Shown here: positions 1 to 64,000 of the stretch, piece after piece
How positions within the stretch are numbered: position 1 is the first letter of the stretch
Layout of the letters: every line of letters begins with the position of its first letter
Origin: Chloroflexota bacterium
Lineage (GTDB): Bacteria > Chloroflexota > Dehalococcoidia > GIF9 > UBA5629
NCBI GenBank assembly: GCA_016875875.1
Contig: VGOP01000003.1
Coordinates: 98,687-162,686 of the forward strand
Length of the DNA: 64,000 bases
Reading direction: 5' to 3'
Notes under the pieces: generated by a model
The model's database searches: none
What the model was told of the DNA's origin: nothing
What the model saw: the letters and a program-made list of their open reading frames with translations, nothing else
Program-made: the position numbers and the translations under genes

Positions 1-1
1 G

Positions 2-196
2 GCAAGGTATGATAGGCTGGCGACAAGACCGATTCGACCACTGACAAAGGAAGAGGCTGCCAGTCGGGATATTGCCGAGTTGGAGAATACCAATAAAGGT
101 GGGCCAATAGCCATGGCCGACTTCACTATCGTAAACGAGTCCTCCTTGGAAAATCTAAAAAGGGAAACTGAAAAGGTTATCTCTGTATTGCAATGA
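2..196 (+). CDS. 3' end of an upstream gene entering the window (C-terminal ~63 aa, ...DIAELENTNKGGPIAMADFTIVNESSLENLKRETEKVISVLQ*); stop overlaps the dCMP deaminase ATG (ATGA)
   Basis: Open frame from the window edge to TGA at 194-196; 4-nt overlap with the next start suggests translational coupling. The tail loosely resembles C-termini of P-loop nucleotide kinases, which is unverified. Confidence 0.3.
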   Translation, partial: ARYDRLATRPIRPLTKEEAASRDIAELENTNKGGPIAMADFTIVNESSLENLKRETEKVISVLQ

Positions 197-675
197 AGAA
201 AGTAACTAGGCCGGAAGTTGATGAATATTTTCTGAAGATAGCGTCAGTAGTGGCGGAACGCTCAACATGCCGTCGGCACCATGTTGGAGCCGTGGCGGTG
301 AAGGACAAACACATATTAGCCACTGGATACAATGGTGCTGCCGCTGGGCTTAAGGACTGCCTTAAGCTCGGCTGTCTCAGGGACGAGATGAACATACCGT
401 CTGGGACGAGGCACGAGATATGCCGTGGTATTCATGCTGAGCAGAATGTAATCATACAGGCATCGCTTCACGGAGTCAGCCTCGAGGACGCCACGGTCTA
501 TGTCACCCATACTCCGTGCATACTCTGTGCCAAGATGCTGGTGAATGCCAAGATAAAGCGATTTGTTACTTTCGGAAAATATGCGGATGATTCTTTCTTG
601 GAGCTATTCAACGAGGCCAGGGTAAAATTCGAGGTGCGGGAGAGGCCACCTGCCAAGATAACCTATTTGGATTAA
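193..675 (+). CDS. dCMP (deoxycytidylate) deaminase, cytidine/deoxycytidylate deaminase zinc-binding family
   Basis: HAEQNVI (H-A-E zinc/catalytic motif) and PCILCAKML (PCxxC zinc ligands) in a 160-aa protein. Confidence 0.85.
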   Translation: MKKVTRPEVDEYFLKIASVVAERSTCRRHHVGAVAVKDKHILATGYNGAAAGLKDCLKLGCLRDEMNIPSGTRHEICRGIHAEQNVIIQASLHGVSLEDATVYVTHTPCILCAKMLVNAKIKRFVTFGKYADDSFLELFNEARVKFEVRERPPAKITYLD

Positions 676-705
676 GTTGCTGGTCTTAAGGAATCAAGCA
701 CATAT

Positions 706-2721
706 TCAATTAAGGATGTTTTCTGGCGGCGATGTCTGGAGCTTCGATGTCTTTCCGTTGAGCAGATTGGGAGGGGAATAAACGCTCTCGAAATATCTGG
801 CGACATCATCTTTGCTGGCGAAATCCTTTATCAGTAAACCAACCCGTTGCTTCTCATTGTTGTGACCATTGTTTTCACTGGTAACAACTGCGGTCAGCCT
901 GATCTTATGGTTGCCTCTTGCTAATGCACCTTGCCTTTTCACGGCAGATCTTCCGTTCTTGTGTATTCCGTTAGAGATAATTAGCTTTACACGGTCGCCG
1001 AGCTGCAGTTTGGGACCCGTGTTTTCTAATCCTATCCCTGTAGTACTGAAGTCAACGGAGCGCGCTGGATACCAGGCTTTATCTCCGATGACCTGCCAAT
1101 AAGAATCGGTGCTGACGGGGAAGCGGTACGTTGCGCGGCGGCTGACGCTTCTCATACGGAATACACTTGCTGCTAACAGAGCTAAATTAAAAGATGCCCA
1201 GCCTATGGCGACCAGCATCGGAAACGGGTTCGGTTGGTACCAGATAGGATGTATTAGATGTGCGACACCGACAGCAATAGCAACAAGAGACACACCCATC
1301 ATAACCCAATGTGGTGTGAATAGTGGTTGAAATGGCGACCGGTTGCCGTCTCCTGCTACTTTGGAGGTTACCCGGAAGCGACTGGTGCGACCGGTTATAA
1401 GCGTTCGAAGCGCAGAGGTGAAGGCAAACATCTTAATAGCGTCATACCGTAATATATCCCATATATTGTATATACCTCGGCCAAGAAGCCACAGTGCGCT
1501 GAAGGTAAGAATCATATAGGGTGTAAAACGCACCCAAAACGACCAACTCAGGGTGTTGATGGGCAGCACTCCCGTCAATAAAACAAGGATAGGTATAGCC
1601 AGAAGAGTGAGCTTCTGCAGCGCATCGAAGTAGGTCTCCATTGAGGCAAAAAAACTAATCCGCTGACCTAAAGTGAGGCCGCGACCCCACAGTGGGTTGT
1701 CTTTTCGAAGGACTTGCATCGCTCCCTGCGCCCAGCGAAAACGCTGAGCCAGGAAGTCCTTGAGAGTTGCCGGTGCCAGCCCGGATGCCAACGGGCGGTC
1801 AATGTAGACCACGCGGTAGCCGCGCCTTGCCAGGCGAATAGAAGTATGCAGGTCTTCTGTTACAGTTTCTTCGGCTATACCGCCGATATTGTCGATTGCC
1901 GAGCGGCGTAACACCGATGGAGTACCACACCAGAAGGCTGAGTTGGTGCGGTTCTTTCCCGGCAGAATTACATGAAAGAATAGCTTCTGCTCATGCCAGT
2001 CGGGGCTATCATGCTCGAATGAATCGAGGTTGTAGAATAGCTGCGGTCCTTGAACAACAGCTACGGTTGTGTCCTCAAAGAAGCCGATTGTCTCATCAAG
2101 AAAACCAGGGAGTGGTATGTGATCAGCATCCAAAGTTGCGATCAACTCTCCGGTAGTTCGGCTAAGTGCGTAGTTCAAGTTACCTGCTTTTGCTCCCTCA
2201 TGCGTGGGACGTGCCATGTACTCGCAGTTGAAGGCGGCGGCAAGGGCACGAACCTCCTCACGTCCACCGTCATCCAGAATGTAAGTCCGGTGAGGATAAC
2301 GTATTTTGGCACATCCGGCCAGTGTGGCACGGAGAACATCTACAGGCTCATTGTATGTGGGGATGAGTACATCAACGATAGTGTTACGCTTTGCCTTCGG
2401 GGGCACAGGATACACCAGTCGCCAGGCCATGAAGGCATATAGAAGAAATACCATCAGGCCATAGGCTTCTGCTGCCCACAGCAACCAGGAAAGGAGCATC
2501 GCCTCGGGATTCAGCGTTGACAATCGCCATATCAAATAGTAAAGGGTAAAGGCTACAGCAATAACGGTAACGCACTGTATAATGGGCTCAGCAATGCGCT
2601 TTGGCTGTCTTGCCTTGGCGGACTCTGGGCTCGCTTTGTTTTTGGCAATTACAAGAGCCAGAGCCAGTACGTATAGGCTTGCATAAATGATTATTATTAC
2701 GTAAATAAGCCACTCAGCCAT
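706..2721 (-). CDS. Family-2 glycosyltransferase, processive beta-glycan (cellulose-synthase BcsA-like) synthase with C-terminal PilZ c-di-GMP-binding domain
   Basis: GT2 motifs: ...ILDDGG..., ...TLDADH..., QGPQ, FWCGTPSVLRR, QRFRWAQG (QxxRW). Multiple TM helices. PilZ motifs RRATYR (RxxxR) and DFSTTG (DxSxxG) after the TM region. Low-complexity C-terminal tail. Confidence 0.8.
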   Translation of the reverse strand: MAEWLIYVIIIIYASLYVLALALVIAKNKASPESAKARQPKRIAEPIIQCVTVIAVAFTLYYLIWRLSTLNPEAMLLSWLLWAAEAYGLMVFLLYAFMAWRLVYPVPPKAKRNTIVDVLIPTYNEPVDVLRATLAGCAKIRYPHRTYILDDGGREEVRALAAAFNCEYMARPTHEGAKAGNLNYALSRTTGELIATLDADHIPLPGFLDETIGFFEDTTVAVVQGPQLFYNLDSFEHDSPDWHEQKLFFHVILPGKNRTNSAFWCGTPSVLRRSAIDNIGGIAEETVTEDLHTSIRLARRGYRVVYIDRPLASGLAPATLKDFLAQRFRWAQGAMQVLRKDNPLWGRGLTLGQRISFFASMETYFDALQKLTLLAIPILVLLTGVLPINTLSWSFWVRFTPYMILTFSALWLLGRGIYNIWDILRYDAIKMFAFTSALRTLITGRTSRFRVTSKVAGDGNRSPFQPLFTPHWVMMGVSLVAIAVGVAHLIHPIWYQPNPFPMLVAIGWASFNLALLAASVFRMRSVSRRATYRFPVSTDSYWQVIGDKAWYPARSVDFSTTGIGLENTGPKLQLGDRVKLIISNGIHKNGRSAVKRQGALARGNHKIRLTAVVTSENNGHNNEKQRVGLLIKDFASKDDVARYFESVYSPPNLLNGKTSKLQTSPPENILN

Positions 2722-2981
2722 CTTACTTATCCGCTGCTATACTTAGTTAACATAAATGTACAGCAGTAGTACTCTGGCGTCTATAAACTTTATGGCTAAT
2801 ATGCCTGCATACTTTATGACTAGGACGACTTAGTACTTCTATACTAAGTAAGCATTTGGCAATGTTTGCCGGGCTCTTTGGAAGTTACCCCTGCTTAAGC
2901 ACGTTGAATTTTAGACAGTCGATTCTTGTTTGCTTTTATGCAGTGTTTAAAGACAGGGTAGAATATCGGTAAGGTCAGTAG

Positions 2982-3085
2982 CAGGGATGAGGCGAGAACG
3001 AGGCACGAGATTTGCCGTGACGTTAATGCCGGCGGAATGTAATCGTACAGGCATCATTCCTGTGGTGAGCCTGGAGGGTAGCTCG
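2982..3085 (+). pseudogene. Degraded ~105-nt direct copy of an internal segment of the dCMP deaminase gene (matching approx. 378..490), frameshifted and non-coding
   Basis: By-eye alignment: acgaggcacgagat[a/t]tgccgtg...aatgtaatc[a/g]tacaggcatc... roughly 75-80% identical over ~100 nt. Translation gives TRHEICRDVNAGGM* versus TRHEICRGIHAEQNVIIQAS in the intact gene. Confidence 0.6.
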
Positions 3086-3110
3086 TTTGTCCAGGAATTA
3101 AAACTGAACC

Positions 3111-4382
3111 TTATTTCTGACCAGAAATGTTCTCAGGTTTATTATCCTTCTTGAGTACGTAATTCCGGACGATTTCGAGAGCTGCCTCGACCATTTCCGG
3201 CTCGATATGCTTGGTCAGGTCATTTGGGGTATGGTACACTATGCCCTGGCTGAACTTGCTGATATCAAAGCTGATGCCAGCCATATTGGTAGCCTCCACG
3301 CCGATTTTGCCGAATGCGGCCGCATCCGTGCTCCCGGCACCAAAAGGCATGCCTGAGATTCTGGCAGGGTAACCTAACGATTCTGCAATGCTGACGCAAT
3401 CCTGCGCCATTTGATGTGACAGTTTTACCGACCCATTTAAGTCATTCTCTAAAAAGGAGAGGTCTTCGACTTTGTAAAGTGTATCAATATTCAAGACATA
3501 GGTCTTGGTGTGGAGCAGTTTTTCACCGTGTTTTTTGCAGAACGCTCGGGCGCCACGGAGGCCAGCTTCTTCAGCATCAAAAGAGGCTACTATCAGCCGG
3601 GTATGACGCAGCGGATTTCTCCCTGCTTGCTTGGCCTGATGAAAAAGCTTTGCCGTCTCATTGGCAATTGCTACGGCAATCATGTTATCGCCAGCACCGG
3701 GGGATACTTGTCCGGTGGTGAAGAATGCCAGTGGAAGCAGGAAAACCCCACCGACTAGCAATATCACGGGTATCCAGGGATGCGTCCAGCCAGGAATGGG
3801 AATGTGAAATATGGTCAAGATGGTTCCTACCAAAGCAACGAGGAAACCAAGCAACAAAAATAGTACCCCTGTATTGATAAGCTTAGCATAGTATTTGGGA
3901 CAACGGGCAATGAGCTGAAACACATATGCCGCATCGTGATGTGCGCTTACGATGACCTGTTGCCTTACCTTCCCTTCTGGTTCAATGGAGCCGAAGACGT
4001 TATATCCGGTGGCTTTAGGGAACAATGGGTCGAGCAGTTTCCAATAGCGTGCGAATTGGGCGTAAAACACAAAGATCCCCAATGTGTACCCGATAAACGC
4101 CGGCACAGGAAGCCGCAAGCATAATAGAATGGTGCAGATAAAATAAAGCACCACCAGCCCGGGGATATACTTCAAGAAACTCTTGGGGTGGACTGTGAAA
4201 TCTTCTATTTTTACTGAACTAGGGTCACAATTCTTGATAAATTCCTCTTTTATCCGATTTGCCGTATTTCGGCAGGCCTCCGTCCCTGCCAGGCGATTGG
4301 GATATCGCTCTACGACTTCGTCAGTGAAATCGAAGGCATGTTGCATATAGCTTTTATTTATCTCTAAGTCAGACTTACCCAT
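3111..4382 (-). CDS. Membrane-embedded M28-family zinc peptidase (aminopeptidase-like) with internal TM segments
   Basis: Peptidase M28-like blocks (SAHHDAAY, ASFDAEEAGLRGARAF, NIDT, GAGSTD, YHTPND) interrupted by hydrophobic helices. Start moved to ATG (MGKSDLE) preceded by GGAGG. The track ORF begins at an upstream alternative start. Confidence 0.6.
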   Translation of the reverse strand: MGKSDLEINKSYMQHAFDFTDEVVERYPNRLAGTEACRNTANRIKEEFIKNCDPSSVKIEDFTVHPKSFLKYIPGLVVLYFICTILLCLRLPVPAFIGYTLGIFVFYAQFARYWKLLDPLFPKATGYNVFGSIEPEGKVRQQVIVSAHHDAAYVFQLIARCPKYYAKLINTGVLFLLLGFLVALVGTILTIFHIPIPGWTHPWIPVILLVGGVFLLPLAFFTTGQVSPGAGDNMIAVAIANETAKLFHQAKQAGRNPLRHTRLIVASFDAEEAGLRGARAFCKKHGEKLLHTKTYVLNIDTLYKVEDLSFLENDLNGSVKLSHQMAQDCVSIAESLGYPARISGMPFGAGSTDAAAFGKIGVEATNMAGISFDISKFSQGIVYHTPNDLTKHIEPEMVEAALEIVRNYVLKKDNKPENISGQK

Positions 4383-4452
4383 ATCAAACCTCCGCGTCCA
4401 TGTTAAAACCCCACTGCCCACTTGTCAATGCCCCGAATTATCCCCAACCTCT

Positions 4453-4481
4453 TGCCAACTCTCAAGTCCAAACATTACAAT
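4453..4481 (+). promoter_or_regulatory. Sigma70-like promoter candidate for the acyl-CoA synthetase gene (TTGCCA, 17-nt spacer, TACAAT)
   Basis: -35 TTGCCA and -10 TACAAT with a 17-nt spacer about 30 nt upstream of the ATG at 4514; RBS AAAGGGAGGA precedes the ATG. Confidence 0.35.
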
Positions 4482-4513
4482 GTCTGCAAATTGCTGAAAG
4501 GGAGGAACAAAAA

Positions 4514-6178
4514 ATGGCCGATTATCCGTGGTATAAAAGCTACGACCCAGGAGTTCCGTATACTCTGGAACCTTATCCCCAGTATAACGCCATAGACCTG
4601 TTGGACAATGTGGTAAAGTTGCATCCTGACCATCCCATGCTTATTTACCAGCACAGCTGCCTGTCCTGGAAGACTGTTAATGAGTTAAGCGATAAAATGG
4701 CTGCGGCGCTGGTTGCCAGCGGCGTTAAAAAAGGCGACCGTGTGGCGGTGCTATATATCAACATCCCCCAGACTTTTATCACCTACTACGCCATCTGGAA
4801 GGCGGGTGCCATAATAGTGCCCTTGAATCCCCTTTACACCCCGGCCGAATTGGAAAATGCTCTCAATGATGTCGGGGCTGAGGTAGCCTTTGTGTTGAAT
4901 TTCTGGTACCCCATGCTGGATGGGCTGAAACCAAAAACCAAACTGCGATTGCTTATTGTCACCGAACTGGACGAATATACATTGGGAAAAGACATGGATG
5001 CTCCACATGCCATGGAGCTTAAAAGCGGTGACTTGTGGTTCAGTGACCTGATGAAGAAATATGCCAAGGCGGCTCGTCCGAAGGTAAAAGTAGGCCCGAA
5101 AGATCTGGCTTCTATCATGTTCAGTGGAGGAACCACTGGTGTGCCTAAGGGGGTGATGGGCAACCACATCTCCTATACCATGACGGGGATGCAGATAAGG
5201 GCATGGATGGAAGGTGTAGGCCCGGAATGGGAAACCGTGATGCTACTCACACTGCCGTTGTTCCATACCATGGGGGTCTATTTCTGCTTTGCCATGACAC
5301 CGGTAGCACATATGACCATGGTGCTGGTAGCTGACCCGCGGAATGTTGATGTCATCCTGCAAACTGTTCGTGAGGTCAAGCCCACCATGCTCACTGGTAC
5401 TCCGACGATGTTCATCAAGCTACTCGAGCACCCTGACCTCAAGCCAGACGAGCTGAAATGTGTAAAGAATATAGGGACCGGGGCAGCACCGCTGATGGCA
5501 GAAACAAAGAAGAAAATAGATGAACGGATTAGCGGTTTTATCACTGAAGGCTATGCGCTCAGTGAGTCCACGATGGCCATGACCACCACGCCAGCCCGTG
5601 GAGTCTGGAAAGAAGGCTCTGTGGGCTGCCCGCTGCCGGATACCCTTATCCGCATTGTTGATGTGGAGACGGGGACGAAAGAGATGAAGACGGGTGAAGC
5701 CGGTGAGGTGTTAATCAAGGCACCTCAAATCATGGTTGGCTACTGGAACCGTCCCCAGGATACCGCTGAAGCAATTCGCAATGGCTGGCTACATACCGGC
5801 GATGTCGGTTACCTGGACGAGGATGGCTATTTGTTTTTAACTTCTCGTACAAAGGACGTGATAAAGCCGGGCGGTTTCCAGGTCTGGCCTCGGGAAGTTG
5901 AGGAGGTACTCATGACTTATCCAGCAGTATCCGAAGTCTGTGTAGCTGGCATACCTGACCCCCGCCAGATGGAAGCAGTGAAAGCCTGGATTATTCTGAA
6001 GGAAGGGGCGCAGGCTACACCGGAGGAGCTGCAAAACTATTGCCGCGAGAAACTGGCGGCTTATAAAGTGCCCCGGTTTTTTGAGTTCCGCACTGAGCTT
6101 CCCAAGACAATGGTGGGCAAGGTACTGCGCCGCGCTCTACAGGAAGAAGAGAGAGCCAAACAAAAAGAAGTCAAATAG
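4514..6178 (+). CDS. AMP-dependent synthetase/ligase (long-chain or medium-chain acyl-CoA synthetase, FadD-like)
   Basis: AMP-binding signature MFSGGTTGVPKGV, GYALSE, ...GWLHTGDVGYLDEDGYLFLTSRTKDVIK, C-terminal KVPR...LPKTMVGKVLRR. Start set at MADYPWYKSYD with a strong SD. Confidence 0.85.
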   Translation: MADYPWYKSYDPGVPYTLEPYPQYNAIDLLDNVVKLHPDHPMLIYQHSCLSWKTVNELSDKMAAALVASGVKKGDRVAVLYINIPQTFITYYAIWKAGAIIVPLNPLYTPAELENALNDVGAEVAFVLNFWYPMLDGLKPKTKLRLLIVTELDEYTLGKDMDAPHAMELKSGDLWFSDLMKKYAKAARPKVKVGPKDLASIMFSGGTTGVPKGVMGNHISYTMTGMQIRAWMEGVGPEWETVMLLTLPLFHTMGVYFCFAMTPVAHMTMVLVADPRNVDVILQTVREVKPTMLTGTPTMFIKLLEHPDLKPDELKCVKNIGTGAAPLMAETKKKIDERISGFITEGYALSESTMAMTTTPARGVWKEGSVGCPLPDTLIRIVDVETGTKEMKTGEAGEVLIKAPQIMVGYWNRPQDTAEAIRNGWLHTGDVGYLDEDGYLFLTSRTKDVIKPGGFQVWPREVEEVLMTYPAVSEVCVAGIPDPRQMEAVKAWIILKEGAQATPEELQNYCREKLAAYKVPRFFEFRTELPKTMVGKVLRRALQEEERAKQKEVK

Positions 6179-6221
6179 AATCCCAAAAGGGGAAGACAGG
6201 CTTGCTACAAAAGTAAGCTAG

Positions 6222-7004
6222 TCACTGCTGGGCGATGACGAAATTTTTCAGCGTGCCGATGTTTTCTATTCTGACTTCAACCACATCGCCCGTATTCATT
6301 GGGCCGATACCTGATGGTGTGCCTGTGGCTATGATATCGCCAGGGAGCAGCGTCATTACACCGGAAATAAAGCTGATGAGCTTGGATGTTCCGAAGATAA
6401 GGTCGCTGGTATAAGCCGACTGGCGCAGTTCGCCGTTGAGGTACGTTTCGAGTTTCAGGTTGTCTGGACTGGCTTCTGTCTCTATCCATGGGCCTATGGG
6501 GGCGAAGGTGTCATAACCCTTAGCTCTTGTCCACTGACCATCTTCAGCCTGATTATGGCGCTCGCTGACATCATTGACACAAGTATAACCAAGTACGTAT
6601 TCCTTTGCCTCTTCTTCTGGAACATCCTTTGCCTTCTTGCTGATGACTACACCCAGCTCACCTTCGTAGTCAACGCGCTTCCAGCCGCGGGGCAGGACGA
6701 TTTTGTCGTCGGGGCCGATGGCAGCAGTGGATGGTTTGAGGAAGATGAGCGGCACTGAAGGCATGGGCAGTTTCATCTCCTCAACGTGGCTGCGATAATT
6801 GAGTCCCAGGCAGATTATCTTGGAGGGGAGACAGGGGGCGAGCAGCCTGACCTCATCCAGTTTGTAGGTACTACCGTCAAGTGTAGATGTGCTGCTAAAA
6901 TGCTTAAAATGAGAAAAGGGGCTGCCGCGGAGTCCGCTTATGGTATTTTGGGCTAGCAGACCATATTTGGCTCTACCCTTGGCAACAAAGCGAACGATTC
7001 GCAA
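6222..7004 (-). CDS. Fumarylacetoacetate hydrolase (FAH) family protein (2-keto-4-pentenoate hydratase / HpcE-like)
   Basis: MRIVRF...KIICLGLNYRSHVEEM...PLIFLKP...DYEGELGVVI...TGTPSGIG, typical FAH-fold motifs. Confidence 0.8.
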   Translation of the reverse strand: MRIVRFVAKGRAKYGLLAQNTISGLRGSPFSHFKHFSSTSTLDGSTYKLDEVRLLAPCLPSKIICLGLNYRSHVEEMKLPMPSVPLIFLKPSTAAIGPDDKIVLPRGWKRVDYEGELGVVISKKAKDVPEEEAKEYVLGYTCVNDVSERHNQAEDGQWTRAKGYDTFAPIGPWIETEASPDNLKLETYLNGELRQSAYTSDLIFGTSKLISFISGVMTLLPGDIIATGTPSGIGPMNTGDVVEVRIENIGTLKNFVIAQQ

Positions 7005-7025
7005 ATCTGCCCCCTTATCCTAGTG

Positions 7026-7892
7026 TTACAATTTAGCAGCATCGAGAATTGCTGGCACCTTGGATTCCAGGCCGATAGCCATTATGTGTGTGCCCTGGCA
7101 CATGCCCTTCATCTCATTTATCAGGCGGGCAGCTATCTCCACACCCTTCTGCAATTTGTTCTCGGCTTTGTCCATCTCGTCAATAAGCTCATCCGGGACA
7201 TGTATACCGGCTACGTTCTTATTCATGAATTTGGCCATAGCTGCTGACCTGAGCACTACTATACCGACTAAAACTGGCACGCCGAATTTCTTAGCTTCTT
7301 TCATAAAGGCTTCGAACGTTTTGGGCTCGTAGATGGCCTGGGTCTGGAAGAACTGGGCGCCGGCCTTTACCTTTCTTTCCATTTTGATGAGCTGCGGTTC
7401 GACAGGGTCGGCTCCGGGAGTAACACAGGCGCCGAGAAAGAACTTGGGTGTGCCCTTTAGTTCTTTGCCAGCTAAATCCTTGCCCTGTTCCAGTTGCTGG
7501 GCAGCATGCAGCAAGGAGACGGAGTCGAGGTCGAAAACAGGTTTGGCATCAGGATGGTCTCCTAAAGTTACATAGTCTCCGGTGAGACAGAGAACATTCT
7601 CAACACCCATAACGTAAGCACTGAGCAAGTCCGATTGGAGGGCGATACGGTTGCGGTCTCGACAGGTCATCTGGAACACTGGCTCGACGCCTTTTTGGTT
7701 GAGCAAGTGACAAGCAACCAGTGACCCCAGCCTCATGACAGCGCTCTGCTGGTCGGTGCAGTTCACGGCATCCACTCTGCCTTTAAGTAATTCGGCATTC
7801 TCGTTGAACTCATGGATATCCACACCCTTAGCTGGGCCGATTTCAGCGGTGACCACAAACTTGCCGTTCTGAAGTTTTTCACGCAGACTCAT
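7026..7892 (-). CDS. metF: Methylenetetrahydrofolate reductase, MetF (acetogen/anaerobe type)
   Basis: MSLREKLQNGKFVVTAEIGPAKG...VDAVNCTDQQSAVMR...FQMTCRDRNRIALQSDLL...LCLTGDY. Start moved to ATG with GGAGGT SD; the track start lies upstream and in-frame. Confidence 0.8.
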   Translation of the reverse strand: MSLREKLQNGKFVVTAEIGPAKGVDIHEFNENAELLKGRVDAVNCTDQQSAVMRLGSLVACHLLNQKGVEPVFQMTCRDRNRIALQSDLLSAYVMGVENVLCLTGDYVTLGDHPDAKPVFDLDSVSLLHAAQQLEQGKDLAGKELKGTPKFFLGACVTPGADPVEPQLIKMERKVKAGAQFFQTQAIYEPKTFEAFMKEAKKFGVPVLVGIVVLRSAAMAKFMNKNVAGIHVPDELIDEMDKAENKLQKGVEIAARLINEMKGMCQGTHIMAIGLESKVPAILDAAKL

Positions 7893-7918
7893 AGTATGGT
7901 TACCTCCTTCAAGGATAG

Positions 7919-8602
7919 CTAAACTTTTGTTTCTTGTTGCTCCAGTGCCCACATTATGGTGGACCTTAGTTCCTTTGGCGGCTGCATTTTGGCGTAGTTC
8001 TTGACTATCGGCATGGTTTGCATTTTATCCAGCCGACCTAGTTTTTTCAGCCTCTCGTAGATTAAGTGCCAGCCGCAATCGCGTACATCGGGTTCAACCT
8101 CGCACTTGCCGTTTTTGGCACCGCCGCAAGGCCCGTTAATGAGCCATTTGGTGCAGGCGGTCAGAGGGCAAATGCCGCCGGTCAAATCGAGCACACAGTC
8201 GCCGCATTCACGGCAACGCTCGCTGCCCCGCCATTCCCCACGGCTACCACCAACATTGATGGTATTAGCCGCCGGATGGACCAGTTTGTTTACCACGGCA
8301 GCAGTAGCCTGGACTCCGATACCGCAGGTCATTACCAACAGGGAATCGGCAGCATCTATTTCATCCTCATGAGGAAACAGTCTGGTCTTAACCAGCGCTT
8401 TGTCACAGAGAAAATCGACAACGCAATAGCCGGTGACGGTCTTGCCTTCCTGCCCCAGTTTCTGCTTCATTTCCAGAACCTGAGGTTCATCGCCAGTCTG
8501 GCAGACCTCAGCACAACCTTTGCAGCCGACTATAAAGATTTTCTTGTCCCCGTCTAAATAGCCCAGGATTTCCGGAAGCGGCTTTAATTCAGAGATTATC
8601 AT
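7919..8602 (-). CDS. metV: MetV-like small subunit of methylene-THF reductase (Cys-rich, zinc-ribbon/Fe-S-like motifs)
   Basis: Cys-rich N- and C-terminal parts (CKGCAEVC, CRECGDC, CPLTAC, NGPCGG, CEVEPDVRDC). Immediately upstream of and co-oriented with metF, as in the acetogen metVF arrangement. Confidence 0.65.
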   Translation of the reverse strand: MIISELKPLPEILGYLDGDKKIFIVGCKGCAEVCQTGDEPQVLEMKQKLGQEGKTVTGYCVVDFLCDKALVKTRLFPHEDEIDAADSLLVMTCGIGVQATAAVVNKLVHPAANTINVGGSRGEWRGSERCRECGDCVLDLTGGICPLTACTKWLINGPCGGAKNGKCEVEPDVRDCGWHLIYERLKKLGRLDKMQTMPIVKNYAKMQPPKELRSTIMWALEQQETKV

Positions 8603-9117
8603 TTGTCTACCTCCATAGCTGTGGTTTCCTCTATCTCCTTGAGAACTAAATTGATTATTTTGGGTATTTTTTCTTCGACTTCTGGGGAGAGGTCAATTCC
8701 GAAGTCCATTGTTTTGGGTTCGATTCCGATGATGACCGTAGATTTTGGTTGTCTGTCAAACAAGGCCATCGTTCTCACGCTGTCTAAAACACCCATCTCG
8801 TGCAGGGAAATAGACGGTGCTGAGTCCAGGTCTACGTCATTTAAGCTGAACCGATAGATGGTACCTGGTCTATCGCCGGCCTTGACGGCATCGATGATGA
8901 TTAATTTGTCTGTGCTGTCATTTACCAGAGACAGGAAGTCGGGGTAAGTGCCAGCGTCAATTATATTGACATTGGCGTTGTCCACAACGCCGGCTAGTTT
9001 TTCAACCAGATGTACGCCTATACCTTCGTCTTTGAGCAACAGGTTGCCTATGCCAAGAACTGTGATTCTGGGACTGCGGCGAAGCGTTTGCGTCTCAGCG
9101 GACTTTGTGTATTCCAA
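8599..9117 (-). CDS. [NiFe]-hydrogenase maturation endopeptidase (HyaD/HycI/HoxM family)
   Basis: ITVLGIGNLLLKDEGIGVHLVEKL...IIDAVKAG...HEMGV. The track start is TTG. Overlaps the end of the large subunit gene. The stop abuts the metV start. Confidence 0.8.
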   Translation of the reverse strand: MEYTKSAETQTLRRSPRITVLGIGNLLLKDEGIGVHLVEKLAGVVDNANVNIIDAGTYPDFLSLVNDSTDKLIIIDAVKAGDRPGTIYRFSLNDVDLDSAPSISLHEMGVLDSVRTMALFDRQPKSTVIIGIEPKTMDFGIDLSPEVEEKIPKIINLVLKEIEETTAMEVDK

Positions 9118-10654
9118 GAGTTCTCCCTTTAAGTGTAATCACGTGTATGGCACAAGCCAGGCAGGGATCGAAGGAGCGGATAATACGCCCGAGCTCAAAG
9201 GGATTCTTTTCATCCTTTATCTTGGTACCGATAAGGGCTTGCTCTACCGGCCCTGGCTGCCCATTGTCATCTTTAGGAGACATATTCCAAGTGCTTGGCA
9301 CGACGCACTGATAATTGGCAATTTTCTTATCTTTAATCTCGATCCAGTGTCCCAGAGCACCTCGGGCACCGTCAACCAGCCCCATTCCGAAGGCTTCGTC
9401 GGGTAAGGTGTAATCTATGTAAGCTGGTTCGCCGGGCTTGAGCTGGAGCAGCCACTCGGGCATAGAATCGGCCAGGAACTTGGTGTAGAGGGCACGGGCA
9501 GCATGGCGGCCGAGTACTGAGAATAGAGCATTGGGGCTGGCGTTAAACTTGGAGAGCACGGAATCAACCAGTTGCTTTACCGTTGGCTCGCCGCTGGCAT
9601 AGGTAGCTGCTATACGGGCCAGCGGACCAACTTCATAGACTTTGCCATCGTACCGAGGAGCTTTCACCCATGAGTAGGCATCTTTCTTGCCCATCTGAGG
9701 CTCGGTCATACCTTTGGACGGATGCTTGCCGGTGCTCGACTCGGCATACCAGGAGTGTTTCACATACTCCATAATCTTGTTCGTGTCGATGGCACCAAGC
9801 TTGAGGTCGGTTGAAATCGTTCCCTGCTTCATAAACCTCTTCCTCTTGGTGTAGTCAGGATTATTGCCTTCGAGGTCGAAACTTCCGTAAGAAAGCAGAT
9901 TGCCGCAACCGGCGCCGATTTCGAAATAGTCAGGATAGGCTTCAGCTACTGCCAGGACATCAGGAATATAGACATTGTTGACGAAGTCCCTTAGCTCATT
10001 CAGCATCCACAGGAAAGAGGCTATTTTGTCTACGGTAACCGTCGCAGTGACTCCGCCCGGGATGACTGCCATATTGTGGGGCATTTTGCCGCCGAAAATA
10101 ACCAGCATTTCCTGCCCCTTGCGCCTCATCTCCAGAGCCTTGACATAATGAGCCAGGGCGCCTATGTTCATCTGGTCGCTGAGCCGGTAATCGCCTTCGT
10201 AGCGAGGCACAAATGGGGCCAGCTCTCCTCGCTTGGCAAATTCTTTGACTGAATTCAAATCTGGGTCGTTGCCATCGTACTTGAGCGCCTTGGTGACGTC
10301 CACGTAATCCAGAGCTGCCAGATGATAGAAGTGCAGTATGTGGTCGGAGACGTGGGCTGCTCCCAGTATGAGATTGCGGATAATCCGGCCGTTATCGGGT
10401 ATCTTATCGGCAAGACCAAAAGCGCTATCCAAATTCAGAGTGGCGGCTATAGAATGGCTTGTGGGACAGACGCCACAGATACGCTGAGTATACATTTGGG
10501 CATCACGGGGGTCTCTACCACGGAGGATGATTTCGAGGCCTCGGAACATCATGCCTGAACTGTGAGCCTCTTTTACCACACCATTCTCGGTGACAACTTC
10601 AACCTTAAAATGTCCTTCAATACGAGTGACAGGGTCAACTACAATCTTGCTCAA
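9095..10654 (-). CDS. [NiFe]-hydrogenase large subunit
   Basis: N-terminal VTRIEGH...RICGVCPTSHS (L1) and C-terminal DPCLACAIH followed by a short cleavable tail (VITLKGRTLGIHKVR). TTG start preceded by AAGGAG. Confidence 0.9.
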   Translation of the reverse strand: MSKIVVDPVTRIEGHFKVEVVTENGVVKEAHSSGMMFRGLEIILRGRDPRDAQMYTQRICGVCPTSHSIAATLNLDSAFGLADKIPDNGRIIRNLILGAAHVSDHILHFYHLAALDYVDVTKALKYDGNDPDLNSVKEFAKRGELAPFVPRYEGDYRLSDQMNIGALAHYVKALEMRRKGQEMLVIFGGKMPHNMAVIPGGVTATVTVDKIASFLWMLNELRDFVNNVYIPDVLAVAEAYPDYFEIGAGCGNLLSYGSFDLEGNNPDYTKRKRFMKQGTISTDLKLGAIDTNKIMEYVKHSWYAESSTGKHPSKGMTEPQMGKKDAYSWVKAPRYDGKVYEVGPLARIAATYASGEPTVKQLVDSVLSKFNASPNALFSVLGRHAARALYTKFLADSMPEWLLQLKPGEPAYIDYTLPDEAFGMGLVDGARGALGHWIEIKDKKIANYQCVVPSTWNMSPKDDNGQPGPVEQALIGTKIKDEKNPFELGRIIRSFDPCLACAIHVITLKGRTLGIHKVR

Positions 10655-10657
10655 TTT

Positions 10658-11554
10658 CTATTTCTCCTTTCCTCGGAGTTTGCCTATAGCGGGCATGTTG
10701 GCGTCGCTTAATTTCTGATAGACAGGAGCCACCAAATCGGGAAATCCGGGCTCGCAGCAGCCGATGCAGGGCGAACCGGCATCGATGCACCAGTTTGTTC
10801 CATGGTTCCATTTCCTCAATGGGCAATCTGCATGAGTAACCGGCCCCTTGCAGCCAAGCTCGTTGAGGCACCCAGGCTCCCCGAACTTCCTGGCAAATTT
10901 TCCTTCATCAAAATAGGCTCGTCTGGGACAATTCTCATGTATTAAATTACCGTAGAAAACCTTGGGGCGTTTAAGTTCATCTAAATCTTCTGGTTTAGGT
11001 AAGCCTAGAAGCAGCACGGAGGCGACCGTGCCTATGAACCAGTCGGGGTGGGGTGGGCAACCTGGTAGATTGACTAAGGGCTTGTTGATTTTGCACGATT
11101 TCAAAAATTTGTCGGTGCCGATATAACCACCGGGGTTAGGCTTGCCAGCAGCGATACCGCCGTAGGCAGCGCAGGTGCCCAGGGCGATGACTGCCAGAGC
11201 ATCCTTGGCTAAAGCTTCAACCCGCTCTGTCATGGGCACCGGTTTGTCGTTTTTCTCACCAAGTGCTCCGTAGATACCACCATCTTTGGTGGGTATGGCG
11301 CCTTCGACTACCAGAACATAGCCGCCTTTATTTGTCTCTGGCATATTTTCGAGGACATGAATTGCGGCTTCTCCTTCGCCAGCCATTACGGTCGCCTGGA
11401 ATTTCAGGCTTACATGTTTACCGGGTACAACTTCATCGATAAGGACATTCTTGATGTTTGGGCTAACTGTATTGAGGACTGTGACTGAACATCCGGTGCA
11501 AGTACCTGTCTGTATCCAGACAACCGGAATTTCTTGAACGTTTGCTTTAGGCAT
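10658..11554 (-). CDS. [NiFe]-hydrogenase small subunit, no Tat signal peptide (cytoplasmic type)
   Basis: MPKANVQEIPVVWIQTGTCTGCSV... proximal cluster motif right at the N-terminus; further Cys ligands (CAAYGG, GCPPHPDW, CPRRAYF, CLNELGCKGP, CIGCCEPGFPD). Start moved to ATG with AAGGGGG SD; the track start is an upstream TTG. No RRxFxK motif. Confidence 0.85.
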   Translation of the reverse strand: MPKANVQEIPVVWIQTGTCTGCSVTVLNTVSPNIKNVLIDEVVPGKHVSLKFQATVMAGEGEAAIHVLENMPETNKGGYVLVVEGAIPTKDGGIYGALGEKNDKPVPMTERVEALAKDALAVIALGTCAAYGGIAAGKPNPGGYIGTDKFLKSCKINKPLVNLPGCPPHPDWFIGTVASVLLLGLPKPEDLDELKRPKVFYGNLIHENCPRRAYFDEGKFARKFGEPGCLNELGCKGPVTHADCPLRKWNHGTNWCIDAGSPCIGCCEPGFPDLVAPVYQKLSDANMPAIGKLRGKEK

Positions 11555-11703
11555 TCGACCCCCTTTCTTTGCCAAGAGTTGCCAACCGCAAATTCTACAG
11601 GTTTGTGGCGATTAATGCAAGTAGATTCGGTGGCAATTTTTAGATAGGGGTAGCACTCCCTAAACTATACTGCCACTTCTCTTAGCAGAAGGACGAGGAA
11701 ATC

Positions 11704-12024
11704 TTATGGCAACTTGCCCCTCTTCTTCCTTCTTTCTACTATTCTATCCTCTCTCCTTTTGAGATAGCTCGTCCCGATTATACTGAGGGAAGTCAATGCT
11801 ATTGCTGCCCCTATAAGAATATAAAATGCAGTGAACAGGCGGCAGGCGTCAGAAGTCGGGTGCAAGTCTCCGTAACCGGTTGTGGTAAAGGTCGAAACAG
11901 AGAAATAGAAGCATTGAATCCATGTCCATCCCTCAAAATATCTATATGTCACCGTGCCCATTATAATAACCATTATTAACGCGAAAGAAGCGGATACTAT
12001 TTGTGCTCTTATGTTTGATAACAT
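11704..12024 (-). CDS. Minimal two-TM potassium channel (Ion_trans_2 / KcsA-like pore domain), 106 aa
   Basis: TM1, pore helix and canonical K+ selectivity filter TTTGYGD, then TM2 and a basic C-terminal tail (KRREDRIVERRKKRGK). ATG preceded by AAAGGGGAG. Confidence 0.7.
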   Translation of the reverse strand: MLSNIRAQIVSASFALIMVIIMGTVTYRYFEGWTWIQCFYFSVSTFTTTGYGDLHPTSDACRLFTAFYILIGAAIALTSLSIIGTSYLKRREDRIVERRKKRGKLP

Positions 12025-12050
12025 GGCTCCCCTTTCCTGAACGTACTTTC

Positions 12051-12082
12051 AATTAAAAACGTGCATTCTTTTTCATGCAAAG
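12051..12082 (-). terminator. Weak intrinsic-terminator-like hairpin downstream of hypE (TGCAT-loop-ATGCA followed by CGTTTTTAATTG on the minus strand)
   Basis: Short 5-6 bp stem with a T-tract on the minus strand; a second GC hairpin (GCCCTTG...CAAGGGC) lies nearby at ~12103-12124. Confidence 0.25.
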
Positions 12083-12187
12083 CATCAATAAGGCATACAG
12101 TATTGCCCTTGGCTCTTTACAAGGGCTGATAAACATAAGGTTTCGTTCTTCCCTGCTTAGCAAGGGAGGAGGGATGGGTTGCTAGAA

Positions 12188-13195
12188 CTAGCATATCCGG
12201 GGCAGAAGCTCTCCGCTAAGCATATCAACGATGCGGGATGCCCCGAGCCGCGTCTTCATTATCACCTTGCCTTTGTACTCATCGGTTACCTCACCGATGA
12301 TGGCAGCTTCGGCACCATATTGATTCCGTTTCATCTTGGCCAGAACCATTTGGGCATCGTCTGCGGTGACTATAGCTACCAGCTTGCCTTCATTAGCGAC
12401 ATAAAGCGGGTCGAAGCCGAGAAGCTCGCAGGCAGCTCGTACGCCATCATGTATAGGTATCTTTCCCTCTTCTATCCTGATGCCCACTTTGGACTGTTTG
12501 GCAAATTCGTTGAGTGTGGTGGCTAAGCCGCCTCGAGTTGGGTCACGCAGGGAATGAATTTGCGATGAGTCTTCCGCCATCTGCGACACCAGTTTGTTCA
12601 AGGGGGCGCAGTCGCTTTGAACTGGGACTGAGAACTTCAGCCCTTCGCGCTGGCTCATCACCGCAATGCCGTGGTCGCCGATGGTACCGCTGAGGATAAT
12701 TTTGTCGCCTACTTTGGCATTAGCCCCTGATATATCTATACCCTGTGGGACGATACCTATGCCCGAGGTGTTGATGAACAGTTTATCAGCACCGCCCCGG
12801 TTTACCACCTTGGTATCGCCGGTGACTATCTTCACTCCAGCTTCTTCAGCGGCAGCTTTTATTGAGCTGACTATCTTTTTCAGTTCGCCGAGCGTTAAGC
12901 CTTCTTCTATAATGAACGATAGGCTCAGGTACAGTGGTGTGGCTCCGCTCATGGCTATGTCGTTAATGGTGCCGCAGACAGCTAGCTTTCCAATGTCGCC
13001 GCCGGGGAAGAAGATGGGACTAACTACATAGCTGTCAGTGGTGAAGGCAAGGCGACCGCTGAGGTCGAAAACTGCCGAATCGTCCAGTTTGGCTAATAGC
13101 GGATTGGCTAGAGGCGGCAGGAAATTTTTCTCTATCAGCTCATGACTCAGCCGGCTGCCGCTGCCATGAGCCAGCAGGATTATTTCATCATCCAT
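12188..13195 (-). CDS. hypE: Hydrogenase maturation factor HypE (carbamoyl dehydratase)
   Basis: PurM-like fold, C-terminal PRIC motif ending the protein. Confidence 0.9.
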   Translation of the reverse strand: MDDEIILLAHGSGSRLSHELIEKNFLPPLANPLLAKLDDSAVFDLSGRLAFTTDSYVVSPIFFPGGDIGKLAVCGTINDIAMSGATPLYLSLSFIIEEGLTLGELKKIVSSIKAAAEEAGVKIVTGDTKVVNRGGADKLFINTSGIGIVPQGIDISGANAKVGDKIILSGTIGDHGIAVMSQREGLKFSVPVQSDCAPLNKLVSQMAEDSSQIHSLRDPTRGGLATTLNEFAKQSKVGIRIEEGKIPIHDGVRAACELLGFDPLYVANEGKLVAIVTADDAQMVLAKMKRNQYGAEAAIIGEVTDEYKGKVIMKTRLGASRIVDMLSGELLPRIC

Positions 13196-13222
13196 AATCA
13201 GCTCCGTACTTATAGTAGAGAA

Positions 13223-13281
13223 TGTAGGGCCAGGTCTTTAGACCTGTCCGAGGTGGACAGACCTGAAGGTCTGTCCCTACA
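13223..13281. repeat. 59-nt near-perfect palindrome between hypD and hypE (arms TGTAGGGCCAGGTCTTTAGACCTGTCC / GGACAGACCTGAAGGTCTGTCCCTACA), followed by GTTTTTCTCC
   Basis: Read directly; related half-elements (TGTAGGG..AGG[C/T]CTTTAG[A/G]CCTGTCC) at 42862..42888 and (GTAGGGACAGG) at 43305..43315. Confidence 0.5.
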
Positions 13282-13326
13282 GTTTTTCTCCTTACAAAGG
13301 AGAGGGGGATTAAGGGGGTGAGGTTG

Positions 13327-14412
13327 CTAAACAATTTCATATTGATAATAAGCGGCACAGGCACCTTCTGAAGATACCATGCATGGCCCTACAGGTTGCT
13401 CTGGAAAACAGGCCTTGCGGAATAGCTTGCACTCATTAGGAGTCTTTACACCGCGAAGGATATCGCCGCAGATGCAGCCCTTCGCTTCTCGGACCGGCTC
13501 CAGGGTTACTGAAAAGGCTAGCTCGGCGTCGAAACGTCCGTATTCCTTTCTCAGTTTCAGGCCGCTGGCTGGAACAACGCCTATACCTCTCCAATCGGCG
13601 CCACTGACTTCAAAAACGCTGTCCATTAGCTTTAAGGCTGTTATGTTACCTTCAGGCTTAACGCCACGGCGGTAGGCTATCTCCACCCGCGGCTTGCCGC
13701 TTTCGATTTGCTCCACCAGCATGGCTACGGACTGCAGAATATCCAGCGGCTCGAAGCCTGAGACTACGCAGGCAACGCCGTAGTCGCGGGGGATGAATTC
13801 GTAGTGACGAGAGCCAATTATGGCACTGACATGCCCAGGGCAAACGATGCCGTCCAGCTTGAGCTCACCCAAATCAAGGATAGCTTTCATTATTGGTGGG
13901 CATAGCTTCAGCAGGCAGAGGACGTAAAAGTTTCTGATTCCTTCATTTTCAGCCTGAAAAATGGAGGCGGCGATGGTTGGGCTGGTGGTCTCAAAGCCGA
14001 TGCCGATGAAGATAACCGACCGTGTTGGGTTGTCCCTGGCAATTTGCAGAGCATCTTGGGTGGAGTAGACAATGCGGATATCAGCCTCTTCTGCTCTGAC
14101 TTTCTGCAGGCTGGAATAGCTGCCGGGGACTTTCATCATATCGCCGAAGGTGGTGATAATGACATCGGGCAAGCGGGCCAGGGCAATAGCTTTATCTATA
14201 TCGGCGTTGGCGGTAACACACACCGGGCAGCCCGGGCCAGAGAGCATCTCTACAGTTGGGGGAAGAAGCTGGCGGATACCGTTTCTCATGATGGCTACGG
14301 TGTGCCCGCCGCAGAACTCCATCAGCCTGGCTGGCCTTTTCGACAGTTGCTCTATTCTGGCTACCAGCTTTTTGCCCAGCTCAACATCCCGGTATTCATC
14401 AATAAATTTCAC
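13327..14412 (-). CDS. hypD: Hydrogenase maturation factor HypD
   Basis: MKFIDEYRD..., GPGCPVC and CPVC... Fe-S/CxxC motifs; GTG start sharing a base with the upstream stop (TAGTG). Confidence 0.9.
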   Translation of the reverse strand: MKFIDEYRDVELGKKLVARIEQLSKRPARLMEFCGGHTVAIMRNGIRQLLPPTVEMLSGPGCPVCVTANADIDKAIALARLPDVIITTFGDMMKVPGSYSSLQKVRAEEADIRIVYSTQDALQIARDNPTRSVIFIGIGFETTSPTIAASIFQAENEGIRNFYVLCLLKLCPPIMKAILDLGELKLDGIVCPGHVSAIIGSRHYEFIPRDYGVACVVSGFEPLDILQSVAMLVEQIESGKPRVEIAYRRGVKPEGNITALKLMDSVFEVSGADWRGIGVVPASGLKLRKEYGRFDAELAFSVTLEPVREAKGCICGDILRGVKTPNECKLFRKACFPEQPVGPCMVSSEGACAAYYQYEIV

Positions 14413-15137
14413 TATTCGACTCTTTCTTCCAGGACAGTTTCACCAGCAAGCTTCCCGTTGGTTAGCTGCAACAACGCCTGCTCGGCTTGCTCGAGATTAT
14501 TTGCCAAATCTTCAAGAAGGCTTAGATACTCTGCAGACTTGTTTTTAAATTTATCCAGGTACTTCTGCTTTATCGCCGGGTCTGAGTTACCGATGCTGTC
14601 CCCAATGTTAGTGAGGACGTACTCATTAGTATTCTTGTAGCTCATGGCTAAGTGCTCTGCGCCATTCAGCGTCGACTGAAGCTGGTTGCACAGATCCAGC
14701 CACTGGGGCATGGTGGAATTATCGGACGGCCTTGTTGCTCGTACCTTTTCCGCCATCTCTAAAGACATATCGCAATAAAGCACTAGAGTCCCTGCCGATT
14801 CTGGCCGCGGCAGCATCTCGGGCAGGGGGATCCACTTACAGCCGCTGCTTTCATCAAATGACCCTTTTGTAGTCACATACTCACCCAGCTTACATACGTC
14901 ACTCGGCGGCACTTCCAGGCCAATAACGGAAAACTCATCCCAGGTGAAATCTTTGAGCTCCAAGGCTATACCACGAGTCTCCTCAATATAACCCTTCATC
15001 GCATCATAGGGGTCGACAGGCTTGCGTTCCTCAATTCGGTTGAGACTTCTGGGGACCCACAATAAAGCCAGGCCGGCGAGCAAAAGCACAACTCCAGCAA
15101 CCAAAGCGGCATGCAATACGTACCTATTCCGCTTCAT
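14412..15137 (-). CDS. Hypothetical N-terminally membrane-anchored protein embedded in the hyp operon (no recognisable family)
   Basis: KRNR followed by a hydrophobic helix (LHAALVAGVVLLLAGLALLW), then a ~200-aa soluble domain with scattered Cys and a C-terminal coiled-coil-like segment. Start overlaps the hypC 3' end and the stop overlaps the hypD start. Confidence 0.5.
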   Translation of the reverse strand: MKRNRYVLHAALVAGVVLLLAGLALLWVPRSLNRIEERKPVDPYDAMKGYIEETRGIALELKDFTWDEFSVIGLEVPPSDVCKLGEYVTTKGSFDESSGCKWIPLPEMLPRPESAGTLVLYCDMSLEMAEKVRATRPSDNSTMPQWLDLCNQLQSTLNGAEHLAMSYKNTNEYVLTNIGDSIGNSDPAIKQKYLDKFKNKSAEYLSLLEDLANNLEQAEQALLQLTNGKLAGETVLEERVE

Positions 15138-15354
15138 CGCCAAGCCTCACCATCTCCTCCAATATCTTCAGTGTCTCCTGGGCTTCGGCTTCGTCGATAA
15201 CGTTTATGGCATAGCCGGTGTGTAGCAGGACATAATCGCCGACCTTGGCCTCCGGGGTAAGCATTATGCTGACTCGGCGTTTTACACCGCCGATTTCCAC
15301 CTCAGCTTCATTGCCGTCTATCGAAGTAACCTGTACTGGAACAGCTAAACACAT
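15124..15354 (-). CDS. hypC: Hydrogenase maturation factor HypC
   Basis: N-terminal MCLAVP motif, 76 aa. Confidence 0.85.
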   Translation of the reverse strand: MCLAVPVQVTSIDGNEAEVEIGGVKRRVSIMLTPEAKVGDYVLLHTGYAINVIDEAEAQETLKILEEMVRLGDEAE

Positions 15355-15364
15355 AGTTTTCCTT

Positions 15365-17668
15365 TCAACTGAAATTGGCGATGACGGCCTGGCCTAAGGA
15401 GATACCGCCGTCATTACATGGCACCTGCTTATGGGTTAACACCGAAAAGTCGACAGATTCAAGCAAAGGCACGACTTTTCTTAGCAGCAACCGATTCTGG
15501 AAGACACCGCCGCTCAAGGCTACCCGGTTAATTCCGGTCTTCTTGGCTATCAATTGACACATCTTGCATATCATCTGGGCTGCGGTATTGTGAAATCGGG
15601 CTGATATTGTAGCTTTAGACACGTCTTGATATAAATCCTTGACTATGGCAGAAAGCAGCTCTTTGAGCTGGATGATATTTGTCCCATCATGCTCAACTAT
15701 AGAATATGGGTAACTGTCACTGCCGACTTCATCGCCAGCATCATAGGCTGCCATCTCAAGCTCGACAGCTGCCTGACCTTCATAATCTATCTCGCCCCTG
15801 ATGCCTAGCAAGGCTGATACGGCATCGAATAGACGCCCCATACTCGAAGACAATGGTGAGTTAAGTCCGGTCTGGATTTGCCGCTTGATAAGCTCAATTT
15901 CAACAGCATCAACTTGCTTCAAGAAACCTAGTTTGGGGCTGATGGAGTCCTCTCCCAGTAGCTTGAGAAGGTAGCCTATGGCAGTTCGGTACGGCCTTCT
16001 GATGGCAGCAGCTCCACCGGGCAAAGGGAGGTACTCAAGGTGCCCCATTCTCTGGAAACCTTTGTAATCAGCGGCCAGAAATTCTCCTCCCCAGATGCGC
16101 CCATCGCTACCATATCCCGTGCCGTCTAAAGCCACACCGATAACCGGCGACTCTACTCCATTGTCAACCATACAGCTAACGATGTGGGCATGATGGTGCT
16201 GAACCGGCACGAGCTTAAGATGGCTGAACTGGCTACCCAGCTCCAGCGCGTATTTGGTTGAAAGGTATTCCGGATGGAGGTCATAGGCAACGATTTCAGG
16301 CTCGATACGGAACAGCTTTTTATACAGAGCTAATGTGTTTTCGAAATGTTCCATGGTCTCCAGGTTTTCCATGTCGCCGATATGCTGGCTGATGAAGGCA
16401 TAATTGTCTTTGGTTAAACAGAAAGTGTTCTTCTCCTCAGCACCACAGCCGAGCACCTGCTTAGCTGTGAAAGGTAGGTGAATAGGATACGGTGCATAGC
16501 TGCGAGCACGCCGTGTAAGCTGGAGCTCGCCTCTTTCGATGACAGTCACACTGTCGTCATACCTGGCATGTATGTCACGGTTATGGACCAGGAAGCAATC
16601 AGCAATTCCCAAGAGCCGTCTGACAGCCTCATCGTTATCTTTGGCAATCGGCTCCTCGCTGATATTGCCGCTGGTCATTACCAACGGCAGTCCTATATCT
16701 CTGAGCAAGAGATGATGCAGTGGAGTGTATGGTAGCATCACACCAAGGTATTTAAGGTTTGGAGTTACTGCCTCGCATACCGTGGACTCTGGCTTCCACC
16801 CCATCAGCACTATTGGACTCTGCGCCGATGTAAGCAGCTTTTCTTCTATTTCAGATACGTAGCAATGTCTCTTAGCTTCCTCTATGTCGGCGACCATTAT
16901 GGCTAGTGGCTTGAATGGGCGTCTCTTTCTCTGGCGCAGCAGTTCAACAGCTTTCTCACTGGTGGCATCGCAGGCCAGGAGAAAACCACCCAGACCCTTG
17001 ATGGCAAGAATTTTTCCTTCTTTGAGAAGACGGCTGGCAATGACAATGACGTCGGATGTTTCGACATGATTTCCCTTGACATCGAGCAGTTCCAGCTCTG
17101 GCCCGCATTTGGGGCAGGCATTGGGCTGAGCGTGGAAACGGCGGTCTAAAGGGTTTTTGTACTCTATCTGGCAATCAGTGCACATCTGAAAGGAGCGCAT
17201 GGTGGTTTTGGGACGGTCGTAGGGAATGTCTTCTATAATGGTGAAGCGGGGGCCGCAATTGGTACAGTTAGTGAAGGGGTAATGGTAGCGTCTGTCTTCG
17301 GGGTTGAAGATTTCCTCAAGGCAGGCCAGGCAAGTAGCGATGTCCGGAGACACCAGTTGATATTTGTCTGCTTCGGCGATGCTACTACGGATTTCAAAGT
17401 TTGTGTAGTCTGTCGGCGGATGATAGGTAACAGTTATGCTTTCTATGCGAGCCAGCGGCGGTGCCTTATCTTGGAGGTCAAACAAGAAACGCTTCAGATC
17501 TTTGCTTTCACCTTGAACTTCAATTTTAACATCCTCGGAGGTATTGCAAACCCAGCCTTTCAGGTTGTATTTAGCAGCCAGCTGATAAACGAAAGGCCTG
17601 AAGCCAACCCCCTGAACCACGCCGCGAGTGCTTATTCGAGCTAATTCTACTGTTCCAACTCTAGCCAT
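15365..17668 (-). CDS. hypF: Carbamoyltransferase HypF
   Basis: Acylphosphatase domain (VQGVGFRPFVY), two Zn-finger CxxC pairs (CLACLEE...CTNCGPRF; CTDCQIEY...CPKCGP), YrdC-like and Kae1/YgjD-like domains. Track start is TTG; ATG two codons in (MARV...). Confidence 0.9.
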   Translation of the reverse strand: MARVGTVELARISTRGVVQGVGFRPFVYQLAAKYNLKGWVCNTSEDVKIEVQGESKDLKRFLFDLQDKAPPLARIESITVTYHPPTDYTNFEIRSSIAEADKYQLVSPDIATCLACLEEIFNPEDRRYHYPFTNCTNCGPRFTIIEDIPYDRPKTTMRSFQMCTDCQIEYKNPLDRRFHAQPNACPKCGPELELLDVKGNHVETSDVIVIASRLLKEGKILAIKGLGGFLLACDATSEKAVELLRQRKRRPFKPLAIMVADIEEAKRHCYVSEIEEKLLTSAQSPIVLMGWKPESTVCEAVTPNLKYLGVMLPYTPLHHLLLRDIGLPLVMTSGNISEEPIAKDNDEAVRRLLGIADCFLVHNRDIHARYDDSVTVIERGELQLTRRARSYAPYPIHLPFTAKQVLGCGAEEKNTFCLTKDNYAFISQHIGDMENLETMEHFENTLALYKKLFRIEPEIVAYDLHPEYLSTKYALELGSQFSHLKLVPVQHHHAHIVSCMVDNGVESPVIGVALDGTGYGSDGRIWGGEFLAADYKGFQRMGHLEYLPLPGGAAAIRRPYRTAIGYLLKLLGEDSISPKLGFLKQVDAVEIELIKRQIQTGLNSPLSSSMGRLFDAVSALLGIRGEIDYEGQAAVELEMAAYDAGDEVGSDSYPYSIVEHDGTNIIQLKELLSAIVKDLYQDVSKATISARFHNTAAQMICKMCQLIAKKTGINRVALSGGVFQNRLLLRKVVPLLESVDFSVLTHKQVPCNDGGISLGQAVIANFS

Positions 17669-17819
17669 AAACAAATGAATTGTACTTCAGGCGAGTGCCG
17701 AGGGCAAATTTGAAATCTTTTCTTCGCAGATTCGCCTACACCTGCTTGACAGCGATGATATATGGTGCTACGATAGCCTCGTTATCCGAGGCATAACACA
17801 TTATGTTAACTGGAAAGGC

Positions 17820-18692
17820 ATGACCAGCACCACTATTATCGCTGACAGCATTGCCTGCATTACAAAAAAGCAAGCCGAGGACTATGGGATTAGAATAATC
17901 CCGGTCAATATATTATTCAACGGCCACGTTTATCGAGACTTTATAGACCTGAGTTCAACTCAGGCCTATGAGTTTCTGGAAAAAGCTCCCGAATTCTGGA
18001 AAAGTTCCGCGCCTTCTCCTGAGGACTACCTTGAGGCCTACCGGGAACTCAGTAAGCATGCTCGTAGTATCCTAGTGGTCACCATATCCTCAAAACTGAG
18101 CATGTTCTACTGCAGTGCCCAAAATGCTAAAGAGATATTCAAGGAAGAGTCACCTCAAACTGCCATTGAAGTTCTTGACAGCGAAACCGTTGCCGCTGCT
18201 GAAGGTCTTATCGCTTTGGCAGCAGCCAGAGCAGCCGCCGAGGGTAAGTCTTTTGATGAAGTCATTTCCATAGCTAAAAAAGTTAAAGGACGGGTTAAAT
18301 TCGTTGGTCTTCTGGAAACCATTCGCCATGTCTATAGAACCGGAAGGATGCCTAAAGTTGCCTCTGAAATAGGCTCTATGCTTTCCATTAAGCCCATTCT
18401 AACCGGTTCCAATGGCAACATCCACTTCGCCGCCGCTGCTAGAACTAAACAGAGCGGGATTGAAAAAATGCTCAAGATAATGAGAAATCACGTAGTCAAT
18501 TCGGAGCCGGTCCACGTGGCGGTTATGCACGCTGACGCCTTGAAAGAAGCTGAAAAACTCAAGGAAAAGATAGCCGCTGAGTTCAACTGCGCTGAGCTCT
18601 TTATAACTGATTTCAGCCCCATTATGGGTTATGCCACCGGTCGGGGAACACTCGCTCTGGCTTATTACAAGGAAGACCGCTTTGATAAATGA
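17820..18692 (+). CDS. DegV family fatty-acid-binding protein
   Basis: DegV/EDD-fold sequence features (IIADSIACI..., ...SSKLS..., ...RHVYRTGRMPKV...). Confidence 0.8.
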   Translation: MTSTTIIADSIACITKKQAEDYGIRIIPVNILFNGHVYRDFIDLSSTQAYEFLEKAPEFWKSSAPSPEDYLEAYRELSKHARSILVVTISSKLSMFYCSAQNAKEIFKEESPQTAIEVLDSETVAAAEGLIALAAARAAAEGKSFDEVISIAKKVKGRVKFVGLLETIRHVYRTGRMPKVASEIGSMLSIKPILTGSNGNIHFAAAARTKQSGIEKMLKIMRNHVVNSEPVHVAVMHADALKEAEKLKEKIAAEFNCAELFITDFSPIMGYATGRGTLALAYYKEDRFDK

Positions 18693-19257
18693 GGTCATAG
18701 CAGTAGTTCTGGGTTATCTAATAGGCTCCATTCCTTCCGCTTACATTATCGGCCGTTTGATGGGGAAGATTGATGTGCGCCAGGAGGGTGATGGCCGTAT
18801 AAGCGCAGCGGCTGTCCACAGGAAGTTGGGTGTTGTTCCTTTTGTATTGGTTGTTGCAATGGATGTGGGCGAAGGAGCGCTAGCTGTATTGATTGCCAGT
18901 ATGCTCACTGAATCTCTTGTGGTAGTGATGATTGCCGGCTTTGCTGCAGTGGTCGGCCATAACTGGTCCGTCTTTTTGAAATTCAAAGGGGGGCTGGGGG
19001 CCACTACGATTTATGGAGTGCTTGTTTGCCTAGTATGGTGGCACTTTTTGATAGTGGCGGCGATAGCCTTCACACTCTTCTTGATCATACGAAAATCAGG
19101 GCTGAGCACTGCCATTTTAATTATTACGTTATCCATTGTTCTTTTGGTCCAGAGCTTGTTTCAGAACGCACCCCTTATTCTAGCAATATATCCTCTCATT
19201 CTTATTCTGCTCATGGTTCTAAAGCGTTTCCAGATAAGCAGAACAGGTCCCCGATGA
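18688..19257 (+). CDS. plsY: Glycerol-3-phosphate acyltransferase PlsY
   Basis: LGYLIGSIPSAYIIGRL...GHNWSVFLKFKGGLGATT, PlsY signature. The true start is probably a non-ATG codon just past the degV stop; the track ORF extends upstream in-frame. Confidence 0.75.
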   Translation, partial: NEVIAVVLGYLIGSIPSAYIIGRLMGKIDVRQEGDGRISAAAVHRKLGVVPFVLVVAMDVGEGALAVLIASMLTESLVVVMIAGFAAVVGHNWSVFLKFKGGLGATTIYGVLVCLVWWHFLIVAAIAFTLFLIIRKSGLSTAILIITLSIVLLVQSLFQNAPLILAIYPLILILLMVLKRFQISRTGPR

Positions 19258-19331
19258 CTCCTTACTGGAGAGATCAACTGAGAGGCCAGTTATTCAGTTA
19301 TTTCATGCCCCTCTATATCATGGTCTTAGCT

Positions 19332-21993
19332 CTAATAAGCCTGGCTGTAAATTTGCAGAACTTCATTCGGGTCACTGACAGGGCGCCCATTGAATAGGAC
19401 AGCCGTATCGGCAATAGCATGGAAGGCGCATATGGCCAGGTTCTCTTCCGGAACGCCCACGTCGCGCAGCCTCATCGGATGGCCCACTTTTGTCATCAGT
19501 GCTTCCACTGCGTCCGCTGCTGCCAGGGCGGCATCGCGCTCCGCCATGCCGCTGGTGTTAACGCCCAGGGCCTGTGCTACCTGAGCTAGTTTGTCAGCCG
19601 CGTGATCGACGTTGTACCGCATCACCTTCGGGAGCACTATGCCGCAAGCTGCCCCATGTGGGACATGGTATAGTGTCCCTATAGTATGCGCCATACCATG
19701 TGCCAGGCCGACCTGGGCCATGGTGAATGCCCAACCTGCCATGGTGGCTGCTAACTGCAAATTGAGCCGTGCCTTTTCATTCTCGCCATCGGCTACCACG
19801 AGCGGTAGGTTCTCGTGGATCAGGCGTATAGCCTGCAATGCTTGACCGTCACATATCTTGTTTGCCATGGTGCTTGTCATAGCCTCGATGGCATGTGTCA
19901 GGGCATCCATGGCGGTGGATACGGTTATATCCTTGGGGAAAAGACGTGGTGAAGCGCGGGTCCAGAATAGCCACATTTGGCATGATTCGTGTGTCGACTA
20001 TGAACAGTTTACGTCCCGCGCCTTTGCTTGTGAGTACGGCTATGCTTGTTACTTCACTGCCGGTTCCCGCTGTTGTTGGAATGGCGATATGAGGGGTTTG
20101 AGGCTCAGTGAGTACCAACATGTTCAGATGGTCATTCGCCTTGCCGCCGTTCTTTAAGGTCACACAGACCCCTTTGGCAGTATCGATAACGCTCCCACCA
20201 CCCACGCTTACGATACAGTCCGCCTTCAGTTCGCGGGCCATGGCAGTGGCCGCATCTACTGTTTCCAGATCGGGATCCGACGGGATATTGTCATAGATAC
20301 CCACGCAGAAATCCGCAAGGGCATTCTTCGCCAGCTCAGCCAGCCCGGCCTGCCTTACGCCGGGATCGGTAAGAATCAAAGCCCTGCGGCAGCCAAGATC
20401 CGCAACTGCCTTGTAGATTGAGCTCAGAGCTCCGTGGCCAGCGACTACATTAGTCGGACAGTTGTACGAAAAACCGTCTACCTTTTTATAGTCCGACATA
20501 AGTTGAAAGGAGATATTCGTCTTATGGTCGGCCAGGGCGGACACATGTATTCTCTTGATCTGGGTATATTCATGTAATCCCGCGAGCCCCAGCTCACGTC
20601 CTACGCCGGACTGCTTATACCCACCAAAGGGGCAGAAATCGGCAAAGACGTGGTAATTGTTTATCCACATTGTTCCGGTACGTACCCCGCGGGCTACACG
20701 CTCGGCCCTGGCGGTGTTAGAAGAAAATACCCCTCCTCCCAGGCCATAAATGGAGTCATTGGCAATTGCCACTGCTTCTTCATCGCTGTCGTATTTTATA
20801 ACACAGACAACTGGGCCAAAGATCTCTTCCTGCGCGATACGCATTTTGTTGTTCACGTTGGCGAAAATGGTGGGAGCATAGTAGAATCCGCCATTGATTC
20901 CTTTAACCTCGACGCGTTTTCCACCTGTGATCAGTTCCGCTCCCTCTTCATTACCCATTTTGACGTAACGTTCGACTGTGGCCAATTGCGTCTTGCTGAC
21001 AAGAGGCCCCATGTGCGAGTTAGGGTCCATCTGGTATCCGATGCGGATAGATTCAGCTCGCTTTTTCATCTTGTCGAGGAACTCATCATATATCTTTGAT
21101 GAGACTAGTACGCGTGTACCTGATTCGCATATCTGTCCCTGGTGGAAGAAGGTGCCGAAAACGGCGCCCTCTACGGCCAGGTCCATATCAGCATCGTCAA
21201 GTATGATATTGGCCGATTTACCGCCGAGCTCGAGTGTCACTTTTTTCACCGTGTCGGATGCCAGTCTCATGATTTCACGTCCGACTTCCGTGCTGCCGGT
21301 AAAGGCTATCTTGCCCACATCGGGGTGGGTACAGAGAATTTTGCCCAGCTCTCCCCCTGGTCCGGTTATGACATTTACCACCCCGTTGGGAATGCCGGCC
21401 GCTTTGGCGGCTTCAGCAATGATAAGTGCGCTCAATGGGGTTGCCGAAGCCGGTTTCAAAACGATGGTATTTCCCATTACGAGGGCAGGGGCGATTTTCC
21501 AGAAAGCCATGGTCATGGGGAAGTTCCAGGGAATGATTCCCACGCATACGCCAATTGGCTCCCTGCGGATAAATTCACGGCCCGGTGCAAATACATTCCC
21601 TGAGATCTGGATCTCTTCCTCCCAGGGAAATTTTGTGGCCGCTACTAGACTCAGATTGCGCAATAACCCGATGCCGAGCAAGGGCCCGAACTTGGCGAGT
21701 CCCATGATCTGGTCTGAATCCATGCATTCAGTTGCAGCCAGACGTAGCCCCTGCTGTGCTACCTGGTCGGCAAAATCCTGAATTTTTGCCATACGGGCCA
21801 CCGGGGACAACCCGCTCCAGCCCCCGCTGTCGAAAGCCTTACGTGAGGCGGCTATAGCCGCCTCTGCATCAGCCTTTCCCGCTTGTGCTACTGTTGCTAT
21901 AGGAGCTTCAGTGCCAGGGTCGATCGATTCGAAGGTCTTTCCGTCTGCGGCGTCGACAAATTCTCCATCAATAAACAGTTTATATTGCTCCAT
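19332..21993 (-). pseudogene. AdhE-like bifunctional aldehyde dehydrogenase / iron-containing alcohol dehydrogenase, interrupted by a frameshift
   Basis: N-terminal ~490 aa is NAD-ALDH superfamily. The Fe-ADH domain follows (GGGSVIDTAKG...), but the frame breaks at ~19930-19945 within a T4/C4 run (coding strand cgtcttttccccaagg). The downstream frame continues the ADH (DITVSTAMDALTHAIEA...HVPHGAACGIVLP...). Track ORFs 19849..21993 and 19332..19976. Confidence 0.6.
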
Positions 21994-22030
21994 TTGAACC
22001 CTCCCTATGATTTATTTTTTAAGTTTCAGG

Positions 22031-22372
22031 TCAAATCTTAATGTCACTGACACCGAAACCATCCCACTCGCTTATAGGTTTGCTTGATGTGAGAACAAAT
22101 CCTTTTCTCTCCCTTTCATCCACGTAGGAGATGGTTACTTCACCAACAAGCTGGTAAGTATCGGGATTGATAACGAATGTCAGGCCTTCTAATTCTACGG
22201 TCAAATCCGTCTCAAGGATATTGTCCACGCGCAGACATAGTGAGGCATCGCAGCATCCGCTAAAATTGGTATCGATGCGAATAGGCTGCTGGGTACCTTT
22301 ATCGGCTAGAAATGCTCTGATGGCATGGCTTACGCCTGGCTCCAGCTTGACTATGGAAATTTCTCTTTTCAC
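22031..22372 (-). CDS. HesB/IscA-like fold protein lacking the C-terminal CGC motif (hypothetical)
   Basis: IRIDTNFSGCCDASLCLRVDN resembles the IscA (L)RV.V.GGGCSGF.Y block, but the C-terminus (..GFGVSDIKI) has no Cys pair. Confidence 0.35.
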   Translation of the reverse strand: MKREISIVKLEPGVSHAIRAFLADKGTQQPIRIDTNFSGCCDASLCLRVDNILETDLTVELEGLTFVINPDTYQLVGEVTISYVDERERKGFVLTSSKPISEWDGFGVSDIKI

Positions 22373-22466
22373 TCCTTTTTTATACCATCAGGAGCAATTG
22401 TAGCACGTTATAGAGCGAACTTTAAGAGACTGTTTTCATCAGCACCACCAACTCTAAATACCAATA

Positions 22467-23465
22467 CTATTCTGATGCGTAGTGGCCATTTTTGATGGCT
22501 TCGACTATACCCTGTCGTGCAGCGTGATAGGCCAAGTATATAGCGCTTTTGATGGCTTTGGCCCGACTACGGCCATGAGCTATGACGATGTTTCCTTCTA
22601 GCCCCAGTAAACATCCTCCACCGTATTCTTTGTAGTCCAGATTCTTAACAGTCGCGGTCAGTTGTACATACTGTGCTAGGGCAGCTCCCGTGAGGTAACG
22701 GTCGATTTTAGCGGCTTGCCCCAGCTCCAGCAAACTCTGGACAACTTGCGAGTATCCTTCTATAGTCTTAATCAATACGTTCCCGGTGAAGCCATCAGTA
22801 ACAATTACATCAGCTTTCCCATGGAGGACATCAAAACCTTCTATATTGCCGATGAAATTCAAATCGGTCTTTTTTATGAGCTGATGGGCCTCTTTGGCCA
22901 GAGTGCTGCCCTTAAGTTCCTCTGAGCCAACGTTTAGTAATCCCACTCGTGGTGAGCTTATATCAAGAACCTGTTCAGCTAGAATGTTGGCGATCTGGGC
23001 AAATTGAACCAGAAAGATGGGGCGACAGTTGACATTGACCCCAGAATCAATAATTAGAGTCGGCTGAGGTTGGTTAAGGTAGGCTACGGCACACACTGCC
23101 AACCGCTGGACGCCCTCTACTGCCTTTAGATTGAGAAATGAGGCGACTACAGCGGCTCCCGTGCTACCAGCGGAGATGAAGCCGTCGGCGATACCATCTT
23201 TTACCAGCCTGGCTCCGACCACTACTGACGAATCCGGCTTATTTTGGACTCCCTGTATTGGATCCTCATCTTGCTCGACGACCTGGCTCGCCTCGATAAT
23301 GCTAATATTCGGTTTTCTTGAATAACGCCGAAGCAACATCTCAAGCACAGGTTTGTTACCGACTAGCGCGATATCTATCGGGAACTCTCTAGCTGCTTCT
23401 ATGGCCCCTTTAATCACTTCCCGGGGAGCGTAGTCACCGCCCATAGCATCTACAGCAATTAGCAA
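22467..23465 (-). CDS. plsX: Phosphate acyltransferase PlsX
   Basis: MLIAVDAMGGDYAP... and overall PlsX architecture. Confidence 0.85.
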   Translation of the reverse strand: MLIAVDAMGGDYAPREVIKGAIEAAREFPIDIALVGNKPVLEMLLRRYSRKPNISIIEASQVVEQDEDPIQGVQNKPDSSVVVGARLVKDGIADGFISAGSTGAAVVASFLNLKAVEGVQRLAVCAVAYLNQPQPTLIIDSGVNVNCRPIFLVQFAQIANILAEQVLDISSPRVGLLNVGSEELKGSTLAKEAHQLIKKTDLNFIGNIEGFDVLHGKADVIVTDGFTGNVLIKTIEGYSQVVQSLLELGQAAKIDRYLTGAALAQYVQLTATVKNLDYKEYGGGCLLGLEGNIVIAHGRSRAKAIKSAIYLAYHAARQGIVEAIKNGHYASE

Positions 23466-23639
23466 TTCATTTACCTCCTATATCAAAAGGCCATGATCTT
23501 CAGTGCCCTACTGGATGGTTGAAGACTTTAGCGAGTTCTCCCTGTTTTGTCAAGGACGGGCGTCCTACATTTTTGAAAAGCTGAAGGCAAAAGTCTATAA
23601 TTCACCAGGTTTTGGGATAAAGGTGCGAAAACTAAGACG

Positions 23640-23984
23640 GTGCACGAATTAGTCATAACGCAGAACATACTGGATATCGTCCTAAAAGAGGCAAAAGCAG
23701 CTCCGGCAAATAAGGTCACCAAGATAAATCTGGTCATCGGTGAGCTATCAGGGGTCGTCAGCGATTCCGTCCTTTTCTACTTCGATTTTCTCAAGAAAGG
23801 TAATGCAGCTGAGGGAGCCACCCTCGATTTTAAACTGGTGCCGGCAGAACTGCGGTGTCGAGACTGCCTGATTGCCTTTAATCCAAAAGACTCCGCATGG
23901 ATTTGTCCGGATTGCCAGGGAACCAATCTTGAGGTGATTAGCGGGCAAGAGTGCCGCGTAGAAAGTATAGAGGTCGAACAATGA
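23640..23984 (+). CDS. hypA: Hydrogenase nickel-insertion protein HypA
   Basis: MHE N-terminus (Ni site) and C-terminal zinc site CRDC...CPDC. Confidence 0.85.
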   Translation: MHELVITQNILDIVLKEAKAAPANKVTKINLVIGELSGVVSDSVLFYFDFLKKGNAAEGATLDFKLVPAELRCRDCLIAFNPKDSAWICPDCQGTNLEVISGQECRVESIEVEQ

Positions 23985-25129
23985 AGACACCGGATTTAAT
24001 AGTTAAGGGGAAAGATAATGGAGAAGGTATGGTCATCCATTATAAGACCACTAAAGGAACCGATGTCTTCGGATTGGCCATACCTAACATATACACCCAT
24101 GCCGATTGGGACCTTGGGCCTACCTGGTGTTATTTAGTCGTTGGCCAGAAGACTACCTTGATAGACACTGGCCGGCTCGGTAACTTCGAGGTTTTTGGGA
24201 TTCTTCTAAAGTCAATAGGCAAGGGATTTTCGGATATCGATAGAACCGTCGTCACCCACAGCCACGAAGACCATGATGGTAATGTGGTTGAAATAATCTC
24301 CGCAACGCAGACTGAATTATGGGCCCACGCAATTTACCGCCAGATGATTTCCTATCACCCCCACATAAAAGAAGGCGCCCTGCATCCTGAGCTGCCCGGT
24401 TCTTGCCGTTTCTGCAGAATGCCTGAAACCTTCTACAAGAACTGCTTACCATACCATAAGGCAAGAAGTTCGTTGAAAATTGACTTTAATATCGAGGATG
24501 ACCAAGAGCTGCCAGACGACGCCCTTAGCTTCGTCTTTACCCCGGGGCACACCCCCGACTCGATCTGCATCGTTTTGGAGGATGAGGCTATATTTACCGG
24601 TGATACCTTACTGCCTGACATCACCTCTCAGCCTTCCCTGGCATATGCCTTCGAAGTCAATCGCCGGATCTTACCAGAAGGGTATCGCCGAAGAAACAAT
24701 GTTTACGGGCTAATGAACTATATCAAATCTTTAAGCAAGATAGCCCATCTTGCCTCACAGCCCCTTAAAGCTACCTTTCCCGCCCATCGCCTGTTCTATA
24801 ACGGTCGGTTCAACCTTCTTGGTAGTGCCGAGCGAGCTAAGGAAATTATCCAGTTTCATATTGACCGCTGTGGCGATATCTTGGAAATTATTGATGACAA
24901 ACCGGCTGGCATAAAAGATATCGCCGTCCAGCATTTTCCTCCTTCGCGGCTTGCTGGCATGGGAAAAGCATTAGCGGAAAACGAAATCAGGGCTCATATC
25001 GAAATTATGGAGGCGTGTGGCGATATCTGTTGGACTGGCGAAAACAAAAAGCTAGTCCAGCGCACCGGGTCGAAAAATTCCCTAGATTCCATAGGGGCGT
25101 ATTTGCGCTCATCACCATCGAACCGCTAG
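23981..25129 (+). CDS. MBL-fold metallo-hydrolase
   Basis: HSHEDHDG motif (HxHxDH), downstream ...TPGHTPDS...; ATG overlaps the hypA stop (ATGA). Confidence 0.75.
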   Translation: MKTPDLIVKGKDNGEGMVIHYKTTKGTDVFGLAIPNIYTHADWDLGPTWCYLVVGQKTTLIDTGRLGNFEVFGILLKSIGKGFSDIDRTVVTHSHEDHDGNVVEIISATQTELWAHAIYRQMISYHPHIKEGALHPELPGSCRFCRMPETFYKNCLPYHKARSSLKIDFNIEDDQELPDDALSFVFTPGHTPDSICIVLEDEAIFTGDTLLPDITSQPSLAYAFEVNRRILPEGYRRRNNVYGLMNYIKSLSKIAHLASQPLKATFPAHRLFYNGRFNLLGSAERAKEIIQFHIDRCGDILEIIDDKPAGIKDIAVQHFPPSRLAGMGKALAENEIRAHIEIMEACGDICWTGENKKLVQRTGSKNSLDSIGAYLRSSPSNR

Positions 25130-26208
25130 GTCCACCTCTTAATAGTATGTACCGCAGTGGCTTTAAAGCTGGCGTAAACTTTCTTGCCGATGTCAAGGTC
25201 TAGCTCTTCCGCTGACATCTTTGTTACCACGCCCAGCAAATTAAAGCCGCAATCTACCTCGATTCTCAACAGCGGTCCCACCGGGGTCATTCTGGTTACC
25301 TTCCCTTGAAACGTGTTTCTGGCACTGGTCCTGCCTTTTGCCAGTGTGAAGGTTATGTCTTCGGGCCTGATGAGGGCATAAACCGCCTCGCCGATTTCAC
25401 AATCAGAGACAGCCTGGATGGTGCTATCATTCACTTGTATGGTTACCAGATTGTCATCTTTCTCCACTATTACTCCGTTCAGGATGTTTTCTACGCCAAC
25501 GAACTCAGCCACCTCCATATTCTTGGGGGCACAGAATATTTCGTTGGGGCTGCCTATTTGCAGTATCTCGCCACCTATGAGCACGCCGATTTTGTCGGCA
25601 AGGCGTTGCCCCTGTGACATATCGTGGGTAGCCATTATCACAGTTACTCTTTGCTCCTGGATGATGTTGCTTAAGACTTTCTCTACTTGTGATGCCGAGA
25701 CGGGGTCCAGGTTGGCGGTAGGCTCGTCCAAAAAGAGTACCTCCGGCTGTGTAACCAGAGCACGGGCTATGGCAACCCGCTGCGTCTCGCCTCCGGAGAG
25801 TGTTTTGGCGTTTCTGTTTTTGTATTCGGCCAGATTGACAAGCTCCAGCGCATTATCCACCTTCTTGCGGATAATATCATGCGCCTCCCGTCTCCATCTA
25901 AGGCCACAAGCGACATTATCGTAGACGCTCATGGTGAACACTATTGGCTTCTGCTGCACAAATGCCATCCTGCGGCGTGTCTCTAATCTGTGCTTCCCAG
26001 AAAGGGTCACATCCACGCCCTCGAAATAAATTTTTCCTGAAGTGGGCACCTCAAGAAAGTCTAACAGTCTGAGCAATGTCGTTTTGCCGGCACCTGTGGG
26101 ACCAATTAGACCAAAAGCTTCGCCCCTGTTGACCCCCAGGTTTGCATCTTTTAAGACCGGGCATCCATCGTATTTGTGCCCCAGGCTCACGGTTTCCAGT
26201 AAAGCCAT
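25126..26208 (-). CDS. ABC transporter ATP-binding protein with C-terminal TOBE domain (tungstate/molybdate type, TupC/ModC-like)
   Basis: Walker A GPTGAGKTT, signature LSGGETQR, Walker B LFLDEPT, C-terminal TOBE-like beta-rich domain. Confidence 0.8.
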   Translation of the reverse strand: MALLETVSLGHKYDGCPVLKDANLGVNRGEAFGLIGPTGAGKTTLLRLLDFLEVPTSGKIYFEGVDVTLSGKHRLETRRRMAFVQQKPIVFTMSVYDNVACGLRWRREAHDIIRKKVDNALELVNLAEYKNRNAKTLSGGETQRVAIARALVTQPEVLFLDEPTANLDPVSASQVEKVLSNIIQEQRVTVIMATHDMSQGQRLADKIGVLIGGEILQIGSPNEIFCAPKNMEVAEFVGVENILNGVIVEKDDNLVTIQVNDSTIQAVSDCEIGEAVYALIRPEDITFTLAKGRTSARNTFQGKVTRMTPVGPLLRIEVDCGFNLLGVVTKMSAEELDLDIGKKVYASFKATAVHTIKRWT

Positions 26209-26901
26209 CTATTTCCACCTCTGCTGCAGTCTACTGAAAGCGAAATTGATGATTAGCGCCAGACTGATCAGTATTATTCCGAGCGCGATAGACAGCACTA
26301 TATCTCCCTTCGACGTTTCCAAAGAAATAGCCGTGGTCATTACCCTGGTGTATCCACGTATGTTACCACCTACCATCAAAGCCAGACCGACTTCTGATAT
26401 AGCTCTCCCAAATCCCATTATTAGAGCAGAATAAATGGCATATCTGGCTTCTCGTATGACAATGGTTGTCGCCTGAAATTGACTGGCGCCGATGGCTACT
26501 GCCGTTTCATGTGCAGCTTTGTCCACACCACTTAAAGCAGCTATCACCAGCCCCAGCATTATCGGCGATATAAGTATTACTTGACCTATTATCATGACTT
26601 GAGGTGTGAATAGAAGCTCCAGGAAACCCAATGGTCCAGACCGAGAGAAAAGCAGAAATACAATTAAGCCGACCGCCACCGTGGGCACACTATAGAAAGT
26701 CTGTATCAAATTTATCAGAGTTCTCTTACCACGGAAATTGTTGAAATGAATCAGGCTACCCAGAGGTAAACACATTAAAGCGGCGATAATGGTTGAAGAA
26801 ATAGAGATGGCCAGCGTTCTGCCGGTTATCTCCAGGACTTCGGGGTCAAGCGTGACAATAAGCTGGATTGCTTTTAGAAATCCTTGCCATATTTCAGCCA
26901 A
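26209..26901 (-). CDS. ABC transporter permease (TupB/ModB-like)
   Basis: Six-TM permease with EAA-like loop; start coupled to the ATPase gene. Confidence 0.75.
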   Translation of the reverse strand: MAEIWQGFLKAIQLIVTLDPEVLEITGRTLAISISSTIIAALMCLPLGSLIHFNNFRGKRTLINLIQTFYSVPTVAVGLIVFLLFSRSGPLGFLELLFTPQVMIIGQVILISPIMLGLVIAALSGVDKAAHETAVAIGASQFQATTIVIREARYAIYSALIMGFGRAISEVGLALMVGGNIRGYTRVMTTAISLETSKGDIVLSIALGIILISLALIINFAFSRLQQRWK

Positions 26902-26975
26902 TTCGTACTACCACCTTGGATGTTTATACCATCTACGTAGTGAGGCAGACATGGCCCGGGCTCTCTGTAAACCTG

Positions 26976-27941
26976 TTACGGAACTGGTTTTGTATATTCT
27001 TCATGTGACGGGCAACCTTCTATCTTGCAGCCACCATCGGCCAGCGGGAAGAAAAGAGACCTGCCGTATTCGGCTTTGCCATAAGTCCCGATTAAATTCT
27101 GGATTTCGGCTGAAATGAGCCAGTTGATGAACTTGTTGGCAATATCTAGGTTAATAACCTTTGTCGTGTCAGGATTGGCGGCGATAGCTGCATATACGTT
27201 GAGGAACACAGGGTCTTCCTCTACTATTGGTACAATGGTTAAGTTAGTTTTTTTTGTATAGGCGAGAAATGTGGATATGTCCGCAAGTACATATGCCTGC
27301 TCTTCGTTAGACATCAGCAGGGTGGGCCCCATTCCTTTGCCAGCTTCTATATGCCATTTGCCAGACTTCTCAACATCCTCGTATTTGTACCCGGCTTTGC
27401 TCCAGATAAGTTTTTCCTTGGAGTGAGTCCCGGAGTTGTCACCTCTGGAAATAAACTTGACGGTGTTCGGGTCATTCATCCCTGCCTGATATATCTTCTT
27501 AAAGGCCTCGGTTGCTGTTGCGCCTTTAATTCCAGCCGGGTCACCGGCCGGGCCGGCAATAAGAAAGAAATTATAAGCAAAGTTCCTCCGGTTAATTCCG
27601 TAACCTTCAGCAATGAACTTGTCTTCAGCGGCACGGTCATGAACAATCACCGCGTCCACGTCACCTCTCCTGCCATATTCAAGTGCTATTCCTGTGCCCG
27701 CATAGATGATATCCATTTCTACATCAGCATATTCCTCAAACATGGGCTCTAAATAGTACCATAACCCCGTGTCGTATAGACTGGTCGTGGTAGCAATTTT
27801 GAACCTTGTTTCGGGGGCATGAACTGGATATTGCGGAGTTGGTGGTTCAGATTGGGTAGAAGGTGCACATCCAATCAACAGTGAGAGCAACACCGCTATT
27901 GTGGTAAAGATTGTTAATTTCCTGAAAAACCTTTTGTTCAT
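26976..27941 (-). CDS. Tungstate ABC transporter substrate-binding lipoprotein (TupA-like)
   Basis: Lipoprotein signal (..LLIGC), conserved TTTS motif (FKIATTTSLYDTGL) characteristic of TupA; strong SD AAGGAGGA. Confidence 0.7.
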   Translation of the reverse strand: MNKRFFRKLTIFTTIAVLLSLLIGCAPSTQSEPPTPQYPVHAPETRFKIATTTSLYDTGLWYYLEPMFEEYADVEMDIIYAGTGIALEYGRRGDVDAVIVHDRAAEDKFIAEGYGINRRNFAYNFFLIAGPAGDPAGIKGATATEAFKKIYQAGMNDPNTVKFISRGDNSGTHSKEKLIWSKAGYKYEDVEKSGKWHIEAGKGMGPTLLMSNEEQAYVLADISTFLAYTKKTNLTIVPIVEEDPVFLNVYAAIAANPDTTKVINLDIANKFINWLISAEIQNLIGTYGKAEYGRSLFFPLADGGCKIEGCPSHEEYTKPVP

Positions 27942-28570
27942 TGTCTATCCTCCTTATCACTTTTTTATAACTAGCTGTAATGCTTTCCGATACGAAGCTG
28001 ACACAGTTTGCTCCAATTTATGCCGAAGTGGAGGCGACTTATTAATGGCTAGCAGTTGTCCGTTGTGCCAGTGACAGCTAGATATTCTGTCATAGCCAAG
28101 ACAAAGAAGTGAACCTTGTAGAGTTGAAAGAGAGTCAGGGGCGAAAGCGTAAAAATATGAACGATTTCTGATCCAAAAATAAAACGCCACCGTTACCAGG
28201 GCGCTTTTAATATCAACGTAACTTAGTTTCAATTCGGCTCTCCTTTCCAAACATGGGAGGCGTCACCGTTTCCAGTGGCACCCTATCGGCCGATGCCCTT
28301 GGCTATTCCTTTAGGACAAAAGGCTCGGAAAGCTATTATTAAACTGGCGGCATTATAACATGAAATTTTTCAGCTTACAATTTCCCTTTTTAACTCCATA
28401 ACTGCAGGAGAGGGAGAGGCGATTTTCCCCTCCTGGATTTGAGAGACTAAGTGATGGTGCATTTTTTATAGAAATTCCAAAGTAAATACAGTGCGTCAAT
28501 CTCCATGCGATGATTGCCAAGCATTAAAGTTAGTGCTAATATTGTCGACAATATTCTTAATAGGATATTA

Positions 28571-29815
28571 ATGAGCTATAAGCCACCGGTAATATTACCA
28601 AAAGGCATGTGGTTCCGCGGGAAAGTGTTAAAATATTTTCTCGCTATATTTTTGTCTCTGGCAGCATTGGTGTGTGTGGTTCTGGCATTATTCTACTATC
28701 AGAATATTCCTTTCATTCCTTCAAGCTCTTTCCAGACTATCGCTGATTTGATATCTAGCACACCTCTTCTGGTGGCACTGGCAATTCTGCTTATCCCGGG
28801 GGGCGTGGGGTCATGGTTCTTGGCCTACATTATTAGCAGACATGAACTTTTAAAGGACCAGATGGAGTTCAATGCCCAGCTTTTCAGCGCCACCACCGAT
28901 TCAATCATGGTCCACGACTTGAACGGCAATTGCATATACGCAAATGAGGACGCCTGCAGGTCTCATGGTTACGAAAAAGAAGAGTTGGTGCGGATAAATT
29001 TTTATGAACTCAGCGCTCCAGATTATGCCAATACCGTTGAGGCAAAGATTAAAGAGCTAATCGAAAAAGGCCAGTTAACCTTCGAGTCAGTTCATATGCG
29101 TAAAGATAATTCTTTAATGCCAGTGGAGGTAAAGAGCCGCCTTATCGAGTCGAGTGGCCGTAAGCTGATACTAAGTGTTATCCTTGATATTACCGAGCGC
29201 AAACGGACTGAGGAAGAACTAAGGCAAACTTCAGCGAGATTACAAAGAGCTATCGAGGGAACCATCAATGCTGTTGCCTTGACAACTGAAATCAGAGACC
29301 CCTACACTGCTGGCCACCAGCACCGCGTGGCCAAGTTGGCCTGTGTTATCGCCAGAGAGCTTGGCCTTTCCGAAGGGCAGATCGAAGGGATACGCGTTGC
29401 CGGGACACTGCATGATATCGGAAAAATATACGTGCCCGCAGAGATTCTCAGCAGGCCAGGCCGTTTAAGAAAAAACGAGATTAATCTGGTCAAGGACCAC
29501 GCCCAGGTGGGTTATGACTTGCTTAGCACGATAGAATTTCCCTGGCCTATTGCCCGGATAGTTTTACAACACCACGAGCGGATGAATGGCTCTGGATATC
29601 CTTTCGGGGTTTCTGACGACGACATTCTGCTTGAGGCACAAATAATGAGTGTGGCTGATGTTGTTGAGGCTATGGCATCTCACAGACCTTACCGTCCAGC
29701 TCTCAGCATAGAAGAAGCCCTCTTAGAAATCTCACAGCAAAAGGGTGTCCTTTATTCTTCAGAGGTCGTGGATGCTTGCATAAAAGTCTTCACCAAGAAA
29801 GGCTTTACCTTCTAG
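28571..29815 (+). CDS. Membrane-anchored PAS sensor / HD-GYP c-di-GMP phosphodiesterase
   Basis: Two N-terminal TM helices, a PAS domain, then HD-GYP: ...TLHDIGK..., HHERMNGSGYPFG. Start ambiguous (28514, 28571 or 28607). Confidence 0.8.
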   Translation: MSYKPPVILPKGMWFRGKVLKYFLAIFLSLAALVCVVLALFYYQNIPFIPSSSFQTIADLISSTPLLVALAILLIPGGVGSWFLAYIISRHELLKDQMEFNAQLFSATTDSIMVHDLNGNCIYANEDACRSHGYEKEELVRINFYELSAPDYANTVEAKIKELIEKGQLTFESVHMRKDNSLMPVEVKSRLIESSGRKLILSVILDITERKRTEEELRQTSARLQRAIEGTINAVALTTEIRDPYTAGHQHRVAKLACVIARELGLSEGQIEGIRVAGTLHDIGKIYVPAEILSRPGRLRKNEINLVKDHAQVGYDLLSTIEFPWPIARIVLQHHERMNGSGYPFGVSDDDILLEAQIMSVADVVEAMASHRPYRPALSIEEALLEISQQKGVLYSSEVVDACIKVFTKKGFTF

Positions 29816-30632
29816 TAACTTGTAAAGAAAATTATTTCCCTGTATAAAATTACGTGATTAGACCATTGGAGCACGGGCAGGGGATAAAAATCTCTTCACT
29901 TATTGGGGTAATGGTACGTATTGGTGCGTTGCGAGGTTCCATAAGGCCACTACTAATATCATGGTACCTGCTATTACCTTAAGCCATGTTTCCGAAATGT
30001 TGAGGACTCATACCGAAGAAAGAGGTTGTCCAAAGAAATTAACCGAACTATCTATTGGATGGTTGCTGCCCTAATAATTGCTTTCGGCATAGGGACAACA
30101 TTTTTATGGTTTCATATAAATAGCTTGCTACCAACTCAGCCAGTTCCGGTGACAACACCTTAACCTTATGTCCAAATTGACCCACTACCGAGATTTGACA
30201 AATCAACCCGAAATGTGCTATTATTATAAAAGTCCCAAGCAGTCAAGCTTAGACCTGGCAGGGACGGGGAGGCGGTGAAGGCTGGAAGGTGTGTGGTACA
30301 CGACCGGGCACAAGGTAAGCCAAAACCGAGAGGAGAGGCAGAGGAAAAGCCGGGGACAAGTGAGGTTACTTGGGACGTTTCTATTTGTGGAGACGAGAAG
30401 GTCAGTTAACTGCTCGCCTTCAGCTACCCACCTTACAATAAGAAATCCTAAATACTAACCCCCAGAATTGCAAACAAACTCGAAATCTGAATTCCTATGC
30501 AACGTAGGTGCAGGTATCAATACCTATACCAGGCGGATAGACTTATCAACAGCTTCGGTTTTTCAAATTTTTCATCCATTGATTGAAAGGCATGGCTTCC
30601 CAGTGGTAAAGTAAAGCCAATCTGGCATAGCT

Positions 30633-31427
30633 ATGAAGATGTTTGCGATGAAAAACATTTTTGAGCGAATAAACACAACGTTCAGAAAAGCACTATCTAA
30701 AAGAGGCTCCATCTATTTTAATTATGCGGATGTCCTTTTTAAGTATCCTTGGCTGTGCTTACACAACACCTGCCTCATCTTAAGGTCAAAGCTATCTAAT
30801 GGCGCAATAGTTCACATTATAGGAGATAGCCATGTTAGGCCATTTGTGTTCAGAAGCCCTTTCATCATACACCACATATCACAGGCGACAGCATACAATC
30901 TTAATAAAGACAACAGCTTTTCTCAGTCAAAGAAATACCTGAACTCATTCCTGCCGCGAATAAACAGAGAAAGGGACGTTTTGCTTTTGGTTTTCGGAGA
31001 AATAGATGCCCGGGTTCATATTTACCTGCAATATAAAAAGCACAATGAGAAAGTGAGTATCGCGAAAATTGTAGAGGCTACTGTAGAAAAATATGGAGAG
31101 GTTATCAAGAGATTGAGAGATGACGGATTCGCCGTATGTGTTCATGGCATCCCACCGGCGGCAAGGAAGCGGTTTGTGTCTGACTTGCCTTTTCTGGGAA
31201 GTCCGGAACAGAGGAGTGAAATATCCAGAGAATTTAACGAGAGGCTTGGACAATTTTGCCAGATGAATGGCATTCCTTACATAGATGTGCAATTCATCTC
31301 AGCCGATGGAAACGGGTTCATTAAGAAGAAATATCTCGCTGACGAAGTACATCTCAACGGTAGAATAGTCTCTTTTGCTAGGGAAAGAATAGTCGCAGCA
31401 TTCAGAGATAGTAAGAATTTCAACTAG
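30633..31427 (+). CDS. SGNH/GDSL-like hydrolase family protein (hypothetical), markedly AT-rich gene
   Basis: HIIGDSHVRPF (GDS(H) block I) and C-terminal DEVHLN (DxxH catalytic block). Codon usage and GC clearly lower than neighbours. Confidence 0.5.
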   Translation: MKMFAMKNIFERINTTFRKALSKRGSIYFNYADVLFKYPWLCLHNTCLILRSKLSNGAIVHIIGDSHVRPFVFRSPFIIHHISQATAYNLNKDNSFSQSKKYLNSFLPRINRERDVLLLVFGEIDARVHIYLQYKKHNEKVSIAKIVEATVEKYGEVIKRLRDDGFAVCVHGIPPAARKRFVSDLPFLGSPEQRSEISREFNERLGQFCQMNGIPYIDVQFISADGNGFIKKKYLADEVHLNGRIVSFARERIVAAFRDSKNFN

Positions 31428-31444
31428 AGACTCAAGCTACCGCG

Positions 31445-32302
31445 CTAAAAAGCTGTCACCGGTTCGAGCTTGGTCTCCGGGTAAATCTGCTCTGGTTTTG
31501 GTGGCATGGGGCTATAGACCCACTTGACTGAGATACTACCGCACTGGATGCCACCTATCCGTTGTATTCCCTGGTAGGTTCCCCGCAGCAGGACGTCTTC
31601 CATATCGAAGGACATGCAGAAGAAAGCGACAGTCGTATTGATAGGTATTGCCCTGATATCTTCATTAAATGCTGAAGCTGCGAATATCACATGCTCGTTG
31701 TCGGAGGTCTGGGCTTGAATTACCGGGATAATCACAGGATAGCCATCTTTGCCGACATAAGCTAGGAATTTGAGGTTCGCAATTTTATCTATAAGTTGCC
31801 GGGTCCACAAGTTGAGGACTTCCTTTCTCCCCTTCTTGCGGGATATCATTTTTGCCACCAAGGTCTTTAAGGCTGCCTGTATAATGCTGCCCATCGGGAG
31901 AGGCTCTTTACCATACTGTTCGACCAAATCAAGGTAATAAACCGTATGTATGCCGAAATAGGCGTTGTAGCGGAACATAGGCAGATTGTTGAACAAGTCG
32001 AATTCTTTGCCGCTTCTTTCGGTGTGGGTAAATTTCGCCTTACCACGCCAGGTGTTCCTGTCCAGCGTCAGAATGAGAAAGCTGACCTTTGGGTTTTTCC
32101 TGATGTTGACTTTGCTCAATCCCTCAGCGAACTGACCAAAGACAACCTCCGTGGGTGAACTAGCTCGCAGCGTGGAGATTAAAGTTAGATGAGGCAGACC
32201 TTGTTCATTTATCGTGGCAAGCAGTCCCACCTTCATCTCGGGTTCGAAATCTTTTATGTCTGATTCTGAAAAGGATTTGTAGATGTTTCTTTGATTGCTC
32301 AT
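31445..32302 (-). CDS. Tandem FMN-binding split-barrel (pyridoxamine 5'-phosphate oxidase-like) domain protein
   Basis: Two repeats of a PNPOx-like pattern (GLLATINEQGLPHLTLISTL...NIRKNPKVSFLIL; LAYVGKDGYPVIIPV...VIFAAS). Start moved to ATG (MSNQRN...). Confidence 0.45.
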   Translation of the reverse strand: MSNQRNIYKSFSESDIKDFEPEMKVGLLATINEQGLPHLTLISTLRASSPTEVVFGQFAEGLSKVNIRKNPKVSFLILTLDRNTWRGKAKFTHTERSGKEFDLFNNLPMFRYNAYFGIHTVYYLDLVEQYGKEPLPMGSIIQAALKTLVAKMISRKKGRKEVLNLWTRQLIDKIANLKFLAYVGKDGYPVIIPVIQAQTSDNEHVIFAASAFNEDIRAIPINTTVAFFCMSFDMEDVLLRGTYQGIQRIGGIQCGSISVKWVYSPMPPKPEQIYPETKLEPVTAF

Positions 32303-32313
32303 TTCTCTATCTC

Positions 32314-33348
32314 CTATGAATCTTCCACTTTTGTGGCGCCAGTGACACTCACAATTTCCGGGTCCATGCCGGATAGTTTGGCACATTGTTCCAGTTCACG
32401 CACCGTGTCTTTGCCCATAAGCGGCATATTGGCATATTCCCAGGCGATACCTAGTCTGCGGTACTTATCGCGACAGAGATTGTTAAAGGCGCACAGTTCC
32501 CATCGCTCGACGACGCCCTGAAGGTTTTTGGCGATGAAAGCGCCGAGGCTGGTGATGTTATCACATGTGGCTGTTGCTTCAGGAATGAGTGGTGTTCTAA
32601 TCCACAGTACTTTTTCAGGAGCCCTATTCAGGATATAGTCACGAATATATAGAAGGTTGTCGAAAATCCTCTGGTTATACTGCCCGGTGAAATTGTAGTG
32701 CTTTTCTAGTTCTGCTTCCTTCAAATCAAACAGAACGATATCGGTATAGGGCAAAACTTTTTCCAGAGACCCGCTGGGACAAACGCCGCAGGTATCAAGA
32801 GCGGTGTTGATTCCTCTTTCCTTGAGGCGGCGGAGCAATGCAGCGGCAAAACCAGGTTGCATCATAGGTTCTCCACCGGAAAGGGTGACACCGCCGCCCG
32901 ACTTCTCAAAATATATCTGGTCTTTGAGCAACTCATCGAAAAGCTCAGCCAGGCTGACTCGCCTGCCCAGAAGCTCCATGGCATTCGCCGGACAGGCTTC
33001 AGCACATTCCCCACAGCCGTTGCAAACTTCGCGGTCAATCACAACTCCCTGTTCTGTCTTGCACAGACAACCTAGGAGGCATACTTTGATGCAGGTACCG
33101 CAGCCGATACACTTGTTTTCCAGCCACTGTATCTGTGGCTCTATCGATATGCTTTCGGGGTTGTGGCACCACAGGCATCTTAGCGGGCATCCCTTGAAGA
33201 ATACCGTGGTGCGTATACCGGGCCCGTCTTCAGTGGAGAACCTCTGCAAGTGCAGTATCAGCCCACTCTGGCTCTTGTCTATACCTTCCAGGGCTGCCTC
33301 TTGGGTTACCACCCGGTCATCAGATATAACGGTCTTTTTGCTTACCAT
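32314..33348 (-). CDS. Glycyl-radical enzyme activating enzyme (radical SAM; with two auxiliary ferredoxin-like 4Fe-4S motifs), AE1
   Basis: CPLRCLWCHNPES radical-SAM CxxxCxxC, plus CIGCGTCIKVC and CNGCGECAEACP. Confidence 0.85.
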   Translation of the reverse strand: MVSKKTVISDDRVVTQEAALEGIDKSQSGLILHLQRFSTEDGPGIRTTVFFKGCPLRCLWCHNPESISIEPQIQWLENKCIGCGTCIKVCLLGCLCKTEQGVVIDREVCNGCGECAEACPANAMELLGRRVSLAELFDELLKDQIYFEKSGGGVTLSGGEPMMQPGFAAALLRRLKERGINTALDTCGVCPSGSLEKVLPYTDIVLFDLKEAELEKHYNFTGQYNQRIFDNLLYIRDYILNRAPEKVLWIRTPLIPEATATCDNITSLGAFIAKNLQGVVERWELCAFNNLCRDKYRRLGIAWEYANMPLMGKDTVRELEQCAKLSGMDPEIVSVTGATKVEDS

Positions 33349-33369
33349 ACTTATACTTAAGCAGCCTTA

Positions 33370-35901
33370 TCAAATCTGGTGGCTTTCACGAGCTATAATC
33401 TCATTCTGCAGCTCTCTGCCTATGGCAGTGAAGTAGGCGTTATAGCCAGTAACGCGAACTAATAAATGCCGATAGTTCTCCGGGTGTTTCTGGGCATCCC
33501 GCAGTATATCTGCGTTAATCATGTTAACCTGGAGACAGGTGCCTCCGTTTTCCACATAGCCGCGCAAAAAGGCCTTGAACTTGCTCTTGTGCTCAGGGTC
33601 GCGGATAAGCGATGGGTTGAAGGTCATGGTATGACTGGCACCATTTGGCAGCAGGTTATAATATTCCAGCCAGTCACCATTGCCTTTGGGGTCTTTGCCA
33701 CCGATAACTTTCCCCACCGAGTTGACATTAGCTGTCGGCCCATTAATGTCAGCACCGTTTGAGGGACAGATGGCGTTTGACAGGAATTTGCCCTTGGGTC
33801 TGCCATCAGGACTTGCTGACAAAACATATCCATCGGAAATCCAGTAATTCCAGCTCAGCATGCCGGGCCGGAACTGCTTACCCGTGGGCTTGGACTTGTA
33901 TTTCCAGGTCTCCTGTGTCCACAGGCCCATCACCTTCTTTCCCAATTCATCGGCAACATCATCATCCCTGCCGTATTTGGGCGCTTTATTGAGGGCTTGG
34001 GCTTGCAGCACTTCATGGCCTGTCCAGTTAGCTTTCAAAGCATCAATTAACTCCCTCATGGTGCAAATATTCTTATCGAACACCAAATATTTGACTGCCA
34101 GCAGGGAATCAACCGTAGTGCCATAGGTCACCGCCTCCAGCGTGACAAAGCTGAGCTCGGCGCCGCCCTCATTGATGTCCTTACCCTTCTCGGCACATCC
34201 TTTGACCAGACAGGATAGATAAGGCGTTGGCAGAAACTTTGCCCGCACCTCGTCGGTTCTCTCGTAGAGCTCGGCAATCTTCTTGACGATATATTTTGTC
34301 TGGGCAACATAGGCATTCCAGAACTCCTCCCAGGTCTTGAAGGTCTCTGCATTGCCTGTATCGGCTCCCCACAGTTTACGAGGCTCCGTTTTACCCGTCA
34401 TCGGGTCGGTGTGGGGAATCAGGTCATATCCACCGATAAGTGCCAGCTCGACCGCTTTCAGGAGATTGAGGTTAATATCAACAGTACCAGAGCGGTCATT
34501 GCCGCACATCGTGTTTTCCAGACAGCCAACAGGGGCGTAATCATGTACATTGTCTTTATTAATGAGATGCTCAACGCCGGCTTTCTTGGCTTCCAGCATC
34601 ATTCCGGCAATGGAACGCTCGTCGAAGTTTATGAGGAACGGTGCTCCCTGGCTTGAGGAAATCATATCTATGACCTTGTCATAGAGCTTGTTGGGGGTGT
34701 TTCTGTGCAGTCTAACATTTGGCTTTGGCTCCAGAATGGGGGCCAGTTCATCTATGACCTCAAGCATAGCATAGGTAAGGTCATTGGTCATATCCTTGCC
34801 GCCGGGCCCCATGCCCGAGAGGGTAACAACCTGACCGAAGCCGGAGGTGATACCCTGATTGCCCCCGGTGCGAATCATGGCATCATAGGCTGTATTGGAA
34901 TGAATCCAGAAGCACTTCAATATCTCTTTGCCGAATTCTCTATCCATACCTTCATTGATGGATTTCTGCCACAGTTGGTACAGATATTGGTCTATTCTGC
35001 CGAAGGAGAGGCCGGGGCCAGGATAACTTTCATCGCTCATGACCAGCATGTGGGTCAGCCACAGAGACTGTACCCCCTCCCAGAATGTCCGCGCTGGTTC
35101 CCAAGGTACCCTCTTAAGCATTTCTGCCATTTGGAGCAGCTCACTTTTCCTGGTCTTATCAGTCTCTTTAGCAGCGAGACCAGTGCATACCTGGCTGTAT
35201 TTTGCTGCCACATCTCGAGCCATTGTGGCAGCGGTCAGCATAGCCCTGAGCTGTCCACCCTTTTTGCCTTTCTTACCACTTGAAGAAAGCGTTTCATGGT
35301 GCTTGTTGATATCGGCAAAAATGCTCTTCCAGCCTTTTTCAACTGCTGTTCCGTAATCGGGGATAAGATGGCCGCTGGTAGCTCCTACGTTTCCATAGCC
35401 ATGGTCATGAAACCATAAGATGGCGGCTCGGGCTCCGTTCTTGCCATAGACCAGCTTACGGTACTGTCTAGCCTCCTCTTTGGTGAGGCAGGTGGAGGCT
35501 TGTAAGTTGAAGCGTCCGCCAGCAATGAGGTCACCGGGCAAAATCTCGTGCGGCAGATAGTTCACCATCACTTCTCTAACAAACCAGGCAAGGCGCTCGG
35601 GCAGACTCCAGTTCCAGAAATCGGGGTGTAGCTTCACCTTTCTCGCCGTCTGCTTGAAGGCACCGGTGAAGGTTGAGAAAAAAGTGTAAGTCTCGGGCAC
35701 GATATAGTACTGCCCTTCGCGGAACTGGAAGTCCCACGGTGTTCCCGTGGTCCAGCCGGTAAATTCATTGTTCCACTTCCGTTTAAGGCCCTGGAAGTAA
35801 TAGTCGCGAAGCCATTTAATTCGCGGCGACAGGTTCTTCGGTTCCTTAATGGCGAATTTCGGTTTTTCAGGTATAGCTGTGGTCATAGTCTCACCCTCCA
35901 T
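33370..35901 (-). CDS. Glycyl radical enzyme, PFL2/glycerol-dehydratase/eliminase clade (GRE1, 843 aa)
   Basis: C-terminal glycyl radical motif RVTGYNAYF; single active-site Cys in a GCLE (GCxE) context. Confidence 0.85.
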   Translation of the reverse strand: MEGETMTTAIPEKPKFAIKEPKNLSPRIKWLRDYYFQGLKRKWNNEFTGWTTGTPWDFQFREGQYYIVPETYTFFSTFTGAFKQTARKVKLHPDFWNWSLPERLAWFVREVMVNYLPHEILPGDLIAGGRFNLQASTCLTKEEARQYRKLVYGKNGARAAILWFHDHGYGNVGATSGHLIPDYGTAVEKGWKSIFADINKHHETLSSSGKKGKKGGQLRAMLTAATMARDVAAKYSQVCTGLAAKETDKTRKSELLQMAEMLKRVPWEPARTFWEGVQSLWLTHMLVMSDESYPGPGLSFGRIDQYLYQLWQKSINEGMDREFGKEILKCFWIHSNTAYDAMIRTGGNQGITSGFGQVVTLSGMGPGGKDMTNDLTYAMLEVIDELAPILEPKPNVRLHRNTPNKLYDKVIDMISSSQGAPFLINFDERSIAGMMLEAKKAGVEHLINKDNVHDYAPVGCLENTMCGNDRSGTVDINLNLLKAVELALIGGYDLIPHTDPMTGKTEPRKLWGADTGNAETFKTWEEFWNAYVAQTKYIVKKIAELYERTDEVRAKFLPTPYLSCLVKGCAEKGKDINEGGAELSFVTLEAVTYGTTVDSLLAVKYLVFDKNICTMRELIDALKANWTGHEVLQAQALNKAPKYGRDDDVADELGKKVMGLWTQETWKYKSKPTGKQFRPGMLSWNYWISDGYVLSASPDGRPKGKFLSNAICPSNGADINGPTANVNSVGKVIGGKDPKGNGDWLEYYNLLPNGASHTMTFNPSLIRDPEHKSKFKAFLRGYVENGGTCLQVNMINADILRDAQKHPENYRHLLVRVTGYNAYFTAIGRELQNEIIARESHQI

Positions 35902-36006
35902 TCAATAACTAAGTCGTCTTGTAAACCATCAGTGAATTAGCTGCTATGGTGGAAAAACTATATCATAAGCAGGCTAAAACTACCAACCACCTGCTTCGCT
36001 CTTTAC

Positions 36007-36933
36007 CTAGTTCCCAACCACCTCAAAATCTTCGAATATAGCCAGACACTCTTTCACGCGTGACCGTGACATCCAGGTGGTCATTTTCGTGTCTTCGGTG
36101 TAGCTGTTGTGAACACCAAGCTTTTCTGATTTCTCAATCCATAAGGGATTGTAGTGGAGCAGGGCCACTTTTCTAACCTTATTTCCCTTCAAAAATGAGG
36201 CAACCGCTTCCAAATTCTCCCGCCTATCGGTGATGCCAGGAATAAGGGCAATGCGGGGTAAAATTTGAACACCGTCCTTTTTTTGGGAAGCCTGGTACAG
36301 CTCCTTGAAGTTATGCAATATACGCTCGTTGCTCACCCCGCAATATCTTTTGTGCTCCTGTGGCTCGATTAGCTTGATATCATAATAAATCGAGTCCAGG
36401 TAGGGGTACAGCAATTCGAAGAAGGCAGCGCAATCGAAGTGGCCACATGTTTCAATCAGCGTCTGGATATTGAGTGACCTCAGTTTTTTTAACAGGTCCG
36501 CAGTAAACCTCATAAATAGTGTCGGCTCCCCGCCTGACAAGGTTACGCCTCCACCCGAGGTAACAAAAAAGGGAACGTCCTTTGTTATTGTCTCGATGAC
36601 TTCTTCGATTTCCATGTCACGTCCTACCTTTGTCACGGCATCGGCAGGACAGACCTCGGCGCATTTGAAACAGAGAGTGCACTTGTGTCGGTCAATGAAA
36701 TCTGGGTTATCGCGTGAAAGCGCCTCGGGTTCACACACGTTTATGCAACTGTTGCAGCCAATGCATTCTTTTCTATCCCAGCCTAGTTCATGCCCCACAT
36801 ATTTGCATTCGGGGTTGTGGCACCAAACACAGGAAAGTGGGCATCCCTTAAAGAAGATCACCGTACGTATGCCCGGCCCGTCATCGAGCGAATTGCCCTT
36901 TATATCAAGGATGAGAGGTTTCTTAAATCCCAT
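36007..36933 (-). CDS. Glycyl-radical enzyme activating enzyme, AE2
   Basis: CPLSCVWCHNPE plus CIGCNSCINVC and CTLCFKCAEVCP. Start moved to ATG (MGFKKPLILDIKG...) giving a short overlap with the GRE2 stop; the track start lies within GRE2. Confidence 0.85.
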   Translation of the reverse strand: MGFKKPLILDIKGNSLDDGPGIRTVIFFKGCPLSCVWCHNPECKYVGHELGWDRKECIGCNSCINVCEPEALSRDNPDFIDRHKCTLCFKCAEVCPADAVTKVGRDMEIEEVIETITKDVPFFVTSGGGVTLSGGEPTLFMRFTADLLKKLRSLNIQTLIETCGHFDCAAFFELLYPYLDSIYYDIKLIEPQEHKRYCGVSNERILHNFKELYQASQKKDGVQILPRIALIPGITDRRENLEAVASFLKGNKVRKVALLHYNPLWIEKSEKLGVHNSYTEDTKMTTWMSRSRVKECLAIFEDFEVVGN

Positions 36934-39892
36934 ATTCGGCGCGCTCGATAAGCTCGACCTGCATGTCTTTGTTGAGCGTAACGAAATAGGCATTATAGCC
37001 GGAGATACGCACCAGCAAATTCCTGTAGTTTTCAGGGTGGGCCATGGCATCCCGCAGCATAGCCGAGGTAACCACATTCATCTGCATTTGCATACCGCCA
37101 AGCTCGAAATAAGTCTTGGCATAGGAGAACATGCTGTTGACCACCTCTTCACGCGTATCCCGTGCACTGGGCACAACCTTGATGTTGAAAGCTATGTTGT
37201 TATTCATATTTCTGGGATTCAGCCGAGCCACATCGCGGATATTTTCCAGAAGGTTCTTCGATGCATTTGGCTCAGGTGTTAGGCCTGGGGTAAATGCCTT
37301 GCCCGCAAGTCTACCGGAGGGGAGCGCACCGCTCAGAGTACCGAAAGCAACATGATTGGACATGGACCAGAATCCAGCTGTGTAACGCCCACCCCTGTAA
37401 TTCACATGGTTCCAATAGGTATCGCGGGCAAATTCAGTCACCCTGTTGGCGATGTCAACCGCTTCACCGTTGTCTGAACCGAAGAAAGGGACCTTCTTGG
37501 TTACCATGGCATGGAGCACAGAATTGTCAGCGAAGTTGTTATCAATCGCCCTCTTTAGCTCTTTAAATGTGACTTTCTTTTCATCGAACACCAGTCTCTT
37601 TATCACCATCAACGAATCGGTTACATCAGCCAGGCCGATGCAGGCAGAGCCAGATGAATTGTGTTTGGCGCCGCCCTTGGTAATATCTTTACCTTTCTTG
37701 ATGGGACCGTCAATAAGTGCCGACAGTAATGGAGTCGGACGCAACACACCATGCGCCTCACCAAGCATGTTGTTATACTCCACGGATTTGTCGATAAGGA
37801 ACTTGAACTGGGTTTTAAATGCGTCAAAGAAACCCTCAAATGTCTTGAAAGCTCCGTCTTCGATGCTACCTGTTCTCGGGCCGACTTCCCAATTCATGAG
37901 CGGATGTTTGCCATTATTCAGCGCCATCTCGAGTGCAGCAACCATATTCATCATCATACAGTTGGTGTGCCCCATGTGCTTACCGCAAAGGGTAGGCTCA
38001 ACACAACCTGTAGCCGACCAGTCTCTTAAGTCCTCGACGGGATAATTGAAACTTTCCAGCGATTTCATAACTACCTCATCGTTGTGCATCGAAGGGGTGG
38101 CGGCGGTAACCATATTCACCTCACAGAGGCGCTTGAGATAGGTGTCGCTGTTTTTTGCCCTGTTATATCGTGCGTTCACATTCGGGTCACGGATCCCTAG
38201 CATCTCGGTCACTTTGAGGAAGATGTAAGTCATGTCACAAACTGCATCCTCGCCAGCGGGAGTAACTCCGCCCAGTGTAATAACCTGGTCGGAAGAGCTG
38301 CCGCCAAAAAGGTAGTTGCCGATGTCAGGCACGAGTGGTAGATGGTCAGCGCAGCGCATATAGAGACAGCCCACCAGTTCGATTGCCTTTTTAATATACT
38401 CTTCTCTCTCCTTCTCGGTGGCAAGCTTCTTCATATCAGTGACAAAATAGGGCTGGAGCCACTGGTCGAGTCTGCCCAACGACAAACCGGCATTGGTGTT
38501 TTCCGTGTGAAGCCCAATCCAGGCTATCCACATAGCATTGATTGCCTCGTCAAGGGTTTCTGCTGGGTTCTCAGGTACCCTGGCGCAGATCGCGGCTAGC
38601 CGCTCAAGCTCAGCTTTCCTTTCGGCGTCTGATTCTAATTTAACCTCGGCTGCTGCCTGCTTGGAAAGATTCCTGGCATAAGCTGCAAGTCCCTGCAAAC
38701 AAAGTATCATCGCCTCAAGAGTATGCTTTTTCTGTGTGTCTGCTGATTTATCGCGCTTGAGTTCCTCTTTGATTTCTCGGATAATTCCTTTCGTACCGAG
38801 TGCTAGAAGTTTGGGGAAATTTGGTATGGTGTGTGACATGGCCACTGTCTTCCATAGGAAGTAGACGGCAAAGCGCTCATCAAGCATCTGGGAGAGCGGT
38901 CTGTTATATTTTTCCCTGACCCACTCACGGAAATTCCTCTTCATCCAGTATGGAAAGACATAATGATGCAGGATTTCAACCGTTTCAGGCGATATATCGT
39001 AGGGATTGAGTTGCCTGTCAGGAGTGGATAACAATTCCCCCCAGATCATGTTTGCGTGGGCATCGGGGTAAAGAATCACGCCGATTTCCTTAGTCGTAGT
39101 AGTCCCAGCAATGAGGTCGTCCTTACGGATGACGGGTTCTTTATTTTCCATTAAGTACCTAAACATATCTCCCTGGCGCAATTCCGGAACCCAGGTCTTC
39201 CCCGATTTGTCCACCTCAAAGCCGTTTGCTACGCACCAGTCGGTTACTAGCTTTGCGCGTTCATGACAAATTTCAGGTTTTGTTTCAAAATGGATGTCAA
39301 GGAACTTTTTTAACCTCGGGAAATCGTTTATGTCATATTGTGACAGGTAAGGCTCGGAAAGGTATTTAACGCCAGCATCTACCTTTTTACCTACCAGGCG
39401 TTCCTTTCTTCTCCGACTCATTTCCTGATGGAGTATTGGGGCAGACGGCGGCAATGCAGCCTTCTCTCTGGCATCTTCAGCTTTCTGCTTTTCCACCATC
39501 TTCTTGTGCTTTTTCCATAGTAGCAAGGACATTAGGAAGTTAAATAGTTGGACATAGTTCATATTTCCTTCTATCCGCAGTCTGCTCTTTAAGAGCATAT
39601 TCAATACTTCGTTGGGTGTTACCTTCAGCATTTCTTTGACCACTTCGTCCCCGGCGAAAATCAAGGTGGCGTCAACATTTTTGGGAATACTGGAGGAAAC
39701 TCTTGCTTTGCCGTCATTAAAGATGAGTGCTTTCTCGACAGTGTTGGTCTCCGTCCTTACACCGATGGAAAAATTGAGCCACCCGTGGCTACTTTTAAGA
39801 TATTTCCTCAATGATGGCCTGAGGTTGTAGTTTGCCGCCATCAGTAGAAGTAGAACCCGAGCCAGAAAATCTGTGGACGTTCGCTTAACCAT
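36923..39892 (-). CDS. Glycyl radical enzyme with N-terminal SCP2 sterol-carrier-like domain fusion (GRE2, 989 aa)
   Basis: Residues ~40-135 match the SCP2 C-terminal pattern (DATLIFAGDEVVKEMLKVTPNEVLNMLLKSRLRIEGNMNYVQLFNFLMSL). A Lys-rich linker follows, then a full GRE core with GCVE active-site Cys and C-terminal RISGYNAYF. Confidence 0.8.
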   Translation of the reverse strand: MVKRTSTDFLARVLLLLMAANYNLRPSLRKYLKSSHGWLNFSIGVRTETNTVEKALIFNDGKARVSSSIPKNVDATLIFAGDEVVKEMLKVTPNEVLNMLLKSRLRIEGNMNYVQLFNFLMSLLLWKKHKKMVEKQKAEDAREKAALPPSAPILHQEMSRRRKERLVGKKVDAGVKYLSEPYLSQYDINDFPRLKKFLDIHFETKPEICHERAKLVTDWCVANGFEVDKSGKTWVPELRQGDMFRYLMENKEPVIRKDDLIAGTTTTKEIGVILYPDAHANMIWGELLSTPDRQLNPYDISPETVEILHHYVFPYWMKRNFREWVREKYNRPLSQMLDERFAVYFLWKTVAMSHTIPNFPKLLALGTKGIIREIKEELKRDKSADTQKKHTLEAMILCLQGLAAYARNLSKQAAAEVKLESDAERKAELERLAAICARVPENPAETLDEAINAMWIAWIGLHTENTNAGLSLGRLDQWLQPYFVTDMKKLATEKEREEYIKKAIELVGCLYMRCADHLPLVPDIGNYLFGGSSSDQVITLGGVTPAGEDAVCDMTYIFLKVTEMLGIRDPNVNARYNRAKNSDTYLKRLCEVNMVTAATPSMHNDEVVMKSLESFNYPVEDLRDWSATGCVEPTLCGKHMGHTNCMMMNMVAALEMALNNGKHPLMNWEVGPRTGSIEDGAFKTFEGFFDAFKTQFKFLIDKSVEYNNMLGEAHGVLRPTPLLSALIDGPIKKGKDITKGGAKHNSSGSACIGLADVTDSLMVIKRLVFDEKKVTFKELKRAIDNNFADNSVLHAMVTKKVPFFGSDNGEAVDIANRVTEFARDTYWNHVNYRGGRYTAGFWSMSNHVAFGTLSGALPSGRLAGKAFTPGLTPEPNASKNLLENIRDVARLNPRNMNNNIAFNIKVVPSARDTREEVVNSMFSYAKTYFELGGMQMQMNVVTSAMLRDAMAHPENYRNLLVRISGYNAYFVTLNKDMQVELIERAEYGI

Positions 39893-40068
39893 AGAAAGAT
39901 TTCCTCCCCTCCAATGTTATGCTGAAACTGAAAACCAACATAGTCTTGCAATTAAACTGCTTCTATTGTAGCAGAAAATTTAGCAATTGGTTATGTACCG
40001 TTTAGATGTATTGCCATTGACACGCATTCAGGCAGATGCTACTCTTGCTTGCAAAAGGAGTCAGCTTC

Positions 40069-40290
40069 ATGAAACAGCAGACTGTTACTGACAAAGATAA
40101 GGCTATGGCACAGCGGTGTGTGGAGTGTCCTATGTGCGCCCAAGCCCGAAAAAAGCAAAAAGGATTTGCCTTCTGGGTAGTCAAAAACATTGAGGGTGGT
40201 ATATGCCCGTATTGCAAAGCGTATGAGAAGGTGTACGGTCGAAAGGCGCACGAGCCCGTGCCGGCGCACAGTAAGGTAGCGGGCAGATAA
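40069..40290 (+). CDS. Small zinc-ribbon protein (CxxCxxC ... CxxC), 73 aa, hypothetical
   Basis: CVECPMC and CPYC; ATG preceded by AAGGAG. Confidence 0.4.
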   Translation: MKQQTVTDKDKAMAQRCVECPMCAQARKKQKGFAFWVVKNIEGGICPYCKAYEKVYGRKAHEPVPAHSKVAGR

Positions 40291-40302
40291 AACTTGTTGG
40301 TA

Positions 40303-41439
40303 ATGGCCATGGGTTGGCAGTGGATAATACTAATCTTAATAATCCCTATCGTGCTTGTCGTAGTCCTGTTGACTAAGCCAGTCCAGACCGGTCTCAGAAC
40401 CATCGCTTTGCTAATAGATTTAGGTGTCAGCTATAGATGGAAAACCAACGCTATTCCCAAAAGCATAGTTATCTCTGAGGTAACATATCCCTGTGGCAAC
40501 CGGGATATTGTTGCCAATTTATATCGTCCCAATGACCGAGGCCGACACTCGGGCATAATCCTGGCTCATGGCGCTGTTAAAGATGGCAAAGATGATCCAG
40601 CCCTGCTGCTAGCAGGCCAAAGCTTGGCACGTGCTGGGTATATCGTTCTGGTGCCTCAACTTGATAACCTGGCTAAGTTTCGACTCCACCAGGGTGATAT
40701 CGAGGCTTTAGTCATCAGTTTTCAATATATCTCGGGACAAGAATTCACTAGCGGGAAAATAGGGATGATAGGCATCTGCCTAAGCGCGCCACTGGTGTTT
40801 CTTGCTGCCACCGAGCCGAGTATAAGCCATGATATATCCGTTATCGGCTACTGGGGTGGTTACTACAACATCAATGATTGGTTGGGGGCTGTGATTACAG
40901 GACACTACTTTGATGAAGGTGAAACCAAACCGTGGAAACCCCGCATTTTTTTGACGGAAGAACTCCCCAGGTGGCTCATCGAGCTTATGCCTGAATCTTC
41001 GGACAAGTCCTATCTTGAGGAGATGCTGAGAGGAGACTCCGTGGATTTTGCCAGGAGTGACCTCTCTCCCACAGGACAAGCTATGCATGAACTGCTTACC
41101 AATCGCGATCCCGCTCGAGCAGGAGACCTCTGGGCAGAGCTCGACCCAGAGATCCAGCAGACGCTTGATGGCTTATCGCCACACCTGAGGATTAATCAGC
41201 TCCAGACAAAGATAGCTATTATCCACACCTTTACCGACGATGTCATACCCTGGGTAGAGTCTAGCAAGCTGGCCGAAGTCATTGAGGATGAAAAAGAGAT
41301 TTACTTCAAGGTATTTCGCCAGTTCTACCACGTCAGCATCGAGGACTTGTTAAAGGCACGAATATCCAATCTCCACAATGCCACCTCAGAGGCTTTCCAG
41401 TTCTACCTCTACATGTGCCGTATTTTCTATCAGTTGTGA
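40303..41439 (+). CDS. Membrane-anchored alpha/beta-hydrolase-fold protein (dienelactone-hydrolase-like), hypothetical
   Basis: N-terminal TM helix; HGAVKDG...; candidate nucleophile elbow GICLSAP (Cys or Ser). Weak family assignment. Confidence 0.45.
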   Translation: MAMGWQWIILILIIPIVLVVVLLTKPVQTGLRTIALLIDLGVSYRWKTNAIPKSIVISEVTYPCGNRDIVANLYRPNDRGRHSGIILAHGAVKDGKDDPALLLAGQSLARAGYIVLVPQLDNLAKFRLHQGDIEALVISFQYISGQEFTSGKIGMIGICLSAPLVFLAATEPSISHDISVIGYWGGYYNINDWLGAVITGHYFDEGETKPWKPRIFLTEELPRWLIELMPESSDKSYLEEMLRGDSVDFARSDLSPTGQAMHELLTNRDPARAGDLWAELDPEIQQTLDGLSPHLRINQLQTKIAIIHTFTDDVIPWVESSKLAEVIEDEKEIYFKVFRQFYHVSIEDLLKARISNLHNATSEAFQFYLYMCRIFYQL

Positions 41440-41994
41440 ACAATAAGCCCACAAAGGATAACATAAATCTTGAGAAGGGGGTGCGAAAATATGGTCTAGA
41501 TATTGGGATGGACAACACCAGTTGGCCTAGGCATCTTTTTCGCCGGTCTGGGCATCTTGCTTTGGGGAGCTCAATCTAGCCAACGTGTCAGGCAGCCCAA
41601 GCAAAAGGAAGAGTAAAACTCTTTGCTATTTGCCTATCTCGCTAAAGTATGACGGTAGCCGCAATTGCTCGTCTCCTGTGCCAGGCCAAGCACTTGACAC
41701 GGCTTCTGCAGAAGTATTAATGTAATAGCTCATGAAGGTACGGAAGTTCGACTGGGTTGTATTTTACGCATTGTGGGTTCTCTGGGTTATCCTCTTGCCA
41801 TTCATGTATCTTTGGGCTGCTGTGAGAGCTCGGAAAAATTGAGAGATAGGAGTTCCAACCTTCAAAATAATGGCGTATTTTGTTAACAGAAGTGGGCAAC
41901 ACTGTGTAGGATTGAGCAACCTAGTCTGTCGGCTTAGCAGATACAGCAATAGTCATCGTGATTCGATAAATTGTGGGAAAAAGGAGGCAGGCAA

Positions 41995-42828
41995 ATGAAA
42001 CATAAAGAAGGTAAATTCAAAGGATATGAAGGGCTTACCATCTATTACCAGTGCTGGCTGCCAGACAAAAGCCCCAAGGCGGTATTGCTGGTTGCTCACG
42101 GCTTGGCTGAGCATAGCGGGCGCTACAAAAACTTGGTCAATTACTTCGTCCCCAAGGGCTATGCTGTCTATGCACTTGACTATCGCGGTCATGGCAAGTC
42201 AGAGGGCATACGCTCCTATGTTGACCGATTCTCTGATTACCTCGCTGACCTCAAAACTTTTTTCAACATGGTGCGCAAAGAGTATAAAAATGCCAAGATT
42301 TTCCTCGTTGGCCATAGTATGGGTGGAACGATTGCCACCGCCTATGCCATCGAGCACCAGAAGGAGCTAGCAGGTGTGATAACGTCTGCGGCACTTCTTG
42401 TGGCAAGTCCCACCGTTTCGCCGGCACTGCTTGCCATAGCCGGAGTAATCGCAGCGCTGGCACCGAAAATGCGTCTCACCGTCATTGATGCCTCTACCCT
42501 CAGCCGGGATAAGGCTGTGGTGGACGCCTACGACAGTGACCCGCTGGTATACCGCGGCAAGTTACCTGCTCGAATCGGTGCCGAGCTGGCCAAGATGTGG
42601 AAGAAGCTGCCCGAGCAGATGCCAGAGATAAACCTGCCCATGCTGATTATGCATGGAAGCGCCGACCAGTTGGCGGCCCCAGAAGGCAGCCAGCTGTTGT
42701 ATGAGCGGGCAGGCTCGAAAGATAAGACGCTGAAGCTTTACGACGGCTTCTATCACGAAATCTTCAATGAGCCGGAGCACAAACGTGTCATGGCCGATGT
42801 AGATGTCTGGCTAGCTAAACACGTCTGA
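41995..42828 (+). CDS. Alpha/beta hydrolase, lysophospholipase / monoacylglycerol-lipase-like
   Basis: HGLAEHSGRY, nucleophile elbow GHSMGG, C-terminal ...DGFYHEIFNE. Start at MKHKEGK with GGAGG SD. Confidence 0.7.
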   Translation: MKHKEGKFKGYEGLTIYYQCWLPDKSPKAVLLVAHGLAEHSGRYKNLVNYFVPKGYAVYALDYRGHGKSEGIRSYVDRFSDYLADLKTFFNMVRKEYKNAKIFLVGHSMGGTIATAYAIEHQKELAGVITSAALLVASPTVSPALLAIAGVIAALAPKMRLTVIDASTLSRDKAVVDAYDSDPLVYRGKLPARIGAELAKMWKKLPEQMPEINLPMLIMHGSADQLAAPEGSQLLYERAGSKDKTLKLYDGFYHEIFNEPEHKRVMADVDVWLAKHV

Positions 42829-42925
42829 TTGAGCCAGGCTTAGCTTTATATCCCCAATAAGTGTAGGGATAGGCCTTTAGGCCTGTCCAAAGTAATTGTG
42901 AATTCTGCAACAAAAGGAGGTAAAA

Positions 42926-43255
42926 ATGGCTGATTGTCACTATCATAAAGAGAGCATTGCTAAATTAGGCAAGTTGTATGAGCTGAAGCCTGAGCTTTTG
43001 CAGGCTTTTATGAATTTCGATGGCAAGGTCTTCGCTGACGGCGCCTTGAGCACTCGGATTAAAGAGCTGATTGCTGTGGCCTGCGCTCACATCACTCAGT
43101 GCCCTTACTGCATTGCCGCGCACACAAAGAAAGCAAAAACAGCAGGAGCAACGGATGGGGAGCTAGCAGAAGCAATATTTGTCGCTGCATCGCTACGTGC
43201 CGGCGGTACTCTAGCACATAGCTGCATAGCCATCGAGGCCTTAGAAGAGAAGTAG
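42926..43255 (+). CDS. Carboxymuconolactone decarboxylase (AhpD-like) family protein
   Basis: CPYCIAAH motif (CxxC..H of AhpD/CMD core) in a 109-aa protein. Confidence 0.75.
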   Translation: MADCHYHKESIAKLGKLYELKPELLQAFMNFDGKVFADGALSTRIKELIAVACAHITQCPYCIAAHTKKAKTAGATDGELAEAIFVAASLRAGGTLAHSCIAIEALEEK

Positions 43256-43588
43256 ACTGTACCGTTAGCTTTGTATCTAGCCCTTAGCGAGTCATATATG
43301 TGAAGTAGGGACAGGTTTTTAAAGGTTCCGTTTGCTCTTGATTGATTTCACATTCCAGTCTTTACAGAAATAGCATTTGGTGCCTTTATAAGTACCAAAC
43401 TTGGTAGTATTTATAGACTTGCAATTACTGGCAGGTTGATTATGAAGGGAAAATATAGTTCTCTCAGTTGGTGGGGATGTAACCGTCTTGTTGTTTGATG
43501 TGTCACTAGTGTACTAGACGAGTACAAGGATTTGACTTCTTAGTTGAAAAACACTATTCTTTATCCTTCGGTCTAAGTAGAAATTGCT

Positions 43589-43657
43589 TGTCACACTGAG
43601 CAATAGCTAAGGGTCTCCAGATTCTTCGCTCTGCTCAGAATGACACTGAGGATCTGG
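43589..43657. repeat. Intergenic inverted-repeat element of the CACTGTCATTCTGAGCGAAG family (locus 1), upstream of rplY
   Basis: TGTCACACTGAGC ...(~30 nt)... GCTCAGAATGACACTGAG, nested in CCAGAT...ATCTGG. Related copies at 53330..53425 and 54421..54456. Confidence 0.4.
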
Positions 43658-43689
43658 ACAATCTCGGCAGACCAAAGAGAGGTAACAAT

Positions 43690-44364
43690 ATGAAACGACA
43701 TGAACTCGAAGTTTCCAAAAGAGACATAACCGGCAAGAAAGTAAGATTTCTACGCCGCCAAGGTATCACTCCAGGTAATATCTATGGGCACGGAATTGAC
43801 TCCACCGCGGTAAAGATGGATGCCAAAAGTTTGAAGCATTTGCTGGCCCATGTAGGCGGAACCGACCTTATCTCCCTAAAAATCGACAATTCAAAGACCC
43901 CAGTACTAGTCCTAGTTCGCGATGTGCAAAGAAACCCGCTCACTGATGAGCTTCTCCACGTGGACTTCTATCAGGTCAAGATGACCGAAAAGATAAAGGC
44001 AGACGTTGCTCTGGTATTCGTCGGAGAGGCACCGGTGCTTGATAAAATCAAGAAAGCCTCCGTCCTTCCTCTAATTGATTCCCTGCACATTGAAGCTTTG
44101 CCCGATGACTTACCTCACAGCCTCGAGGTAGACCTGTCAAGCCTTGAAGAGCTTGACAGTACAATCCACGTCAAAGACATCCATCTCGGCGATGGCATAA
44201 CCCTCCTCAGCGACCCAGAACAGATGGTGGTCAAAGTAGCCGAGGCACGCAAAGAAGAGGTTGAGGTGGTGCCTGAGGTGGTTGAGGCGGAGCTTAAGGA
44301 AGGGGTTGAGGAAGTGGCAGAAGAGGCTGAAGCCGAGGCTGAACCTGGTGCCGAGGAAGAGTAG
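43690..44364 (+). CDS. rplY: 50S ribosomal protein L25 / general stress protein Ctc, with acidic C-terminal extension
   Basis: MKRHELEVSKRDITGKKVRFLRRQGITPGNIYGHG... L25 N-terminus; Glu/Ala-rich tail. Confidence 0.8.
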   Translation: MKRHELEVSKRDITGKKVRFLRRQGITPGNIYGHGIDSTAVKMDAKSLKHLLAHVGGTDLISLKIDNSKTPVLVLVRDVQRNPLTDELLHVDFYQVKMTEKIKADVALVFVGEAPVLDKIKKASVLPLIDSLHIEALPDDLPHSLEVDLSSLEELDSTIHVKDIHLGDGITLLSDPEQMVVKVAEARKEEVEVVPEVVEAELKEGVEEVAEEAEAEAEPGAEEE

Positions 44365-44372
44365 ACCGCGGG

Positions 44373-45170
44373 CTAGCTATATGCCGAAATGAAGTCCCGC
44401 AATGCTTTAATGTATTGTTCCATGCCACCTGAGAAAATGGTGTTGTGGTCGACCCCAGGGATTATGAGCAAGCGTTTGTCTTTGGCAGCAATACTGTCAT
44501 AAAGCGCCTTGCCTTCCTCAACGGGCACTATCTGGTCATACTCACCATGCATAACTAAGGTGGGAAGAGAAATTTTCCGAATAAGTTTAAGGCTGGAAGG
44601 CGTCTTCGGCACATAGATACCAAGAGCTTCGAGCGGAAAGCCTAAATATACAAATAGGTTGAATACATTGGCAAAGCCGCTCTCTATAATCAGACCACTG
44701 AGCTGATTCTGGTAATGCGAGGCCAGCTCAATAGCAGAAGCACTGCCTAGAGAGCGACCCATAAGAAAGAGGTTTCCTGAAAACCCCTTCTCTTTCAATA
44801 CTCGCTTAAAGCCCTCAAATATAGGATGGGCATCCTTCATCATGCTGGTGAGCGTGGGCTTGCCTCCACTCCTACCATAGCCTCTGTAATCAGCTACAAA
44901 AAGATTAAGCCCAATCTGGTTATAAATAGAGCCAATGGGCTCGTAATCGCTGGCTATCTCACCGTTACCATGAAAGAACAGAACATTTGGGTATTTCTTA
45001 TCACCAAAATAGAAGCAATAGGAAACGGAGGTCGCCTTATCAACCAGAACGGTGTCAGCAATGACATTAGCTGCTGCTGATATCTCAAAGGAGTCTTTTC
45101 GAGGGTAAAAAATAAATTGCAAAATTTCCGGTTTATCTAGCGCTTCAAGCTCATGCCAAGGCTCAGCCAT
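44373..45170 (-). CDS. Alpha/beta hydrolase (S9/BAAT-like), hypothetical
   Basis: Nucleophile elbow GRSLGS, HGEYDQIVP, C-terminal VDHN. Start moved to ATG (MAEPWHE...) preceded by TAGGAGG; the track ORF extends upstream through a hairpin region. Confidence 0.6.
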   Translation of the reverse strand: MAEPWHELEALDKPEILQFIFYPRKDSFEISAAANVIADTVLVDKATSVSYCFYFGDKKYPNVLFFHGNGEIASDYEPIGSIYNQIGLNLFVADYRGYGRSGGKPTLTSMMKDAHPIFEGFKRVLKEKGFSGNLFLMGRSLGSASAIELASHYQNQLSGLIIESGFANVFNLFVYLGFPLEALGIYVPKTPSSLKLIRKISLPTLVMHGEYDQIVPVEEGKALYDSIAAKDKRLLIIPGVDHNTIFSGGMEQYIKALRDFISAYS

Positions 45171-45228
45171 GATACCTCCTAATACTGTTGACTTTTGTTG
45201 CTCATTACAATTTTGCCATATGTAGCGC

Positions 45229-45270
45229 GACCCTTTGGGGTCGCTTTTTGAAGCGAGGCTAAAGCCTCGC
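45229..45270 (+). terminator. Tandem GC-rich hairpins (GCGACCC-TTTG-GGGTCGC followed by TTTTTG; GCGAGGC-TAAA-GCCTCGC)
   Basis: Read directly. Looks like an intrinsic terminator on the + strand although no + strand gene ends nearby. Lies between two minus-strand genes. Confidence 0.3.
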
Positions 45271-45303
45271 AACTACACAACCGAAATCCAACAGTGCCTA
45301 TCG

Positions 45304-45759
45304 CTAAATCTTTATTATCTCCCCTTTAACATCTTCCCCAATTGTCAGGATACCAAAGGACTGCCATCCTGGCCCGGGATTAAAAAAGAGAACTCCTCCA
45401 ATGTGTTCAATCTTGGCCCGGTGACTATGTCCGTATATGATGATATCTACATCGTCAAATAGCTCCCTCACCCTGTGCTCTATGCCTTCCGGGCCACCCC
45501 ACCCGTGGGTAAGCCCGATTTTCCTGCCTCCGACCACCAAAAGCTCCTTATCTGGTAGCAAGCTTCTGAGTTTCATCGAATCCACGTTACCGTGTACCGC
45601 CTTCACCCCACCCAGCCGTTGCAGCCCTTCAAGGACCGATGAGCCAACAAAGTCACCAGCGTGGACGATCAAATCAATATTTGAAAACGCCCTGATGATC
45701 TCCTGGGGTATCTCTTCTGCCAGATGAATGTGGGTATCAGAAAGCACACCGATTCTCAT
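45304..45759 (-). CDS. Metallophosphoesterase (YfcE/MJ0936-like phosphodiesterase)
   Basis: MRIGVLSDTHIH...HAGDF...GNVD...GHSH motif series. Confidence 0.75.
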   Translation of the reverse strand: MRIGVLSDTHIHLAEEIPQEIIRAFSNIDLIVHAGDFVGSSVLEGLQRLGGVKAVHGNVDSMKLRSLLPDKELLVVGGRKIGLTHGWGGPEGIEHRVRELFDDVDIIIYGHSHRAKIEHIGGVLFFNPGPGWQSFGILTIGEDVKGEIIKI

Positions 45760-45789
45760 GGAGAATCTCCGACAAGCTAAAGCAAGATC

Positions 45790-46479
45790 CTAAAGGTCTT
45801 TCAAAAACTCTTTAATATCACGGTTCACTTCGCCGGGCTTCTCCATGAAGACTAAGTGAGAGCCGCCGTCAATGATGAGCAGCTTGGCACCAGCGACTTT
45901 GTTGGCCAAATATTGGGAATACTTGACTGGCGTCATATCATCCTCAGTGCCACAAATAACCAATGTGGGAGCTGTAATCTGGTGAACTTTATCCATGATG
46001 TCAAACTTGTCACAGCATCTGAAATCGTTGAGCTGCACAGCAATGCCTACCTCGATCACTCTATTTATTACTTTTTCTCCTACTTCAGGAGCTACCCGGC
46101 TATAAAGTGGCTCAAGCATATTTCTCACCCAGTCAGCAGGGGCATCGATGCCGGCTCCCAACAAACTTAAAAAATCTGGCCTCACCCTTAATCTGGCTCC
46201 TGTGCCGACAAGTACAAGGGCCTTGACATCCGCGGGATAGTTCAGGGCATACATCTGGGCCACAGCGCCGCCCATAGAATGTCCCACTAATACAGGCTGC
46301 GAATAACCTTTATCCAGAACATATCGGTGAAGCCATTCGGCATAATCGTCGATGCTGGTGCAGGGCTTGCCTTCTGGATGACCAGGAAGGCTGATAGCAT
46401 CAGAATCGGCAAAATACTTGGTTTGATAATGCCAGACTAGGCCGGTATTGCCAGCACCATGAATAAAGATGAGCGTCAT
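45790..46479 (-). CDS. Alpha/beta hydrolase
   Basis: LIFIHGAG..., nucleophile elbow GHSMGG, ...GTEDDMTP..., ...GGSHL... Confidence 0.7.
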   Translation of the reverse strand: MTLIFIHGAGNTGLVWHYQTKYFADSDAISLPGHPEGKPCTSIDDYAEWLHRYVLDKGYSQPVLVGHSMGGAVAQMYALNYPADVKALVLVGTGARLRVRPDFLSLLGAGIDAPADWVRNMLEPLYSRVAPEVGEKVINRVIEVGIAVQLNDFRCCDKFDIMDKVHQITAPTLVICGTEDDMTPVKYSQYLANKVAGAKLLIIDGGSHLVFMEKPGEVNRDIKEFLKDL

Positions 46480-47081
46480 CCTAACACCTGCAAGACGCCC
46501 TGGCGAATCATTTTTATGGCGATAGCTGCTAAAAAGAGGCTCACTATTTTGGATGTGGCTCTGACCCCTCCCTGCCCCAGGAAAGCCACTACCCGGTTAG
46601 CTTGCGCAAAAAGCAACCAAGCTATTGCCAGATTTAGGATGAAAGAAACTATTACAATGATAATCGAGTACTGGTCGACCAGTATCAGCAGCGTGGTAAG
46701 CACTGCCGGCCCAACTACCAGAGGGGTGCCCAACGGGACAACGCCCAGCATATCAGCACCAACTGAAGCTTGAGCTTCAACCATCTTGCCGGTTATTAAA
46801 TCCCTGGCAGCCAAGAGGAAAAGGATGAGTCCGCCGGCGACCAGAAAGTCGGACACCTCGATGCCCAAAAAGATGAAAATGCCCTTGCCGATAGCAACAA
46901 AGCCTAAGCCTAATCCCAGAGCTGTAACTACCGCCAGGCGCACTGTTCGACTGCGCTCTTTGGCCTTAATATCCTGTGTCAAGGGAACCAATATGGGCAA
47001 GACACCAATTGCATCCATAGCCACAAATAGGGGAACAAAGGTCAAGCCGAACTCTTGCACAATTTGCAGCACTTTTTCCAT
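46476..47081 (-). CDS. MarC family (UPF0056) integral membrane protein
   Basis: FVPLFVAMDAIGVLPI... N-terminus and 6-TM pattern typical of MarC. Confidence 0.7.
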   Translation of the reverse strand: MEKVLQIVQEFGLTFVPLFVAMDAIGVLPILVPLTQDIKAKERSRTVRLAVVTALGLGLGFVAIGKGIFIFLGIEVSDFLVAGGLILFLLAARDLITGKMVEAQASVGADMLGVVPLGTPLVVGPAVLTTLLILVDQYSIIIVIVSFILNLAIAWLLFAQANRVVAFLGQGGVRATSKIVSLFLAAIAIKMIRQGVLQVLG

Positions 47082-47105
47082 GGCTAGCAGATAGGAAAGG
47101 CGCCC

Positions 47106-49565
47106 CTACTCAGCCTTAGCCTTGTCGCCTCCCTTATCATCCCCCTGATGGACACAGGCAATTGAGACCACACTGTCATCCTGTTCCAGTCTCTTCAAAT
47201 GTACCCCTTGGGTAGCTCTGCCCTGAAGCGAAACTTCTTCATCAACAGAGATACGGATGACAATGCCCTTGGCTGAAATGATAATAACGTGCTGATTTGG
47301 AGGGACAAGGTTAGCTGCAATAACCTTGCCTGTCTTTTCATTGACTCGATGAGCAATTACCCCTTTGCCACCCCGAGAGTAGAGAGGAAAGTTCCGCACG
47401 CGGCTACGCTTGCCAAAGCCTTTCTCCGTAACCGTAAGCAGAGCAGCCTCACGAAAGATGGCACCCATCGCCACCAGACGGTCACCAGGGCCGAGCCTGA
47501 TACCACGCACTCCACCACTAGTCCGAGAGGCCGGTCGCAAGCCCTTTACAGCAAACCTGATACCTTGGCCGTTTTGAGTTACCAAAATGACTTCACCTTT
47601 TTGGGTCACTACCTCAGCCGCGACCAACTCTTCATCACCTCGAAGTTTCATGGCAATAAGCCCGCTGCTTCTGACCGAAGCAAATTTGTCAAAGCTTGTC
47701 TTCTTCACTACGCCTTTCGAAGTAGCCATAACCATAAACAAGCCGGGGGTAAAATCTTTTACCACCACCAAGGCGGTTATTTGTTCCCTTGGGTCAACAG
47801 GCACCAAGTTAGCCAGAGCTGTTCCTTTCGTCGTTCGCGATAAATCCTGGGAGATATCATAACATCTAAGCCGGTAAACCTTACCCCGATTGGTAAACAG
47901 CAGTAAATTATCATGAGTATCAGCCACCACAAGATGTTTCACCATATCAGTTTCCCGGGTGACCATTCCCGTAACGCCCACGCCTCCTCTATGCTGTTTA
48001 TGATAAGTTATAGCCGGTATTCTCTTTATGTACCCCTGTTCGCTCAGCGTAATCGCCACATCCTGATGGGGGATAAGGTCCTCGTCCTGAAATTCCTCAG
48101 CCTCTTCCCGCTTAATCGCAGTACGCCGACCATCACCATACCCCTTCTTAAGCTCGGTGACATCCTGCTTAATAAGAAAGAGTATTTTCTTCGGATTCAC
48201 CAGAAGGTCTTCGAGATAAGCGATGTTCTTTACCACCTCGCTATACTCGTCGACTATTTTCTTCTGCTCCAGCTGTGCCAACCGACGTAGCTGCATATCA
48301 AGGATGGCCTGGGCTTGAATCTGTGATAGCCCAAACTTCTCCATTAAATTGGATCGAGCTGAATCGGCGGTCTCCGCCTTTCGGATGGTCTGAATAACCT
48401 CATCCAGGCGGTCAAGGGCAATTCTGAAGCCTTCAAGAATATGGGCTCGGTCCTTCGCCTTCTGGAGGTCAAACTGGGAGCGGCGAGCAATAACCACCCG
48501 GCGAAAATCTATGTAGCAAGTCAAAGTTTCTTTAAGATTAATGACTCGAGGCTGCCCATCAACCAGAGCCAGCATGTTAATGAAGAAAGACGATTGCATA
48601 GATGTATACTTGTAGAGATTGTTGGACACTTTGATAGGTTGAGCATCCTTTCTCAGCCCTATAACTACCCTCATACCATGGCGGTCTGATTCATCGCGAA
48701 CCTCACTTATCCCCTCGATCCGCCTTTCCCTTGCCAGTTCAGCTATCCTTTCCACCAAAGCGGCTTTATTGGTCTGATAAGGAAGTTCGGTTATGACCAA
48801 TTGCTGACGTCCGCCTCTCAGGTTTTCATCGGTGACTTTAGCCCGAACCACGACCTTACCTTGTCCACTGACATAAGCGCTCTTAATACCCTGCCGGCCT
48901 AAAATAATGCCTCCGGTGGGGAAATCCGGCCCCTTCACAATCTTCATCAAATCATCGACATCAGCCTCAGGGTTATCTATAAGATAATTAATAGCGTCAC
49001 ATACCTCACTGAGGTTATGAGGCGGTATGTTGGTAGCCATACCCACAGCGATACCTGATGAGCCATTCACCAGCAGATTGGGTGATCTGGCTGGTAAAAC
49101 CGTTGGCTCCTTCAAGCTATCATCAAAATTAGGCATGAAATCAACGGTATCTTTATCAATATCAACCAGCATTTCCTCGGCAATTTTCCCCAGGCGAGCT
49201 TCGGTATAACGCATAGCGGCTGGTGGGTCATCGTCCATACTGCCAAAATTGCCCTGTCCGTCAACAAGTCTATACCTCATGGAAAAATCCTGCGCCATTC
49301 TCACCATGGCCTCATATACAGGGGCATCTCCGTGAGGATGATACTTACCAAGAACCTCACCGACTATGCGAGCGCTCTTTTTATACGAACTGGTATGCCG
49401 GAGACCCAGCCCATCCATAGCATAGAGGATTCGCCGATGTACCGGTTTCAAGCCATCGCGCACATCCGGCAGGGCTCGGGAGACTATGACACTCATGGCA
49501 TAGTCAAGGTAGGAGCTCTTCATCTCCTCTTCAATGATAACTGGCTTAACTACTCCAACTTCCAT
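47106..49565 (-). CDS. gyrA: DNA gyrase subunit A
   Basis: [40 protein letters not shown], catalytic Tyr region, C-terminal beta-pinwheel repeats. Confidence 0.95.
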
Positions 49566-49608
49566 TTAGTCATCTCCTGAAAATTCGCTCGCTTCAGGGG
49601 GTAATTAA

Positions 49609-50445
49609 CTACTCCTCCATGAATTCTTCTTCTACCGTCGTTTCCTCATCAGGGGCAACCCCCTCAAATATGGAGAAGCCTTCGGGTATGAGTTCGCCCT
49701 CCTCTAATTCGATATCCTCTGCCTCCTCCAGGGCTTCCTCCCCCACAGCCTCATGTCTAAGCAAGGTATCTCGAACATGAGGTTGAAAGCCTTCAACTGC
49801 TTTAACTGGAAAGGAAAGACGTCCAATTTGGTTCGGGTGCTGAAATACCTCTCTGATGATAACCCTTGCACTGTCATTATCGATGCTGACAATGGCCGCA
49901 GTGTACTTATTCCCACCTTCCATCAATCTAGCCAGGCGCAAACCGTGAGGCGGCTCAACTAGTCCCAGATACTCCCCTTGGTCATTCTCAACTACAAGCT
50001 GCTTTCCCTTAACTTTCAAGTGAACTTGATTACCAGCAGCCATCCTGGCCAACAACTCACGAGGTGCCAGGCTTTGTAGGTTTACCACCCCAGCCTTTCC
50101 CATCTCGCCGATGAAAAGGTCCGGGGAAACCTCGCGGCGTTCCTCCTTTACTTTAACCTGGGAATCCGGCAACAAAGACAGCCGCTGGAGGTTTTTTTGA
50201 GCAATAGAGTTATAAGGGTCAAGGCCTAAAGCACGACTATAGGCTTCTTTAGCTTTGGCGAATTCACCAAGCTCCATAAATGCTCTACCCAGCCGGTTGT
50301 AGGCATCGATGTCTGTAGGAAAAAGCTCAATTATGCTCTGATTGACAGTTATTGCTTCCTGCCACCTACTCTGCATAGCCAAGGCAATAGCTTCTTGACT
50401 CGCTTTTCGTCTCAGTCTAGCCTTATCTTCTTCACGATCTGGCAT
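49609..50445 (-). CDS. Tetratricopeptide-repeat protein with acidic C-terminus
   Basis: TPR-like helices (AYNRLGRAFMELGEFAKAKEAYSRALGLDP...). Confidence 0.55.
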   Translation of the reverse strand: MPDREEDKARLRRKASQEAIALAMQSRWQEAITVNQSIIELFPTDIDAYNRLGRAFMELGEFAKAKEAYSRALGLDPYNSIAQKNLQRLSLLPDSQVKVKEERREVSPDLFIGEMGKAGVVNLQSLAPRELLARMAAGNQVHLKVKGKQLVVENDQGEYLGLVEPPHGLRLARLMEGGNKYTAAIVSIDNDSARVIIREVFQHPNQIGRLSFPVKAVEGFQPHVRDTLLRHEAVGEEALEEAEDIELEEGELIPEGFSIFEGVAPDEETTVEEEFMEE

Positions 50446-50625
50446 TGCTTTTCCTCTGTATTACCTCTCCAGTATAACCTTACTATTTTACCGCAGTCAC
50501 TGTGGCAAAAAAAGTGAACATTGTCAAGTATCTCAAGCTAAGTCGAAAGGTAATTTTGACAAAAAAAGCTGATTATGTTAGCTTACTACCACAGTAAATT
50601 CAAGTGAAAGCAAGAGGGAGAATCT

Positions 50626-50844
50626 GTGAAAGAGAAGGTACAAGAAGTCCTGAACAATATTAGACCGAGCCTACAAGCCGACGGGGGAGATGTAGAATTA
50701 GTTGACGTTAAAGAAGGCATAGTCAGCCTGAGACTTAAGGGGGCCTGCGCTGGTTGCCCTATGTCAACCATGACCCTCAAGAACGGCATCGAGCGAGTCC
50801 TGAAACAAGAGATATCGGGTATAAAAGAAGTTGTCGCTGTATAG
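50626..50844 (+). CDS. NifU-like (Nfu) Fe-S cluster assembly domain protein
   Basis: [13 protein letters not shown]...GACAGCPMS (CxxC) NifU C-terminal domain; GTG start with GAGGGAG SD. Confidence 0.75.
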
Positions 50845-50846
50845 CG

Positions 50847-52070
50847 TTAAATTGCATCTTGCTCCAAGTCAAAAGCCTTATGTAATGCCTTAACAGCGTC
50901 CTTCACCTTATCCTCAGCAATAATACAGGTTATCCTTATTTCAGAAGTAGTAATCAACTGGATATTGATGCCCTGTTCAGAAAGAGCCCGAAACATATTA
51001 GACGCATAGCCCGGCGTATTCACCATGCCGGTGCCAACAACGCTCACTTTGGCTAATGTCGAATCGCTGACACACTTCTTAGCCCCGATAGACTTGGCTA
51101 TCGGTTGCACCAGAGCCATTGCCTTATCTAAATCACCTTTAGCTACGGTAAAGGTTAAGTCAGTAATATTGTCGATACTGGCATTCTGAACGATAGTGTC
51201 CACGCTTATATTTGCTTTAGCTAACGATTCAAAGATTGCTGAAGCTATACCCGGTCGGTCAGGCACACCGACCACAGTAACCTTAGCCACATTAAGGTCA
51301 TGAGCGATACCCCGCGCTTTGTTTCTTACTTCCATCGGAATCCCTCCATGAATAATAGTACCAGGTTTATCACTAAAGCTGGAAGCCACCATTATCGGCA
51401 TGTTGTAAACCTGGCCCAACTCCACCGCCCGAGAGTGCATCACTTTGGCACCTAATGTCGCCAGCTCCAGCATTTCCTCATAGCCGATTTCCTCAAGCTT
51501 ACGGGCCTCAGGCACAAGTCGAGGGTCAGCAGTAAACACACCCTCAACATCTGTATATATCTGGCATATCTGAGCCCTAAGAGCAGCAGCCAAAGCTACA
51601 GCCGTGGTATCCGAGCCACCTCGACCCAGGGTAGTGATGTCCATATCCTTAGTTATTCCCTGGAATCCAGCTACAATTACAATATTGCCCTTTTCCAACT
51701 CTTCAACAACTCGTTTGGGTTCAATACGCAGTATGCGAGCTTTGCTGTAGATAGCATCAGTCTCGATGCCCGCCTGGGCACCTGTCAAGCTCACCGCCTT
51801 ATGGCCCATTTCATGCAAAGCCATAGCCAGGAGGGTGCTGGAAACTATCTCGCCAGTGGACAATAAGACATCAAGCTCCCGTTCATGAGGCTTAGGATTA
51901 ATCTTCCTGGCCAGTTCTATCAGTTCATCGGTAGTTTTGCCCATGGCAGACACAATTACAACCACCTCATTACCTTTTTCTTTGGTGGCAACTATGCGCC
52001 GAGCCACATTCTTTATTTTCTCGGCATCAGCCACCGAGCTGCCGCCATATTTCTGGACTATCAGTGCCAT
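50847..52070 (-). CDS. Aspartate kinase
   Basis: [13 protein letters not shown]... AAK fold and two C-terminal ACT domains. Confidence 0.9.
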
Positions 52071-52119
52071 CTCTCTTTCCTGCCTATTCTAAACTATCTG
52101 GAAAGCGGTTTCCACTTGC

Positions 52120-53307
52120 CTATACACGTGTCAGCTTGCTCATAATATTATACCCGTCTTCAATAAAAATGCCAGTGCTTTTAGCCTCGGCCTCGGTGAA
52201 CTTTTTCGCCCCGCTGGAGGCGACCCCAGAACCCCAGAGCACAAATGGAACCGGCTCATCAGTATGGGTCTGAATCTTTATCGGCGTTGGATGGTCGGGC
52301 AACACCAGAACTCTAAGTACATCGAGATTCCAGGAGCGTATCCGGCCGACAACTTCTTTATCCACCATCTGGATGGCCTCTACCTTATCATCAATCGAGC
52401 CGGCATGAGCCGCCTCATCCGGCGCTTCAACGTGGATGGCAACCAAGTCGTACTTCTCCAGCGCCTTCAAAGTTCCAGCTGCCTGAGCAGCATAATCATT
52501 ATCCAGGCCATCGGTCACACCCGGTATATCCAGCACTGTCATATCCGCCATCTGGGCTAAGCCGCGGAGAAGGTCAACGCCGGATGTCATAGCCGCCCCG
52601 AGGCCATAAACTCGCTTAAAAGACGGCATCTCAGGTATTTTGCCACTGCCCCAGAATAGCCAAATCATAGTCGCCGGGATATCGCCGCGAGCTTTCCGCT
52701 CCACATTCACCGGATGCTCCTTAAGCACAGCTTTCGACCTTTCCATAAGGTCCCGTAACAGGTCACTGCCCGGTCCCTGGGGCAGAAAATCAGCAATAGG
52801 CTTATCCGGTATATCGTGTGGCGGTGTGCAGTTAGCCAAAAGTGCATCATCATGCCCTTTTATCTTGCATATGTGCCGATAGCGAACACCGGGATAAAAA
52901 TGTATTTTATCACTGCCAAACTTTTCATTCAGAGCAGCGATAAGTGCATGGGCTTCGTCGGTGTCGATATGTCCTGAGCTATAGCTCCACATCTTTCCGT
53001 CACGAACGGCGACCAAATTGCAGCGAAAAACGACCTCGTTATCGGCAACAGGAATGCCCATACTCTTAGCCTCGATACCGCTCCTCCCCCGGTAATAGAC
53101 CTTTGGGTCATAGCCGAGAACCGACATGCAGGCACAGGCGCTGCTGGGCTCCATTCCCTGCGGCACAGTTCGAACCAGCCCGACAACACCTTCCTGCGCC
53201 ATTGCCTCCAGATTCGGGACGCGGGCAAGCTCCAGGCAAGTCTTACCATCACGCTCCGGCAGTGCCCAGCCGGCAGCACCGTCAATTATAAGAACACAGT
53301 ATTTCAT
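52120..53307 (-). CDS. 2,3-bisphosphoglycerate-independent phosphoglycerate mutase, archaeal-type (ApgM family)
   Basis: MKYCVLIIDGAAGW..., metal-binding Asp/His/Ser pattern of the ApgM family. Confidence 0.8.
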   Translation of the reverse strand: MKYCVLIIDGAAGWALPERDGKTCLELARVPNLEAMAQEGVVGLVRTVPQGMEPSSACACMSVLGYDPKVYYRGRSGIEAKSMGIPVADNEVVFRCNLVAVRDGKMWSYSSGHIDTDEAHALIAALNEKFGSDKIHFYPGVRYRHICKIKGHDDALLANCTPPHDIPDKPIADFLPQGPGSDLLRDLMERSKAVLKEHPVNVERKARGDIPATMIWLFWGSGKIPEMPSFKRVYGLGAAMTSGVDLLRGLAQMADMTVLDIPGVTDGLDNDYAAQAAGTLKALEKYDLVAIHVEAPDEAAHAGSIDDKVEAIQMVDKEVVGRIRSWNLDVLRVLVLPDHPTPIKIQTHTDEPVPFVLWGSGVASSGAKKFTEAEAKSTGIFIEDGYNIMSKLTRV

Positions 53308-53329
53308 TATGTTCTACCTACAGTAACTT

Positions 53330-53425
53330 TCACTGTCATCGCGAGGGGCATCAACCCCGTGGCGATCTCGGGGTGGCTGGGAAAGGCAATCAGACTGCTT
53401 CGCTTCGCTCGCAATGACACATAAA
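53330..53425. repeat. Intergenic inverted-repeat element of the CACTGTCATTCTGAGCGAAG family (locus 3), between the pgm start and tRNA-Pro
   Basis: CACTGTCATCGCGAGGGG ...(~50 nt)... CTTCGCTTCGCTCGCAATGACACA. Confidence 0.35.
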
Positions 53426-53493
53426 ACGTGCCAACGTCTCCATAGTTTACAATGCTTGCCCCAAAAGTTAAAGCCGCTTATAATAGGCGGTGG

Positions 53494-53570
53494 CGGGGCG
53501 TAGCGCAGTCTGGTAGCGCGCAGCGTTCGGGACGCTGAGGTCGGAGGTTCGAACCCTCTCGCCCCGACCA
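53494..53570 (+). tRNA. tRNA-Pro (anticodon CGG)
   Basis: Acceptor stem CGGGGCG/CGCCCCG, D-arm TAGCGCAGTCTGGTAGCGC, anticodon loop TTCGGGA (CGG), T-arm GGTTCGAACCC, discriminator A and encoded CCA; 77 nt. Confidence 0.9.
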
Positions 53571-53572
53571 GA

Positions 53573-54352
53573 TTATTTTACCCTACGCTTGGCCTCTTCC
53601 CACAAGGCGTTTTGCTCATCCAAAGACAGGCTGCCGAGGTTGATACCACGCTCACGGCAGACTTTTTCCATATAGGCAAAGCGACAGGAGAAGTGCTGAT
53701 TCGCCGAGCGGAGCGCCATCTCCAGGTCTATATCCAACCGGCGAGCCACGTTGACCAGCGTAAAAAGCAAATCGCCGAACTCTTTAACTTTTTCCTGCTG
53801 GTCGGGTGCCTGTTTAATCTCAGCCACCTCTTCAGCCAGCTTATCTATGATTTCCTCCACTTTCTCCCAGTCAAAACCGACTCTGGCTACTCGTCGCTGA
53901 ATAGATTGGCTGTAGGCCAGGGCTGGCATTTGTTCAGGTACGCCGGCTAAAAGCGATTCTCCCTCCTCCCGCTCTTCCTGCTTTAAAGCCTCCCAGTTTA
54001 CCTCCACCTCCCCGGCATCACGTACTTTCTGCCCACCGAAGACATGGGGATGGCGATGGATCAGCTTGTTGCTTATGCCCTGGACAACATCATCGATACT
54101 GAATTGCCCCGCTTCAGCAGCAATTTGGGCATGAAGCATAATCTGAAGCAGGAGGTCTCCTAACTCGTCACGGAGCTTTTGCGGAGTCTCTTCCTCCAGA
54201 GCCTGTAAGACCTCGTAGCACTCCTCAATTAAGTACGGTTTCAACGAGGCGTGAGTTTGCTTTTTATCCCAAGGGCAGCCATCTGGACCACGCAGCCTGG
54301 TAATAATCTCCTTAAGTGCAGCGAAGCTGTCCAGTCTCTCCTTCTTAGGCAA
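53573..54352 (-). CDS. mazG: MazG nucleoside triphosphate pyrophosphohydrolase
   Basis: [29 protein letters not shown]... tandem MazG EExxE motifs. Confidence 0.85.
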
Positions 54353-54420
54353 AATATAACCCCAGTGAGAATTTGCTTGTTCCGGCGCAATTATAATAGG
54401 GGCGGATATAAATTAGCAAT

Positions 54421-54456
54421 CCCAGAGATTCTTCGCTCAGAATGACAGTGGGCGGG
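54421..54456. repeat. Copy of the CACTGTCATTCTGAGCGAAG-family motif (locus 2, reverse orientation), upstream of mazG
   Basis: CCCAGAGATTCTTCGCTCAGAATGACAGTGGG read directly. Confidence 0.35.
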
Positions 54457-54469
54457 TTCTAAATAATAA

Positions 54470-54497
54470 ACCCCCTGAAAAAAGGTTTTTCAGGGGG
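54470..54497 (-). terminator. Intrinsic terminator downstream of the YugP-like peptidase gene (CCCCCTGAAAAA.AGG.TTTTTCAGGGGGG, T-run on the minus strand)
   Basis: 12-bp GC-capped stem with a U-tract on the minus strand. Confidence 0.5.
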
Positions 54498-54521
54498 GCT
54501 GAGAAAAGCAGAATCCAGAGT

Positions 54522-55229
54522 TTACCTTCGACCCATGCCCAAGGCAATCAAAACAAAATAGAAAAGCTGAGCCACCGCCTGGAGTGTAGCAGCGACATAC
54601 GTCAAAGCCGCAGCCGATAGAACAGCACTGGCTCCGTCATACTCCTGAGTAGAAACCATGCCGGTGCTGCGTAACATTTGCCTCGCCCGATTGCTGGCAT
54701 TATATTCCACAGGCAAGGTAATCAGGCTGAAAATCACCGCTAATGAAAAGAGAAAAACGCCGGCCCAGACTACAGTCATACCGAACTTGGCACTAAACAT
54801 AACCAATAATAAACCCAGGATGACAAAGATATAACCGAGAGTACTACCCACATTAGCCGCCGGCACTAAAGACGTTCGAAATTTCAGAAAGGCATAGCCA
54901 GTCTTATCTTGAACGGCATGCCCTACTTCGTGAGCCACTATCCCTAATGCAGCCACAGATGGAGTATTAGCTACTGCCGGGGAAAGGCGCAACACCTTTT
55001 TGCTCGGGTCATAGTGGTCACCCAGCCGGCTTTTCACCCCTTCAACTCTAACATCATTCAAGCCGTTGGCACGAAGCAACCTTTCGGCTGCTTCAGCCCC
55101 GGTGACACGCTGTGAATTAGCCATCTTGGAATACTTTTTAAATGCTGAATTCACCTTTGCCTGAGCGTAAATCATAAAAATAAAAGGTGGCAGCATAATG
55201 AGAAACCACATTGGGTCAAAGAAAAACAT
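54522..55229 (-). CDS. Zinc metallopeptidase, YugP/Zn_peptidase_2 family (membrane-associated)
   Basis: HEVGHAVQD (HExxH) motif, flanking TM helices. Confidence 0.7.
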   Translation of the reverse strand: MFFFDPMWFLIMLPPFIFMIYAQAKVNSAFKKYSKMANSQRVTGAEAAERLLRANGLNDVRVEGVKSRLGDHYDPSKKVLRLSPAVANTPSVAALGIVAHEVGHAVQDKTGYAFLKFRTSLVPAANVGSTLGYIFVILGLLLVMFSAKFGMTVVWAGVFLFSLAVIFSLITLPVEYNASNRARQMLRSTGMVSTQEYDGASAVLSAAALTYVAATLQAVAQLFYFVLIALGMGRR

Positions 55230-55282
55230 CTTCTACATCCCTCCTGAATAACACTCTATTCTAGTCAAAATATAAAGTCATG

Positions 55283-56227
55283 TCAAAGTAAGCGGCTGCC
55301 GATAAAATCACGCTGCCCGCGCACAAACTCCTCTGCTGACACCTCACGCTTCCCCTCCAATTGGACTCTCAGCAGCCCTAGAGCTCCATCTCCAGTTTCA
55401 ACTCCAACTATCGCCGGCGCTGATGGAGACAAGGCTATCACCTTGCCAGGTTCGCCAGACTTCTCGCCATACAGCGGCACGGCCTTACAAATTTTCAATC
55501 GCTTACCGTGCCACCAGGCATAGCACCCCGGCCAGGGGTCAAAGGCGCGGATTCGTCGCCATAATTCCAAAGTTGAAAGCCGCCAGCCTATCTCTCCATC
55601 GCCTTTAGAGATGACTTTACTATAACTAGCCCGGCTTTCGTCTTGAGGTTGCGGCTTAATTCGCCCATCAATCCACAAAGGCAACGTCTCCATGAGCAAT
55701 TGTGCCCCAACTTGAGCTAACTTAACGGCGAGTAAACGAGTAGTATCATCAGCCGATATAGAGACTTCCCTCTGGCTCAAAATGGGGCCGCTATCCAAAC
55801 CAACGTCCAGCAACATAATTGTGACACCCGTAATTTCATCACCTTGTAAAATGGCCGTGGCTATTGGGGAAGCACCCCGATGCCTAGGTAGAAGGGAAGG
55901 GTGGACATTAAGGCAGCCGAATTTGGGTAAAGCCAATACTTCTGGCGGTAGAATATGCCCAAAAGCTGCCACCACAATCAAGTCAGGAGCAAAACTATTT
56001 AACTGGTCAATGGCGCTACTGGTCTTCAAGTTGTCCGGCTGAATCACCTGCAGCCCATTAGATAGAGCCAGCTGTTTTACCGGAGAGGACATAACCGCCT
56101 GTCCTCTTCCAGCCTTACTATCTGGCCGCGTATATACGGCAACCACCTGGTAAGTGCTGCGAATCAAAGCCTCCAAACTGGGAACAGCGAACTCCGGAGT
56201 GCCCATAAAAATGATGTTTTTTGCCAT
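55283..56227 (-). CDS. fmt: Methionyl-tRNA formyltransferase
   Basis: MAKNIIFMGTPEFAVPSLEAL...HPSLLPRHRGASPI... Confidence 0.9.
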   Translation of the reverse strand: MAKNIIFMGTPEFAVPSLEALIRSTYQVVAVYTRPDSKAGRGQAVMSSPVKQLALSNGLQVIQPDNLKTSSAIDQLNSFAPDLIVVAAFGHILPPEVLALPKFGCLNVHPSLLPRHRGASPIATAILQGDEITGVTIMLLDVGLDSGPILSQREVSISADDTTRLLAVKLAQVGAQLLMETLPLWIDGRIKPQPQDESRASYSKVISKGDGEIGWRLSTLELWRRIRAFDPWPGCYAWWHGKRLKICKAVPLYGEKSGEPGKVIALSPSAPAIVGVETGDGALGLLRVQLEGKREVSAEEFVRGQRDFIGSRLL

Positions 56228-56480
56228 GACAAATAAATTTTACCAACTTTCTCCATTATGTCAAAAAACCCCTTGACACCCAAACAGACCGCTGTGTTAC
56301 TCTTAAGGAGTTGTGGTGCGGGTCCTCGGTCTATTTTTTTACTAATCTTTTTTTAATAATCCGCTAAATATCGCTTGCGGTCCAGCATATAGACTCTGGG
56401 ACTCAAAAGCTCGAAAATACCTCTGGGTGGGGGGTTGTTTCATTTGCGGGGATTTTCAAACTAAATTTGGCAGGAATGAG

Positions 56481-57851
56481 TTGAAGTCAGCACAAGAAAT
56501 CTGGGAAGCCGCTCTAGGAGAACTTCAACTCCAAGTCAGTAAGCCGAATTATGATACTTGGCTTAAGGACACCACCGGTATAAGCTATAAAGAAGACGTC
56601 TTTGTTATCGGTGTCCCTAATATCTTCATCGCCGAATGGCTAAGAAGTCGCCTACATTCTCTGATTAAAAGGACTTTAACCGGCGTTACTGGCAAGACCA
56701 TTGACGTCCAATTTGCAATTCGGCCTCTCAACCAGGCTATCTGCTCAACAGCCGCTTACCAGGCTGACGGCGGGATAAGCGCCAGGCTTAAGGAACCAGT
56801 AACAGCAGCATTCAGGCTCAATCCAAAGTACACCTTTGACAGCTTTGTAGTCGGGGAATGCAACCGCCTGGCTTACTCAGCAGCTTTAGAGATTTCCGAA
56901 GATCCCGGGAATAGATACAATCCCCTCTTTATCTACGGTGACACCGGCACAGGCAAGACTCATCTGCTGCATGCCATTGGACACACAGTTAAAGCTAAGG
57001 GCTTGCGCATGCTTCTGGCTAGCGCCGAGCAGTTTACTAACCAATTTGTAATCGCCCTCAAGAACAACAGGATCGATGACTTCCACCGTAAGTTCAGGAG
57101 TGCCGACTGCTTGCTGGTCGATGATATTCAATTCCTGAGTGGCAAAGCGCAAACCCAGGAATGCTTGTTATACATTTTCAACGACCTATATGAAAATAAC
57201 TGCCAAATTGTAGTTACCAGCGACCGACCACCAAGAGCCATATCCTCGGTCACCAAGAAATTAAGGTCCCGGCTTGAGTGGGGGCTAATCGCTGATTTTG
57301 GACCACCAGATTTGGAAACGCGCTTGGCCATCCTGAGAGTTAAAGCGAAGCAATTTAACATGTCCCTTCCACCGGAAGTTCTACGGTTTCTAGCAACAGA
57401 GTTCCAGCACAATATCCGGGAATTAGAAGGTGCTCTTAATAGAGTAGTCACTTACTCAAGGCTGAGCGGCACAAAATTAGATATGCACTTAACCACACAG
57501 TCACTGGCAGACATAATACCGAAAGACGGTAGGCAAGAAGCCACGCTTACACCAAAGCGCATAATGACCGCTGTGGCTAACTACTACGGCATTGACCTTG
57601 AAGGACTAACAGGCAAACGGAGAGATAAGAAAACCGCATTAGCCCGTCAGGTCACCATGTACCTATTACGCGAGCAAAACCACTGCGGCCTGGCTGAAAT
57701 CGGCAAAATATTAGGAGGCCGAGACCACACAACAATAATGCACGGCTGCGAAAAAATCGCTGCGGAAATAGACGTTAATCCCCAGCTCCACAATTCAATC
57801 AAAGAGATCCGCCAAAAATTAACCCCCAAAAGAACCTCATCCGCATTTTGA
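56481..57851 (+). CDS. dnaA: Chromosomal replication initiator DnaA
   Basis: AAA+ Walker A GDTGTGKTHLL, Walker B LLVDDIQF, sensor/arginine finger region, C-terminal DNA-binding HTH (..HTTIMHGCEKI..). Start uncertain: in-frame GTG at 56427 (track) or TTG at 56481, preceded by AGGA. Confidence 0.9.
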   Translation: MKSAQEIWEAALGELQLQVSKPNYDTWLKDTTGISYKEDVFVIGVPNIFIAEWLRSRLHSLIKRTLTGVTGKTIDVQFAIRPLNQAICSTAAYQADGGISARLKEPVTAAFRLNPKYTFDSFVVGECNRLAYSAALEISEDPGNRYNPLFIYGDTGTGKTHLLHAIGHTVKAKGLRMLLASAEQFTNQFVIALKNNRIDDFHRKFRSADCLLVDDIQFLSGKAQTQECLLYIFNDLYENNCQIVVTSDRPPRAISSVTKKLRSRLEWGLIADFGPPDLETRLAILRVKAKQFNMSLPPEVLRFLATEFQHNIRELEGALNRVVTYSRLSGTKLDMHLTTQSLADIIPKDGRQEATLTPKRIMTAVANYYGIDLEGLTGKRRDKKTALARQVTMYLLREQNHCGLAEIGKILGGRDHTTIMHGCEKIAAEIDVNPQLHNSIKEIRQKLTPKRTSSAF

Positions 57852-57859
57852 TTTAGGCG

Positions 57860-58042
57860 CTTGTGGAAAAACAGCACTGGATAGTGGATAATTCTGCCAA
57901 CTCTGTTGATAAACATCGCAGATTGCAATACCAATTTTTTCCATTCATAATATATTTCCATCCACATAATAGTGTAACTTACATATTATTATTAGCTTAC
58001 CTATATAATAGAAGATAAAAGATTTATAAGGACATTACTTTA
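57860..58042. other. Putative oriC segment: AT-rich block with clustered DnaA-box-like 9-mers between dnaA and obg
   Basis: TGTGGAAAA (57862), TAGTGGATAA (57882), TGTTGATAA (57904), CCATCCACA (57958), TAGTGGATAG (58041), each 7-8/9 versus TTATCCACA/TGTGGATAA; about 70% AT from 57890 onward. Confidence 0.5.
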
Positions 58043-59101
58043 GTGGATAGAGTAGACATTTTAGTATGTGGAGGAGATGGTGGAGATGGAATAGTCAGCT
58101 TTCGGCATGAGAAGTTTGTACCGCTTGGTGGTCCTGATGGTGGGGATGGTGGGAAGGGTGGAAGCATCTACATTATTGCTGATAGGAGCGCTAACACTTT
58201 GGATTACTTTAAACGTAAGAAGCGTTTTAAGGCGGCATCCGGCAAGAGCGGAGGGAAGCAGAAAAAACATGGTGCCAAGGGTGATGACCTTATAATTAAA
58301 GTGCCTTTAGGGACAATGGTATTTCTTAAAGAAGAGGAACAGGAAGGGCTGCTGGCTGATTTGAGCCAACAAGGACAAAAAGTTCTGGTGGCTAAAGGTG
58401 GTCGTGGTGGGTTGGGTAATGTCCATTTTGCTACATCTAGGAATCAGGCTCCTAAAACGTCTACTAAGGGTGAGCCTGGCGAAGAACGCCGTCTTACCCT
58501 TGACCTCAAACTTATTGCCGATGTTGGCATTATTGGCTATCCCAGCGTAGGTAAATCCACCCTTTTGGCTGCCGTATCTGAAGCCAAGCCGAAAATAGCT
58601 AATTATCCTTTCACCACTCTTGAGCCAGCTCTTGGCGTGGTTGAAGTGGATATGAAGACATTCGTTTTGGCGGAGATCCCCGGGCTTGTGGATGGCGCTC
58701 ATCTAGGTAGAGGGCTGGGGCACGAGTTTCTGCGCCATGCTGAGAGGACTAAGGTTTTGCTTCACCTGATTGATGGTAGCTCGCCGAATATAGCTGATAA
58801 CATAAATAATCTGAACACGGAGCTGGCTTTATATAAGCCAGGGATGGCTCAAAAGCCTCAGCTTGTGGTGGTAAACAAAGTGGATTTACCGGAGGTTCAA
58901 GCTCAGTTGCCAGAGATTAGACAGCTTTTCAGCTCTCTGGGGATAAAGGCCTTCTTTATATCAGCGATTACTAAGCAGGGTTTGTCTGAGCTTATATCAG
59001 AAATAATCAGGATGTTGGATATGGTTCAAGAAGAGGTGGCTGCTCTAGAGGCGCCAATAGCTGTTTTTCGACCTGAGCCCAAGGTTAGGCGGGACAAATG
59101 A
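58043..59101 (+). CDS. obg: GTPase Obg
   Basis: Gly-rich Obg fold (GGDGGDGIVSFRHEKF...GGPDGGDGGKGG), G1 GYPSVGKST, G3 DIPG, G4 NKVD; GTG start. Confidence 0.9.
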   Translation: MDRVDILVCGGDGGDGIVSFRHEKFVPLGGPDGGDGGKGGSIYIIADRSANTLDYFKRKKRFKAASGKSGGKQKKHGAKGDDLIIKVPLGTMVFLKEEEQEGLLADLSQQGQKVLVAKGGRGGLGNVHFATSRNQAPKTSTKGEPGEERRLTLDLKLIADVGIIGYPSVGKSTLLAAVSEAKPKIANYPFTTLEPALGVVEVDMKTFVLAEIPGLVDGAHLGRGLGHEFLRHAERTKVLLHLIDGSSPNIADNINNLNTELALYKPGMAQKPQLVVVNKVDLPEVQAQLPEIRQLFSSLGIKAFFISAITKQGLSELISEIIRMLDMVQEEVAALEAPIAVFRPEPKVRRDK

Positions 59102-59706
59102 ACATAGGTGTATTAGGCGGCACTTTTGACCCTATTCATTTGGGACATCTTGTCATAGCTGAAGAAGCCAGATTGAGGCTCAGCCTGGCCAAGATTTTCT
59201 TTGTTCCCGCAGGGCAACCGTGGCTTAAAACAGGTAGGACCATTACCCCAGCAGTGCACCGTGTAGAGATGGTGAAGCGGGCTATTACTACCAACCCTTA
59301 TTTTGAGCTTTCGGCTATCGAGGTAGACCGCCCCGGGCCTTCTTATAGTGTGGAGACCATAAATATTTTGCGGCAGCAATTAGGTGCCGAGGCAAGGATT
59401 TTCTTCTTAGTAGGCTGGGATAGCTTGCCTGAGCTCCCGGAGTGGAAGGAGCCGACCAAATTGATTCAGCTCTGTAAGTTGGTGGTTGTTACCAGACCGG
59501 GTTTTAGCCGCCCGGATTTAAAGACTTTGGAATCAGCTGTTCCTGGAATAACTCAGAGTGTGATCTGGCTGGATATATCGCCAGTTGACATCAGTTCCTC
59601 GGACATACGGAGGAGATTAGCTCAGGGGCTATCTATTCACGGCTTTGTGCCTGATGAGGTGGAGAGTTATATAGAAGAGCAGAAGCTATACCTGAAATGG
59701 AGATAA
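59098..59706 (+). CDS. nadD: Nicotinate-nucleotide adenylyltransferase
   Basis: MNIGVLGGTFDPIHLGHL (HxGH nucleotidyltransferase motif); ATGA overlap with obg. Confidence 0.85.
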   Translation: MNIGVLGGTFDPIHLGHLVIAEEARLRLSLAKIFFVPAGQPWLKTGRTITPAVHRVEMVKRAITTNPYFELSAIEVDRPGPSYSVETINILRQQLGAEARIFFLVGWDSLPELPEWKEPTKLIQLCKLVVVTRPGFSRPDLKTLESAVPGITQSVIWLDISPVDISSSDIRRRLAQGLSIHGFVPDEVESYIEEQKLYLKWR

Positions 59707-59717
59707 AGCCTGATGAG

Positions 59718-61652
59718 CTAGATATCCAGGTTTCTTACATTTCTGGCGTGGGCTTGGATGAACGATTTTCGTGGTGGGACTTCACTGCCCATCAACATAT
59801 GGAATATCCTGTCAGCGGATATGGCATCCTCGATTTCCACCTTGAGCAGAGTTCGTGATACCGGGTTCATGGTAGTCTCCCATAGCTGCTCAGCGCTCAT
59901 TTCTCCCAATCCTTTATAGCGCTGTATCTCCACTTTGTTACTTTTGAGCTCCTTAAGTTTGGCTTCCTTTTCCTTCTCCGAGTAAATCCAGCATAGTTCC
60001 TTTCCTGCTTGAATGCGATAGAGAGGCGGCTGGGCAATGAACAGGTGACCTTGACTTATTAGCTCTGTCATGTTGCGGTAGAAAAAGGTAAGAAGAAGCG
60101 TTCGGATGTGGGAGCCGTCGACATCAGCATCAGTCATAATGATTATGCGGTGGTAGCGCAGTCGGGAAAAGTCGAGCTGGTCACCGATGCCGGCTCCTAC
60201 CGCGGTGATAATGGCCCGGATTTCTTCATGGTCCAGAATCTTATCTTTAGGGGCCTTTTCTACATTAAGTATTTTACCTCGTAGTGGTAAGATGGCTTGG
60301 AAACGGCGGTCTCGACCCTGCTTGGCTGAACCTCCGGCTGAGTCACCCTCAACCAGGTAAAGCTCACACTCGCGAGGGTCAGTCTCTGAACAGCTAGCTA
60401 GCTTTCCGGGCAGAGTGCCGGCTTCTAATCCGCTTCTCTTGAAGATAAGGTCGCGAGCCTTTCGGGCTGCCTCTCTAGCTTTGGCCGAAATTAGGCACTT
60501 ATCTATGATTGATTTGGCATCATCGGGGTGCTGCTCCAAATACAGGGAAAGTCCATCAGCTACTATGGCTTCGACCTGGGTTTTTATTTCGGGATTGCCT
60601 AGTTTGGCTTTGGTTTGCCCCTCAAACTGGGGTTCAACGAGCTTGACACTGATGACTGATGTCAGCCCATCACGAACGTCATCACCTATCAGATTGGGAT
60701 CGGAGTCCTTTAACAGCTTGTTTTTCCGTGCATAGTCATTGAGGACACGGGTTAGTGCTGAGCGGAACCCGGTAAGATGGCTGCCGCCGTCTATGGTATT
60801 GACGCAGTTGGCAAAGCTAAGTGTAGACTCGGAAAAGCCATCGTTGTATTGAAGAGCTACTTCTACAACGGTGCTGTTCGTTATGCCGGATATGTAGACG
60901 GGCTGGCGATGGAGGACTTGCCGGTCTTTATTGAACCGACTGACAAGGCTAGCTATGCCACCTTCAAATAGGAATGTTGCCTCTTGGTCAGTTCTCTCAT
61001 CTTTGAGACTTATTTCCAGGTTCTTGTTCAAAAAGGCTAGCTCTTTTAGGCGCTGGCGGATTGTATCGAATTCATAATTAATCTCACTGAAGATTTCAGT
61101 GTCAGCCAGGAAAGTGATGGTAGTCCCCGTTTCATCGGTATCGCCGATAGTTTCTAAATCGCAGGTAGGATCACCCCGTTGATATTTTTGGCGATAGATT
61201 TTACCCTGGCGTTTGACTTCGGCATTGAGCCAGGAAGATAGGGCATTTACTACTGAAGCGCCAACACCATGCAATCCGCTGGATACTGTATAGGTGCGAC
61301 CGCCGAATTTAGCTCCGGCGTGGAGTCTGGTCATGACTGCTTCCAATGCTGAGGTGTTGGTTGCCGGGTGGACGTCCACCGGTATGCCCCGGCCATTGTC
61401 GATAACTGTTACCGAGTTGTCTTCATGAATTATTACCTCGGTTTTGTCACAGTAGCCGGCCATTGCCTCGTCTATGCTGTTGTAGACAATCTCATAGATC
61501 AGATGGTGCAGCCCATGTTCGTCAGTGCTGCCAATATACATGCCCGGGCGACGTCGCACCGCCTCCAGGCCATCGAGAATACGGATATCCTCGGCAGTAT
61601 AGTCTTCGAATGTATTGTTGGTTGTATTATTATTGTTAGCTTGTTGTGGCAT
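59718..61652 (-). CDS. gyrB: DNA gyrase subunit B
   Basis: GHKL ATPase motifs, Toprim EGDSAGGSAKQGRDR, ...PLRGKILNVEKA... Confidence 0.95.
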   Translation of the reverse strand: MPQQANNNNTTNNTFEDYTAEDIRILDGLEAVRRRPGMYIGSTDEHGLHHLIYEIVYNSIDEAMAGYCDKTEVIIHEDNSVTVIDNGRGIPVDVHPATNTSALEAVMTRLHAGAKFGGRTYTVSSGLHGVGASVVNALSSWLNAEVKRQGKIYRQKYQRGDPTCDLETIGDTDETGTTITFLADTEIFSEINYEFDTIRQRLKELAFLNKNLEISLKDERTDQEATFLFEGGIASLVSRFNKDRQVLHRQPVYISGITNSTVVEVALQYNDGFSESTLSFANCVNTIDGGSHLTGFRSALTRVLNDYARKNKLLKDSDPNLIGDDVRDGLTSVISVKLVEPQFEGQTKAKLGNPEIKTQVEAIVADGLSLYLEQHPDDAKSIIDKCLISAKAREAARKARDLIFKRSGLEAGTLPGKLASCSETDPRECELYLVEGDSAGGSAKQGRDRRFQAILPLRGKILNVEKAPKDKILDHEEIRAIITAVGAGIGDQLDFSRLRYHRIIIMTDADVDGSHIRTLLLTFFYRNMTELISQGHLFIAQPPLYRIQAGKELCWIYSEKEKEAKLKELKSNKVEIQRYKGLGEMSAEQLWETTMNPVSRTLLKVEIEDAISADRIFHMLMGSEVPPRKSFIQAHARNVRNLDI

Positions 61653-61872
61653 GGCTACAGAAAATCCTTCAATAAACTTTGTGATTCATCGGTAATTCTA
61701 GATTGGACATAATGGGAAAGCAGACAACCTGTCAATCCCACATTTAGTGCCTGCCAACCCCAACTGTACAAGGGATTGCATTGCCTTAATTTTACCACAT
61801 CTTCCCGGAAACTGAAAGGCCAAGATGGTTGTCTTGCTGGCCTAGCTGGCGAATAAGTGATTTTGATTCGGA

Positions 61873-62157
61873 CTAATGCAAACTGTCGTGCTTGCAGGCG
61901 TTCTGGAGAAGCTTGATTATGCTTGGGCCCTTAAGGTCTGTGGAGCCGCAACTCTCGCTGTCGAAATAGCGGCACACGGTGCAGGTCACGCTGTATTTGT
62001 TTACCTCGCTTATGTTTACGAAGAGGTCACAGTTCTCAGCGCTGCGGTCATACCACTCCTCAAGGACTTCGGCGGTCTGTGGGAAGTGAGACCTGAAGCT
62101 TTTGGAGATGAAGAAGCCGTAGCCAGCGGAGTCGCTTAAGGAGAGATAAATGCGCAT
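61873..62157 (-). CDS. Small Cys-containing hypothetical protein (94 aa), last gene of a 4-gene Cys-rich operon
   Basis: ORF only; Cys at ...NCDLF..., ...CTVCRY...SESCGS...ACKHD; 14 nt after the upstream gene. Confidence 0.3.
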   Translation of the reverse strand: MRIYLSLSDSAGYGFFISKSFRSHFPQTAEVLEEWYDRSAENCDLFVNISEVNKYSVTCTVCRYFDSESCGSTDLKGPSIIKLLQNACKHDSLH

Positions 62158-62171
62158 TTGCAGCCTCTTGG

Positions 62172-62762
62172 CTATATTGAGATGTGGAACTCACACATAC
62201 CGTTCTGTGGCAGTGTCTTCGGCATCTCGATATTTATGTGGTCGCCAGTCTTCTCTGCGGCAGCCTCAAAGCAGGCGAAGCAGAATCCTTTGCAAGGAAG
62301 GCCCTTTATGCCGACCTCCTCAAGCACCTTGTGTACCGCACAGGCAGAGACCTGAAGCACCAGTTCCTTGGTAGTTGCCCTGGATATATTCCAGCGGTCG
62401 GTAGGCCTCAGGCCAAAGATGGATAGCTCTACATATCTACTCAGGCGATGGGGGAAAGAGATACCTGTCTGCTTATACACCTTCTCCACCATCTCCCCGG
62501 TGCGGTCCTGGTATTTGGTGTCAGCTAGCTCGATGGTGAGCTTCATCAACTTCTTGCCCAAATCTTCGAGGGCCTTGTATGCCTCCTTCTCGTCCTTGCC
62601 TTGCAGGCTACTGACTACAGCTCCTATATCGAACTTTTGAGTAATTTCCTCTACCAGACCTTTATCTGCATCGAAGGGAAGGACTTTCCCTGGCTCTTCC
62701 AGGGTCAGCAATCTTTCCTTTAGTATCTTGCCATATTTCCAACCAGTGGTCATTTCTTTCAT
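62172..62762 (-). CDS. Hypothetical protein (196 aa) with C-terminal Cys cluster (CKGFCFACFE...GMCEFH)
   Basis: ORF, co-oriented and closely spaced with the ferredoxin gene. Confidence 0.35.
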   Translation of the reverse strand: MKEMTTGWKYGKILKERLLTLEEPGKVLPFDADKGLVEEITQKFDIGAVVSSLQGKDEKEAYKALEDLGKKLMKLTIELADTKYQDRTGEMVEKVYKQTGISFPHRLSRYVELSIFGLRPTDRWNISRATTKELVLQVSACAVHKVLEEVGIKGLPCKGFCFACFEAAAEKTGDHINIEMPKTLPQNGMCEFHISI

Positions 62763-62770
62763 ACCTCCGT

Positions 62771-63007
62771 TCAGAAGCTCACCTGAATGGCGCTCTTGGG
62801 ACAGACACTAACGCAGTCCATGCAGCCGGTGCATTTTTCGAAGCGGACCCCGGCCACGATGAACTGACTCGGGTCCATTTCTCTAAACTTTTGGGGACCC
62901 ACCTTGGTGGCAAGGCCCAAGACATGGGTTGGGCAAATGCGGAGGCACTTATGGCAGGAAAGTGGGTCAGTGCATTTCTTGTCATCTACGGTGATTGTTG
63001 GCAGCAT
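62771..63007 (-). CDS. 2x[4Fe-4S] ferredoxin (78 aa)
   Basis: CTDPLSCHKCLRICP and CTGCMDCVSVCP motifs. Start moved to ATG (MLPTITVDD) with GAGGG SD; the track ORF extends upstream. Confidence 0.7.
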   Translation of the reverse strand: MLPTITVDDKKCTDPLSCHKCLRICPTHVLGLATKVGPQKFREMDPSQFIVAGVRFEKCTGCMDCVSVCPKSAIQVSF

Positions 63008-63030
63008 GTTTAATCCCTCTCTGTAAGGTT

Positions 63031-63861
63031 TTACCAAGCATCGGCTAGGGCGGGTAGGCTGGCCCGTTCCACCAAGGTGATGGCATCCTGGGGGCATTCA
63101 GAGACACAAAGCCCACAACCAAAGCACTGGAACGAGTCAATATAAGCTTTATTCTGGCTGGGGGAGAAGCTGAGTGCTTTGAACTGGCAGCGGTGGATGC
63201 ATGAAGCGCAGCCACTACAAAGTTCAGTATCAACACGGGCCACATGGTGCCCTTTCCATAGGACACGTACATTGTAGTCCAGTGTGGTTCTTATGAAACT
63301 ACAATCGGGATAATCGCAGTTGCAAATTCCGCCTAGGTATGGGGTACCGAAGGTAGCCAGAGTCTGCACTAAGCCCCTCTTGTTCAGCTTGGTGACGATA
63401 TCTTTGGCTTCATCAGGGGTGAGGAACTGGATTCCACCTCGGTAGGTCTCAGGCCATCGCTCCCACTTATACATCCCTGACCCCATACCTATACAGGTGA
63501 AGTTCTCCTCGTCCGCCAGACCCAGCATGGAGCGGCGGCAGGCGCAGGTCATAATGGCGATGGGATAGATGGTATCAATGACCTTAAGGACATCCTCTAG
63601 GGTCACAACCTGCCCGAAGTGTGCAGTCCAGGAAAGCTGTTCCACATCGTGCTTGACCTTGGCAATGGCCTCATGGTCATTTCTGTCTAAAGCTTCCAGG
63701 AAGTCTCGGGTCAATAAAGACATTCCTCCAGCAGCTTGTGGGCCGGGCTCGAGACCTGCGGCCTCCTCTTTTCTGATTCTATATAGCTTTCTGGCGTAAT
63801 TTGCCGGGTTGAAATACCATCTCTCATAGCCTTCGGCGTAGCGCTCACACCATACACACAT
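63031..63861 (-). CDS. Fe-S protein of unknown family with C-terminal 2x[4Fe-4S] ferredoxin-like domain and N-terminal Cys motifs (MCVWCERY..., TCACRR..., CNCDYPDC)
   Basis: C-terminal CSGCASCIHRC ... CFGCGLCVSECP; the N-terminal domain is not recognised. Confidence 0.45.
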   Translation of the reverse strand: MCVWCERYAEGYERWYFNPANYARKLYRIRKEEAAGLEPGPQAAGGMSLLTRDFLEALDRNDHEAIAKVKHDVEQLSWTAHFGQVVTLEDVLKVIDTIYPIAIMTCACRRSMLGLADEENFTCIGMGSGMYKWERWPETYRGGIQFLTPDEAKDIVTKLNKRGLVQTLATFGTPYLGGICNCDYPDCSFIRTTLDYNVRVLWKGHHVARVDTELCSGCASCIHRCQFKALSFSPSQNKAYIDSFQCFGCGLCVSECPQDAITLVERASLPALADAW

Positions 63862-64000
63862 ATTTATTGGCCTCCTTGTTTCAAACTTCGTAGCAGATAG
63901 AGGATTGTTTTTAATGGCATCACTGTAACAGTGGGGGTCGTCTACTATGTAGATAGTCTAGATTAGGCTAGGCGAAATTGTCAACTTTGACGGTGTTTCT

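Follow-up and report, generated by a model that had tools for sequence, protein, structure and literature searches.

A stretch of 64,000 nucleotides from a contig of an uncultured Dehalococcoidia bacterium (VGOP01000003.1), hereafter called the window, carries at its left end a dCMP deaminase gene, a glycosyltransferase (GT2) gene of the BcsA type, a short deaminase-derived segment here called relic #1, and genes for an M28 peptidase and an AMP-dependent ligase. Features are listed in Table 1, in which, as below, L numbers denote the loci used for comparison. The deaminase gene, 76–92% identical across >90 Dehalococcoidia loci, serves as the conserved anchor at the left of a variable region, on whose other side homology at the nucleotide level to L001, L002, L004, L005 and L009 is regained at about 6220.

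Table 1. Genes, spacers and junctions at the left end of the window.
Feature	Position	Strand	Evidence or remarks
dCMP deaminase gene (ComEB-like), intact	193..675	+	PF00383, 88.7 bits; HAEQN and PCILC motifs in translation
Deaminase segment repeated downstream, codons for ...GTRHEICRGIHAEQNVIIQASLHGVSLE	400..488	+	Pairwise alignment; nhmmer
30-nt spacer, deaminase stop to GT2 stop	676..705		With 643-675, persists in L102 as the end of the second relic
Portable GT2 cassette, gene plus ~200 nt upstream	688..2925	-	Homology limits against L111, L112, L113
BcsA-like processive GT2 glycosyltransferase gene, C-terminal PilZ, 671 aa	706..2721	-	Pfam GT2 families and PilZ
65-nt spacer, GT2 cassette to relic #1	2926..2991		Common to L102, L084, L001; absent from L111-L113
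Relic #1, decayed truncated deaminase copy (deaminase positions about 208-296)	2992..3079	+	Alignment; nhmmer; L102 orthologue
Deletion junction, GGG microhomology	3077..3079		Deaminase position about 296 joined to 5' part of former tRNA_edit gene
Remnant 5' end of YbaK-like tRNA_edit gene	3080..3110	-	91% match to L103
M28 family peptidase gene	3111..4382	-	PF04389
AMP-dependent ligase gene, M28-side block	4400..6178	+	PF00501, PF13193; adjoins M28 in L099-L102, L104
FAA-hydrolase family gene, start of conserved right flank	6222..7004	-	PF01557

The segment at 400-488, inside the deaminase gene, recurs in the same orientation at 2992-3079, with the GT2-PilZ gene between the two copies, as had been described. 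Identity is ~80% (79.3% across 82 nt by blastn), and both halves of the direct repeat were picked up by a separate repeat search. Pairwise alignment, proposed in the earlier note, places the similarity far above chance: local alignment of 340-520 with 2940-3110 scored 75, ~27 standard deviations over 500 shuffles (16.0 ± 2.2, maximum 27). A profile built from 93 deaminase genes matched the spacer in nhmmer with E 6e-15 at profile positions 210-303, and relic #1 corresponds to deaminase positions about 208-296 (profile 208/210-296). The match had been given as ~378..490 against 2982..3085 at 75-80% identity. The similarity stands, but the outer edges do not: 2982-2991 aligns to the deaminase only with a 12-nt gap and is ambiguous, nhmmer lends no support to 378-399 and 2982-2991 as further repeat sequence, and 3080-3085 corresponds by homology not to the deaminase but to sequence that follows M28 in relatives. 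Chance similarity or a chimeric assembly, in whose favour only the shortness of the repeat (88 nt) speaks, is refuted both by these scores and by the occurrence of the relic in L081-L083, three independent assemblies of one strain that have it in identical form, and, as an orthologue, in the diverged lineage L102 (nhmmer E 7e-20), which shows that it is no assembly artefact.

The downstream copy had been called frameshifted and non-coding, and its details agree. Relic #1 differs from the intact gene by two 1-nt deletions, lacks a start codon and is truncated at both the 5' and 3' ends. The CAT GCT GAG codons (His-Ala-Glu) have become AAT GCC G-G, with loss of the catalytic HAE motif. Judged by its sequence, relic #1 is a non-coding pseudogene. 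A 55-aa ORF at 2987-3154 was rejected as a gene, as it extends antisense into the 3' end of M28 and owes its frame to 1-nt deletions specific to the window and absent from L102.

The GT2 protein features the motifs DAD198, TED288, QRFRW326, RSVSR524 and DFSTTG557. All the GT2 catalytic motifs (D, D, D, QxxRW, TED) and the PilZ c-di-GMP motifs (RxxxR, DxSxxG) are present, and PF07238 (PilZ) is matched at 24.5 bits (cut-off 22.5). The Pfam domains, together with RSVSR524 and DFSTTG557, bear out the earlier description of a BcsA-like synthase with an intact PilZ domain. Like BcsA, the protein combines a GT2 core, with these catalytic residues, and a C-terminal PilZ. TIGR03030 (CelA) aligns over residues 49-613, but the score of 401.6 bits is below the curated equivalog cut-off of 699.1, and the protein is therefore not a CelA equivalog. 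It further differs from the BcsA systems because BcsB, BcsC and BcsZ do not occur in the contexts seen, and the gene travels here as a single-gene cassette. The lack of an adjacent bcsB-like partner, pointed out before for the window, extends to every genomic context seen: the neighbours of the GT2 gene are, depending on the context, the deaminase, M28, an ATP-grasp gene, a thymidylate-synthase-like gene, and Fur/Feo or FolC.

In L111-L113 the GT2 gene resides in a different locus, between Fur-FeoAB and RidA/FolC, and homology of the window to these loci is confined to the interval from 688/714 to 2904/2925. In L001, which has no GT2 gene, homology to the window spacer starts at about 2935. 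The limits of the cassette thus agree in two independent comparisons (L111-L113; L001), which show the GT2-PilZ gene with ~200 nt upstream (about 688-2925) to be, at the level of alignments, a discrete portable unit. The repeat had been said to bracket the GT2 gene; the two copies do lie on either side of it, but the portable unit stops at ~2925 and the 65-nt spacer precedes the relic. This spacer, more weakly matched in L002 and L091, includes the sequence TTAAAGACAGGGTAGAATAT.

GC and codon-usage analysis of 706..2721, also proposed in the earlier note, revealed no anomaly. The GC content of the GT2 gene is 0.503 (mean of the genes in the window 0.493±0.026), its GC3 is inside the range of the window's genes, and its codon-usage distance (0.70) is mid-range among window genes >400 aa. 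Compared with the window's genes, GC, GC3 and codon usage gave no compositional sign of a recent transfer. No inverted repeats flanking 706-2721, and no transposase, integrase or recombinase domain in 1-7004, were found. Insertion of a transposon or IS with target-site duplication was rejected, the repeat measuring 88 nt at 80% identity, with neither inverted repeats nor a transposase. An integrase-mediated genomic island was likewise rejected, in the absence of an integrase and with the only tRNA of the window at 53494-53567. Such islands have in common with this locus gene-derived direct repeats around inserted DNA, but they involve the 3' end of a tRNA or tmRNA gene and short exact att sites, whereas here an internal part of a protein-coding gene is repeated, over 88 nt and at 80% identity.

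The earlier note had suggested looking for relatives in which the deaminase abuts M28 without GT2. Such loci exist: L103, L104/L105 and L106 feature a kinase gene, the deaminase, a small tRNA_edit gene and M28, and no GT2. Their M28 genes, 80-90% identical to that of the window, reside beside tRNA_edit and deaminase. The small gene of L103 matches PF04073 (tRNA_edit). In the relatives tRNA_edit overlaps the M28 3' end (tRNA_edit start at 9241, M28 stop at 9272 in L103). Positions 3300-3076 of the window match L103 9083-9307 at 91% identity, the match running beyond the M28 stop into tRNA_edit. The M28 peptidase gene was, on this collinearity, formerly a near neighbour of a full deaminase gene.

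The window sequence is equivalent to L103 9083-9307 fused with L103 9928-10015, the two segments sharing 3 nt. About 620 nt of L103, comprising the 3' end of the deaminase and the greater part of tRNA_edit, are absent from it. At the junction (marked by a slash) the L103 deaminase reads ...CTCGAGGG/CGCC, the L103 tRNA_edit gene ...AGCGGG/TAGCTCG, and the window ...CTGGAGGG/TAGCTCG. The junction string is GGAGGGTAGCTCGTTTG. The right edge of the fragment is therefore not the insertion boundary but the joint of this secondary ~620-nt deletion.

The L102 locus corresponds to that of the window with an additional ATP-grasp gene, and is the only other lineage with the same gene order; it carries the fragment. 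Its relic has the same deletion junction and shares derived bases with that of the window (GATTTG, ATCGTACAGG), but not the two 1-nt deletions, and the two relics are 82% identical. The event is ancient, not recent, since the relic is common to L102 at this level of identity and the GC content and codon usage of GT2 are normal. Relic #1 is 77-80% identical to the M28-adjacent deaminases, 79% to the deaminase of its own locus, and up to 82% to others; these identities, 77-82% to all deaminases, do not single out a source lineage.

A second deaminase relic (positions about 344-480) is found directly behind an ATP-grasp (biotin-carboxylase-like) gene in L003 (E 9e-11), L001, L085, L002, L084 and L102. 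In L102 the spacer between ATP-grasp and GT2 aligns to window 643-717 with a score of 105. The same junction occurs in L007 and L114; L007, in which a 100-N gap interrupts the gene, was left out of the comparison for the region upstream of GT2. Since two relics derive from the same deaminase anchor, the same process acted twice, which suggests that new cassettes came in behind the deaminase more than once, through recombination of the Campbell type or of the homology-facilitated illegitimate type.

The block at the right of GT2 varies. The window and L102 have M28 and the ligase there; in L084, L091 and L114 the place is taken by a thymidylate-synthase-like gene, either alone or together with a CDP-alcohol phosphatidyltransferase gene. 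Short collinear remains of relic #1 were found beside the thymidylate-synthase-like gene in L084, L001, L002, L091 and L114; they were identified by collinear multiple alignment and weak nhmmer hits, and were not significant when these spacers were directly tested against the deaminase.

The segment at 2992-3079 is best explained, with a probability of about 0.8, as the displaced and decaying 3' portion of an old deaminase gene, which once resided beside tRNA_edit and M28, convergent with them, and was displaced by recombination at the deaminase. This agrees with the central proposal of the earlier note, that the GT2 gene was inserted into, or recombined within, the deaminase locus and left a decayed duplicate: relatives with an empty site exist, the window is collinear with them after one deletion, and GT2 is portable. 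We infer that the DNA on the GT2 side was the newcomer, and that it entered by recombination in the following way. DNA carrying the 3' part of a deaminase gene, the GT2-PilZ cassette and a short spacer would have recombined into the deaminase gene, either through one crossover with a circular molecule (insertion-duplication of the Campbell type) or by homology-facilitated illegitimate recombination with the anchor in the kinase and deaminase genes. An intact deaminase would thereby have been rebuilt at the left, and the old copy, from about position 208, pushed beyond GT2. The ~620-nt deletion at the GGG microhomology would then have taken the 3' end of the old copy and most of tRNA_edit, and the remaining 88 nt would have drifted since. 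The model requires a donor in which deaminase and GT2 were already adjacent, and offers no account of how they came to be so. The joint of the secondary deletion carries GGG; for the primary left joint (about 2992) no donor sequence or junction partner was found, which counts against the model, as does the lack of a closer match of relic #1 to the M28-adjacent deaminases.

Insertion-duplication by single crossover is established in transformable bacteria. Campbell-type integration has the same outcome: an intact gene is followed by the inserted DNA and then by a second, like-oriented copy that lacks its 5' part. Here, in contrast, the second copy is also 3'-truncated by the ~620-nt deletion and has diverged by 20%, and for the deaminase locus neither a circular intermediate nor a vector nor a donor is known. 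Anchor-based displacement leaving orphaned 3' regions has a published precedent in the Rhs, CDI and T6SS effector-immunity arrays (PMC5361080). As in these arrays, a conserved upstream anchor is present, behind which cassettes enter and push older 3' pieces downstream. In the arrays the remnants are ordered by age; at the deaminase locus two relics are seen. Differences concern the anchor, here a housekeeping gene of nucleotide metabolism, the number of layers, only two, and the cassettes, which are unrelated metabolic or envelope genes and not toxin-immunity modules. The hosts, moreover, are uncultured Dehalococcoidia.

The final structure would be identical had the exchange run in the opposite direction, a chromosome with deaminase, GT2 and spacer receiving a fragment from an M28-type donor that extended from the deaminase (about position 208) through tRNA_edit, M28 and ligase, with FAA hydrolase and MTHFR as right anchor. 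The M28-ligase block would then be the newcomer, in line with the exchangeability of the block right of GT2 among relatives (window and L102 versus L084, L091 and L114). The fall of the left end inside the deaminase would however be a coincidence, needed twice given the second relic, whereas a left-hand anchor predicts the deaminase as the site both times; GT2, moreover, is independently portable. This history is regarded as unlikely, though it is the strongest of the alternatives. Taken by itself, the synteny of L084 and L001 would point to a resident GT2 with the M28-ligase block alone as newcomer; the M28-type loci make this a rival only.

Much less probable is an intragenomic tandem or segmental duplication with its junction in the deaminase, followed by deletions and insertion of GT2, and involving no foreign DNA. 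Like-oriented direct repeats would indeed be expected at the junction of a tandem duplication, and the composition of GT2 looks native. More steps would be needed, however (besides the duplication, two or more deletions and a separate insertion of GT2 exactly between the copies), and no relative shows an intermediate in which tRNA_edit, M28 or other genes are duplicated.

Whatever its origin, relic #1 might since have been co-opted. It might function in the minus-strand 3' UTR of M28 or leader of GT2, as an antisense RNA to the deaminase message or by providing a terminator or promoter. Its location is suitable, since it follows the M28 stop by 32 nt and precedes the GT2 start by 271-358 nt, and a minus-strand transcript would be complementary to the mRNA of the deaminase, without mismatch over stretches of 14, 10 and 10 nt. 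Window and L102 relics, 82% identical overall, include a 29-nt block 93% identical, while four-fold degenerate sites of the flanking genes are 59-78% identical. The remaining spacer, however, is equally 82% identical, so that the relic does not stand out; indels differ between lineages, and lineages of the thymidylate-synthase type have lost the greater part of it. No Rfam model matched either strand of 2650-3200, whether at the gathering threshold or with E ≤ 1, a promoter/terminator scan placed no site in the relic, with a count no higher than in shuffles, and the spacer fold z-score is only -2.5. No evidence of a present function was found, and co-option, hinted at only by the identity relative to four-fold degenerate sites and by the 29-nt block, seems improbable. 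Were it true, the 88-nt antisense segment could pair with the deaminase mRNA across the zinc-site codons, and expression of an envelope glycan synthase or a peptidase would be coupled to the dUMP/dTTP supply.

Relic #1 is an ordinary recombination scar of a known kind, and neither a new mechanism nor a functional element. For a lineage known from metagenomes only, the scar places a gene gain in time and gives it a direction, and a solitary PilZ-bearing glycan synthase is shown to move as a single-gene unit with its own upstream region. The stretch from the deaminase to the FAA hydrolase is a hotspot of cassette exchange in freshwater and sediment Dehalococcoidia, with at least five alternative contents, and a housekeeping gene may, to judge from the two deaminase relics, act repeatedly as a recombination anchor. 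The locus resembles the arrays of Rhs/T6SS orphans, without toxins or integrases, and is a useful example for the plasticity of streamlined bacteria.

A decayed part of the dCMP deaminase gene lies beyond the GT2-PilZ gene, which encodes a BcsA-like glycosyltransferase with a PilZ domain, in the spacer that separates it from the M28 peptidase gene. Local alignment of positions 340-520 with 2940-3110 scored 75, against 16.0 ± 2.2 (maximum 27) for 500 shuffles. The two best blocks were also found by a repeat search, blastn gave 79% identity over 82 nt, and a profile HMM of 93 deaminase genes matched the spacer at E 6e-15 (nhmmer, profile positions 210-303). The deaminase-derived direct repeat described in the earlier note, at about 378-490 and 2982-3085, is real but narrower at its edges, as the supported limits are 400-488 in the gene and 2992-3079 in the relic, in the same orientation. 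As had been claimed, the relic is frameshifted, by two 1-nt deletions, and its catalytic His-Ala-Glu codons now read AAT GCC G-G. The spacer is identical in L081-L083, three contigs of the same strain that were assembled independently (JGI Ga0194113 and two Logan runs), which rules out an assembly artefact.

Coordinates of features in the window and in loci of related genomes (L numbers)
Sequence	Feature	Position	Strand	nhmmer E
Window	AAA-type kinase-like gene, 3'-most part only (first gene of first 7 kb)	window start		
Window	dCMP deaminase	193-675	+	
Window	GT2 glycosyltransferase with PilZ domain	706-2721	-	
Window	palindrome ACTTAGTA-N6-TACTAAGT	2829-2850		
Window	spacer, 389 nt	between GT2 and M28		
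Window	M28 peptidase	3111-4382	-	
Window	AMP-dependent ligase	4400-6178	+	
Window	FAA-hydrolase family gene	6222-7004	-	
Window	50-nt sequence CTCCTTACAAAGGAGAGGGGGATTAAGGGGGTGAGGTTGCTAAACAA	13287-13336		
Window	molybdenum cofactor riboswitch (RF01055), 70.7 bits	28224-28342	-	
L111	GT2-PilZ and ~200 nt upstream, other locus	6799-9008		
L112	same	3317-5532		
L113	same	3960-6175		
L003	second relic	9973-10030		9e-11
L001	second relic	3157-3230		1e-6
L085	second relic			2e-6
L002	second relic			6e-5
L084	second relic	8020-8130	- (of locus)	1.5e-4
L102	second relic	11673-11740		

Deaminase homologues (76-92% amino acid identity) occur in many Dehalococcoidia metagenome-assembled genomes. In the nearest relatives, nucleotide homology spans the kinase and deaminase genes (window 5-677) and restarts at about 6220, with the FAA-hydrolase gene; what lies between them differs. 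Six arrangements are found, given here in the orientation of the window. In (a), L103, L104/L105 and L106 carry kinase, deaminase(+), tRNA_edit(-) and M28(-), followed in L104 by ligase(+), a biotin-carboxylase-like ATP-grasp gene(+), FAA hydrolase(-) and MTHFR(-); the deaminase thus stands beside the M28 block without GT2, as the earlier note had proposed to look for. Arrangement (b) is that of the window, with deaminase, GT2(-), relic, M28(-), ligase(+) and FAA hydrolase(-), and (c), in L102, adds the ATP-grasp gene between deaminase and GT2. In (d), L084 and L091 carry deaminase, ATP-grasp gene, GT2(-), a thymidylate-synthase-like gene(-) and FAA hydrolase, the latter preceded in L084 by a CDP-alcohol phosphatidyltransferase gene(-). 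The same order without GT2 is (e), found in L001, L002 and L004, and (f), in L114, consists of deaminase, GT2, thymidylate-synthase-like gene, DUF2339 gene and FAA hydrolase. The tRNA_edit gene is apparently degraded in some genomes of the M28 type, being split into ORFs of 62 and 75 aa in L104 (9241-9695), while a 1.1-kb gap in L106 (9285-10366) has no called gene. In L001 a repetitive, partly N-masked stretch (4208-4720) separates the thymidylate-synthase-like gene from FAA hydrolase; all three minus-strand frames are open throughout and read as similar peptide repeats.

On its right the relic ends at a deletion junction. Window 3300-3076 (minus strand) is 91% identical to L103 9083-9307, which comprises the M28 3' end and 35 nt past its stop, within the tRNA_edit gene; this gene overlaps the M28 3' end in L103, and is intact and overlapping also in L099-L101. 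Window 3078-2993 aligns with L103 9928-10015, within the deaminase gene, and the two alignments overlap in the window by 3 nt. The junction bases (slash) are ...CTCGAGGG/CGCC in the L103 deaminase, ...AGCGGG/TAGCTCG in its tRNA_edit gene, and ...CTGGAGGG/TAGCTCGTTTG in the window. From alignments and junction bases, the window therefore corresponds to arrangement (a) after one clean deletion of ~620 nt at a GGG microhomology; the 3' end of the deaminase, the spacer and the greater part of tRNA_edit were lost with it. Positions 3080-3110, after the M28 stop, are 31 nt left over from the 5' end of this YbaK-like gene. It follows from the deletion that the relic comes from a deaminase copy that formerly stood in its native place, by tRNA_edit and M28.

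GT2 is found at 83-84% amino acid identity at another locus, between Fur-FeoA-FeoB and RidA/FolC, in L111, L112 and L113. Homology with the window is limited there to 688/714-2904/2925, the gene and ~200 nt upstream; independently, in L001, which lacks GT2, homology with the window spacer begins at about 2935. By this distribution, GT2-PilZ and its upstream region behave as a portable single-gene cassette. GC content (0.503), GC3 (0.519) and codon usage of GT2 are all normal for the window, consistent with an old event or a donor of the same clade. The protein features the GT2 motifs DAD, TED and QRFRW and the PilZ motifs RSVSR and DFSTTG, and scores 401.6 bits on TIGR03030, under the cut-off of 699; no BcsB-like neighbour was found in any genomic context examined, in agreement with the earlier description of a BcsA-like enzyme with intact PilZ and no such partner. 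The upstream region travelling with GT2 includes a perfect palindrome, a candidate operator or hairpin; of the loci compared, none but L084 and the contigs from the same strain keep it exactly.

An orthologue of the relic is present at the same place in L102 (score 69-75 against 19 ± 2 for shuffles; nhmmer E 7e-20), where identity to the window is 90% in M28, 85% in GT2 and ~82% in the spacer. Both share the GGG/TAGCTC junction and bases that none of the compared deaminase genes has (GATTTG, ATCGTACAGG), which supports common ancestry and an old relic. The two 1-nt deletions are absent from L102, and are therefore specific to the lineage of the window. In L084, L001, L002, L091 and L114 the spacer by the thymidylate-synthase-like stop is collinear with the first 20–45 nt of the relic (e.g. 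GGGATTTGTCGTGGCAT vs deaminase GAGATATGTCGTGGCAT). Tested directly against the deaminase, these spacers were not significant alone, and are suggestive of relic remains; if they are real, the thymidylate-synthase block later replaced M28, the ligase and most of the relic.

A second relic is found in several relatives, where deaminase positions ~344-420 resume immediately past the ATP-grasp stop codon; overall it covers gene positions ~344-480. In L102 it has the same start (ATTGCAGGCC) and runs into a match with the last 33 nt of the deaminase; the short spacer suggests an internal loss of ~100 nt, probably between the gene's two GCCAAGATAA motifs. After the 33-nt match come TAA and GTTGCTGGTCTTAAGGAATCAAG, and the whole matches window 643-717 with a score of 105. 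The ATP-grasp gene thus likewise stands between an intact deaminase and an old copy truncated at its 5' end, the latter still joined to the old downstream spacer and GT2 stop. The ATP-grasp gene is absent from the window, which either predates its arrival or lost it precisely by recombination between the repeats. In L086 the 3'-terminal ~30 nt of the gene (CGGCGGTTGGACAATCGGTAA) are left between deaminase and GT2 (reverse strand, about 2050-2160), which shows a separate, imprecise loss by a different deletion.

No support was found for a present function of the relic. The relic/spacer region had no Rfam match at E ≤ 1, the scan for promoter- or terminator-like sites returned none within the relic, and the fold z-score of the spacer is -2.5. 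Between window and L102 the relic is identical at 72/88 positions (82%), as is 82% of the remaining spacer, vs 59-78% of the four-fold degenerate sites in flanking genes, at most a weak and non-specific hint of function. Elsewhere in the window a molybdenum cofactor riboswitch is found, as is a 50-nt sequence with copies of ~90% identity at unrelated sites in L050 (two) and L067, apparently a short dispersed repeat of the clade.

The same structure is thus observed twice: intact gene, new DNA and 5'-truncated old copy, in the same orientation, with the old downstream neighbours attached. Such a product is the textbook outcome when a circle carrying the 3' part of a gene and cargo joins the chromosome by a single crossover, and it also arises by homology-facilitated illegitimate recombination. 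Beyond the observed structures, junctions and distribution, a recombination route can be proposed: kinase and deaminase may have served as homologous anchor in the latter process or, alternatively, a circular molecule bearing the deaminase 3' part and cargo may have entered by single crossover. The incoming DNA would be the GT2 side, not the M28 side; a left-hand anchor is favoured because two relics derive from the same gene. A comparable anchor-based displacement, with 3' regions left behind as orphans, has been suggested at Rhs loci and in T6SS effector-immunity arrays (PMC5361080). The insertion of GT2 at the deaminase locus, as first read, is essentially right, but needs correcting as to the age of the event, the limits of the relic, the secondary deletion and how large the portable unit is. 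The relic is a further example of an already known type of genomic scar, and tells of the history of this locus and of cassette exchange in uncultured Dehalococcoidia.

Follow-up and report, generated by a model that had tools for sequence, protein, structure and literature searches.

A cytoplasmic-type [NiFe] hydrogenase encoded with MetVF: a candidate H2:methylene-THF oxidoreductase of uncultured bacteria

The described MetFV-type methylene-THF reductases, in which MetV is the established electron-entry subunit, comprise a 2S type (C. ljungdahlii), a 3S type with RnfC2 (A. woodii), a 6S type with HdrABC-MvhD (M. thermoacetica, S. ovata) and an 'X type' with NuoEFG homologues (PMC8515935). 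In Sporomusa ovata, H2 is the donor and methylene-THF the acceptor of a chain with MetVF as its terminal reductase; its hydrogenase is a Tat-exported periplasmic enzyme attached to cytochrome b, and electrons cross the membrane via quinone and HdrCBA-MvhD, yielding a proton gradient (PMC9430772). Cytoplasmic hydrogenases that are hard-wired via iron-sulfur subunits, so that H2 feeds a reductase of C1 or energy metabolism without a free carrier, are represented by the group 3c MvhAGD-HdrABC system and the hydrogen-dependent CO2 reductase of A. woodii. The latter uses an [FeFe] enzyme.

The window analysed here, a 64 kb stretch of DNA from an uncultured member of the Dehalococcoidia, carries a minus-strand operon (11554-7026) encoding a [NiFe] hydrogenase small subunit, large subunit, maturation protease, MetV and MetF, an order that had been proposed in an earlier sequence-only reading and that is borne out by the open reading frames and their Pfam and NF033181 matches. 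The metVF end of the operon resembles acetogen MetFV in its core of a Cys-rich MetV and a PF02219-type MetF, with metV immediately 5' of metF. The 227-aa protein (7919..8602, minus strand; PF12225, 106 bits), with its NGPCGG motif and 11 invariant Cys, is indeed the iron-sulfur electron-input subunit MetV, and the protein encoded downstream (7026..7892, minus strand; PF02219, 126 bits) is MetF, the flavin-containing catalytic subunit, at 288 aa rather than the 289 aa first given; its matches to solved MTHFRs are weak but specific. What distinguishes the locus from all of the acetogen types listed above is its electron-input module, a [NiFe] hydrogenase. The searchable literature yielded no description of a hydrogenase-MetVF enzyme, and no cultured host was found.

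The hydrogenase shows its highest similarity among solved structures to the periplasmic group 1a/1b [NiFe]/[NiFeSe] uptake hydrogenases of Desulfovibrio and Desulfomicrobium, sharing with them the L1/L2 motifs, three small-subunit clusters and a C-terminal extension with its protease, and differing from them in its missing Tat signal and cytochrome partner, its predicted cytoplasmic location and its obligate MetV neighbour. The best solved relative of the small subunit (298 aa; 10658..11554, minus strand; PF01058 + PF14720) is the NiFeSe small subunit 1cc1 of Desulfomicrobium baculatum. Because the alignment begins at residue 6 of the mature, signal-cleaved 1cc1 chain, and because the start, an ATG with a GGGGG ribosome-binding site, is followed after 18 residues by the proximal CxxC, no Tat signal can be present, in agreement with the earlier prediction of a cytoplasmic enzyme. 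The mechanical reading frame opens at TTG 11575, and across the clade the frame closes a few codons 5' of the Met. Neither in the window nor elsewhere in the clade does the small subunit have a Tat signal or a C-terminal membrane anchor. The clade's own 50%-identity cluster representative scores 410 bits; among the next-best representatives outside the clade (327 bits or less), those inspected have RRxF-type signals and hydrophobic C-terminal tails, as read from their sequences. The proximal (C19/C22/C128/C166), distal (H206/C209/C229/C235) and medial (C244/C263/C266) ligands are conserved in 72-73 of the 73 clade members, and a fourth medial Cys, C256, as in NiFeSe enzymes, in 57 of the 73; where it is present, the window included, each of the three clusters is ligated by four protein residues, like those of 1cc1.

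The large subunit (519 aa; 9095..10654, minus strand; PF00374, 552 bits; NF033181, 716 bits, cutoff 600) has a C-terminal extension of 15 residues and, in its active site, a Cys in place of Sec; both the extension and C60/C63/C498/C501 are kept in 77/77 clade members. Periplasmic group-1 enzymes are its best solved relatives (418-460 bits), and it reaches only 95 bits against the VhuA model (cutoff 800 bits), which sets it in a different lineage from the hydrogenase of MvhAGD-HdrABC. The window enzyme would resemble that system and the hydrogen-dependent CO2 reductase in its cytoplasmic, hard-wired design, but its acceptor enzyme differs from those of both, and the window has no bifurcating HdrA.

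Operon architecture brings these genes close together. The small and large subunit genes are separated by 3 nt, and the large subunit gene overlaps that of the maturation endopeptidase (172 aa; 8599..9117, minus strand; PF01750, TIGR00072) by 23 nt, both as previously read from the sequence. The protease-metV junction, described earlier as a gap of 0-3 nt, is in fact tighter, a 4-nt ATGA overlap that lays the metV ATG over the protease stop codon, and metF follows metV after 26 nt containing a GGAGG site. Across the clade, junctions are overlapping or very short, with a median of -4 nt from protease to metV, a median of 17 nt from large subunit to metV in loci without a protease gene, and a mode of -23 or -29 nt between large subunit and protease. 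The operon interior shows no convincing promoter or terminator that would divide the hydrogenase-protease genes from metVF. A promoter-like element (TTGCAT, 17 nt, TAGAAT; 11592..11620, minus strand), read from the sequence and functional only by inference, lies ~40-65 nt 5' of the small-subunit ATG; its block, TTTGCAttaatcgccATAAAnnTGTAGAAT, is seen only 5' of the small subunit gene and is kept in 17/18 close loci, among which the DNA farther upstream is unrelated.

Conservation of synteny, which the sequence-only reading had put forward as a check, is strong. MetV follows the hydrogenase in 69/69 GTDB species-representative loci where 1.5 kb or more of sequence is available downstream and in 77/77 GTDB species loci with any downstream room. 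In a separate metagenome set of 47 independent contigs, seeded with a divergent small subunit, MetV lies directly downstream in 46 loci and immediately 5' of the small subunit gene in the 47th. Adjacency thus holds in 116/116 informative related loci, and reciprocal look-ups starting from MetV find the hydrogenase upstream in 3/3, a linkage far beyond chance. The hosts, all of them uncultured, are Dehalococcoidia, Syntrophobacteraceae and Nitrospirota MAGs, with the pairing present in more than 100 other uncultured genomes. Hydrogenase-linked MetV proteins form a single clade in which D63 and W124 occur in 76/76 copies and are missing from unlinked copies, and their MetF partners fall into two deep classes. 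Pairwise divergence of MetV tracks that of the hydrogenase (r = 0.90-0.92, against r = 0.94 between the two hydrogenase subunits), a correlation that partly reflects shared species phylogeny and that has no neutral-gene control. In relatives, genes for corrinoid iron-sulfur protein, methyltransferase, CODH or formate dehydrogenase adjoin the cluster, so that, like acetogen MetFV, these clusters sit amid Wood-Ljungdahl genes; the window has none besides metVF.

The intact families and ligands, the absence of export signals, the conserved linkage with its short junctions, the MetV clade and co-divergence, and the Wood-Ljungdahl neighbours lead us to propose, as the probable though far from certain reading, that HydS, HydL, MetV and MetF form a soluble cytoplasmic H2:methylene-THF oxidoreductase. 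The operon would then encode a four-subunit enzyme plus its dedicated maturation protease, in which the [NiFe] site of the large subunit cleaves H2 and electrons pass through the proximal, medial and distal small-subunit clusters to two [4Fe-4S] clusters of MetV and on to the flavin of MetF, where 5,10-methylene-THF would be reduced to 5-methyl-THF, feeding the Wood-Ljungdahl pathway. The hydrogenase would stand in for the known MetFV inputs, namely ferredoxin, RnfC2, HdrABC-MvhD or NuoEFG-like modules. Physical association of the subunits, the substrate and the direction in which electrons flow are all inferred; H2-dependent methylene-THF reduction, already suggested by the sequence-only reading, remains an inference without transcript, protein or activity data. 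The E0' values quoted in PMC9430772, -414 mV for H2 and -200 mV for methylene-THF, make H2 uptake exergonic by 41 kJ/mol under standard conditions, and by calculation the reaction is still at about -13 kJ/mol at 1 Pa H2, so a non-bifurcating, high-affinity H2 sink would be expected. Since the enzyme, unlike that of S. ovata, is predicted to be wholly cytoplasmic and soluble, neither a scalar nor a vectorial proton gradient is expected. If true, this would add a new type of electron input to those known for MetFV-type reductases, and the pairing suggests a so far undescribed enzyme in which H2 directly reduces a key intermediate of CO2 fixation.

A soluble carrier could nevertheless intervene. 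The two enzymes may be co-regulated but separate, the hydrogenase reducing ferredoxin, flavodoxin or thioredoxin that feeds a two-subunit MetFV without any stable complex; purified 2S-type MetFV from Clostridium ljungdahlii does accept all three reduced carriers (PMC8515935), and no naturally occurring protein was found that fuses MetV to a hydrogenase subunit. We regard this as unlikely, as the relatives' clusters examined share no conserved carrier gene, the immediate neighbour is always the co-diverging MetV with its clade-specific invariant residues rather than MetF or a carrier, and, from established potentials, reduction of ferredoxin by a non-bifurcating group-1-type enzyme is inferred to be uphill at environmental H2.

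The same complex could instead run in reverse in vivo, oxidising methyl-THF from acetate oxidation or from methylated or methoxylated substrates and delivering H2 to syntrophic partners. NiFeSe enzymes are good H2 producers, and the four protein ligands per cluster that accompany C256 recall 1cc1; Syntrophobacteraceae are among the hosts, and the window organism looks fermentative. Energetics make this direction improbable: a -200 mV couple is calculated to evolve H2 only below roughly 0.01 Pa when substrate equals product, or below about 0.6 Pa at a methyl-/methylene-THF ratio of 100:1, thresholds at or under typical anoxic-sediment levels, and for known syntrophic acetate oxidisers a need for reversed electron transport has been proposed at methyl-THF oxidation (PMC6895022).

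Uncoupled transfer from H2 to methylene-THF would waste about 41 kJ/mol, a surprising loss in anaerobes that live on little energy, and a point against the proposed complex. No such loss would arise if HydSL-MetVF were the core of a larger flavin-based bifurcating complex in which H2 reduces both methylene-THF and ferredoxin, with flavoprotein partners encoded elsewhere. Neighbouring genes in relatives hint at more partners in those lineages: in L117, metV-hydS is immediately preceded by a gene for a 1490-aa HdrA/GltD-like flavoprotein; in L166, MvhD-metVF sits beside the hydrogenase; and other loci have NuoF-like or EtfAB/FeS-oxidoreductase genes upstream. The earlier suggestion that the system works without Hdr/MvhD therefore stands for the window's type and fails for the clade as a whole. 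Partners could conceivably act in trans in the window lineage too, but we judge the bifurcating complex quite improbable there: the 64 kb window contains none of these partner genes, with no Hdr or Mvh genes, as the sequence-only reading had noted, and no RnfC2, NuoEFG or EtfAB/FeS-oxidoreductase genes; partner genes are absent inside close relatives' window-type clusters, which are bounded by the conserved promoter and hyp genes; and MetFV alone does not bifurcate (PMC8515935).

That the hydrogenase is an H2 sensor regulating metVF in the manner of HoxBC/HupUV, and not an electron donor, finds support only in variants whose metV and metF enclose genes for a histidine kinase and a response regulator, and is very hard to credit, given that a hydrogenase-free metV-HK-metF cluster (L025) has the same two regulatory genes, that the window's operon has no kinase, that regulatory (group 2b) hydrogenases have no large-subunit C-terminal extension and need no protease whereas here the extension is universal and the protease gene lies inside the operon, and that the group-1 structure scores far exceed the roughly 209 bits for mycobacterial 'Hydrogenase-2' chains, which we take to be group 2a.

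Upstream of the operon lies a minus-strand hydrogenase maturation block identified by Pfam matches (12188..17674), with hypF (17674-15365, recognised from its translation), hypC (15354-15124), a gene for an unknown 243-aa protein (15143-14412), hypD (14412-13327) and hypE (13195-12188). Relatives' operons are flanked by the same block, and in two loci (L084 and L085) the hydrogenase structural genes are separated from hypFCDE by metVF. Elsewhere in the window, glycyl-radical enzymes and an AdhE-like gene give the organism its fermentative appearance. On the other side, 21 nt past metF and on the same strand, starts a gene for a 260-aa FAH-family (fumarylacetoacetate-hydrolase) protein (6222..7004, minus strand; PF01557 + PF10370), possibly the last gene of the operon transcript, its role unknown. 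It follows metF in 17 loci, all from closer relatives, and the gene downstream of it in the window is convergent.

The hydrogenase–methylene-THF reductase operon of the window lies within a minus-strand block that carries every called gene from 17674 to 6222, beginning with hypF, hypC, a gene for an unknown 243-aa protein, hypD, hypE and a K+ channel gene. A 150-nt spacer then separates the 106-aa K+ channel gene from the genes for the [NiFe] hydrogenase small subunit (HydS; 11554-10658, Pfam/NCBIfam), the large subunit (HydL; 10654-9095, PF00374 at 552 bits and NF033181), a HycI-type maturation protease (9117-8599, PF01750), MetV (8602-7919, PF12225) and MetF (7892-7026, PF02219), followed by a fumarylacetoacetate-hydrolase-family gene (7004-6222, Pfam). 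The Pfam and NCBIfam calls for the operon genes are unambiguous, and the sequence-only reading of this minus-strand operon, from small subunit through metF, was correct in coordinates and description apart from trivia. Its assignment of a 227-aa and a 289-aa product to MetV and MetF is borne out at 106 bits for PF12225 and 126 bits for PF02219 (cutoff 24 for the latter), with MetF corrected to 288 aa. The 3-nt gap between the subunit genes, read from the sequence, and the 23-nt overlap of large subunit and protease both stand, whereas the gap it had placed between protease and metV is actually a 4-nt ATGA overlap. The remaining junctions are a 26-nt gap with GGAGG between metV and metF and a 21-nt gap from metF to the fumarylacetoacetate-hydrolase-family gene. 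A convergent gene comes next, which forces the transcript to end by ~6200.

The upstream boundary is marked by a block, TTTGCAttaatcgccATAAAnnTGTAGAAT, lying ~40-65 nt 5' of the small-subunit start and kept in 17/18 close loci, with the sequence further upstream differing among them. In the window this block reads TTGCAT, 17 nt, TAGAAT at 11620-11592, and its conservation at the sequence level suggests that it may be the operon's own promoter. No intergenic space before metV is comparable to that 5' of the small subunit gene, and a terminator and promoter consensus scan of 6-18 kb returned site counts no higher than in shuffled sequence, with no convincing site within the operon, an outcome that speaks neither for nor against internal sites. 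An internal promoter inside coding sequence cannot be excluded, as there are no RNA data. A conserved tandem TTGGCAA...CTTGGCAAAG motif, which could be a regulator binding site, occurs in the 5' leader (11555-11591, minus strand) and its counterparts in close loci, after the promoter-like block and ahead of the ribosome-binding site. The K+ channel gene between hypE and the operon (11704-12024, minus strand) encodes a minimal two-helix protein (Ion_trans_2) and was not detected at the equivalent position in related loci. The 243-aa protein between hypC and hypD (14412-15143, minus strand) has an N-terminal hydrophobic helix and no Pfam hit; weak homologues (~30% identity) sit at the equivalent place in L016, L017, L020, L021 and L023, a 231-aa gene without a Pfam hit is found at this spot in L082, and the protein may be an undescribed hydrogenase maturation factor.

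The hydrogenase large subunit carries the nickel motifs RICGVCPTSH (N-terminal RxCGxCxxxH type) and DPCLACAIH (C-terminal DPCxxCxxH type), its nickel ligands C60, C63, C498 and C501 are kept in 77/77 sequences, and it passes the NCBI curated model NF033181 with 716 bits against a cutoff of 600. A 15-residue C-terminal extension follows H504 in all members, and the protease encoded within the operon matches the requirement that this extension creates, with the cleavage itself being inferred. In the small subunit, the window protein has all ligands of the proximal, medial and His-ligated distal clusters, which are conserved in 72-73 of 73 members of its signal-less clade, and a fourth medial Cys occurs in 57/73. 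The solved small subunit most similar to that of the window is that of the Desulfomicrobium baculatum NiFeSe enzyme (1cc1), which also has the fourth medial Cys. Among solved structures, the large subunit scores best against Desulfovibrio and Desulfomicrobium periplasmic group-1 enzymes (418-460 bits), which we take to represent groups 1a/1b, followed by Allochromatium (3myr, ~399 bits), E. coli Hyd-1/Hyd-2 (340-350 bits), mycobacterial 'Hydrogenase-2' chains (~209 bits) and 5aa5 (~155 bits). This bit-score ranking against solved structures is our only proxy for subgroup placement, with no HydDB or reference phylogeny behind it. A [NiFeSe] hydrogenase of group 1a was rejected: the DPCLAC motif holds Cys498 with no selenocysteine and no in-frame TGA, and both subunits fall below the NiFeSe-specific models (530 bits against 780 for the large subunit, 315 against 470 for the small). 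An Mvh-type (group 3c) enzyme was likewise rejected, with only 95 bits against a VhuA cutoff of 800 and no MvhD or HdrA gene in the window, where the absence of Hdr/Mvh partners had been recorded from the outset; genes of the MvhD or HdrA-like kind are confined to some distant variants.

A cytoplasmic location, previously proposed from the lack of a twin-arginine signal, remains a prediction that gains support from the whole clade. The small subunit starts 18 residues ahead of its first CxxC, and its alignment to the mature, signal-cleaved 1cc1 chain begins at residue 6 of the latter. In ~75 related loci a stop codon a few codons 5' of the small-subunit Met closes the frame, making a Tat signal of 30-50 residues impossible across the clade. 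A search of 1.84 billion cluster representatives placed the clade's own representative first (410 bits, no signal), with the following representatives at ≤327 bits; most of the next-ranking representatives inspected carry RRxF-type signals and most, as read from their sequences, have hydrophobic C-terminal tails. The clade's tail is short and hydrophilic, offering no membrane anchor, and with both features present in the closest relatives and neither in the clade, this lineage has lost the two elements that place such enzymes at the membrane. No cytochrome gene occurs in the operon or the window. The hydrogenase thus fails two defining features of group-1 respiratory enzymes, export and a membrane/cytochrome partner, and should not simply be filed there. 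The database entry for one large subunit of this signal-less clade (locus L166) is nonetheless named "Periplasmic (NiFe) hydrogenase".

The association with metVF extends far beyond the window. We mapped the window proteins onto loci from 80 species-representative genomes, the best 80 of 206 confirmed relatives by large-subunit similarity (67-94% identity). MetV lies on the same strand within 1.2 kb in all 77 of the 77 loci that extend past the large subunit, and in 69/69 of the subset with at least 1.5 kb of room; the 3 loci that lack MetV stop no more than 79 nt past the large subunit gene. The protease sits between large subunit and MetV in 55 loci, and MetV directly follows the large subunit in 22, with a median gap of 17 nt; MetF comes within 150 nt after MetV in 56 loci and after an inserted histidine kinase or second metV in 11. 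In a second, independent set of metagenome contigs, seeded with the divergent signal-less small-subunit representative P0241, MetV is downstream in 46/47 informative loci, and in the exception (L117) it lies directly upstream of the small subunit gene. Reciprocal look-up from MetV gave the same arrangement, with 3/3 homologues on long contigs sitting behind small subunit, large subunit and protease. L084 and L085 have metVF between the hydrogenase genes and hypFCDE, a position hard to reconcile with accidental adjacency. The synteny check that the sequence-only reading had proposed therefore came out in its favour, and its interpretation of the operon is supported within the limits of sequence evidence. 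Judged by record title, most hosts are Dehalococcoidia or Chloroflexota MAGs; others belong to Syntrophobacteraceae, where one of the loci lies on a chromosome of 4.97 Mb, or are MAGs of Nitrospirota or Thermodesulfovibrionales. A search for a cultured host among these relatives found MAGs only and no isolate. Complete or near-complete genomes are CP070642.1, OY970341.1 and CAWGAF010000001.1, and record names point to Lake Tanganyika deep casts, SPRUCE peat and the Black Sea as likely source environments.

MetF matches solved MTHFRs, and its TAEIGP, LTGD and QTQ motifs resemble what we presume, without an alignment, to be the contexts of the catalytic Glu, Asp and Gln of the E. coli enzyme. 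The window MetV has NGPCGG and 11 invariant Cys and is encoded directly 5' of metF; the hallmarks described for MetV are the PF12225 domain, NGPCGG, two [4Fe-4S] cysteine sets and a gene directly upstream of metF (PMC8515935). When linked MetVs were compared with 15 unlinked copies from the same flanks, the iron-sulfur cysteines and NGPCGG were common to both, and a second group of residues proved specific to the hydrogenase-adjacent proteins: D63 and W124 are invariant (76/76) and S87, H109 and E132 near-invariant in linked MetV, and all five are absent from the unlinked copies. The hydrogenase-adjacent MetVs form one similarity cluster, and their MetF partners divide deeply into two classes, of 36 and 23 loci, at identities as low as 38%. 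Pairwise divergence of MetV tracks that of the small (r = 0.92) and large (r = 0.90) subunits nearly as closely as these track each other (r = 0.94), with r = 0.74-0.75 for MetF against the hydrogenase subunits; these correlations partly reflect shared species history and lack a neutral-gene control. MetV thus looks like a putative adaptor between hydrogenase and MetF. In an AlphaFold2 model of MetV, confidence is confined to the N-terminal alpha/beta domain (residues 1-116), and the Cys-rich half comes out poorly; Foldseek of this model against the PDB gave no match at E < 1e-3 and the MetV sequence had no PDB hit, leaving it without structural precedent. No fusion of small subunit to MetV occurs among the long small-subunit homologues, which are instead fused to aldo-keto reductase, pyridine-nucleotide-disulfide oxidoreductase or Ig-like domains. 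Two of the group-1-like homologues, P0306 (711 aa, N-terminal aldo-keto reductase) and P0349 (809 aa, N-terminal pyridine-nucleotide-disulfide oxidoreductase plus a BFD-like [2Fe-2S] domain), appear to be additional examples of such a hydrogenase being wired to cytoplasmic oxidoreductases.

No further Wood-Ljungdahl genes occur in the window. In the close relatives L082 and L016, genes for a response regulator, two CdhD-family proteins (one with an additional pterin-binding domain) and a CODH come after the cluster. Upstream of the cluster in L036 (836-5075) and ~10 similar loci are EtfB, a ferredoxin-fused EtfA and a 656-aa membrane CCG-domain FeS oxidoreductase. In the L043 variant (6393-9070, 13656-18471), genes for a 637-aa NuoF-like protein and a CooC-like ATPase lie upstream of the cluster, and those for DUF3786 and a 1366-aa 2Fe2S–GltD-like–formate dehydrogenase fusion lie downstream. 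In L166 (4643-13219), from a Syntrophobacter sp. SbD1 MAG, mvhD(FlpD)-metV-metF precedes hydS-hydL-protease-metV-kinase-metF-response regulator, so that one hydrogenase is flanked by two MetVF pairs. L117 (1353-12745; also L116 and L135) has another gene order, encoding in turn a 1490-aa HdrA/GltD-like multi-flavin FeS protein, MetV, HydS, HydL, the protease, a cNMP-binding histidine kinase and MetF, a variant that could be electron-bifurcating. An additional, separate NuoE/F/G-like–metV–kinase–metF cluster is found in L025 and corresponds to the "X type" of Yi et al. (PMC8515935). With C1-pathway genes beside the cluster in several variants, its association with one-carbon metabolism is judged, from gene neighbourhoods, to be general.

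From the observed gene content, ligands, location and linkage we infer a complex, its direction, its substrate and its catalysis of methylene-THF reduction. The simplest model would be a soluble HydS-HydL-MetV-MetF assembly in which H2 would be oxidised at the [NiFe] site and electrons would run through the three small-subunit clusters, the MetV clusters and the MetF flavin to methylene-THF. Coupling via diffusible ferredoxin, as in 2S-type MetFV, is not excluded computationally, nor is the possibility that the enzyme belongs to a larger bifurcating complex whose other components are encoded elsewhere. A physiological reversal in which H2 is released from the oxidation of methyl-THF also survives computationally and faces an energetic constraint. 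With E0' values of -414 mV for H2 and -200 mV for methylene-THF (quoted in PMC9430772), our arithmetic gives -41 kJ/mol for H2 uptake, or ~-13 kJ/mol at 1 Pa H2, and H2 evolution would be feasible only with H2 at around 0.01-0.6 Pa or less. As uptake is exergonic and its reversal requires very low H2, an H2-consuming role is favoured. A regulatory (group 2b) H2-sensor role is rejected in view of the large-subunit C-terminal extension and protease, the group-1 affinity of the large subunit and the lack of a kinase in the window operon; sensors of that group have neither extension nor protease and partner with a histidine kinase. Under the soluble H2-consuming model both half-reactions are cytoplasmic, so no proton gradient would be expected from the enzyme itself; indirect energy conservation, should an energy-converting hydrogenase make H2 intracellularly, is speculative.

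Of the steps in the Wood-Ljungdahl pathway, methylene-THF reduction is the one whose electron donor is least settled, and the identity of that donor sets the limit on energy conservation in acetogens and related anaerobes. Methylene-THF reductases have been classified into the E. coli type, the 2S, 3S and 6S MetFV types and a putative NuoEFG "X type", and a hydrogenase is part of none of these (PMC8515935). None of the MetFV input modules (ferredoxin only, RnfC2, HdrABC-MvhD, NuoEFG-like) is found in the window, where the conserved neighbour is instead the hydrogenase. The Sporomusa ovata chain runs from a periplasmic Hup through cytochrome b, quinone and HdrCBA-MvhD to MetVF (PMC9430772), and its periplasmic start sets it apart from the window enzyme. 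No [NiFe] hydrogenase-metVF operon was found described in the acetogen, syntroph and Chloroflexi genomics literature, with most subscription journals outside our scope, so an earlier mention is not excluded. One candidate precedent, metVF "next to genes of a hydrogenase" in PMC6895022, was set aside, as the hydrogenase gene appears from that paper's figures to be an MvhD-type subunit. Literature and annotation treat the clade's genes as ordinary uptake hydrogenases, one paper using hyaABD.

The operon is therefore best described as known modules in a new, conserved combination. That HydSL-MetVF is a self-contained soluble H2:methylene-THF oxidoreductase constituting a new methylene-THF reductase class, and the first group-1a/1b-like [NiFe] hydrogenase without export to be recruited as a dedicated Wood-Ljungdahl electron-input module, is a proposition towards which we lean only slightly, and the finding is worth experimental follow-up. 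If true, this compact four-gene module for H2-driven C1 reduction would add a further solution beside NADH, ferredoxin, RnfC2, Hdr/MvhD and the proposed NuoEFG type, and would occur widely in Syntrophobacteraceae and in the Dehalococcoidia of sediments and lakes. It would offer a concrete, testable donor for uncultured Dehalococcoidia that are abundant in lakes, peat and marine sediments, and "uptake hydrogenase" genes from metagenome surveys, now annotated as periplasmic or hyaAB-type, would be read differently. Paired with an H2-evolving energy-converting or bifurcating hydrogenase, the module could close an intracellular H2 cycle, making methylene-THF the terminal acceptor of an energy-conserving chain.

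Several features elsewhere in the window merit record. A molybdenum/tungsten cofactor riboswitch (RF01055, 70.7 bits; 28224-28342, minus strand) lies directly 5' of a three-gene ABC transporter (25126-27941, minus strand) resembling, on visual inspection, a molybdate/tungstate uptake system, and the 97-aa 'ORF' overlapping the riboswitch (27957-28250) is probably spurious. An AdhE-like aldehyde/alcohol dehydrogenase (19332-21993, minus strand) is split by a frameshift: 19849-21993 encodes the Aldedh and N-terminal Fe-ADH domains, and 19332-19976, in an overlapping frame, encodes the C-terminal domain of Fe-ADH (PF25137, 197 bits). The break reflects either a pseudogene or an assembly error. 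Two tandem glycyl-radical enzymes (843 and 989 aa; PFL-like plus Gly_radical) are encoded within 32314-39892 (minus strand), accompanied by a radical-SAM activase (32314-33348) and a PNPOx-like gene. Finally, dnaA (56427-57851, plus strand), gyrB (59718-61652, minus strand) and gyrA (47106-49565, minus strand) lie close together, and the cumulative GC skew turns at ~58 kb with its minimum near 56-58 kb, so the window probably spans the replication origin.

What the first reader, a model, noticed from the sequence alone, without database searches (positions are those of the whole stretch)
11704..12024. 106-aa minimal K+ channel (TTTGYGD) inserted between hypE and the hydrogenase structural genes
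The ORF has a good SD, two predicted TM helices flanking a pore helix, the canonical TxGYGD selectivity filter, and a short basic C-terminus. It is among the smallest K+ channel architectures (KcsA/Kcv-like). It sits alone with ~130-160-bp gaps on both sides in the middle of an otherwise hydrogenase-dedicated cluster, which is an unexpected genomic context.
Basis: partly seen in the sequence, partly recalled or inferred. Interest (0 to 1): 0.6.

Follow-up and report, generated by a model that had tools for sequence, protein, structure and literature searches.

The report
Small stand-alone potassium channel gene
This is a real, selectively maintained gene for a bare-pore potassium channel of 106 residues that three related Dehalococcoidia lineages carry in a variable gap between two hydrogenase operons; it is an ordinary member of a large known channel family, and no evidence ties it to the hydrogenase machinery.

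Summary
ORF 11704-12024 (minus strand) encodes a 106-aa protein that matches Pfam Ion_trans_2 (E 1.2e-18). Its AlphaFold model is TM1, pore helix, filter loop, TM2, and it superposes on the NaK channel (rmsd 1.2-1.3 Å). The filter is TTGYGD, and dN/dS is 0.10-0.20. It belongs to a metagenomic family of about 105-aa pore-only channels. NCBI already annotates this exact protein, under the misleading name "two pore domain potassium channel family protein". Stand-alone pores of about 100 aa are common: 34 of the best 150 representative clusters.

The hydrogenase context is not a conserved association. None of 63 informative orthologous hydrogenase loci from GTDB species representatives has the channel. 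hypE abuts the small subunit directly in 11 of them. In 7 others the same gap holds unrelated inserts (PAS-GGDEF gene, IS transposase, MscL, and others). More distant channel homologues lie in unrelated neighbourhoods.

The channel occupies this junction only in the window and two relatives (84-85% identity). It lies upstream of a conserved promoter-like element that precedes the hydrogenase operon.

Most likely it is a homotetrameric K+ channel acquired as a roughly 0.5-kb cassette at a rearrangement-prone inter-operon junction. The only unusual feature is a clade-specific Val-to-Thr change in the filter. Interest is low.

The parts
11704..12024 (-). Coding sequence of the 106-aa pore-only K+ channel. 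Parts: TM1 about residues 2-31, pore helix 35-47, filter T48-T49-G50-Y51-G52-D53, TM2 plus cytoplasmic helical extension 59-101, glycine hinge G72.
   Evidence: ORF. Pfam PF07885 E 1.2e-18. AlphaFold model pLDDT 87. Foldseek to NaK, TM 0.71-0.73. Family alignment invariants G23 E31 W33 Y40 F41 T45 T48 G50 G52 D53 L54 P56 T65 G72 R91. dN/dS 0.10-0.20.
12025..12092 (-). Conserved 68-nt block immediately upstream of the channel start. It includes the Shine-Dalgarno-like run GGAAAGGGGAG (12027-12037). It is a candidate own promoter and 5' leader of the channel gene (inference).
   Evidence: Three-way alignment of window, L005 and L096. This proximal block is largely invariant, while the hypE-proximal part of the spacer is not alignable. 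No Rfam family matches it.
12093..12187 (-). Poorly conserved distal part of the hypE-channel spacer. In the window it contains a perfect 7-bp hairpin, GCCCTTG-N8-CAAGGGC, that is not conserved in the relatives.
   Evidence: The fold is not more stable than shuffles (z -1.5).
11555..11703 (-). Spacer between the channel and the hydrogenase small subunit. It carries a promoter-like element, TTGCAT (11615-11620), 17 nt, TAGAAT (11592-11597), that belongs to the hydrogenase operon and not to the channel.
   Evidence: The element is conserved upstream of the small-subunit gene in 11 of 12 related loci, whatever gene lies upstream. L096 and L022 are 99.8% identical from just upstream of this element onward and unrelated before it. 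The consensus scan did not list it because its first hexamer matches only 3 of 6 positions.
12188..13195 (-). hypE, the last gene of the hypF-hypC-(unknown 243 aa)-hypD-hypE maturation operon. Upstream flank of the insertion.
   Evidence: Pfam AIRS and AIRS_C. 86-91% identical orthologues in L005, L096, L011.
10658..11554 (-). NiFe hydrogenase small subunit (298 aa from the ATG at 11554; no Tat signal peptide). First gene of the hydrogenase-HycI-MetV-MetF operon. Downstream flank of the insertion.
   Evidence: Pfam Oxidored_q6 and NiFe_hyd_SSU_C. The NCBIfam NiFeSe small-subunit match starts at model position 36. Synteny across 80 loci.

Best explanation
The ORF encodes a stand-alone pore module of the tetrameric cation-channel superfamily (Pfam Ion_trans_2). 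Four identical 106-residue subunits each contribute an outer helix, a pore helix, a TTGYGD selectivity-filter loop and an inner helix with a glycine hinge (G72). Together they would form a K+-selective pore. Gating would be intrinsic, at the filter and/or the inner-helix bundle, because there is no voltage-sensor, RCK or ligand-binding domain. Only a short basic helical C-terminal extension follows TM2.

The physiological role is generic: K+ flux and membrane-potential homeostasis.

Its position is the product of a lineage-specific insertion of a cassette of roughly 0.5 kb (gene plus about 70 nt of conserved upstream sequence). The cassette lies in the gap between two separately promoted transcription units. 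One is the hypFCDE maturation operon. The other is the hydrogenase-MetVF operon. This gap is a hotspot for insertions and rearrangements in this group of Dehalococcoidia. The channel is not a component of the hydrogenase system.

Shown: family membership, fold, filter motif, purifying selection, and the distribution of the insertion.

Inferred: tetramerisation, K+ selectivity, autonomous gating, own promoter, physiological role.
For: Identity:
- Pfam PF07885 scores 67.2 bits, E 1.2e-18.
- PDB sequence hits are to K2P pore domains, NaK/NaK2K and MthK, down to E 1.5e-14.
- The AlphaFold model has pLDDT 87 with helices 2-31, 35-47 and 59-101.
- Foldseek gives NaK (2q69, 2ahy) TM 0.71-0.73, rmsd 1.2-1.3 Å over about 80 residues, and closed MthK TM 0.71.
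- G50, G52, D53, T48 and hinge G72 are invariant in 48 homologues.
- The exact TTGYGD filter occurs in MloK1, which was shown to be K+/Rb+-selective in flux assays (PMC2233883).

Functionality:
- dN/dS is 0.17, 0.20 and 0.10.
- Residues 31-70 are identical in L005.

Context:
- No channel was found in any of 80 orthologous hydrogenase loci by tblastn or family HMM.
- Of 63 informative loci, 11 have hypE directly adjacent (14-235 bp gap), 7 have other inserts and 45 have no hypE upstream.
- Inserts at the same junction include a PASx4-GGDEF gene, an IS240-type transposase, MscL plus a CCG protein, and a cohesin-domain protein.
- Channel homologues at 44-71% identity lie in unrelated neighbourhoods. 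These include enoyl-CoA hydratase/TatD, ArsP permease and TetR/hydrolase. Of the 85 loci fetched (80 of them from the metagenome scan), 84 show no hyp or hydrogenase gene nearby.
- The hydrogenase promoter-like element lies downstream of the channel and is conserved irrespective of the upstream neighbour.
- Channel GC is 42% and GC3 46%, against 50-53% and 52-59% in the neighbours.
- No RCK/TrkA gene was found among the ORFs of at least 110 aa examined in window 1-30000.
Against: There are no functional or expression data of any kind. Tetramer formation and selectivity are inferred from homology.

The Val-to-Thr substitution at the second filter position is atypical for this family (3 carriers, 0 of 46 others). 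In TWIK-1 the same TTGYG sequence is associated with unstable K+/Na+ selectivity (bioRxiv 10.1101/735704).

The channel has stayed at this junction in three lineages that differ by about 15% in protein sequence. Some local selective benefit, such as co-expression by read-through from hypE, is therefore not excluded.

No intrinsic terminator is evident between hypE and the channel.

The lower synonymous divergence of the channel relative to its flanks is not explained by simple vertical inheritance of an old insertion.
Confidence: 0.8

Rival explanations
1. The channel is functionally coupled to the hydrogenase/Hyp system. For example, it could be co-expressed with the maturation genes by read-through from hypE, so that K+ flux or membrane potential is adjusted when H2 metabolism is switched on.
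For: Same strand as both operons, only 163 bp after hypE, with no recognisable intrinsic terminator in between. The arrangement is retained in three lineages (window, L005, L096). The clade-specific V49T filter change coincides with this location.
Against: The channel is absent from all 63 informative orthologous clusters. Eleven of them have hypE directly next to the small subunit, and channel-less L011, L014 and L020 are interleaved with the channel-bearing lineages in the HypE tree. The same gap hosts unrelated genes elsewhere. Other family members are never next to hydrogenase genes. The hydrogenase operon has its own conserved promoter-like element downstream of the channel. The channel has its own conserved upstream block.
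Confidence: 0.05
2. It is a pore-only cation channel with weak or conditional K+ selectivity (NaK-like or TWIK-1-like) because of the Thr at the second filter position.
For: The closest solved structures are NaK, a non-selective channel. TTGYG in the first pore loop of TWIK-1 is linked to dynamic K+/Na+ selectivity, which T118I stabilises. The V-to-T change is derived and clade-specific within a family that is otherwise TVGYGD.
Against: NaK's non-selectivity comes from its TVGDGN filter, whereas this protein keeps the full GYGD. The best small-protein sequence hits are the K+-selective NaK2K mutants. MloK1 has exactly TTGYGD and excludes Na+ and Li+. In canonical K+ channels the residue at this position contributes a backbone carbonyl to the ion-binding sites (established structural knowledge; not tested here).
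Confidence: 0.1
3. It is only the pore subunit of a multi-component channel and needs a separately encoded regulatory partner (for example a soluble RCK/KTN protein) to gate.
For: It has no regulatory domain. Most prokaryotic 2TM K+ channels carry added cytoplasmic domains, most commonly RCK/KTN (PMC2234077). The conserved charged C-terminal helix (R91 invariant, E92 nearly so) could be a docking site.
Against: No RCK/TrkA gene was found among the ORFs of at least 110 aa examined in window 1-30000. None appears in the neighbourhoods of homologues that were inspected. Comparably small pore-only channels (Kcv, NaK) function alone (PMC12332018 and PMC2234077).
Confidence: 0.07
4. It is a decaying or unexpressed relic of a horizontally acquired gene with no present function.
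For: Lower GC and GC3 than its neighbours. Patchy distribution. No expression data.
Against: The reading frame is intact in three lineages with dN/dS 0.17-0.20. All substitutions are conservative changes in the TM helices and C-terminal tail, and the pore helix, filter and turret are invariant. The SD and the upstream block are conserved.
Confidence: 0.03

Closest known systems
NaK channel of Bacillus cereus (PDB 2ahy, 2q69) and its K+-selective engineered form NaK2K (3ouf)
   Same: It has a similar size (110 aa against 106 aa) and a pore-only 2TM architecture with a very short turret. It is the best structural match (TM 0.71-0.73, rmsd 1.2-1.3 Å) and the best small-protein sequence match (E about 5e-12, about 30% identity).
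   Different: NaK has the filter TVGDGN and is non-selective, whereas this protein has TTGYGD, as in the engineered K+-selective NaK2K. The model shows no separate N-terminal interfacial helix; residues 2-31 form one helix.
KcsA (Streptomyces lividans)
   Same: 2TM plus pore helix plus GYGD filter. The aromatic pair before the filter is Y40-F41 here and W67-W68 in KcsA. There is a glycine hinge. Identity is 29% over pore helix to TM2 (KcsA sequence entered from memory).
   Different: KcsA is 160 aa with a long C-terminal four-helix bundle and a pH sensor. The residue equivalent to KcsA Glu71 is Ser44 here, so the Glu71-Asp80 inactivation pair is absent (read from the alignment). The turret is much shorter.
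Kcv miniature channels of chloroviruses (82-94 aa)
   Same: Pore-only, about 100 aa, with the same module order. Identity is 29% to PBCV-1 Kcv (sequence entered from memory). These are the reference examples that such minimal proteins work as channels on their own (PMC2234077, PMC12332018).
   Different: The origin is cellular (Dehalococcoidia), not viral. A scan of IMG/VR found no relative of this family. Kcv has a 14-residue longer turret and no cytoplasmic C-terminal extension, whereas this protein has about 20 charged residues after TM2.
MloK1 / MlotiK1 (Mesorhizobium loti)
   Same: Identical selectivity-filter sequence TTGYGD. MloK1 is experimentally K+/Rb+-selective (PMC2233883).
   Different: MloK1 is a 355-aa 6TM channel with a cyclic-nucleotide-binding domain. 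Only the filter is comparable.
Eukaryotic K2P channels (TASK, TREK, TWIK), the family whose name NCBI attaches to this protein
   Same: Best overall sequence scores in the PDB are to single pore domains of TASK-1 and TASK-3 (E 1.5e-14). TWIK-1 pore loop 1 shares TTGYG.
   Different: K2P subunits have four TM helices and two pore domains and act as dimers. This protein has one pore domain, so the NCBI name 'two pore domain potassium channel family protein' is a naming artefact.

Membership tests
K+ channel pore family (Pfam PF07885 Ion_trans_2) | Significant match to the family profile above the curated threshold | tested here: met
   67.2 bits against a cutoff of 22.5, E 1.2e-18, residues 15-86 covering profile positions 2-76 of 79.
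K+ channel pore family (Pfam PF07885 Ion_trans_2) | Outer helix, re-entrant pore helix, filter loop, inner helix | tested here: met
   AlphaFold model pLDDT 87 with H2-31, H35-47, loop 48-58, H59-101. Hydropathy peaks at 7-27 and 61-84. Foldseek to NaK and MthK pores.
K+ channel pore family (Pfam PF07885 Ion_trans_2) | Signature T-x-G-Y/F-G-D selectivity filter | tested here: met
   T48-T49-G50-Y51-G52-D53. T48, G50, G52 and D53 are invariant in 48 homologues. x is Thr here and Val in 45 of 48.
K+ channel pore family (Pfam PF07885 Ion_trans_2) | Inner-helix glycine gating hinge | tested here: met
   G72 is invariant in the family alignment. Its equivalence to KcsA G99 and MthK G83 rests on alignment and general knowledge.
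K+ channel pore family (Pfam PF07885 Ion_trans_2) | Homotetramer that conducts K+ selectively | not testable with these tools
   Only a monomer could be modelled. No electrophysiology or flux assay was possible.
Two-pore-domain (K2P) channels, as named in the NCBI record | Two pore domains and four TM helices per subunit | tested here: not met
   A single Ion_trans_2 stretch in 106 aa and one pore helix in the model.
NaK-type non-selective cation channels | Filter TVGDGN, lacking the upper K+ sites | tested here: not met
   The filter is TTGYGD. The fold match to NaK is otherwise the best.
Viral miniature K+ channels (Kcv) | Encoded by viruses; close sequence relationship to Kcv proteins | tested here: not met
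   No relative in IMG/VR viral contigs. Only 29% identity to PBCV-1 Kcv. The host contig is a 453-kb Chloroflexi MAG contig.
Hydrogenase accessory or maturation genes (hyp/hup cluster members) | Conserved co-occurrence with hydrogenase or hyp genes across orthologous clusters | tested here: not met
   0 of 63 informative orthologous loci carry it. Of the 85 loci fetched have no hyp or hydrogenase gene nearby.
RCK/KTN-regulated 2TM K+ channels (MthK-like) | C-terminal RCK domain, or an adjacent gene for a soluble RCK/KTN protein | tested here: not met
   No domain beyond the pore. No TrkA/RCK family among the 27 ORFs of at least 110 aa scanned in window 1-30000. The rest of the genome was not examined.

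The most novel reading that the evidence does not exclude
The three junction-located copies form a distinct sub-clade defined by a Val-to-Thr filter change (TTGYGD). Their synonymous divergence is 2-3 times lower than that of their flanks. On this reading, a roughly 0.5-kb channel cassette spread among related freshwater Dehalococcoidia specifically into the hyp/hydrogenase junction. It was retained there because read-through from the hyp operon couples K+ conductance or membrane potential to the onset of H2-driven, MetVF-linked metabolism. That would be a natural, physiologically wired 'NaK2K-like' minimal channel with altered filter behaviour.
Probability: 0.05. Interest if true: 0.5.

Novelty: new member of a known kind. 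Interest (0 to 1): 0.2.

Why it matters
As a gene it matters little. It is one more pore-only member of the K+ channel superfamily, already present in public annotation, and its placement inside a hydrogenase cluster is explained by a variable inter-operon junction.

It has modest practical value in three respects.

- The roughly 105-aa family (natural TVGYGD/TTGYGD relatives of NaK with a minimal turret) offers compact cellular counterparts of viral Kcv channels for structure-function work. The natural V/T polymorphism at the second filter position could be used to test ideas about filter stability derived from TWIK-1.
- The NCBI product name 'two pore domain' is wrong for these single-pore proteins.
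- The comparative data show that gene neighbourhood alone would have suggested a hydrogenase link that does not hold up.

Tried and rejected
- **Riboswitch or other known RNA element in the flanking spacers.** There is no Rfam match at E<=1 in 11400-12400. The upstream spacer folds no better than shuffles (z -1.5). The downstream spacer folds better (z -3.2), but the hairpin is not conserved in L005 or L096, so it was not interpreted.
- **Consensus sigma-70 promoter and terminator scan.** Nothing above background. The conserved TTGCAT-17-TAGAAT element was found only by comparative alignment.
- **Mobile-element signatures around the channel.** No flanking direct or inverted repeats beyond one 12-nt chance-level pair.
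- **Viral origin.** No relative in IMG/VR.
- **Recombination tract.** A sliding identity profile of window against L096 shows the channel slightly more conserved (82-92%) than its flanks (72-88%), with no tract extending into hypE or the small subunit. The lower dS of the channel remains unexplained.
- **Identity of the sequence that replaces the channel region in L022.** Only sub-threshold HTH hits, so it cannot be called a transposase.
- **Weak HMM hits in L015 and L020.** These are 120-130-aa channel-like ORFs without a GYG filter and with no Pfam match. They are not orthologues of the channel.
- **Literature.** No paper in the searchable library describes this family or a channel in hyp clusters. 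The absence of a hit is not proof of absence.

Full report
**Observation**

The window holds an ATG-initiated ORF on the minus strand at 11704-12024 that encodes 106 residues. A purine-rich Shine-Dalgarno-like run (GGAAAGGGGAG, 12027-12037) precedes it. The ORF lies 163 bp downstream of hypE (12188-13195). It lies 149 bp upstream of the ATG (11554) of a NiFe hydrogenase small subunit, which is followed by the large subunit and a HycI-type protease. The sequence contains TTTGYGD at residues 47-53.

**Identity of the protein**

Sequence and structure searches agree:

- Pfam Ion_trans_2 (PF07885) matches at 67.2 bits (cutoff 22.5), E 1.2e-18, over residues 15-86.
- A phmmer search of PDB sequences returns 145 channel chains. 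These are led by single pore domains of K2P channels (E 1.5e-14), then by NaK and its K+-selective NaK2K mutants (about 5e-12) and MthK.
- An AlphaFold2 model built on a 48-sequence alignment is confident (mean pLDDT 87). It shows helix 2-31, pore helix 35-47, a loop 48-58 that carries the filter, and helix 59-101.
- Foldseek places the model on closed NaK (TM 0.71-0.73, rmsd 1.2-1.3 Å over about 80 residues) and closed MthK.
- Hydropathy agrees with two membrane helices.

In the family alignment, T48, G50, G52, D53, the hinge glycine G72 and the aromatic pair Y40-F41 are invariant. The protein therefore meets every sequence and fold criterion for a K+ channel pore subunit. It has nothing else apart from about 20 charged residues that continue the inner helix into the cytoplasm.

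**Is it a live gene?**

The window copy was compared with the two closest orthologues, L005 (85% identity) and L096 (84%). dN/dS is 0.17 and 0.20, and it is 0.10 against a 71%-identical homologue. All amino-acid differences are conservative changes in the transmembrane helices and C-terminal tail. In L005, residues 31-70 (pore helix, filter, turret, start of TM2) are identical. A 68-nt block directly upstream of the start codon, including the SD, is conserved in all three lineages. The rest of the spacer towards hypE is not alignable. These features indicate a maintained, probably independently expressed gene. Expression itself could not be tested.

**How unusual is the protein?**

It is not very unusual:

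- The identical protein is in NCBI and JGI from a 453-kb Chloroflexi MAG contig. It is named 'two pore domain potassium channel family protein'. That name is a misnomer, since there is only one pore domain.
- The word-indexed search found 48 relatives, mostly 103-110 aa.
- The exhaustive search of 1.84 billion representative proteins found 11,398 relatives at E<=1e-3. Of the best 150 clusters, 34 are single-pore proteins of 96-157 aa.
- The solved NaK channel is 110 aa. Viral Kcv channels of 82-94 aa remain smaller (PMC2234077).

The family resembles NaK in its pore-helix and inner-helix sequence but carries the canonical K+ filter, so it is like a natural version of the engineered NaK2K.

One detail is distinctive. 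45 of 48 family members have TVGYGD. The window protein and its two junction-located orthologues have TTGYGD. That exact filter occurs in MloK1, which is K+/Rb+-selective in flux assays (PMC2233883). It also occurs in pore loop 1 of TWIK-1, where it is linked to unstable selectivity (bioRxiv 10.1101/735704). I therefore expect K+ selectivity but keep altered selectivity as a minor rival.

**The genomic context**

A scan of GTDB species representatives with the small-subunit protein returned 80 orthologous loci (62-90% identity). Most are Dehalococcoidia. Neither tblastn with the channel nor an HMM of the family finds the channel in any of them. Of the 63 loci with enough upstream sequence:

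- 11 have hypE directly next to the small subunit, with gaps of 14-235 bp.
- 7 have hypE followed by other inserts.
- 45 have no hypE upstream at all.

The other inserts include a four-PAS GGDEF gene on the opposite strand in the closest relatives L011 and L014. There is also an IS240-type transposase in L025, MscL plus a CCG-domain protein in L042, and a cohesin-domain protein in L043.

The reverse test was also run. Channel homologues of 44-71% identity sit next to enoyl-CoA hydratase and TatD, an ArsP-type permease, or a TetR/hydrolase cluster. In total 85 loci were fetched, 80 of them from a metagenome scan with the family alignment. Only one, L096, has hyp or hydrogenase genes nearby. L096, L005 and the window are thus the only three lineages with hypE-channel-small subunit.

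In HypE and large-subunit neighbour-joining trees, the channel-less L011, L014 and L020 are interleaved with these three (no support values). The distribution is therefore patchy even within the group.

**Operon structure at the junction**

An element TTGCAT-17 nt-TAGAAT (window 11615-11620 and 11592-11597) lies about 40 nt upstream of the small-subunit start. It is conserved in 11 of 12 related loci, whatever gene precedes it. L096 and the MAG contig L022 are 99.8% identical over 5,983 bp starting just upstream of this element. They are unrelated before it, which places a breakpoint exactly there.

The channel therefore lies between the end of the hypF-hypC-(unknown)-hypD-hypE unit and the promoter region of the hydrogenase-HycI-MetV-MetF unit. 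Its GC content (42%; GC3 46%) is lower than that of the neighbours (50-53%; 52-59%). This is consistent with acquisition, although membrane-protein composition contributes. No flanking repeats, riboswitch or viral relatives were found.

**An unresolved detail**

In all three pairwise comparisons the channel's synonymous divergence (dS 0.33-0.43) is two- to three-fold lower than that of hypE, the small subunit and the large subunit (0.8-1.2). The difference is more than 4 standard errors on pS. Yet the identity profile shows no recombination tract extending into the flanks. Either the cassette spread among these lineages after they diverged, or synonymous sites of this short, AT-rich membrane-protein gene are constrained. 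I could not decide between these.

**Mechanism and verdict**

The best-supported explanation (confidence about 0.8) has two parts. The first is a homotetrameric, autonomously gated, K+-selective pore that serves general K+ and membrane-potential homeostasis. The second is that the gene was inserted as a small cassette at a rearrangement-prone inter-operon gap. No evidence ties it to a dedicated role in hydrogenase function.

Family membership, fold, motif, purifying selection and the distribution of the insertion are shown. Tetramerisation, selectivity, gating, promoter and physiological role are inferred.

The rivals are hydrogenase coupling (0.05), altered selectivity (0.1), dependence on an unseen partner (0.07) and a dead gene (0.03). 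All are less well supported.

The finding is a correct call of an ordinary gene: a new member of a known kind, of low interest (0.2).

A conserved feature of this locus, seen in passing, is the operon that joins a Tat-less NiFe hydrogenase directly to MetV/MetF-like methylene-tetrahydrofolate reductase genes. It is described in the items noticed in passing.

Noticed in passing
window 7026-11554 (-); loci L011-L090: A NiFe hydrogenase sits in one apparent operon with a HycI protease, a MetV-like protein (PF12225) and MetF (PF02219). The small subunit is 298 aa and lacks a Tat signal; its NCBIfam NiFeSe-type match starts at model position 36. The large subunit is 519 aa. The order SSU-LSU-(HycI)-MetV-MetF is kept in most of 80 species-representative loci. 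These are mainly Dehalococcoidia, plus MAGs labelled Desulfobacterota, Poribacteria, Actinomycetota and an archaeon. The papers I read describe Hdr/MvhD-MetVF clusters, not a two-subunit hydrogenase directly linked to MetVF. It may be an H2-dependent methylene-THF reductase and deserves its own evaluation.
   Followed up: partly
window 14412-15143 (-): A 243-aa protein with an N-terminal transmembrane helix and no Pfam or NCBIfam match lies between hypC (15124-15354) and hypD. It overlaps the end of hypC by 20 nt. Homologues of 31-37% identity occupy the same position in L024, L031, L033, L035 and L036. It is absent in the closest relatives L011 and L014.
   Followed up: partly
window 11592-11620 (-); alignment A3: A promoter-like element, TTGCAT-N17-TA(G/A)AAT, followed by a conserved TTGCG-TTGGCA stretch, is conserved upstream of the hydrogenase small-subunit gene in 11 of 12 related loci, independent of the upstream neighbour. 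The consensus promoter scan missed it.
   Followed up: partly
L096:2045-8027 versus L022:543-6525: Two contigs from sister lake samples are 99.8% identical over 5,983 bp of the hydrogenase operon but diverge completely just upstream of the promoter element. L096 has hypE-channel there. L022 has an unrelated truncated ORF with only sub-threshold HTH hits, and the contig ends inside it. This is either a population-level structural polymorphism or an assembly break at a repeat.
   Followed up: partly
L015:7798-8187 and L020:15416-15778: These are 120-130-aa two-helix ORFs downstream of the FAA-hydrolase gene. They hit the channel-family HMM weakly (E 2e-7 and 2e-6) but have ILGGMGPV where the TVGYG filter would be. 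The L020 ORF has no Pfam match; the L015 ORF was not scanned. They may be a degenerate channel-like family.
   Followed up: no
L042:4708-5217 (-): In another Dehalococcoidia MAG the same hypE/small-subunit gap holds an MscL mechanosensitive channel gene plus a cupin-like ORF and a CCG/4Fe-4S (HdrD-like) protein. A second, unrelated channel at the same junction is probably coincidence.
   Followed up: no
window 19332-21993 (-): An AdhE-like aldehyde/alcohol dehydrogenase appears split into two overlapping ORFs. One is 19849-21993 (Aldedh plus the N-terminal part of Fe-ADH). The other is 19332-19976 (ADH_Fe_C). This could be a frameshift, a sequencing error or a genuine split gene.
   Followed up: no
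window 11704-12024 versus flanks; L005, L096: The synonymous divergence of the channel gene (dS 0.33-0.43) is 2-3 times lower than that of the adjacent hypE, small-subunit and large-subunit genes (0.8-1.2) in all pairwise comparisons. No recombination tract is visible in the flanks.
   Followed up: partly
window 23640-23984 (+): hypA lies about 6 kb away from the hypFCDE operon on the opposite strand, next to a metallo-beta-lactamase-fold gene. No hypB was seen among the ORFs examined in 1-30000.
   Followed up: no

Follow-up and report, generated by a model that had tools for sequence, protein, structure and literature searches.

The 59-nt element at positions 13223-13281, between hypD and hypE in the 64-kb stretch of DNA that was analysed (hereafter the window), is very probably a GTAG-type REPIN, i.e. 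a small mobile repeat spread by a RAYT, and neither a regulator evolved for the hyp operon nor the border of a gene cassette. Judging from sequence comparison, the RAYT (TnpA-REP) that is cognate to this GGACAG-type REP most likely copies the family around genomes. The REP family is probably a new one of a known kind; it was compared with the 24 GTAG families of Di Nocera et al. 2013 (PMC3733652) by their description. Less expected are how many phyla a single REP sequence reaches and how the insertion is built.

Structure of the element

The element is made up of TGTAGGGCCAGGTCTTTAGACCTGTCC, the pentanucleotide GAGGT and GGACAGACCTGAAGGTCTGTCCCTACA, and is directly followed by GTTTTTCT on the + strand. 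The sequence-only reading had described it as a near-perfect palindrome with 27-nt arms around GAGGT. The sequence is as given there, but 'near-perfect' overstates the match, since a direct reading finds the two arms identical at 21 of the 27 positions. Six positions differ, four of them by paired changes (GT/AC versus AC/GT), and the arms agree at no more than 21 positions because each of them folds as a separate hairpin of 9-10 bp. Each arm is a 26-nt unit that begins with an unpaired GTAG head and continues as a 9-10-bp hairpin of the form GGACAGxyC(T)-loop-(A)Gy'x'CTGTCC.

Unit A (GTAGGGCCAGGTCTTTAGACCTGTCC, 13224..13249, + strand) has its GTAG head at 13224-13227 and its hairpin, with one C/T mismatch, at 13228-13249 (-4.9 kcal/mol as DNA). 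Unit B (GTAGGGACAGACCTTCAGGTCTGTCC, 13255..13280, - strand) has a perfect 9-bp stem and a 4-nt loop (-9.2 kcal/mol as a DNA hairpin, z = -4.6) and is the commonest variant in the family; an identical unit flanks the RAYT genes of loci L133 and L138. At 26 nt, with a 9-bp stem and a 4-nt loop, the unit has the size and stem-loop of a GTAG-type REP. Based on the folds and the covariance-model matches, 13223..13281 as a whole (no strand assigned) is a heads-out (HH) heterodimer of two such units, and this inverted REP pair with a short spacer of 5 nt (GAGGT, 13250-13254) has the make-up of a REPIN.

On the transcribed strand, the RNA of 13223-13281 folds at -37.9 kcal/mol (z = -4.6; none of 200 shuffles equalled it), and the DNA fold has a z of -4.3. 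The folded structure far exceeds chance. The RNA takes a Y shape, in which two hairpins are closed by GUAGGG/CCCUAC. Copies in other genomes served to build a covariance model, which was run unfiltered over the whole 64-kb window and finds no more than four units, all intergenic. Three are intact, namely unit B (46.3 bits, E = 1e-12), a unit at 42863..42888 (43.5 bits, E = 9e-12) and unit A (40.5 bits, E = 8e-11), and all three keep the GTAG tetranucleotide; the fourth is decayed. An Rfam scan of 13000-13500 (E <= 10) returned only sub-threshold microRNA-like hairpin matches, so the element belongs to no known RNA family. A full-text literature search for the 10-mer GTAGGGACAG gave unrelated primer matches only.

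Insertion at the hypD/hypE junction

The placement of the element between hypD and hypE in the sequence-only reading is borne out. Both genes lie on the minus strand: hypD at 13327-14412 (Pfam HypD, E = 7e-152) and hypE at 12188-13195 (AIRS and AIRS_C domains; HypE accession MBM4446360.1), separated by a gap of 131 nt that holds the element. In four close relatives (L214, L216, L218 and L231), whose HypE is 90-92% identical, hypD and hypE overlap by 1-8 nt. A block of about 114 nt at 13218..13331 (- strand) is absent from L214, L216 and L218 by alignment, and also from L231. The overlap of the two genes in these relatives makes the window's block a lineage-specific insertion of about 114 nt. 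Filled and empty sites, the mark of a mobile REPIN, are thus both present, and the suggestion of a 'REP-like insertion' has turned out well, with a GTAG REP doublet in the window and an empty junction in four relatives.

The inserted block consists of 50 nt with a new stop codon for hypD (TAG), followed by the REPIN and a further 5 nt. The 50-nt segment on the hypD side has no meaningful match among the roughly 230 loci compared. A duplication of about 19 nt brackets the insert, and its two copies have diverged. The left copy of the duplicated hypD 3' end, TATTATCAATATGAAATTG (13332..13350, - strand), matches the ancestral TATTATCAATAYGGAACTG at 16-17 of 19 positions. The right copy, TACTATAAGTACGGAGCTG (13199..13217, - strand), bears the GGAG ribosome-binding site of hypE, and its region matches the ancestral sequence at 18 of 22 positions, a score reached by 0.05% of shuffles. 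Both this duplication and the length of the insert, roughly double that of the REPIN, count against the reading as a REPIN; Y1/HUH transposition is not known to yield a duplication of about 19 nt.

A further feature of the operon is a 243-aa ORF at 14412-15143 (- strand), which lies between hypC and hypD, overlaps both and has no Pfam or NCBIfam match. It is missing in L214 and L218, where hypC and hypD overlap directly, and is a putative second lineage-specific insertion in the hyp operon.

The REP family in other genomes

The pattern GTAGGGNNAGNNCTNNAGNNCTGTCC was scanned on both strands in one genome per species (596 Gb). It was found in at least 120 stretches, against about 17 expected by chance on our own estimate, so the family does exist beyond the window. 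Among the matches listed, the unit occurs in MAGs that bear the labels Chloroflexota/Dehalococcoidia, Brocadiales and other Planctomycetota, Nitrospirae, Zixibacteria, Gemmatimonadota, Acidobacteria, Ignavibacteria and Schekmanbacteria. Matches on several contigs are found in many of these MAGs, with up to 9 stretches per MAG. Overall, carriers of the unit are assigned to at least seven phyla, with GC contents of 42-69%.

Among the matches listed (169 copies), 157 have AC at positions 7-8, and 153 have complementary central dinucleotides, compared to about 6% by chance. The central pairs in these copies are AC/GT (78), GT/AC (34), GG/CC (19), AG/CT (17) and GC/GC (5). Across 43 distinct sequences, pairing holds in 96.9% of cells, with 37 double-sided changes, a result that none of 500 shuffles reaches. 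The hairpin is a selected feature of the REP unit. The base 5' of GTAG is a pyrimidine in 89% of the 169 copies listed, and these copies display no preference for a CT dinucleotide beside the unit, the commonest dinucleotide there being AT.

The arrangement of units was counted in the 120 loci listed (800 kb), which had been selected for having a unit, with three substitutions allowed. The 220 units found comprise 53 heads-out dimers, 6 heads-in dimers, 13 head-to-tail pairs and 87 singletons. Forty-six of the 53 heads-out dimers in these loci are heterodimers, with spacers mostly of 1-17 nt (median about 9 nt). Since heads-out heterodimers with short spacers prevail among the pairs, the window element represents the commonest paired form. 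In the same loci, chosen as they were for carrying a unit, 46% of the 220 units lie in long stop-free frames versus 88% of background bases.

Some further observations concern repeats of this kind. Head-to-tail REP arrays with a period of 36-37 nt and conserved linkers of 10-11 nt occur in a Planctomycetia MAG (L024, 2027-2163; L100, 674-807); CRISPR was rejected for both arrays on account of this period and of the short, conserved linkers. The REP is also present on six viral-classified IMG/VR contigs (L225-L230), where less than one would be expected by chance on our own estimate. Within the window, a perfect 20-nt palindrome, GAGGCGGCTATAGCCGCCTC (21845-21864), has a CT..AG apex and lacks the GTAG head.

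The RAYT partner protein

In a Dehalococcoidia MAG from Lake Baikal (L118, one of the 120 loci listed in the REP scan), an ORF with a Y1_Tnp domain lies between trpF and the next gene and has inverted REP copies on both sides. The nearest database relatives of its protein, P0001, P0002 and P0019 (loci L132, L133 and L131), have the same inverted REP flanks, and GGACAG-type REPs also flank RAYT genes in L138, L140, L144, L145, L146 and L182. In total, ten contigs, all other than that of the window, carry a RAYT between inverted copies of the window-type REP. A metagenome scan with an alignment of the RAYT family added 80 further loci. About 60 of these 80 have inverted GTAG-headed hairpins on one or both sides, with a constant CT-TY-AG apex and lineage-specific stems; the GTAG heads were here recovered independently of the search pattern.

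The NCBIfam model NF047646, 'REP-associated tyrosine transposase' (cut-off 80), gives 91.6-112 bits for the L118 protein, P0003 and P0007, versus 30-42 bits for these proteins with the IS200 model NF033573 (cut-off 55). The HUH and tyrosine motifs are kept in alignment A1 as H59 and H61 (HLH) and Y117 (YIWNNP). Among solved structures, that of E. coli TnpA-REP (4ER8, E = 7e-10) comes nearest. By crude clustering, the RAYTs with a GGACAG-type REP fall into three or four subgroups that are about 50% identical to one another, and not into a single clean clade. Mean RAYT identity is 0.54 within a REP type versus 0.44 between types; the REP type co-varies with the RAYT lineage in a real, loose way. 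No RAYT was found in the 64-kb window, either with an HMM from alignment A1 or with phmmer and an approximate RAYT query, a search that counts as a lead only.

RAYT genes sit within biosynthetic operons at several loci: trpF-RAYT-trpB in two MAGs (L118, about 4940-5370; L131, 10001-10330), purB-RAYT-purC (L127, 4001-4465) and ilvN-RAYT-ilvC-RAYT-leuA (L129, 4001-4378 and 5993-6376). The L118 gene is without a usable start codon, and that of L131, which comes from a low-coverage long-read assembly, seems to carry a frameshift. Over-called RAYT ORFs contain 'DRPSGLS' and 'DRPEGLS' peptides that are translated REP, meaning that gene callers turn the REP into spurious 'DRPSGLS' N-terminal extensions. 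The REP family also accounts for the RAYT genes found here sitting on short contigs.

The CMD gene and a second REPIN

The intact unit at 42863..42888 (GTAGGGATAGGCCTTTAGGCCTGTCC, + strand; -7.1 kcal/mol as a DNA hairpin) is a single one, between an alpha/beta-hydrolase gene and the 109-aa CMD/AhpD-like gene. The decayed unit, GTAGGGACAGGTTTTTAAAGGTTCC (43305..43329, + strand), lies on the other side of the CMD gene in the same orientation. It has lost its 3' stem and with it the hairpin, shows no fold, and scores 10 bits (E = 0.5) with the covariance model. As its first 19 nt, GTAGGGACAGGTTTTTAAA, equal the 'GGTTT' subtype, which is a dimer partner in L006 and L105, it is identified as a decayed copy. 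The sites near the CMD gene had been attributed to the same element family as the palindrome, and this is confirmed for both, as a full unit and as a decayed one with a GGTTT-subtype prefix.

The same reading had also taken the CMD gene for a small cassette bounded by these elements, and here the relatives disagree. L223 and L224 have the order hydrolase-CMD-glpK, with the CMD gene at the same position as in the window, whereas L219-L222 have hydrolase-glpK. The window-type REP family was not found near the CMD site in any of L219-L224. Since relatives hold the gene at the same place without these REPs, the cassette idea fails. The check that had been proposed, for relatives lacking the gene and retaining a single element, went against it as well: L219-L222 have neither a CMD remnant nor a REP scar. 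An integron cassette is a promoterless ORF bounded by RYYYAAC and GTTRRRY cores, with an integrase or a cassette array nearby; no such cores are found in the window units and no integrase is visible in the sequence. At 42863 and 43305 stand two independent copies of the REP family, both in intergenic spacers, and the gene arrangement in the relatives indicates that REPs colonised the spacers around a resident CMD gene and do not form cassette borders.

The decayed unit coincides with a divergence in gene order from the relatives. Right after the CMD gene, at 43256-43690, the order breaks and the window continues with the gene for ribosomal protein L25, versus glpK and glpD in relatives. This change of order suggests that a rearrangement may have taken place at the site of the decayed REP.

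A second REPIN, of a different GTAG family, is located at 45222..45276 (no strand assigned), where GTAGCGCGACCCTTTGGGGTCGC and the inverted GTAGTTGCGAGGCTTTAGCCTCGC point their heads outward around an 8-nt spacer (-17.4 kcal/mol and z = -5.2 when folded as DNA). The genes on either side of it are two minus-strand hydrolase/phosphoesterase genes. This second family also flanks RAYT genes in L200, L207 and L209. Its presence indicates that no fewer than two REP families, and probably two RAYTs, exist in the genome. In L223, a heads-out dimer of the second family (3845-3894) occupies the same hydrolase-CMD spacer that holds the single GGACAG-type REP in the window. Different REP families thus appear to have occupied one intergenic spot.

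Comparison with known systems

Among the closest counterparts are the Group 3 REPtrons of Stenotrophomonas maltophilia and Marinomonas sp. MWYL1 (PMC8266576), which share the GTAG head, a perfect short palindrome with a small loop and a RAYT gene bordered by inverted REPs, and whose RAYTs pass the same NCBIfam equivalog model. In contrast to these, the stem here is GGACAGxyCT..., and the family resides in uncultured Chloroflexota, Planctomycetota, Nitrospirota and others. The E. coli REP/BIME system with TnpA-REP (RayT/YafM; 4ER8; PMC3479197) likewise combines GTAG-headed REPs and inverted pairs with one Y1/HUH enzyme. However, its REPs have a bulged stem and larger loops, the linkers of its BIME pairs are longer and defined, compared to spacers of mostly 1-17 nt here, and its protein has low similarity to the present RAYTs (E = 7e-10).

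In Pseudomonas fluorescens (PMC3116915, PMC3337134), the mobile unit is also an inverted-REP doublet, the RAYT is flanked by the same REPs and singletons resemble decayed doublets; the spacers of the present family are much shorter, and its doublets are mostly heterodimers folding as a Y and not as one long hairpin. The element also matches the REPIN-RAYT systems of PMC3116915 and PMC5581495. According to Di Nocera et al. 2013 (PMC3733652), GTAG REPs have a GTAG tag, a 6-13-bp stem, TY loops and heads-out (HH) dimers with frequent heterodimers, as found here, and occur also in Chloroflexi and Planctomycetes. The families described there include GTAG-23 of Thermomicrobium roseum (Chloroflexi), whose elements are clustered in blocks, whereas those of the present family are dispersed. 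IS200/IS605 elements share the Y1/HUH chemistry on single-stranded hairpins and a tetranucleotide guide 5' of the hairpin; unlike the present units, their two ends do not form an inverted repeat, and the REPs here far outnumber the genes.

Alternative explanations

The element had also been proposed as an attenuator or processing site, and such a structure could have evolved to set the ratio of hypFCD to hypE. A very stable structure between two cistrons would fit this, as would the effects on mRNA decay and termination that are reported for E. coli REPs. An intrinsic terminator, though, has a G+C-rich stem and, directly after it on the transcribed strand, a U-tract. The T-run noticed after the palindrome is indeed there on the + strand, but the hyp genes are on the minus strand. 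On the hyp mRNA it is an A-run upstream of the folded structure, and what comes after the structure is AUUCUCUACUAUAAG; the terminator reading fails because no T-run lies 3' of the structure. In line with this, a search of both strands found no terminator-like site at 13223-13281, and an intrinsic terminator or attenuator was rejected. Moreover, the hypD-hypE spacer itself is absent in the four close relatives, and the identical unit recurs in at least 120 unrelated contexts, which makes a hyp-specific origin very unlikely. A secondary effect of the element on the mRNA is possible, yet it would not be the element's origin. Little probability is likewise given to the element being a site where a host protein binds (as an operator, nucleoid or gyrase site) and that is held by selection and not by mobility. 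The sequence is near-invariant in MAGs of several phyla over a wide GC range, and E. coli REP clusters are reported to bind host proteins. On the other hand, presence and absence vary among close relatives, a decayed copy exists, the units are tightly associated with RAYT genes, and the base-pair covariation points to a constrained hairpin and not to a duplex half-site.

Two further readings also invoke mobility, of other kinds. That the REP copies border a mobile cassette with the CMD gene, as an integron attC-like or composite element, is extremely improbable. The related units do stand in direct orientation on both sides of the gene, and the gene is missing from some relatives, but the relatives that carry it are without this REP family (L223 has the other-family dimer upstream of it), those without it retain no trace of gene or REP, the downstream copy has no hairpin, and integrase and GTTRRRY core sites are absent from the sequence. 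The element is also unlikely to be a miniature IS200/IS605 derivative, moved by an ordinary IS200-type TnpA and not by a domesticated RAYT, even though the flanked proteins have the Pfam Y1_Tnp domain that is common to IS200 and two such genes lie close together at some loci (L129). The RAYT equivalog model, and not the IS200 model, recognises the proteins above its cut-off, with TnpA-REP as the closest solved structure. The hairpins flanking them are inverted GTAG-headed copies, while the end hairpins of IS200/IS605 are distinct and point in the same direction (PMC8266576). Among the called genes beside RAYT genes in the annotated loci there is no tnpB, and the genes sit at fixed positions in trp, pur and ilv operons. 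Inverted units and NF033573 scores below the cut-off do not fit an IS200/IS605-derived miniature element.

Proposed origin and significance

For the GTAG-type REPIN, the following course is proposed. A block containing the REPIN would have entered the hypD/hypE junction in this lineage, where the genes of the relatives overlap, and would have broken the ancestral overlap. The duplicated old hypD 3' end, with the hypE ribosome-binding site, would keep hypE translatable by preserving its translation start. The REPIN would then be transcribed inside the hyp mRNA, as a stable Y-shaped structure. As it lacks a terminator U-tract, only the generic effects of a strong structure on the mRNA are expected, and these might abolish translational coupling, hold up 3' exonucleases or create a processing site. 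Published RAYTs are HUH/Y1 enzymes whose genes are bordered by inverted REPs (PMC8266576); they bind the folded single-stranded REP with GTAG as the guide, cut at CT or CA through a 5'-phosphotyrosine intermediate and rejoin the strands after cutting at a nearby dinucleotide (PMC8266576, PMC3479197). This chemistry presumably holds for the window REP family, with the invariant CT-TY-AG apex as the likely recognition element.

The carriers are assigned to Chloroflexota, Planctomycetota/Brocadiales, Nitrospirota, Zixibacteria, Gemmatimonadota, Acidobacteriota and Ignavibacteria, and are uncultured organisms from anoxic freshwater, groundwater and sediment. A bolder proposal, which we put forward tentatively and consider rather doubtful, is that a near-invariant 26-nt REP and a RAYT clade common to at least seven phyla have spread horizontally between them. 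If true, this would contradict the present view that REPIN populations are inherited strictly vertically and are specific to their lineage, and the CT-TY-AG apex, conserved across the RAYT clade, would be the recognition determinant of the enzyme.

For the hyp operon and the CMD gene, a false lead is removed, as the repeats are very probably neither a hyp-specific attenuator nor the borders of a gene cassette. A REP/RAYT family is documented in uncultured lineages, where such systems are little described. The clean pair of filled and empty sites at a junction that normally overlaps would offer a natural test of the effect of a REPIN on a polycistronic mRNA, and the range of phyla, the CT-TY-AG apex and the preference for heterodimers provide handles on how RAYTs recognise their targets and on movement between phyla.
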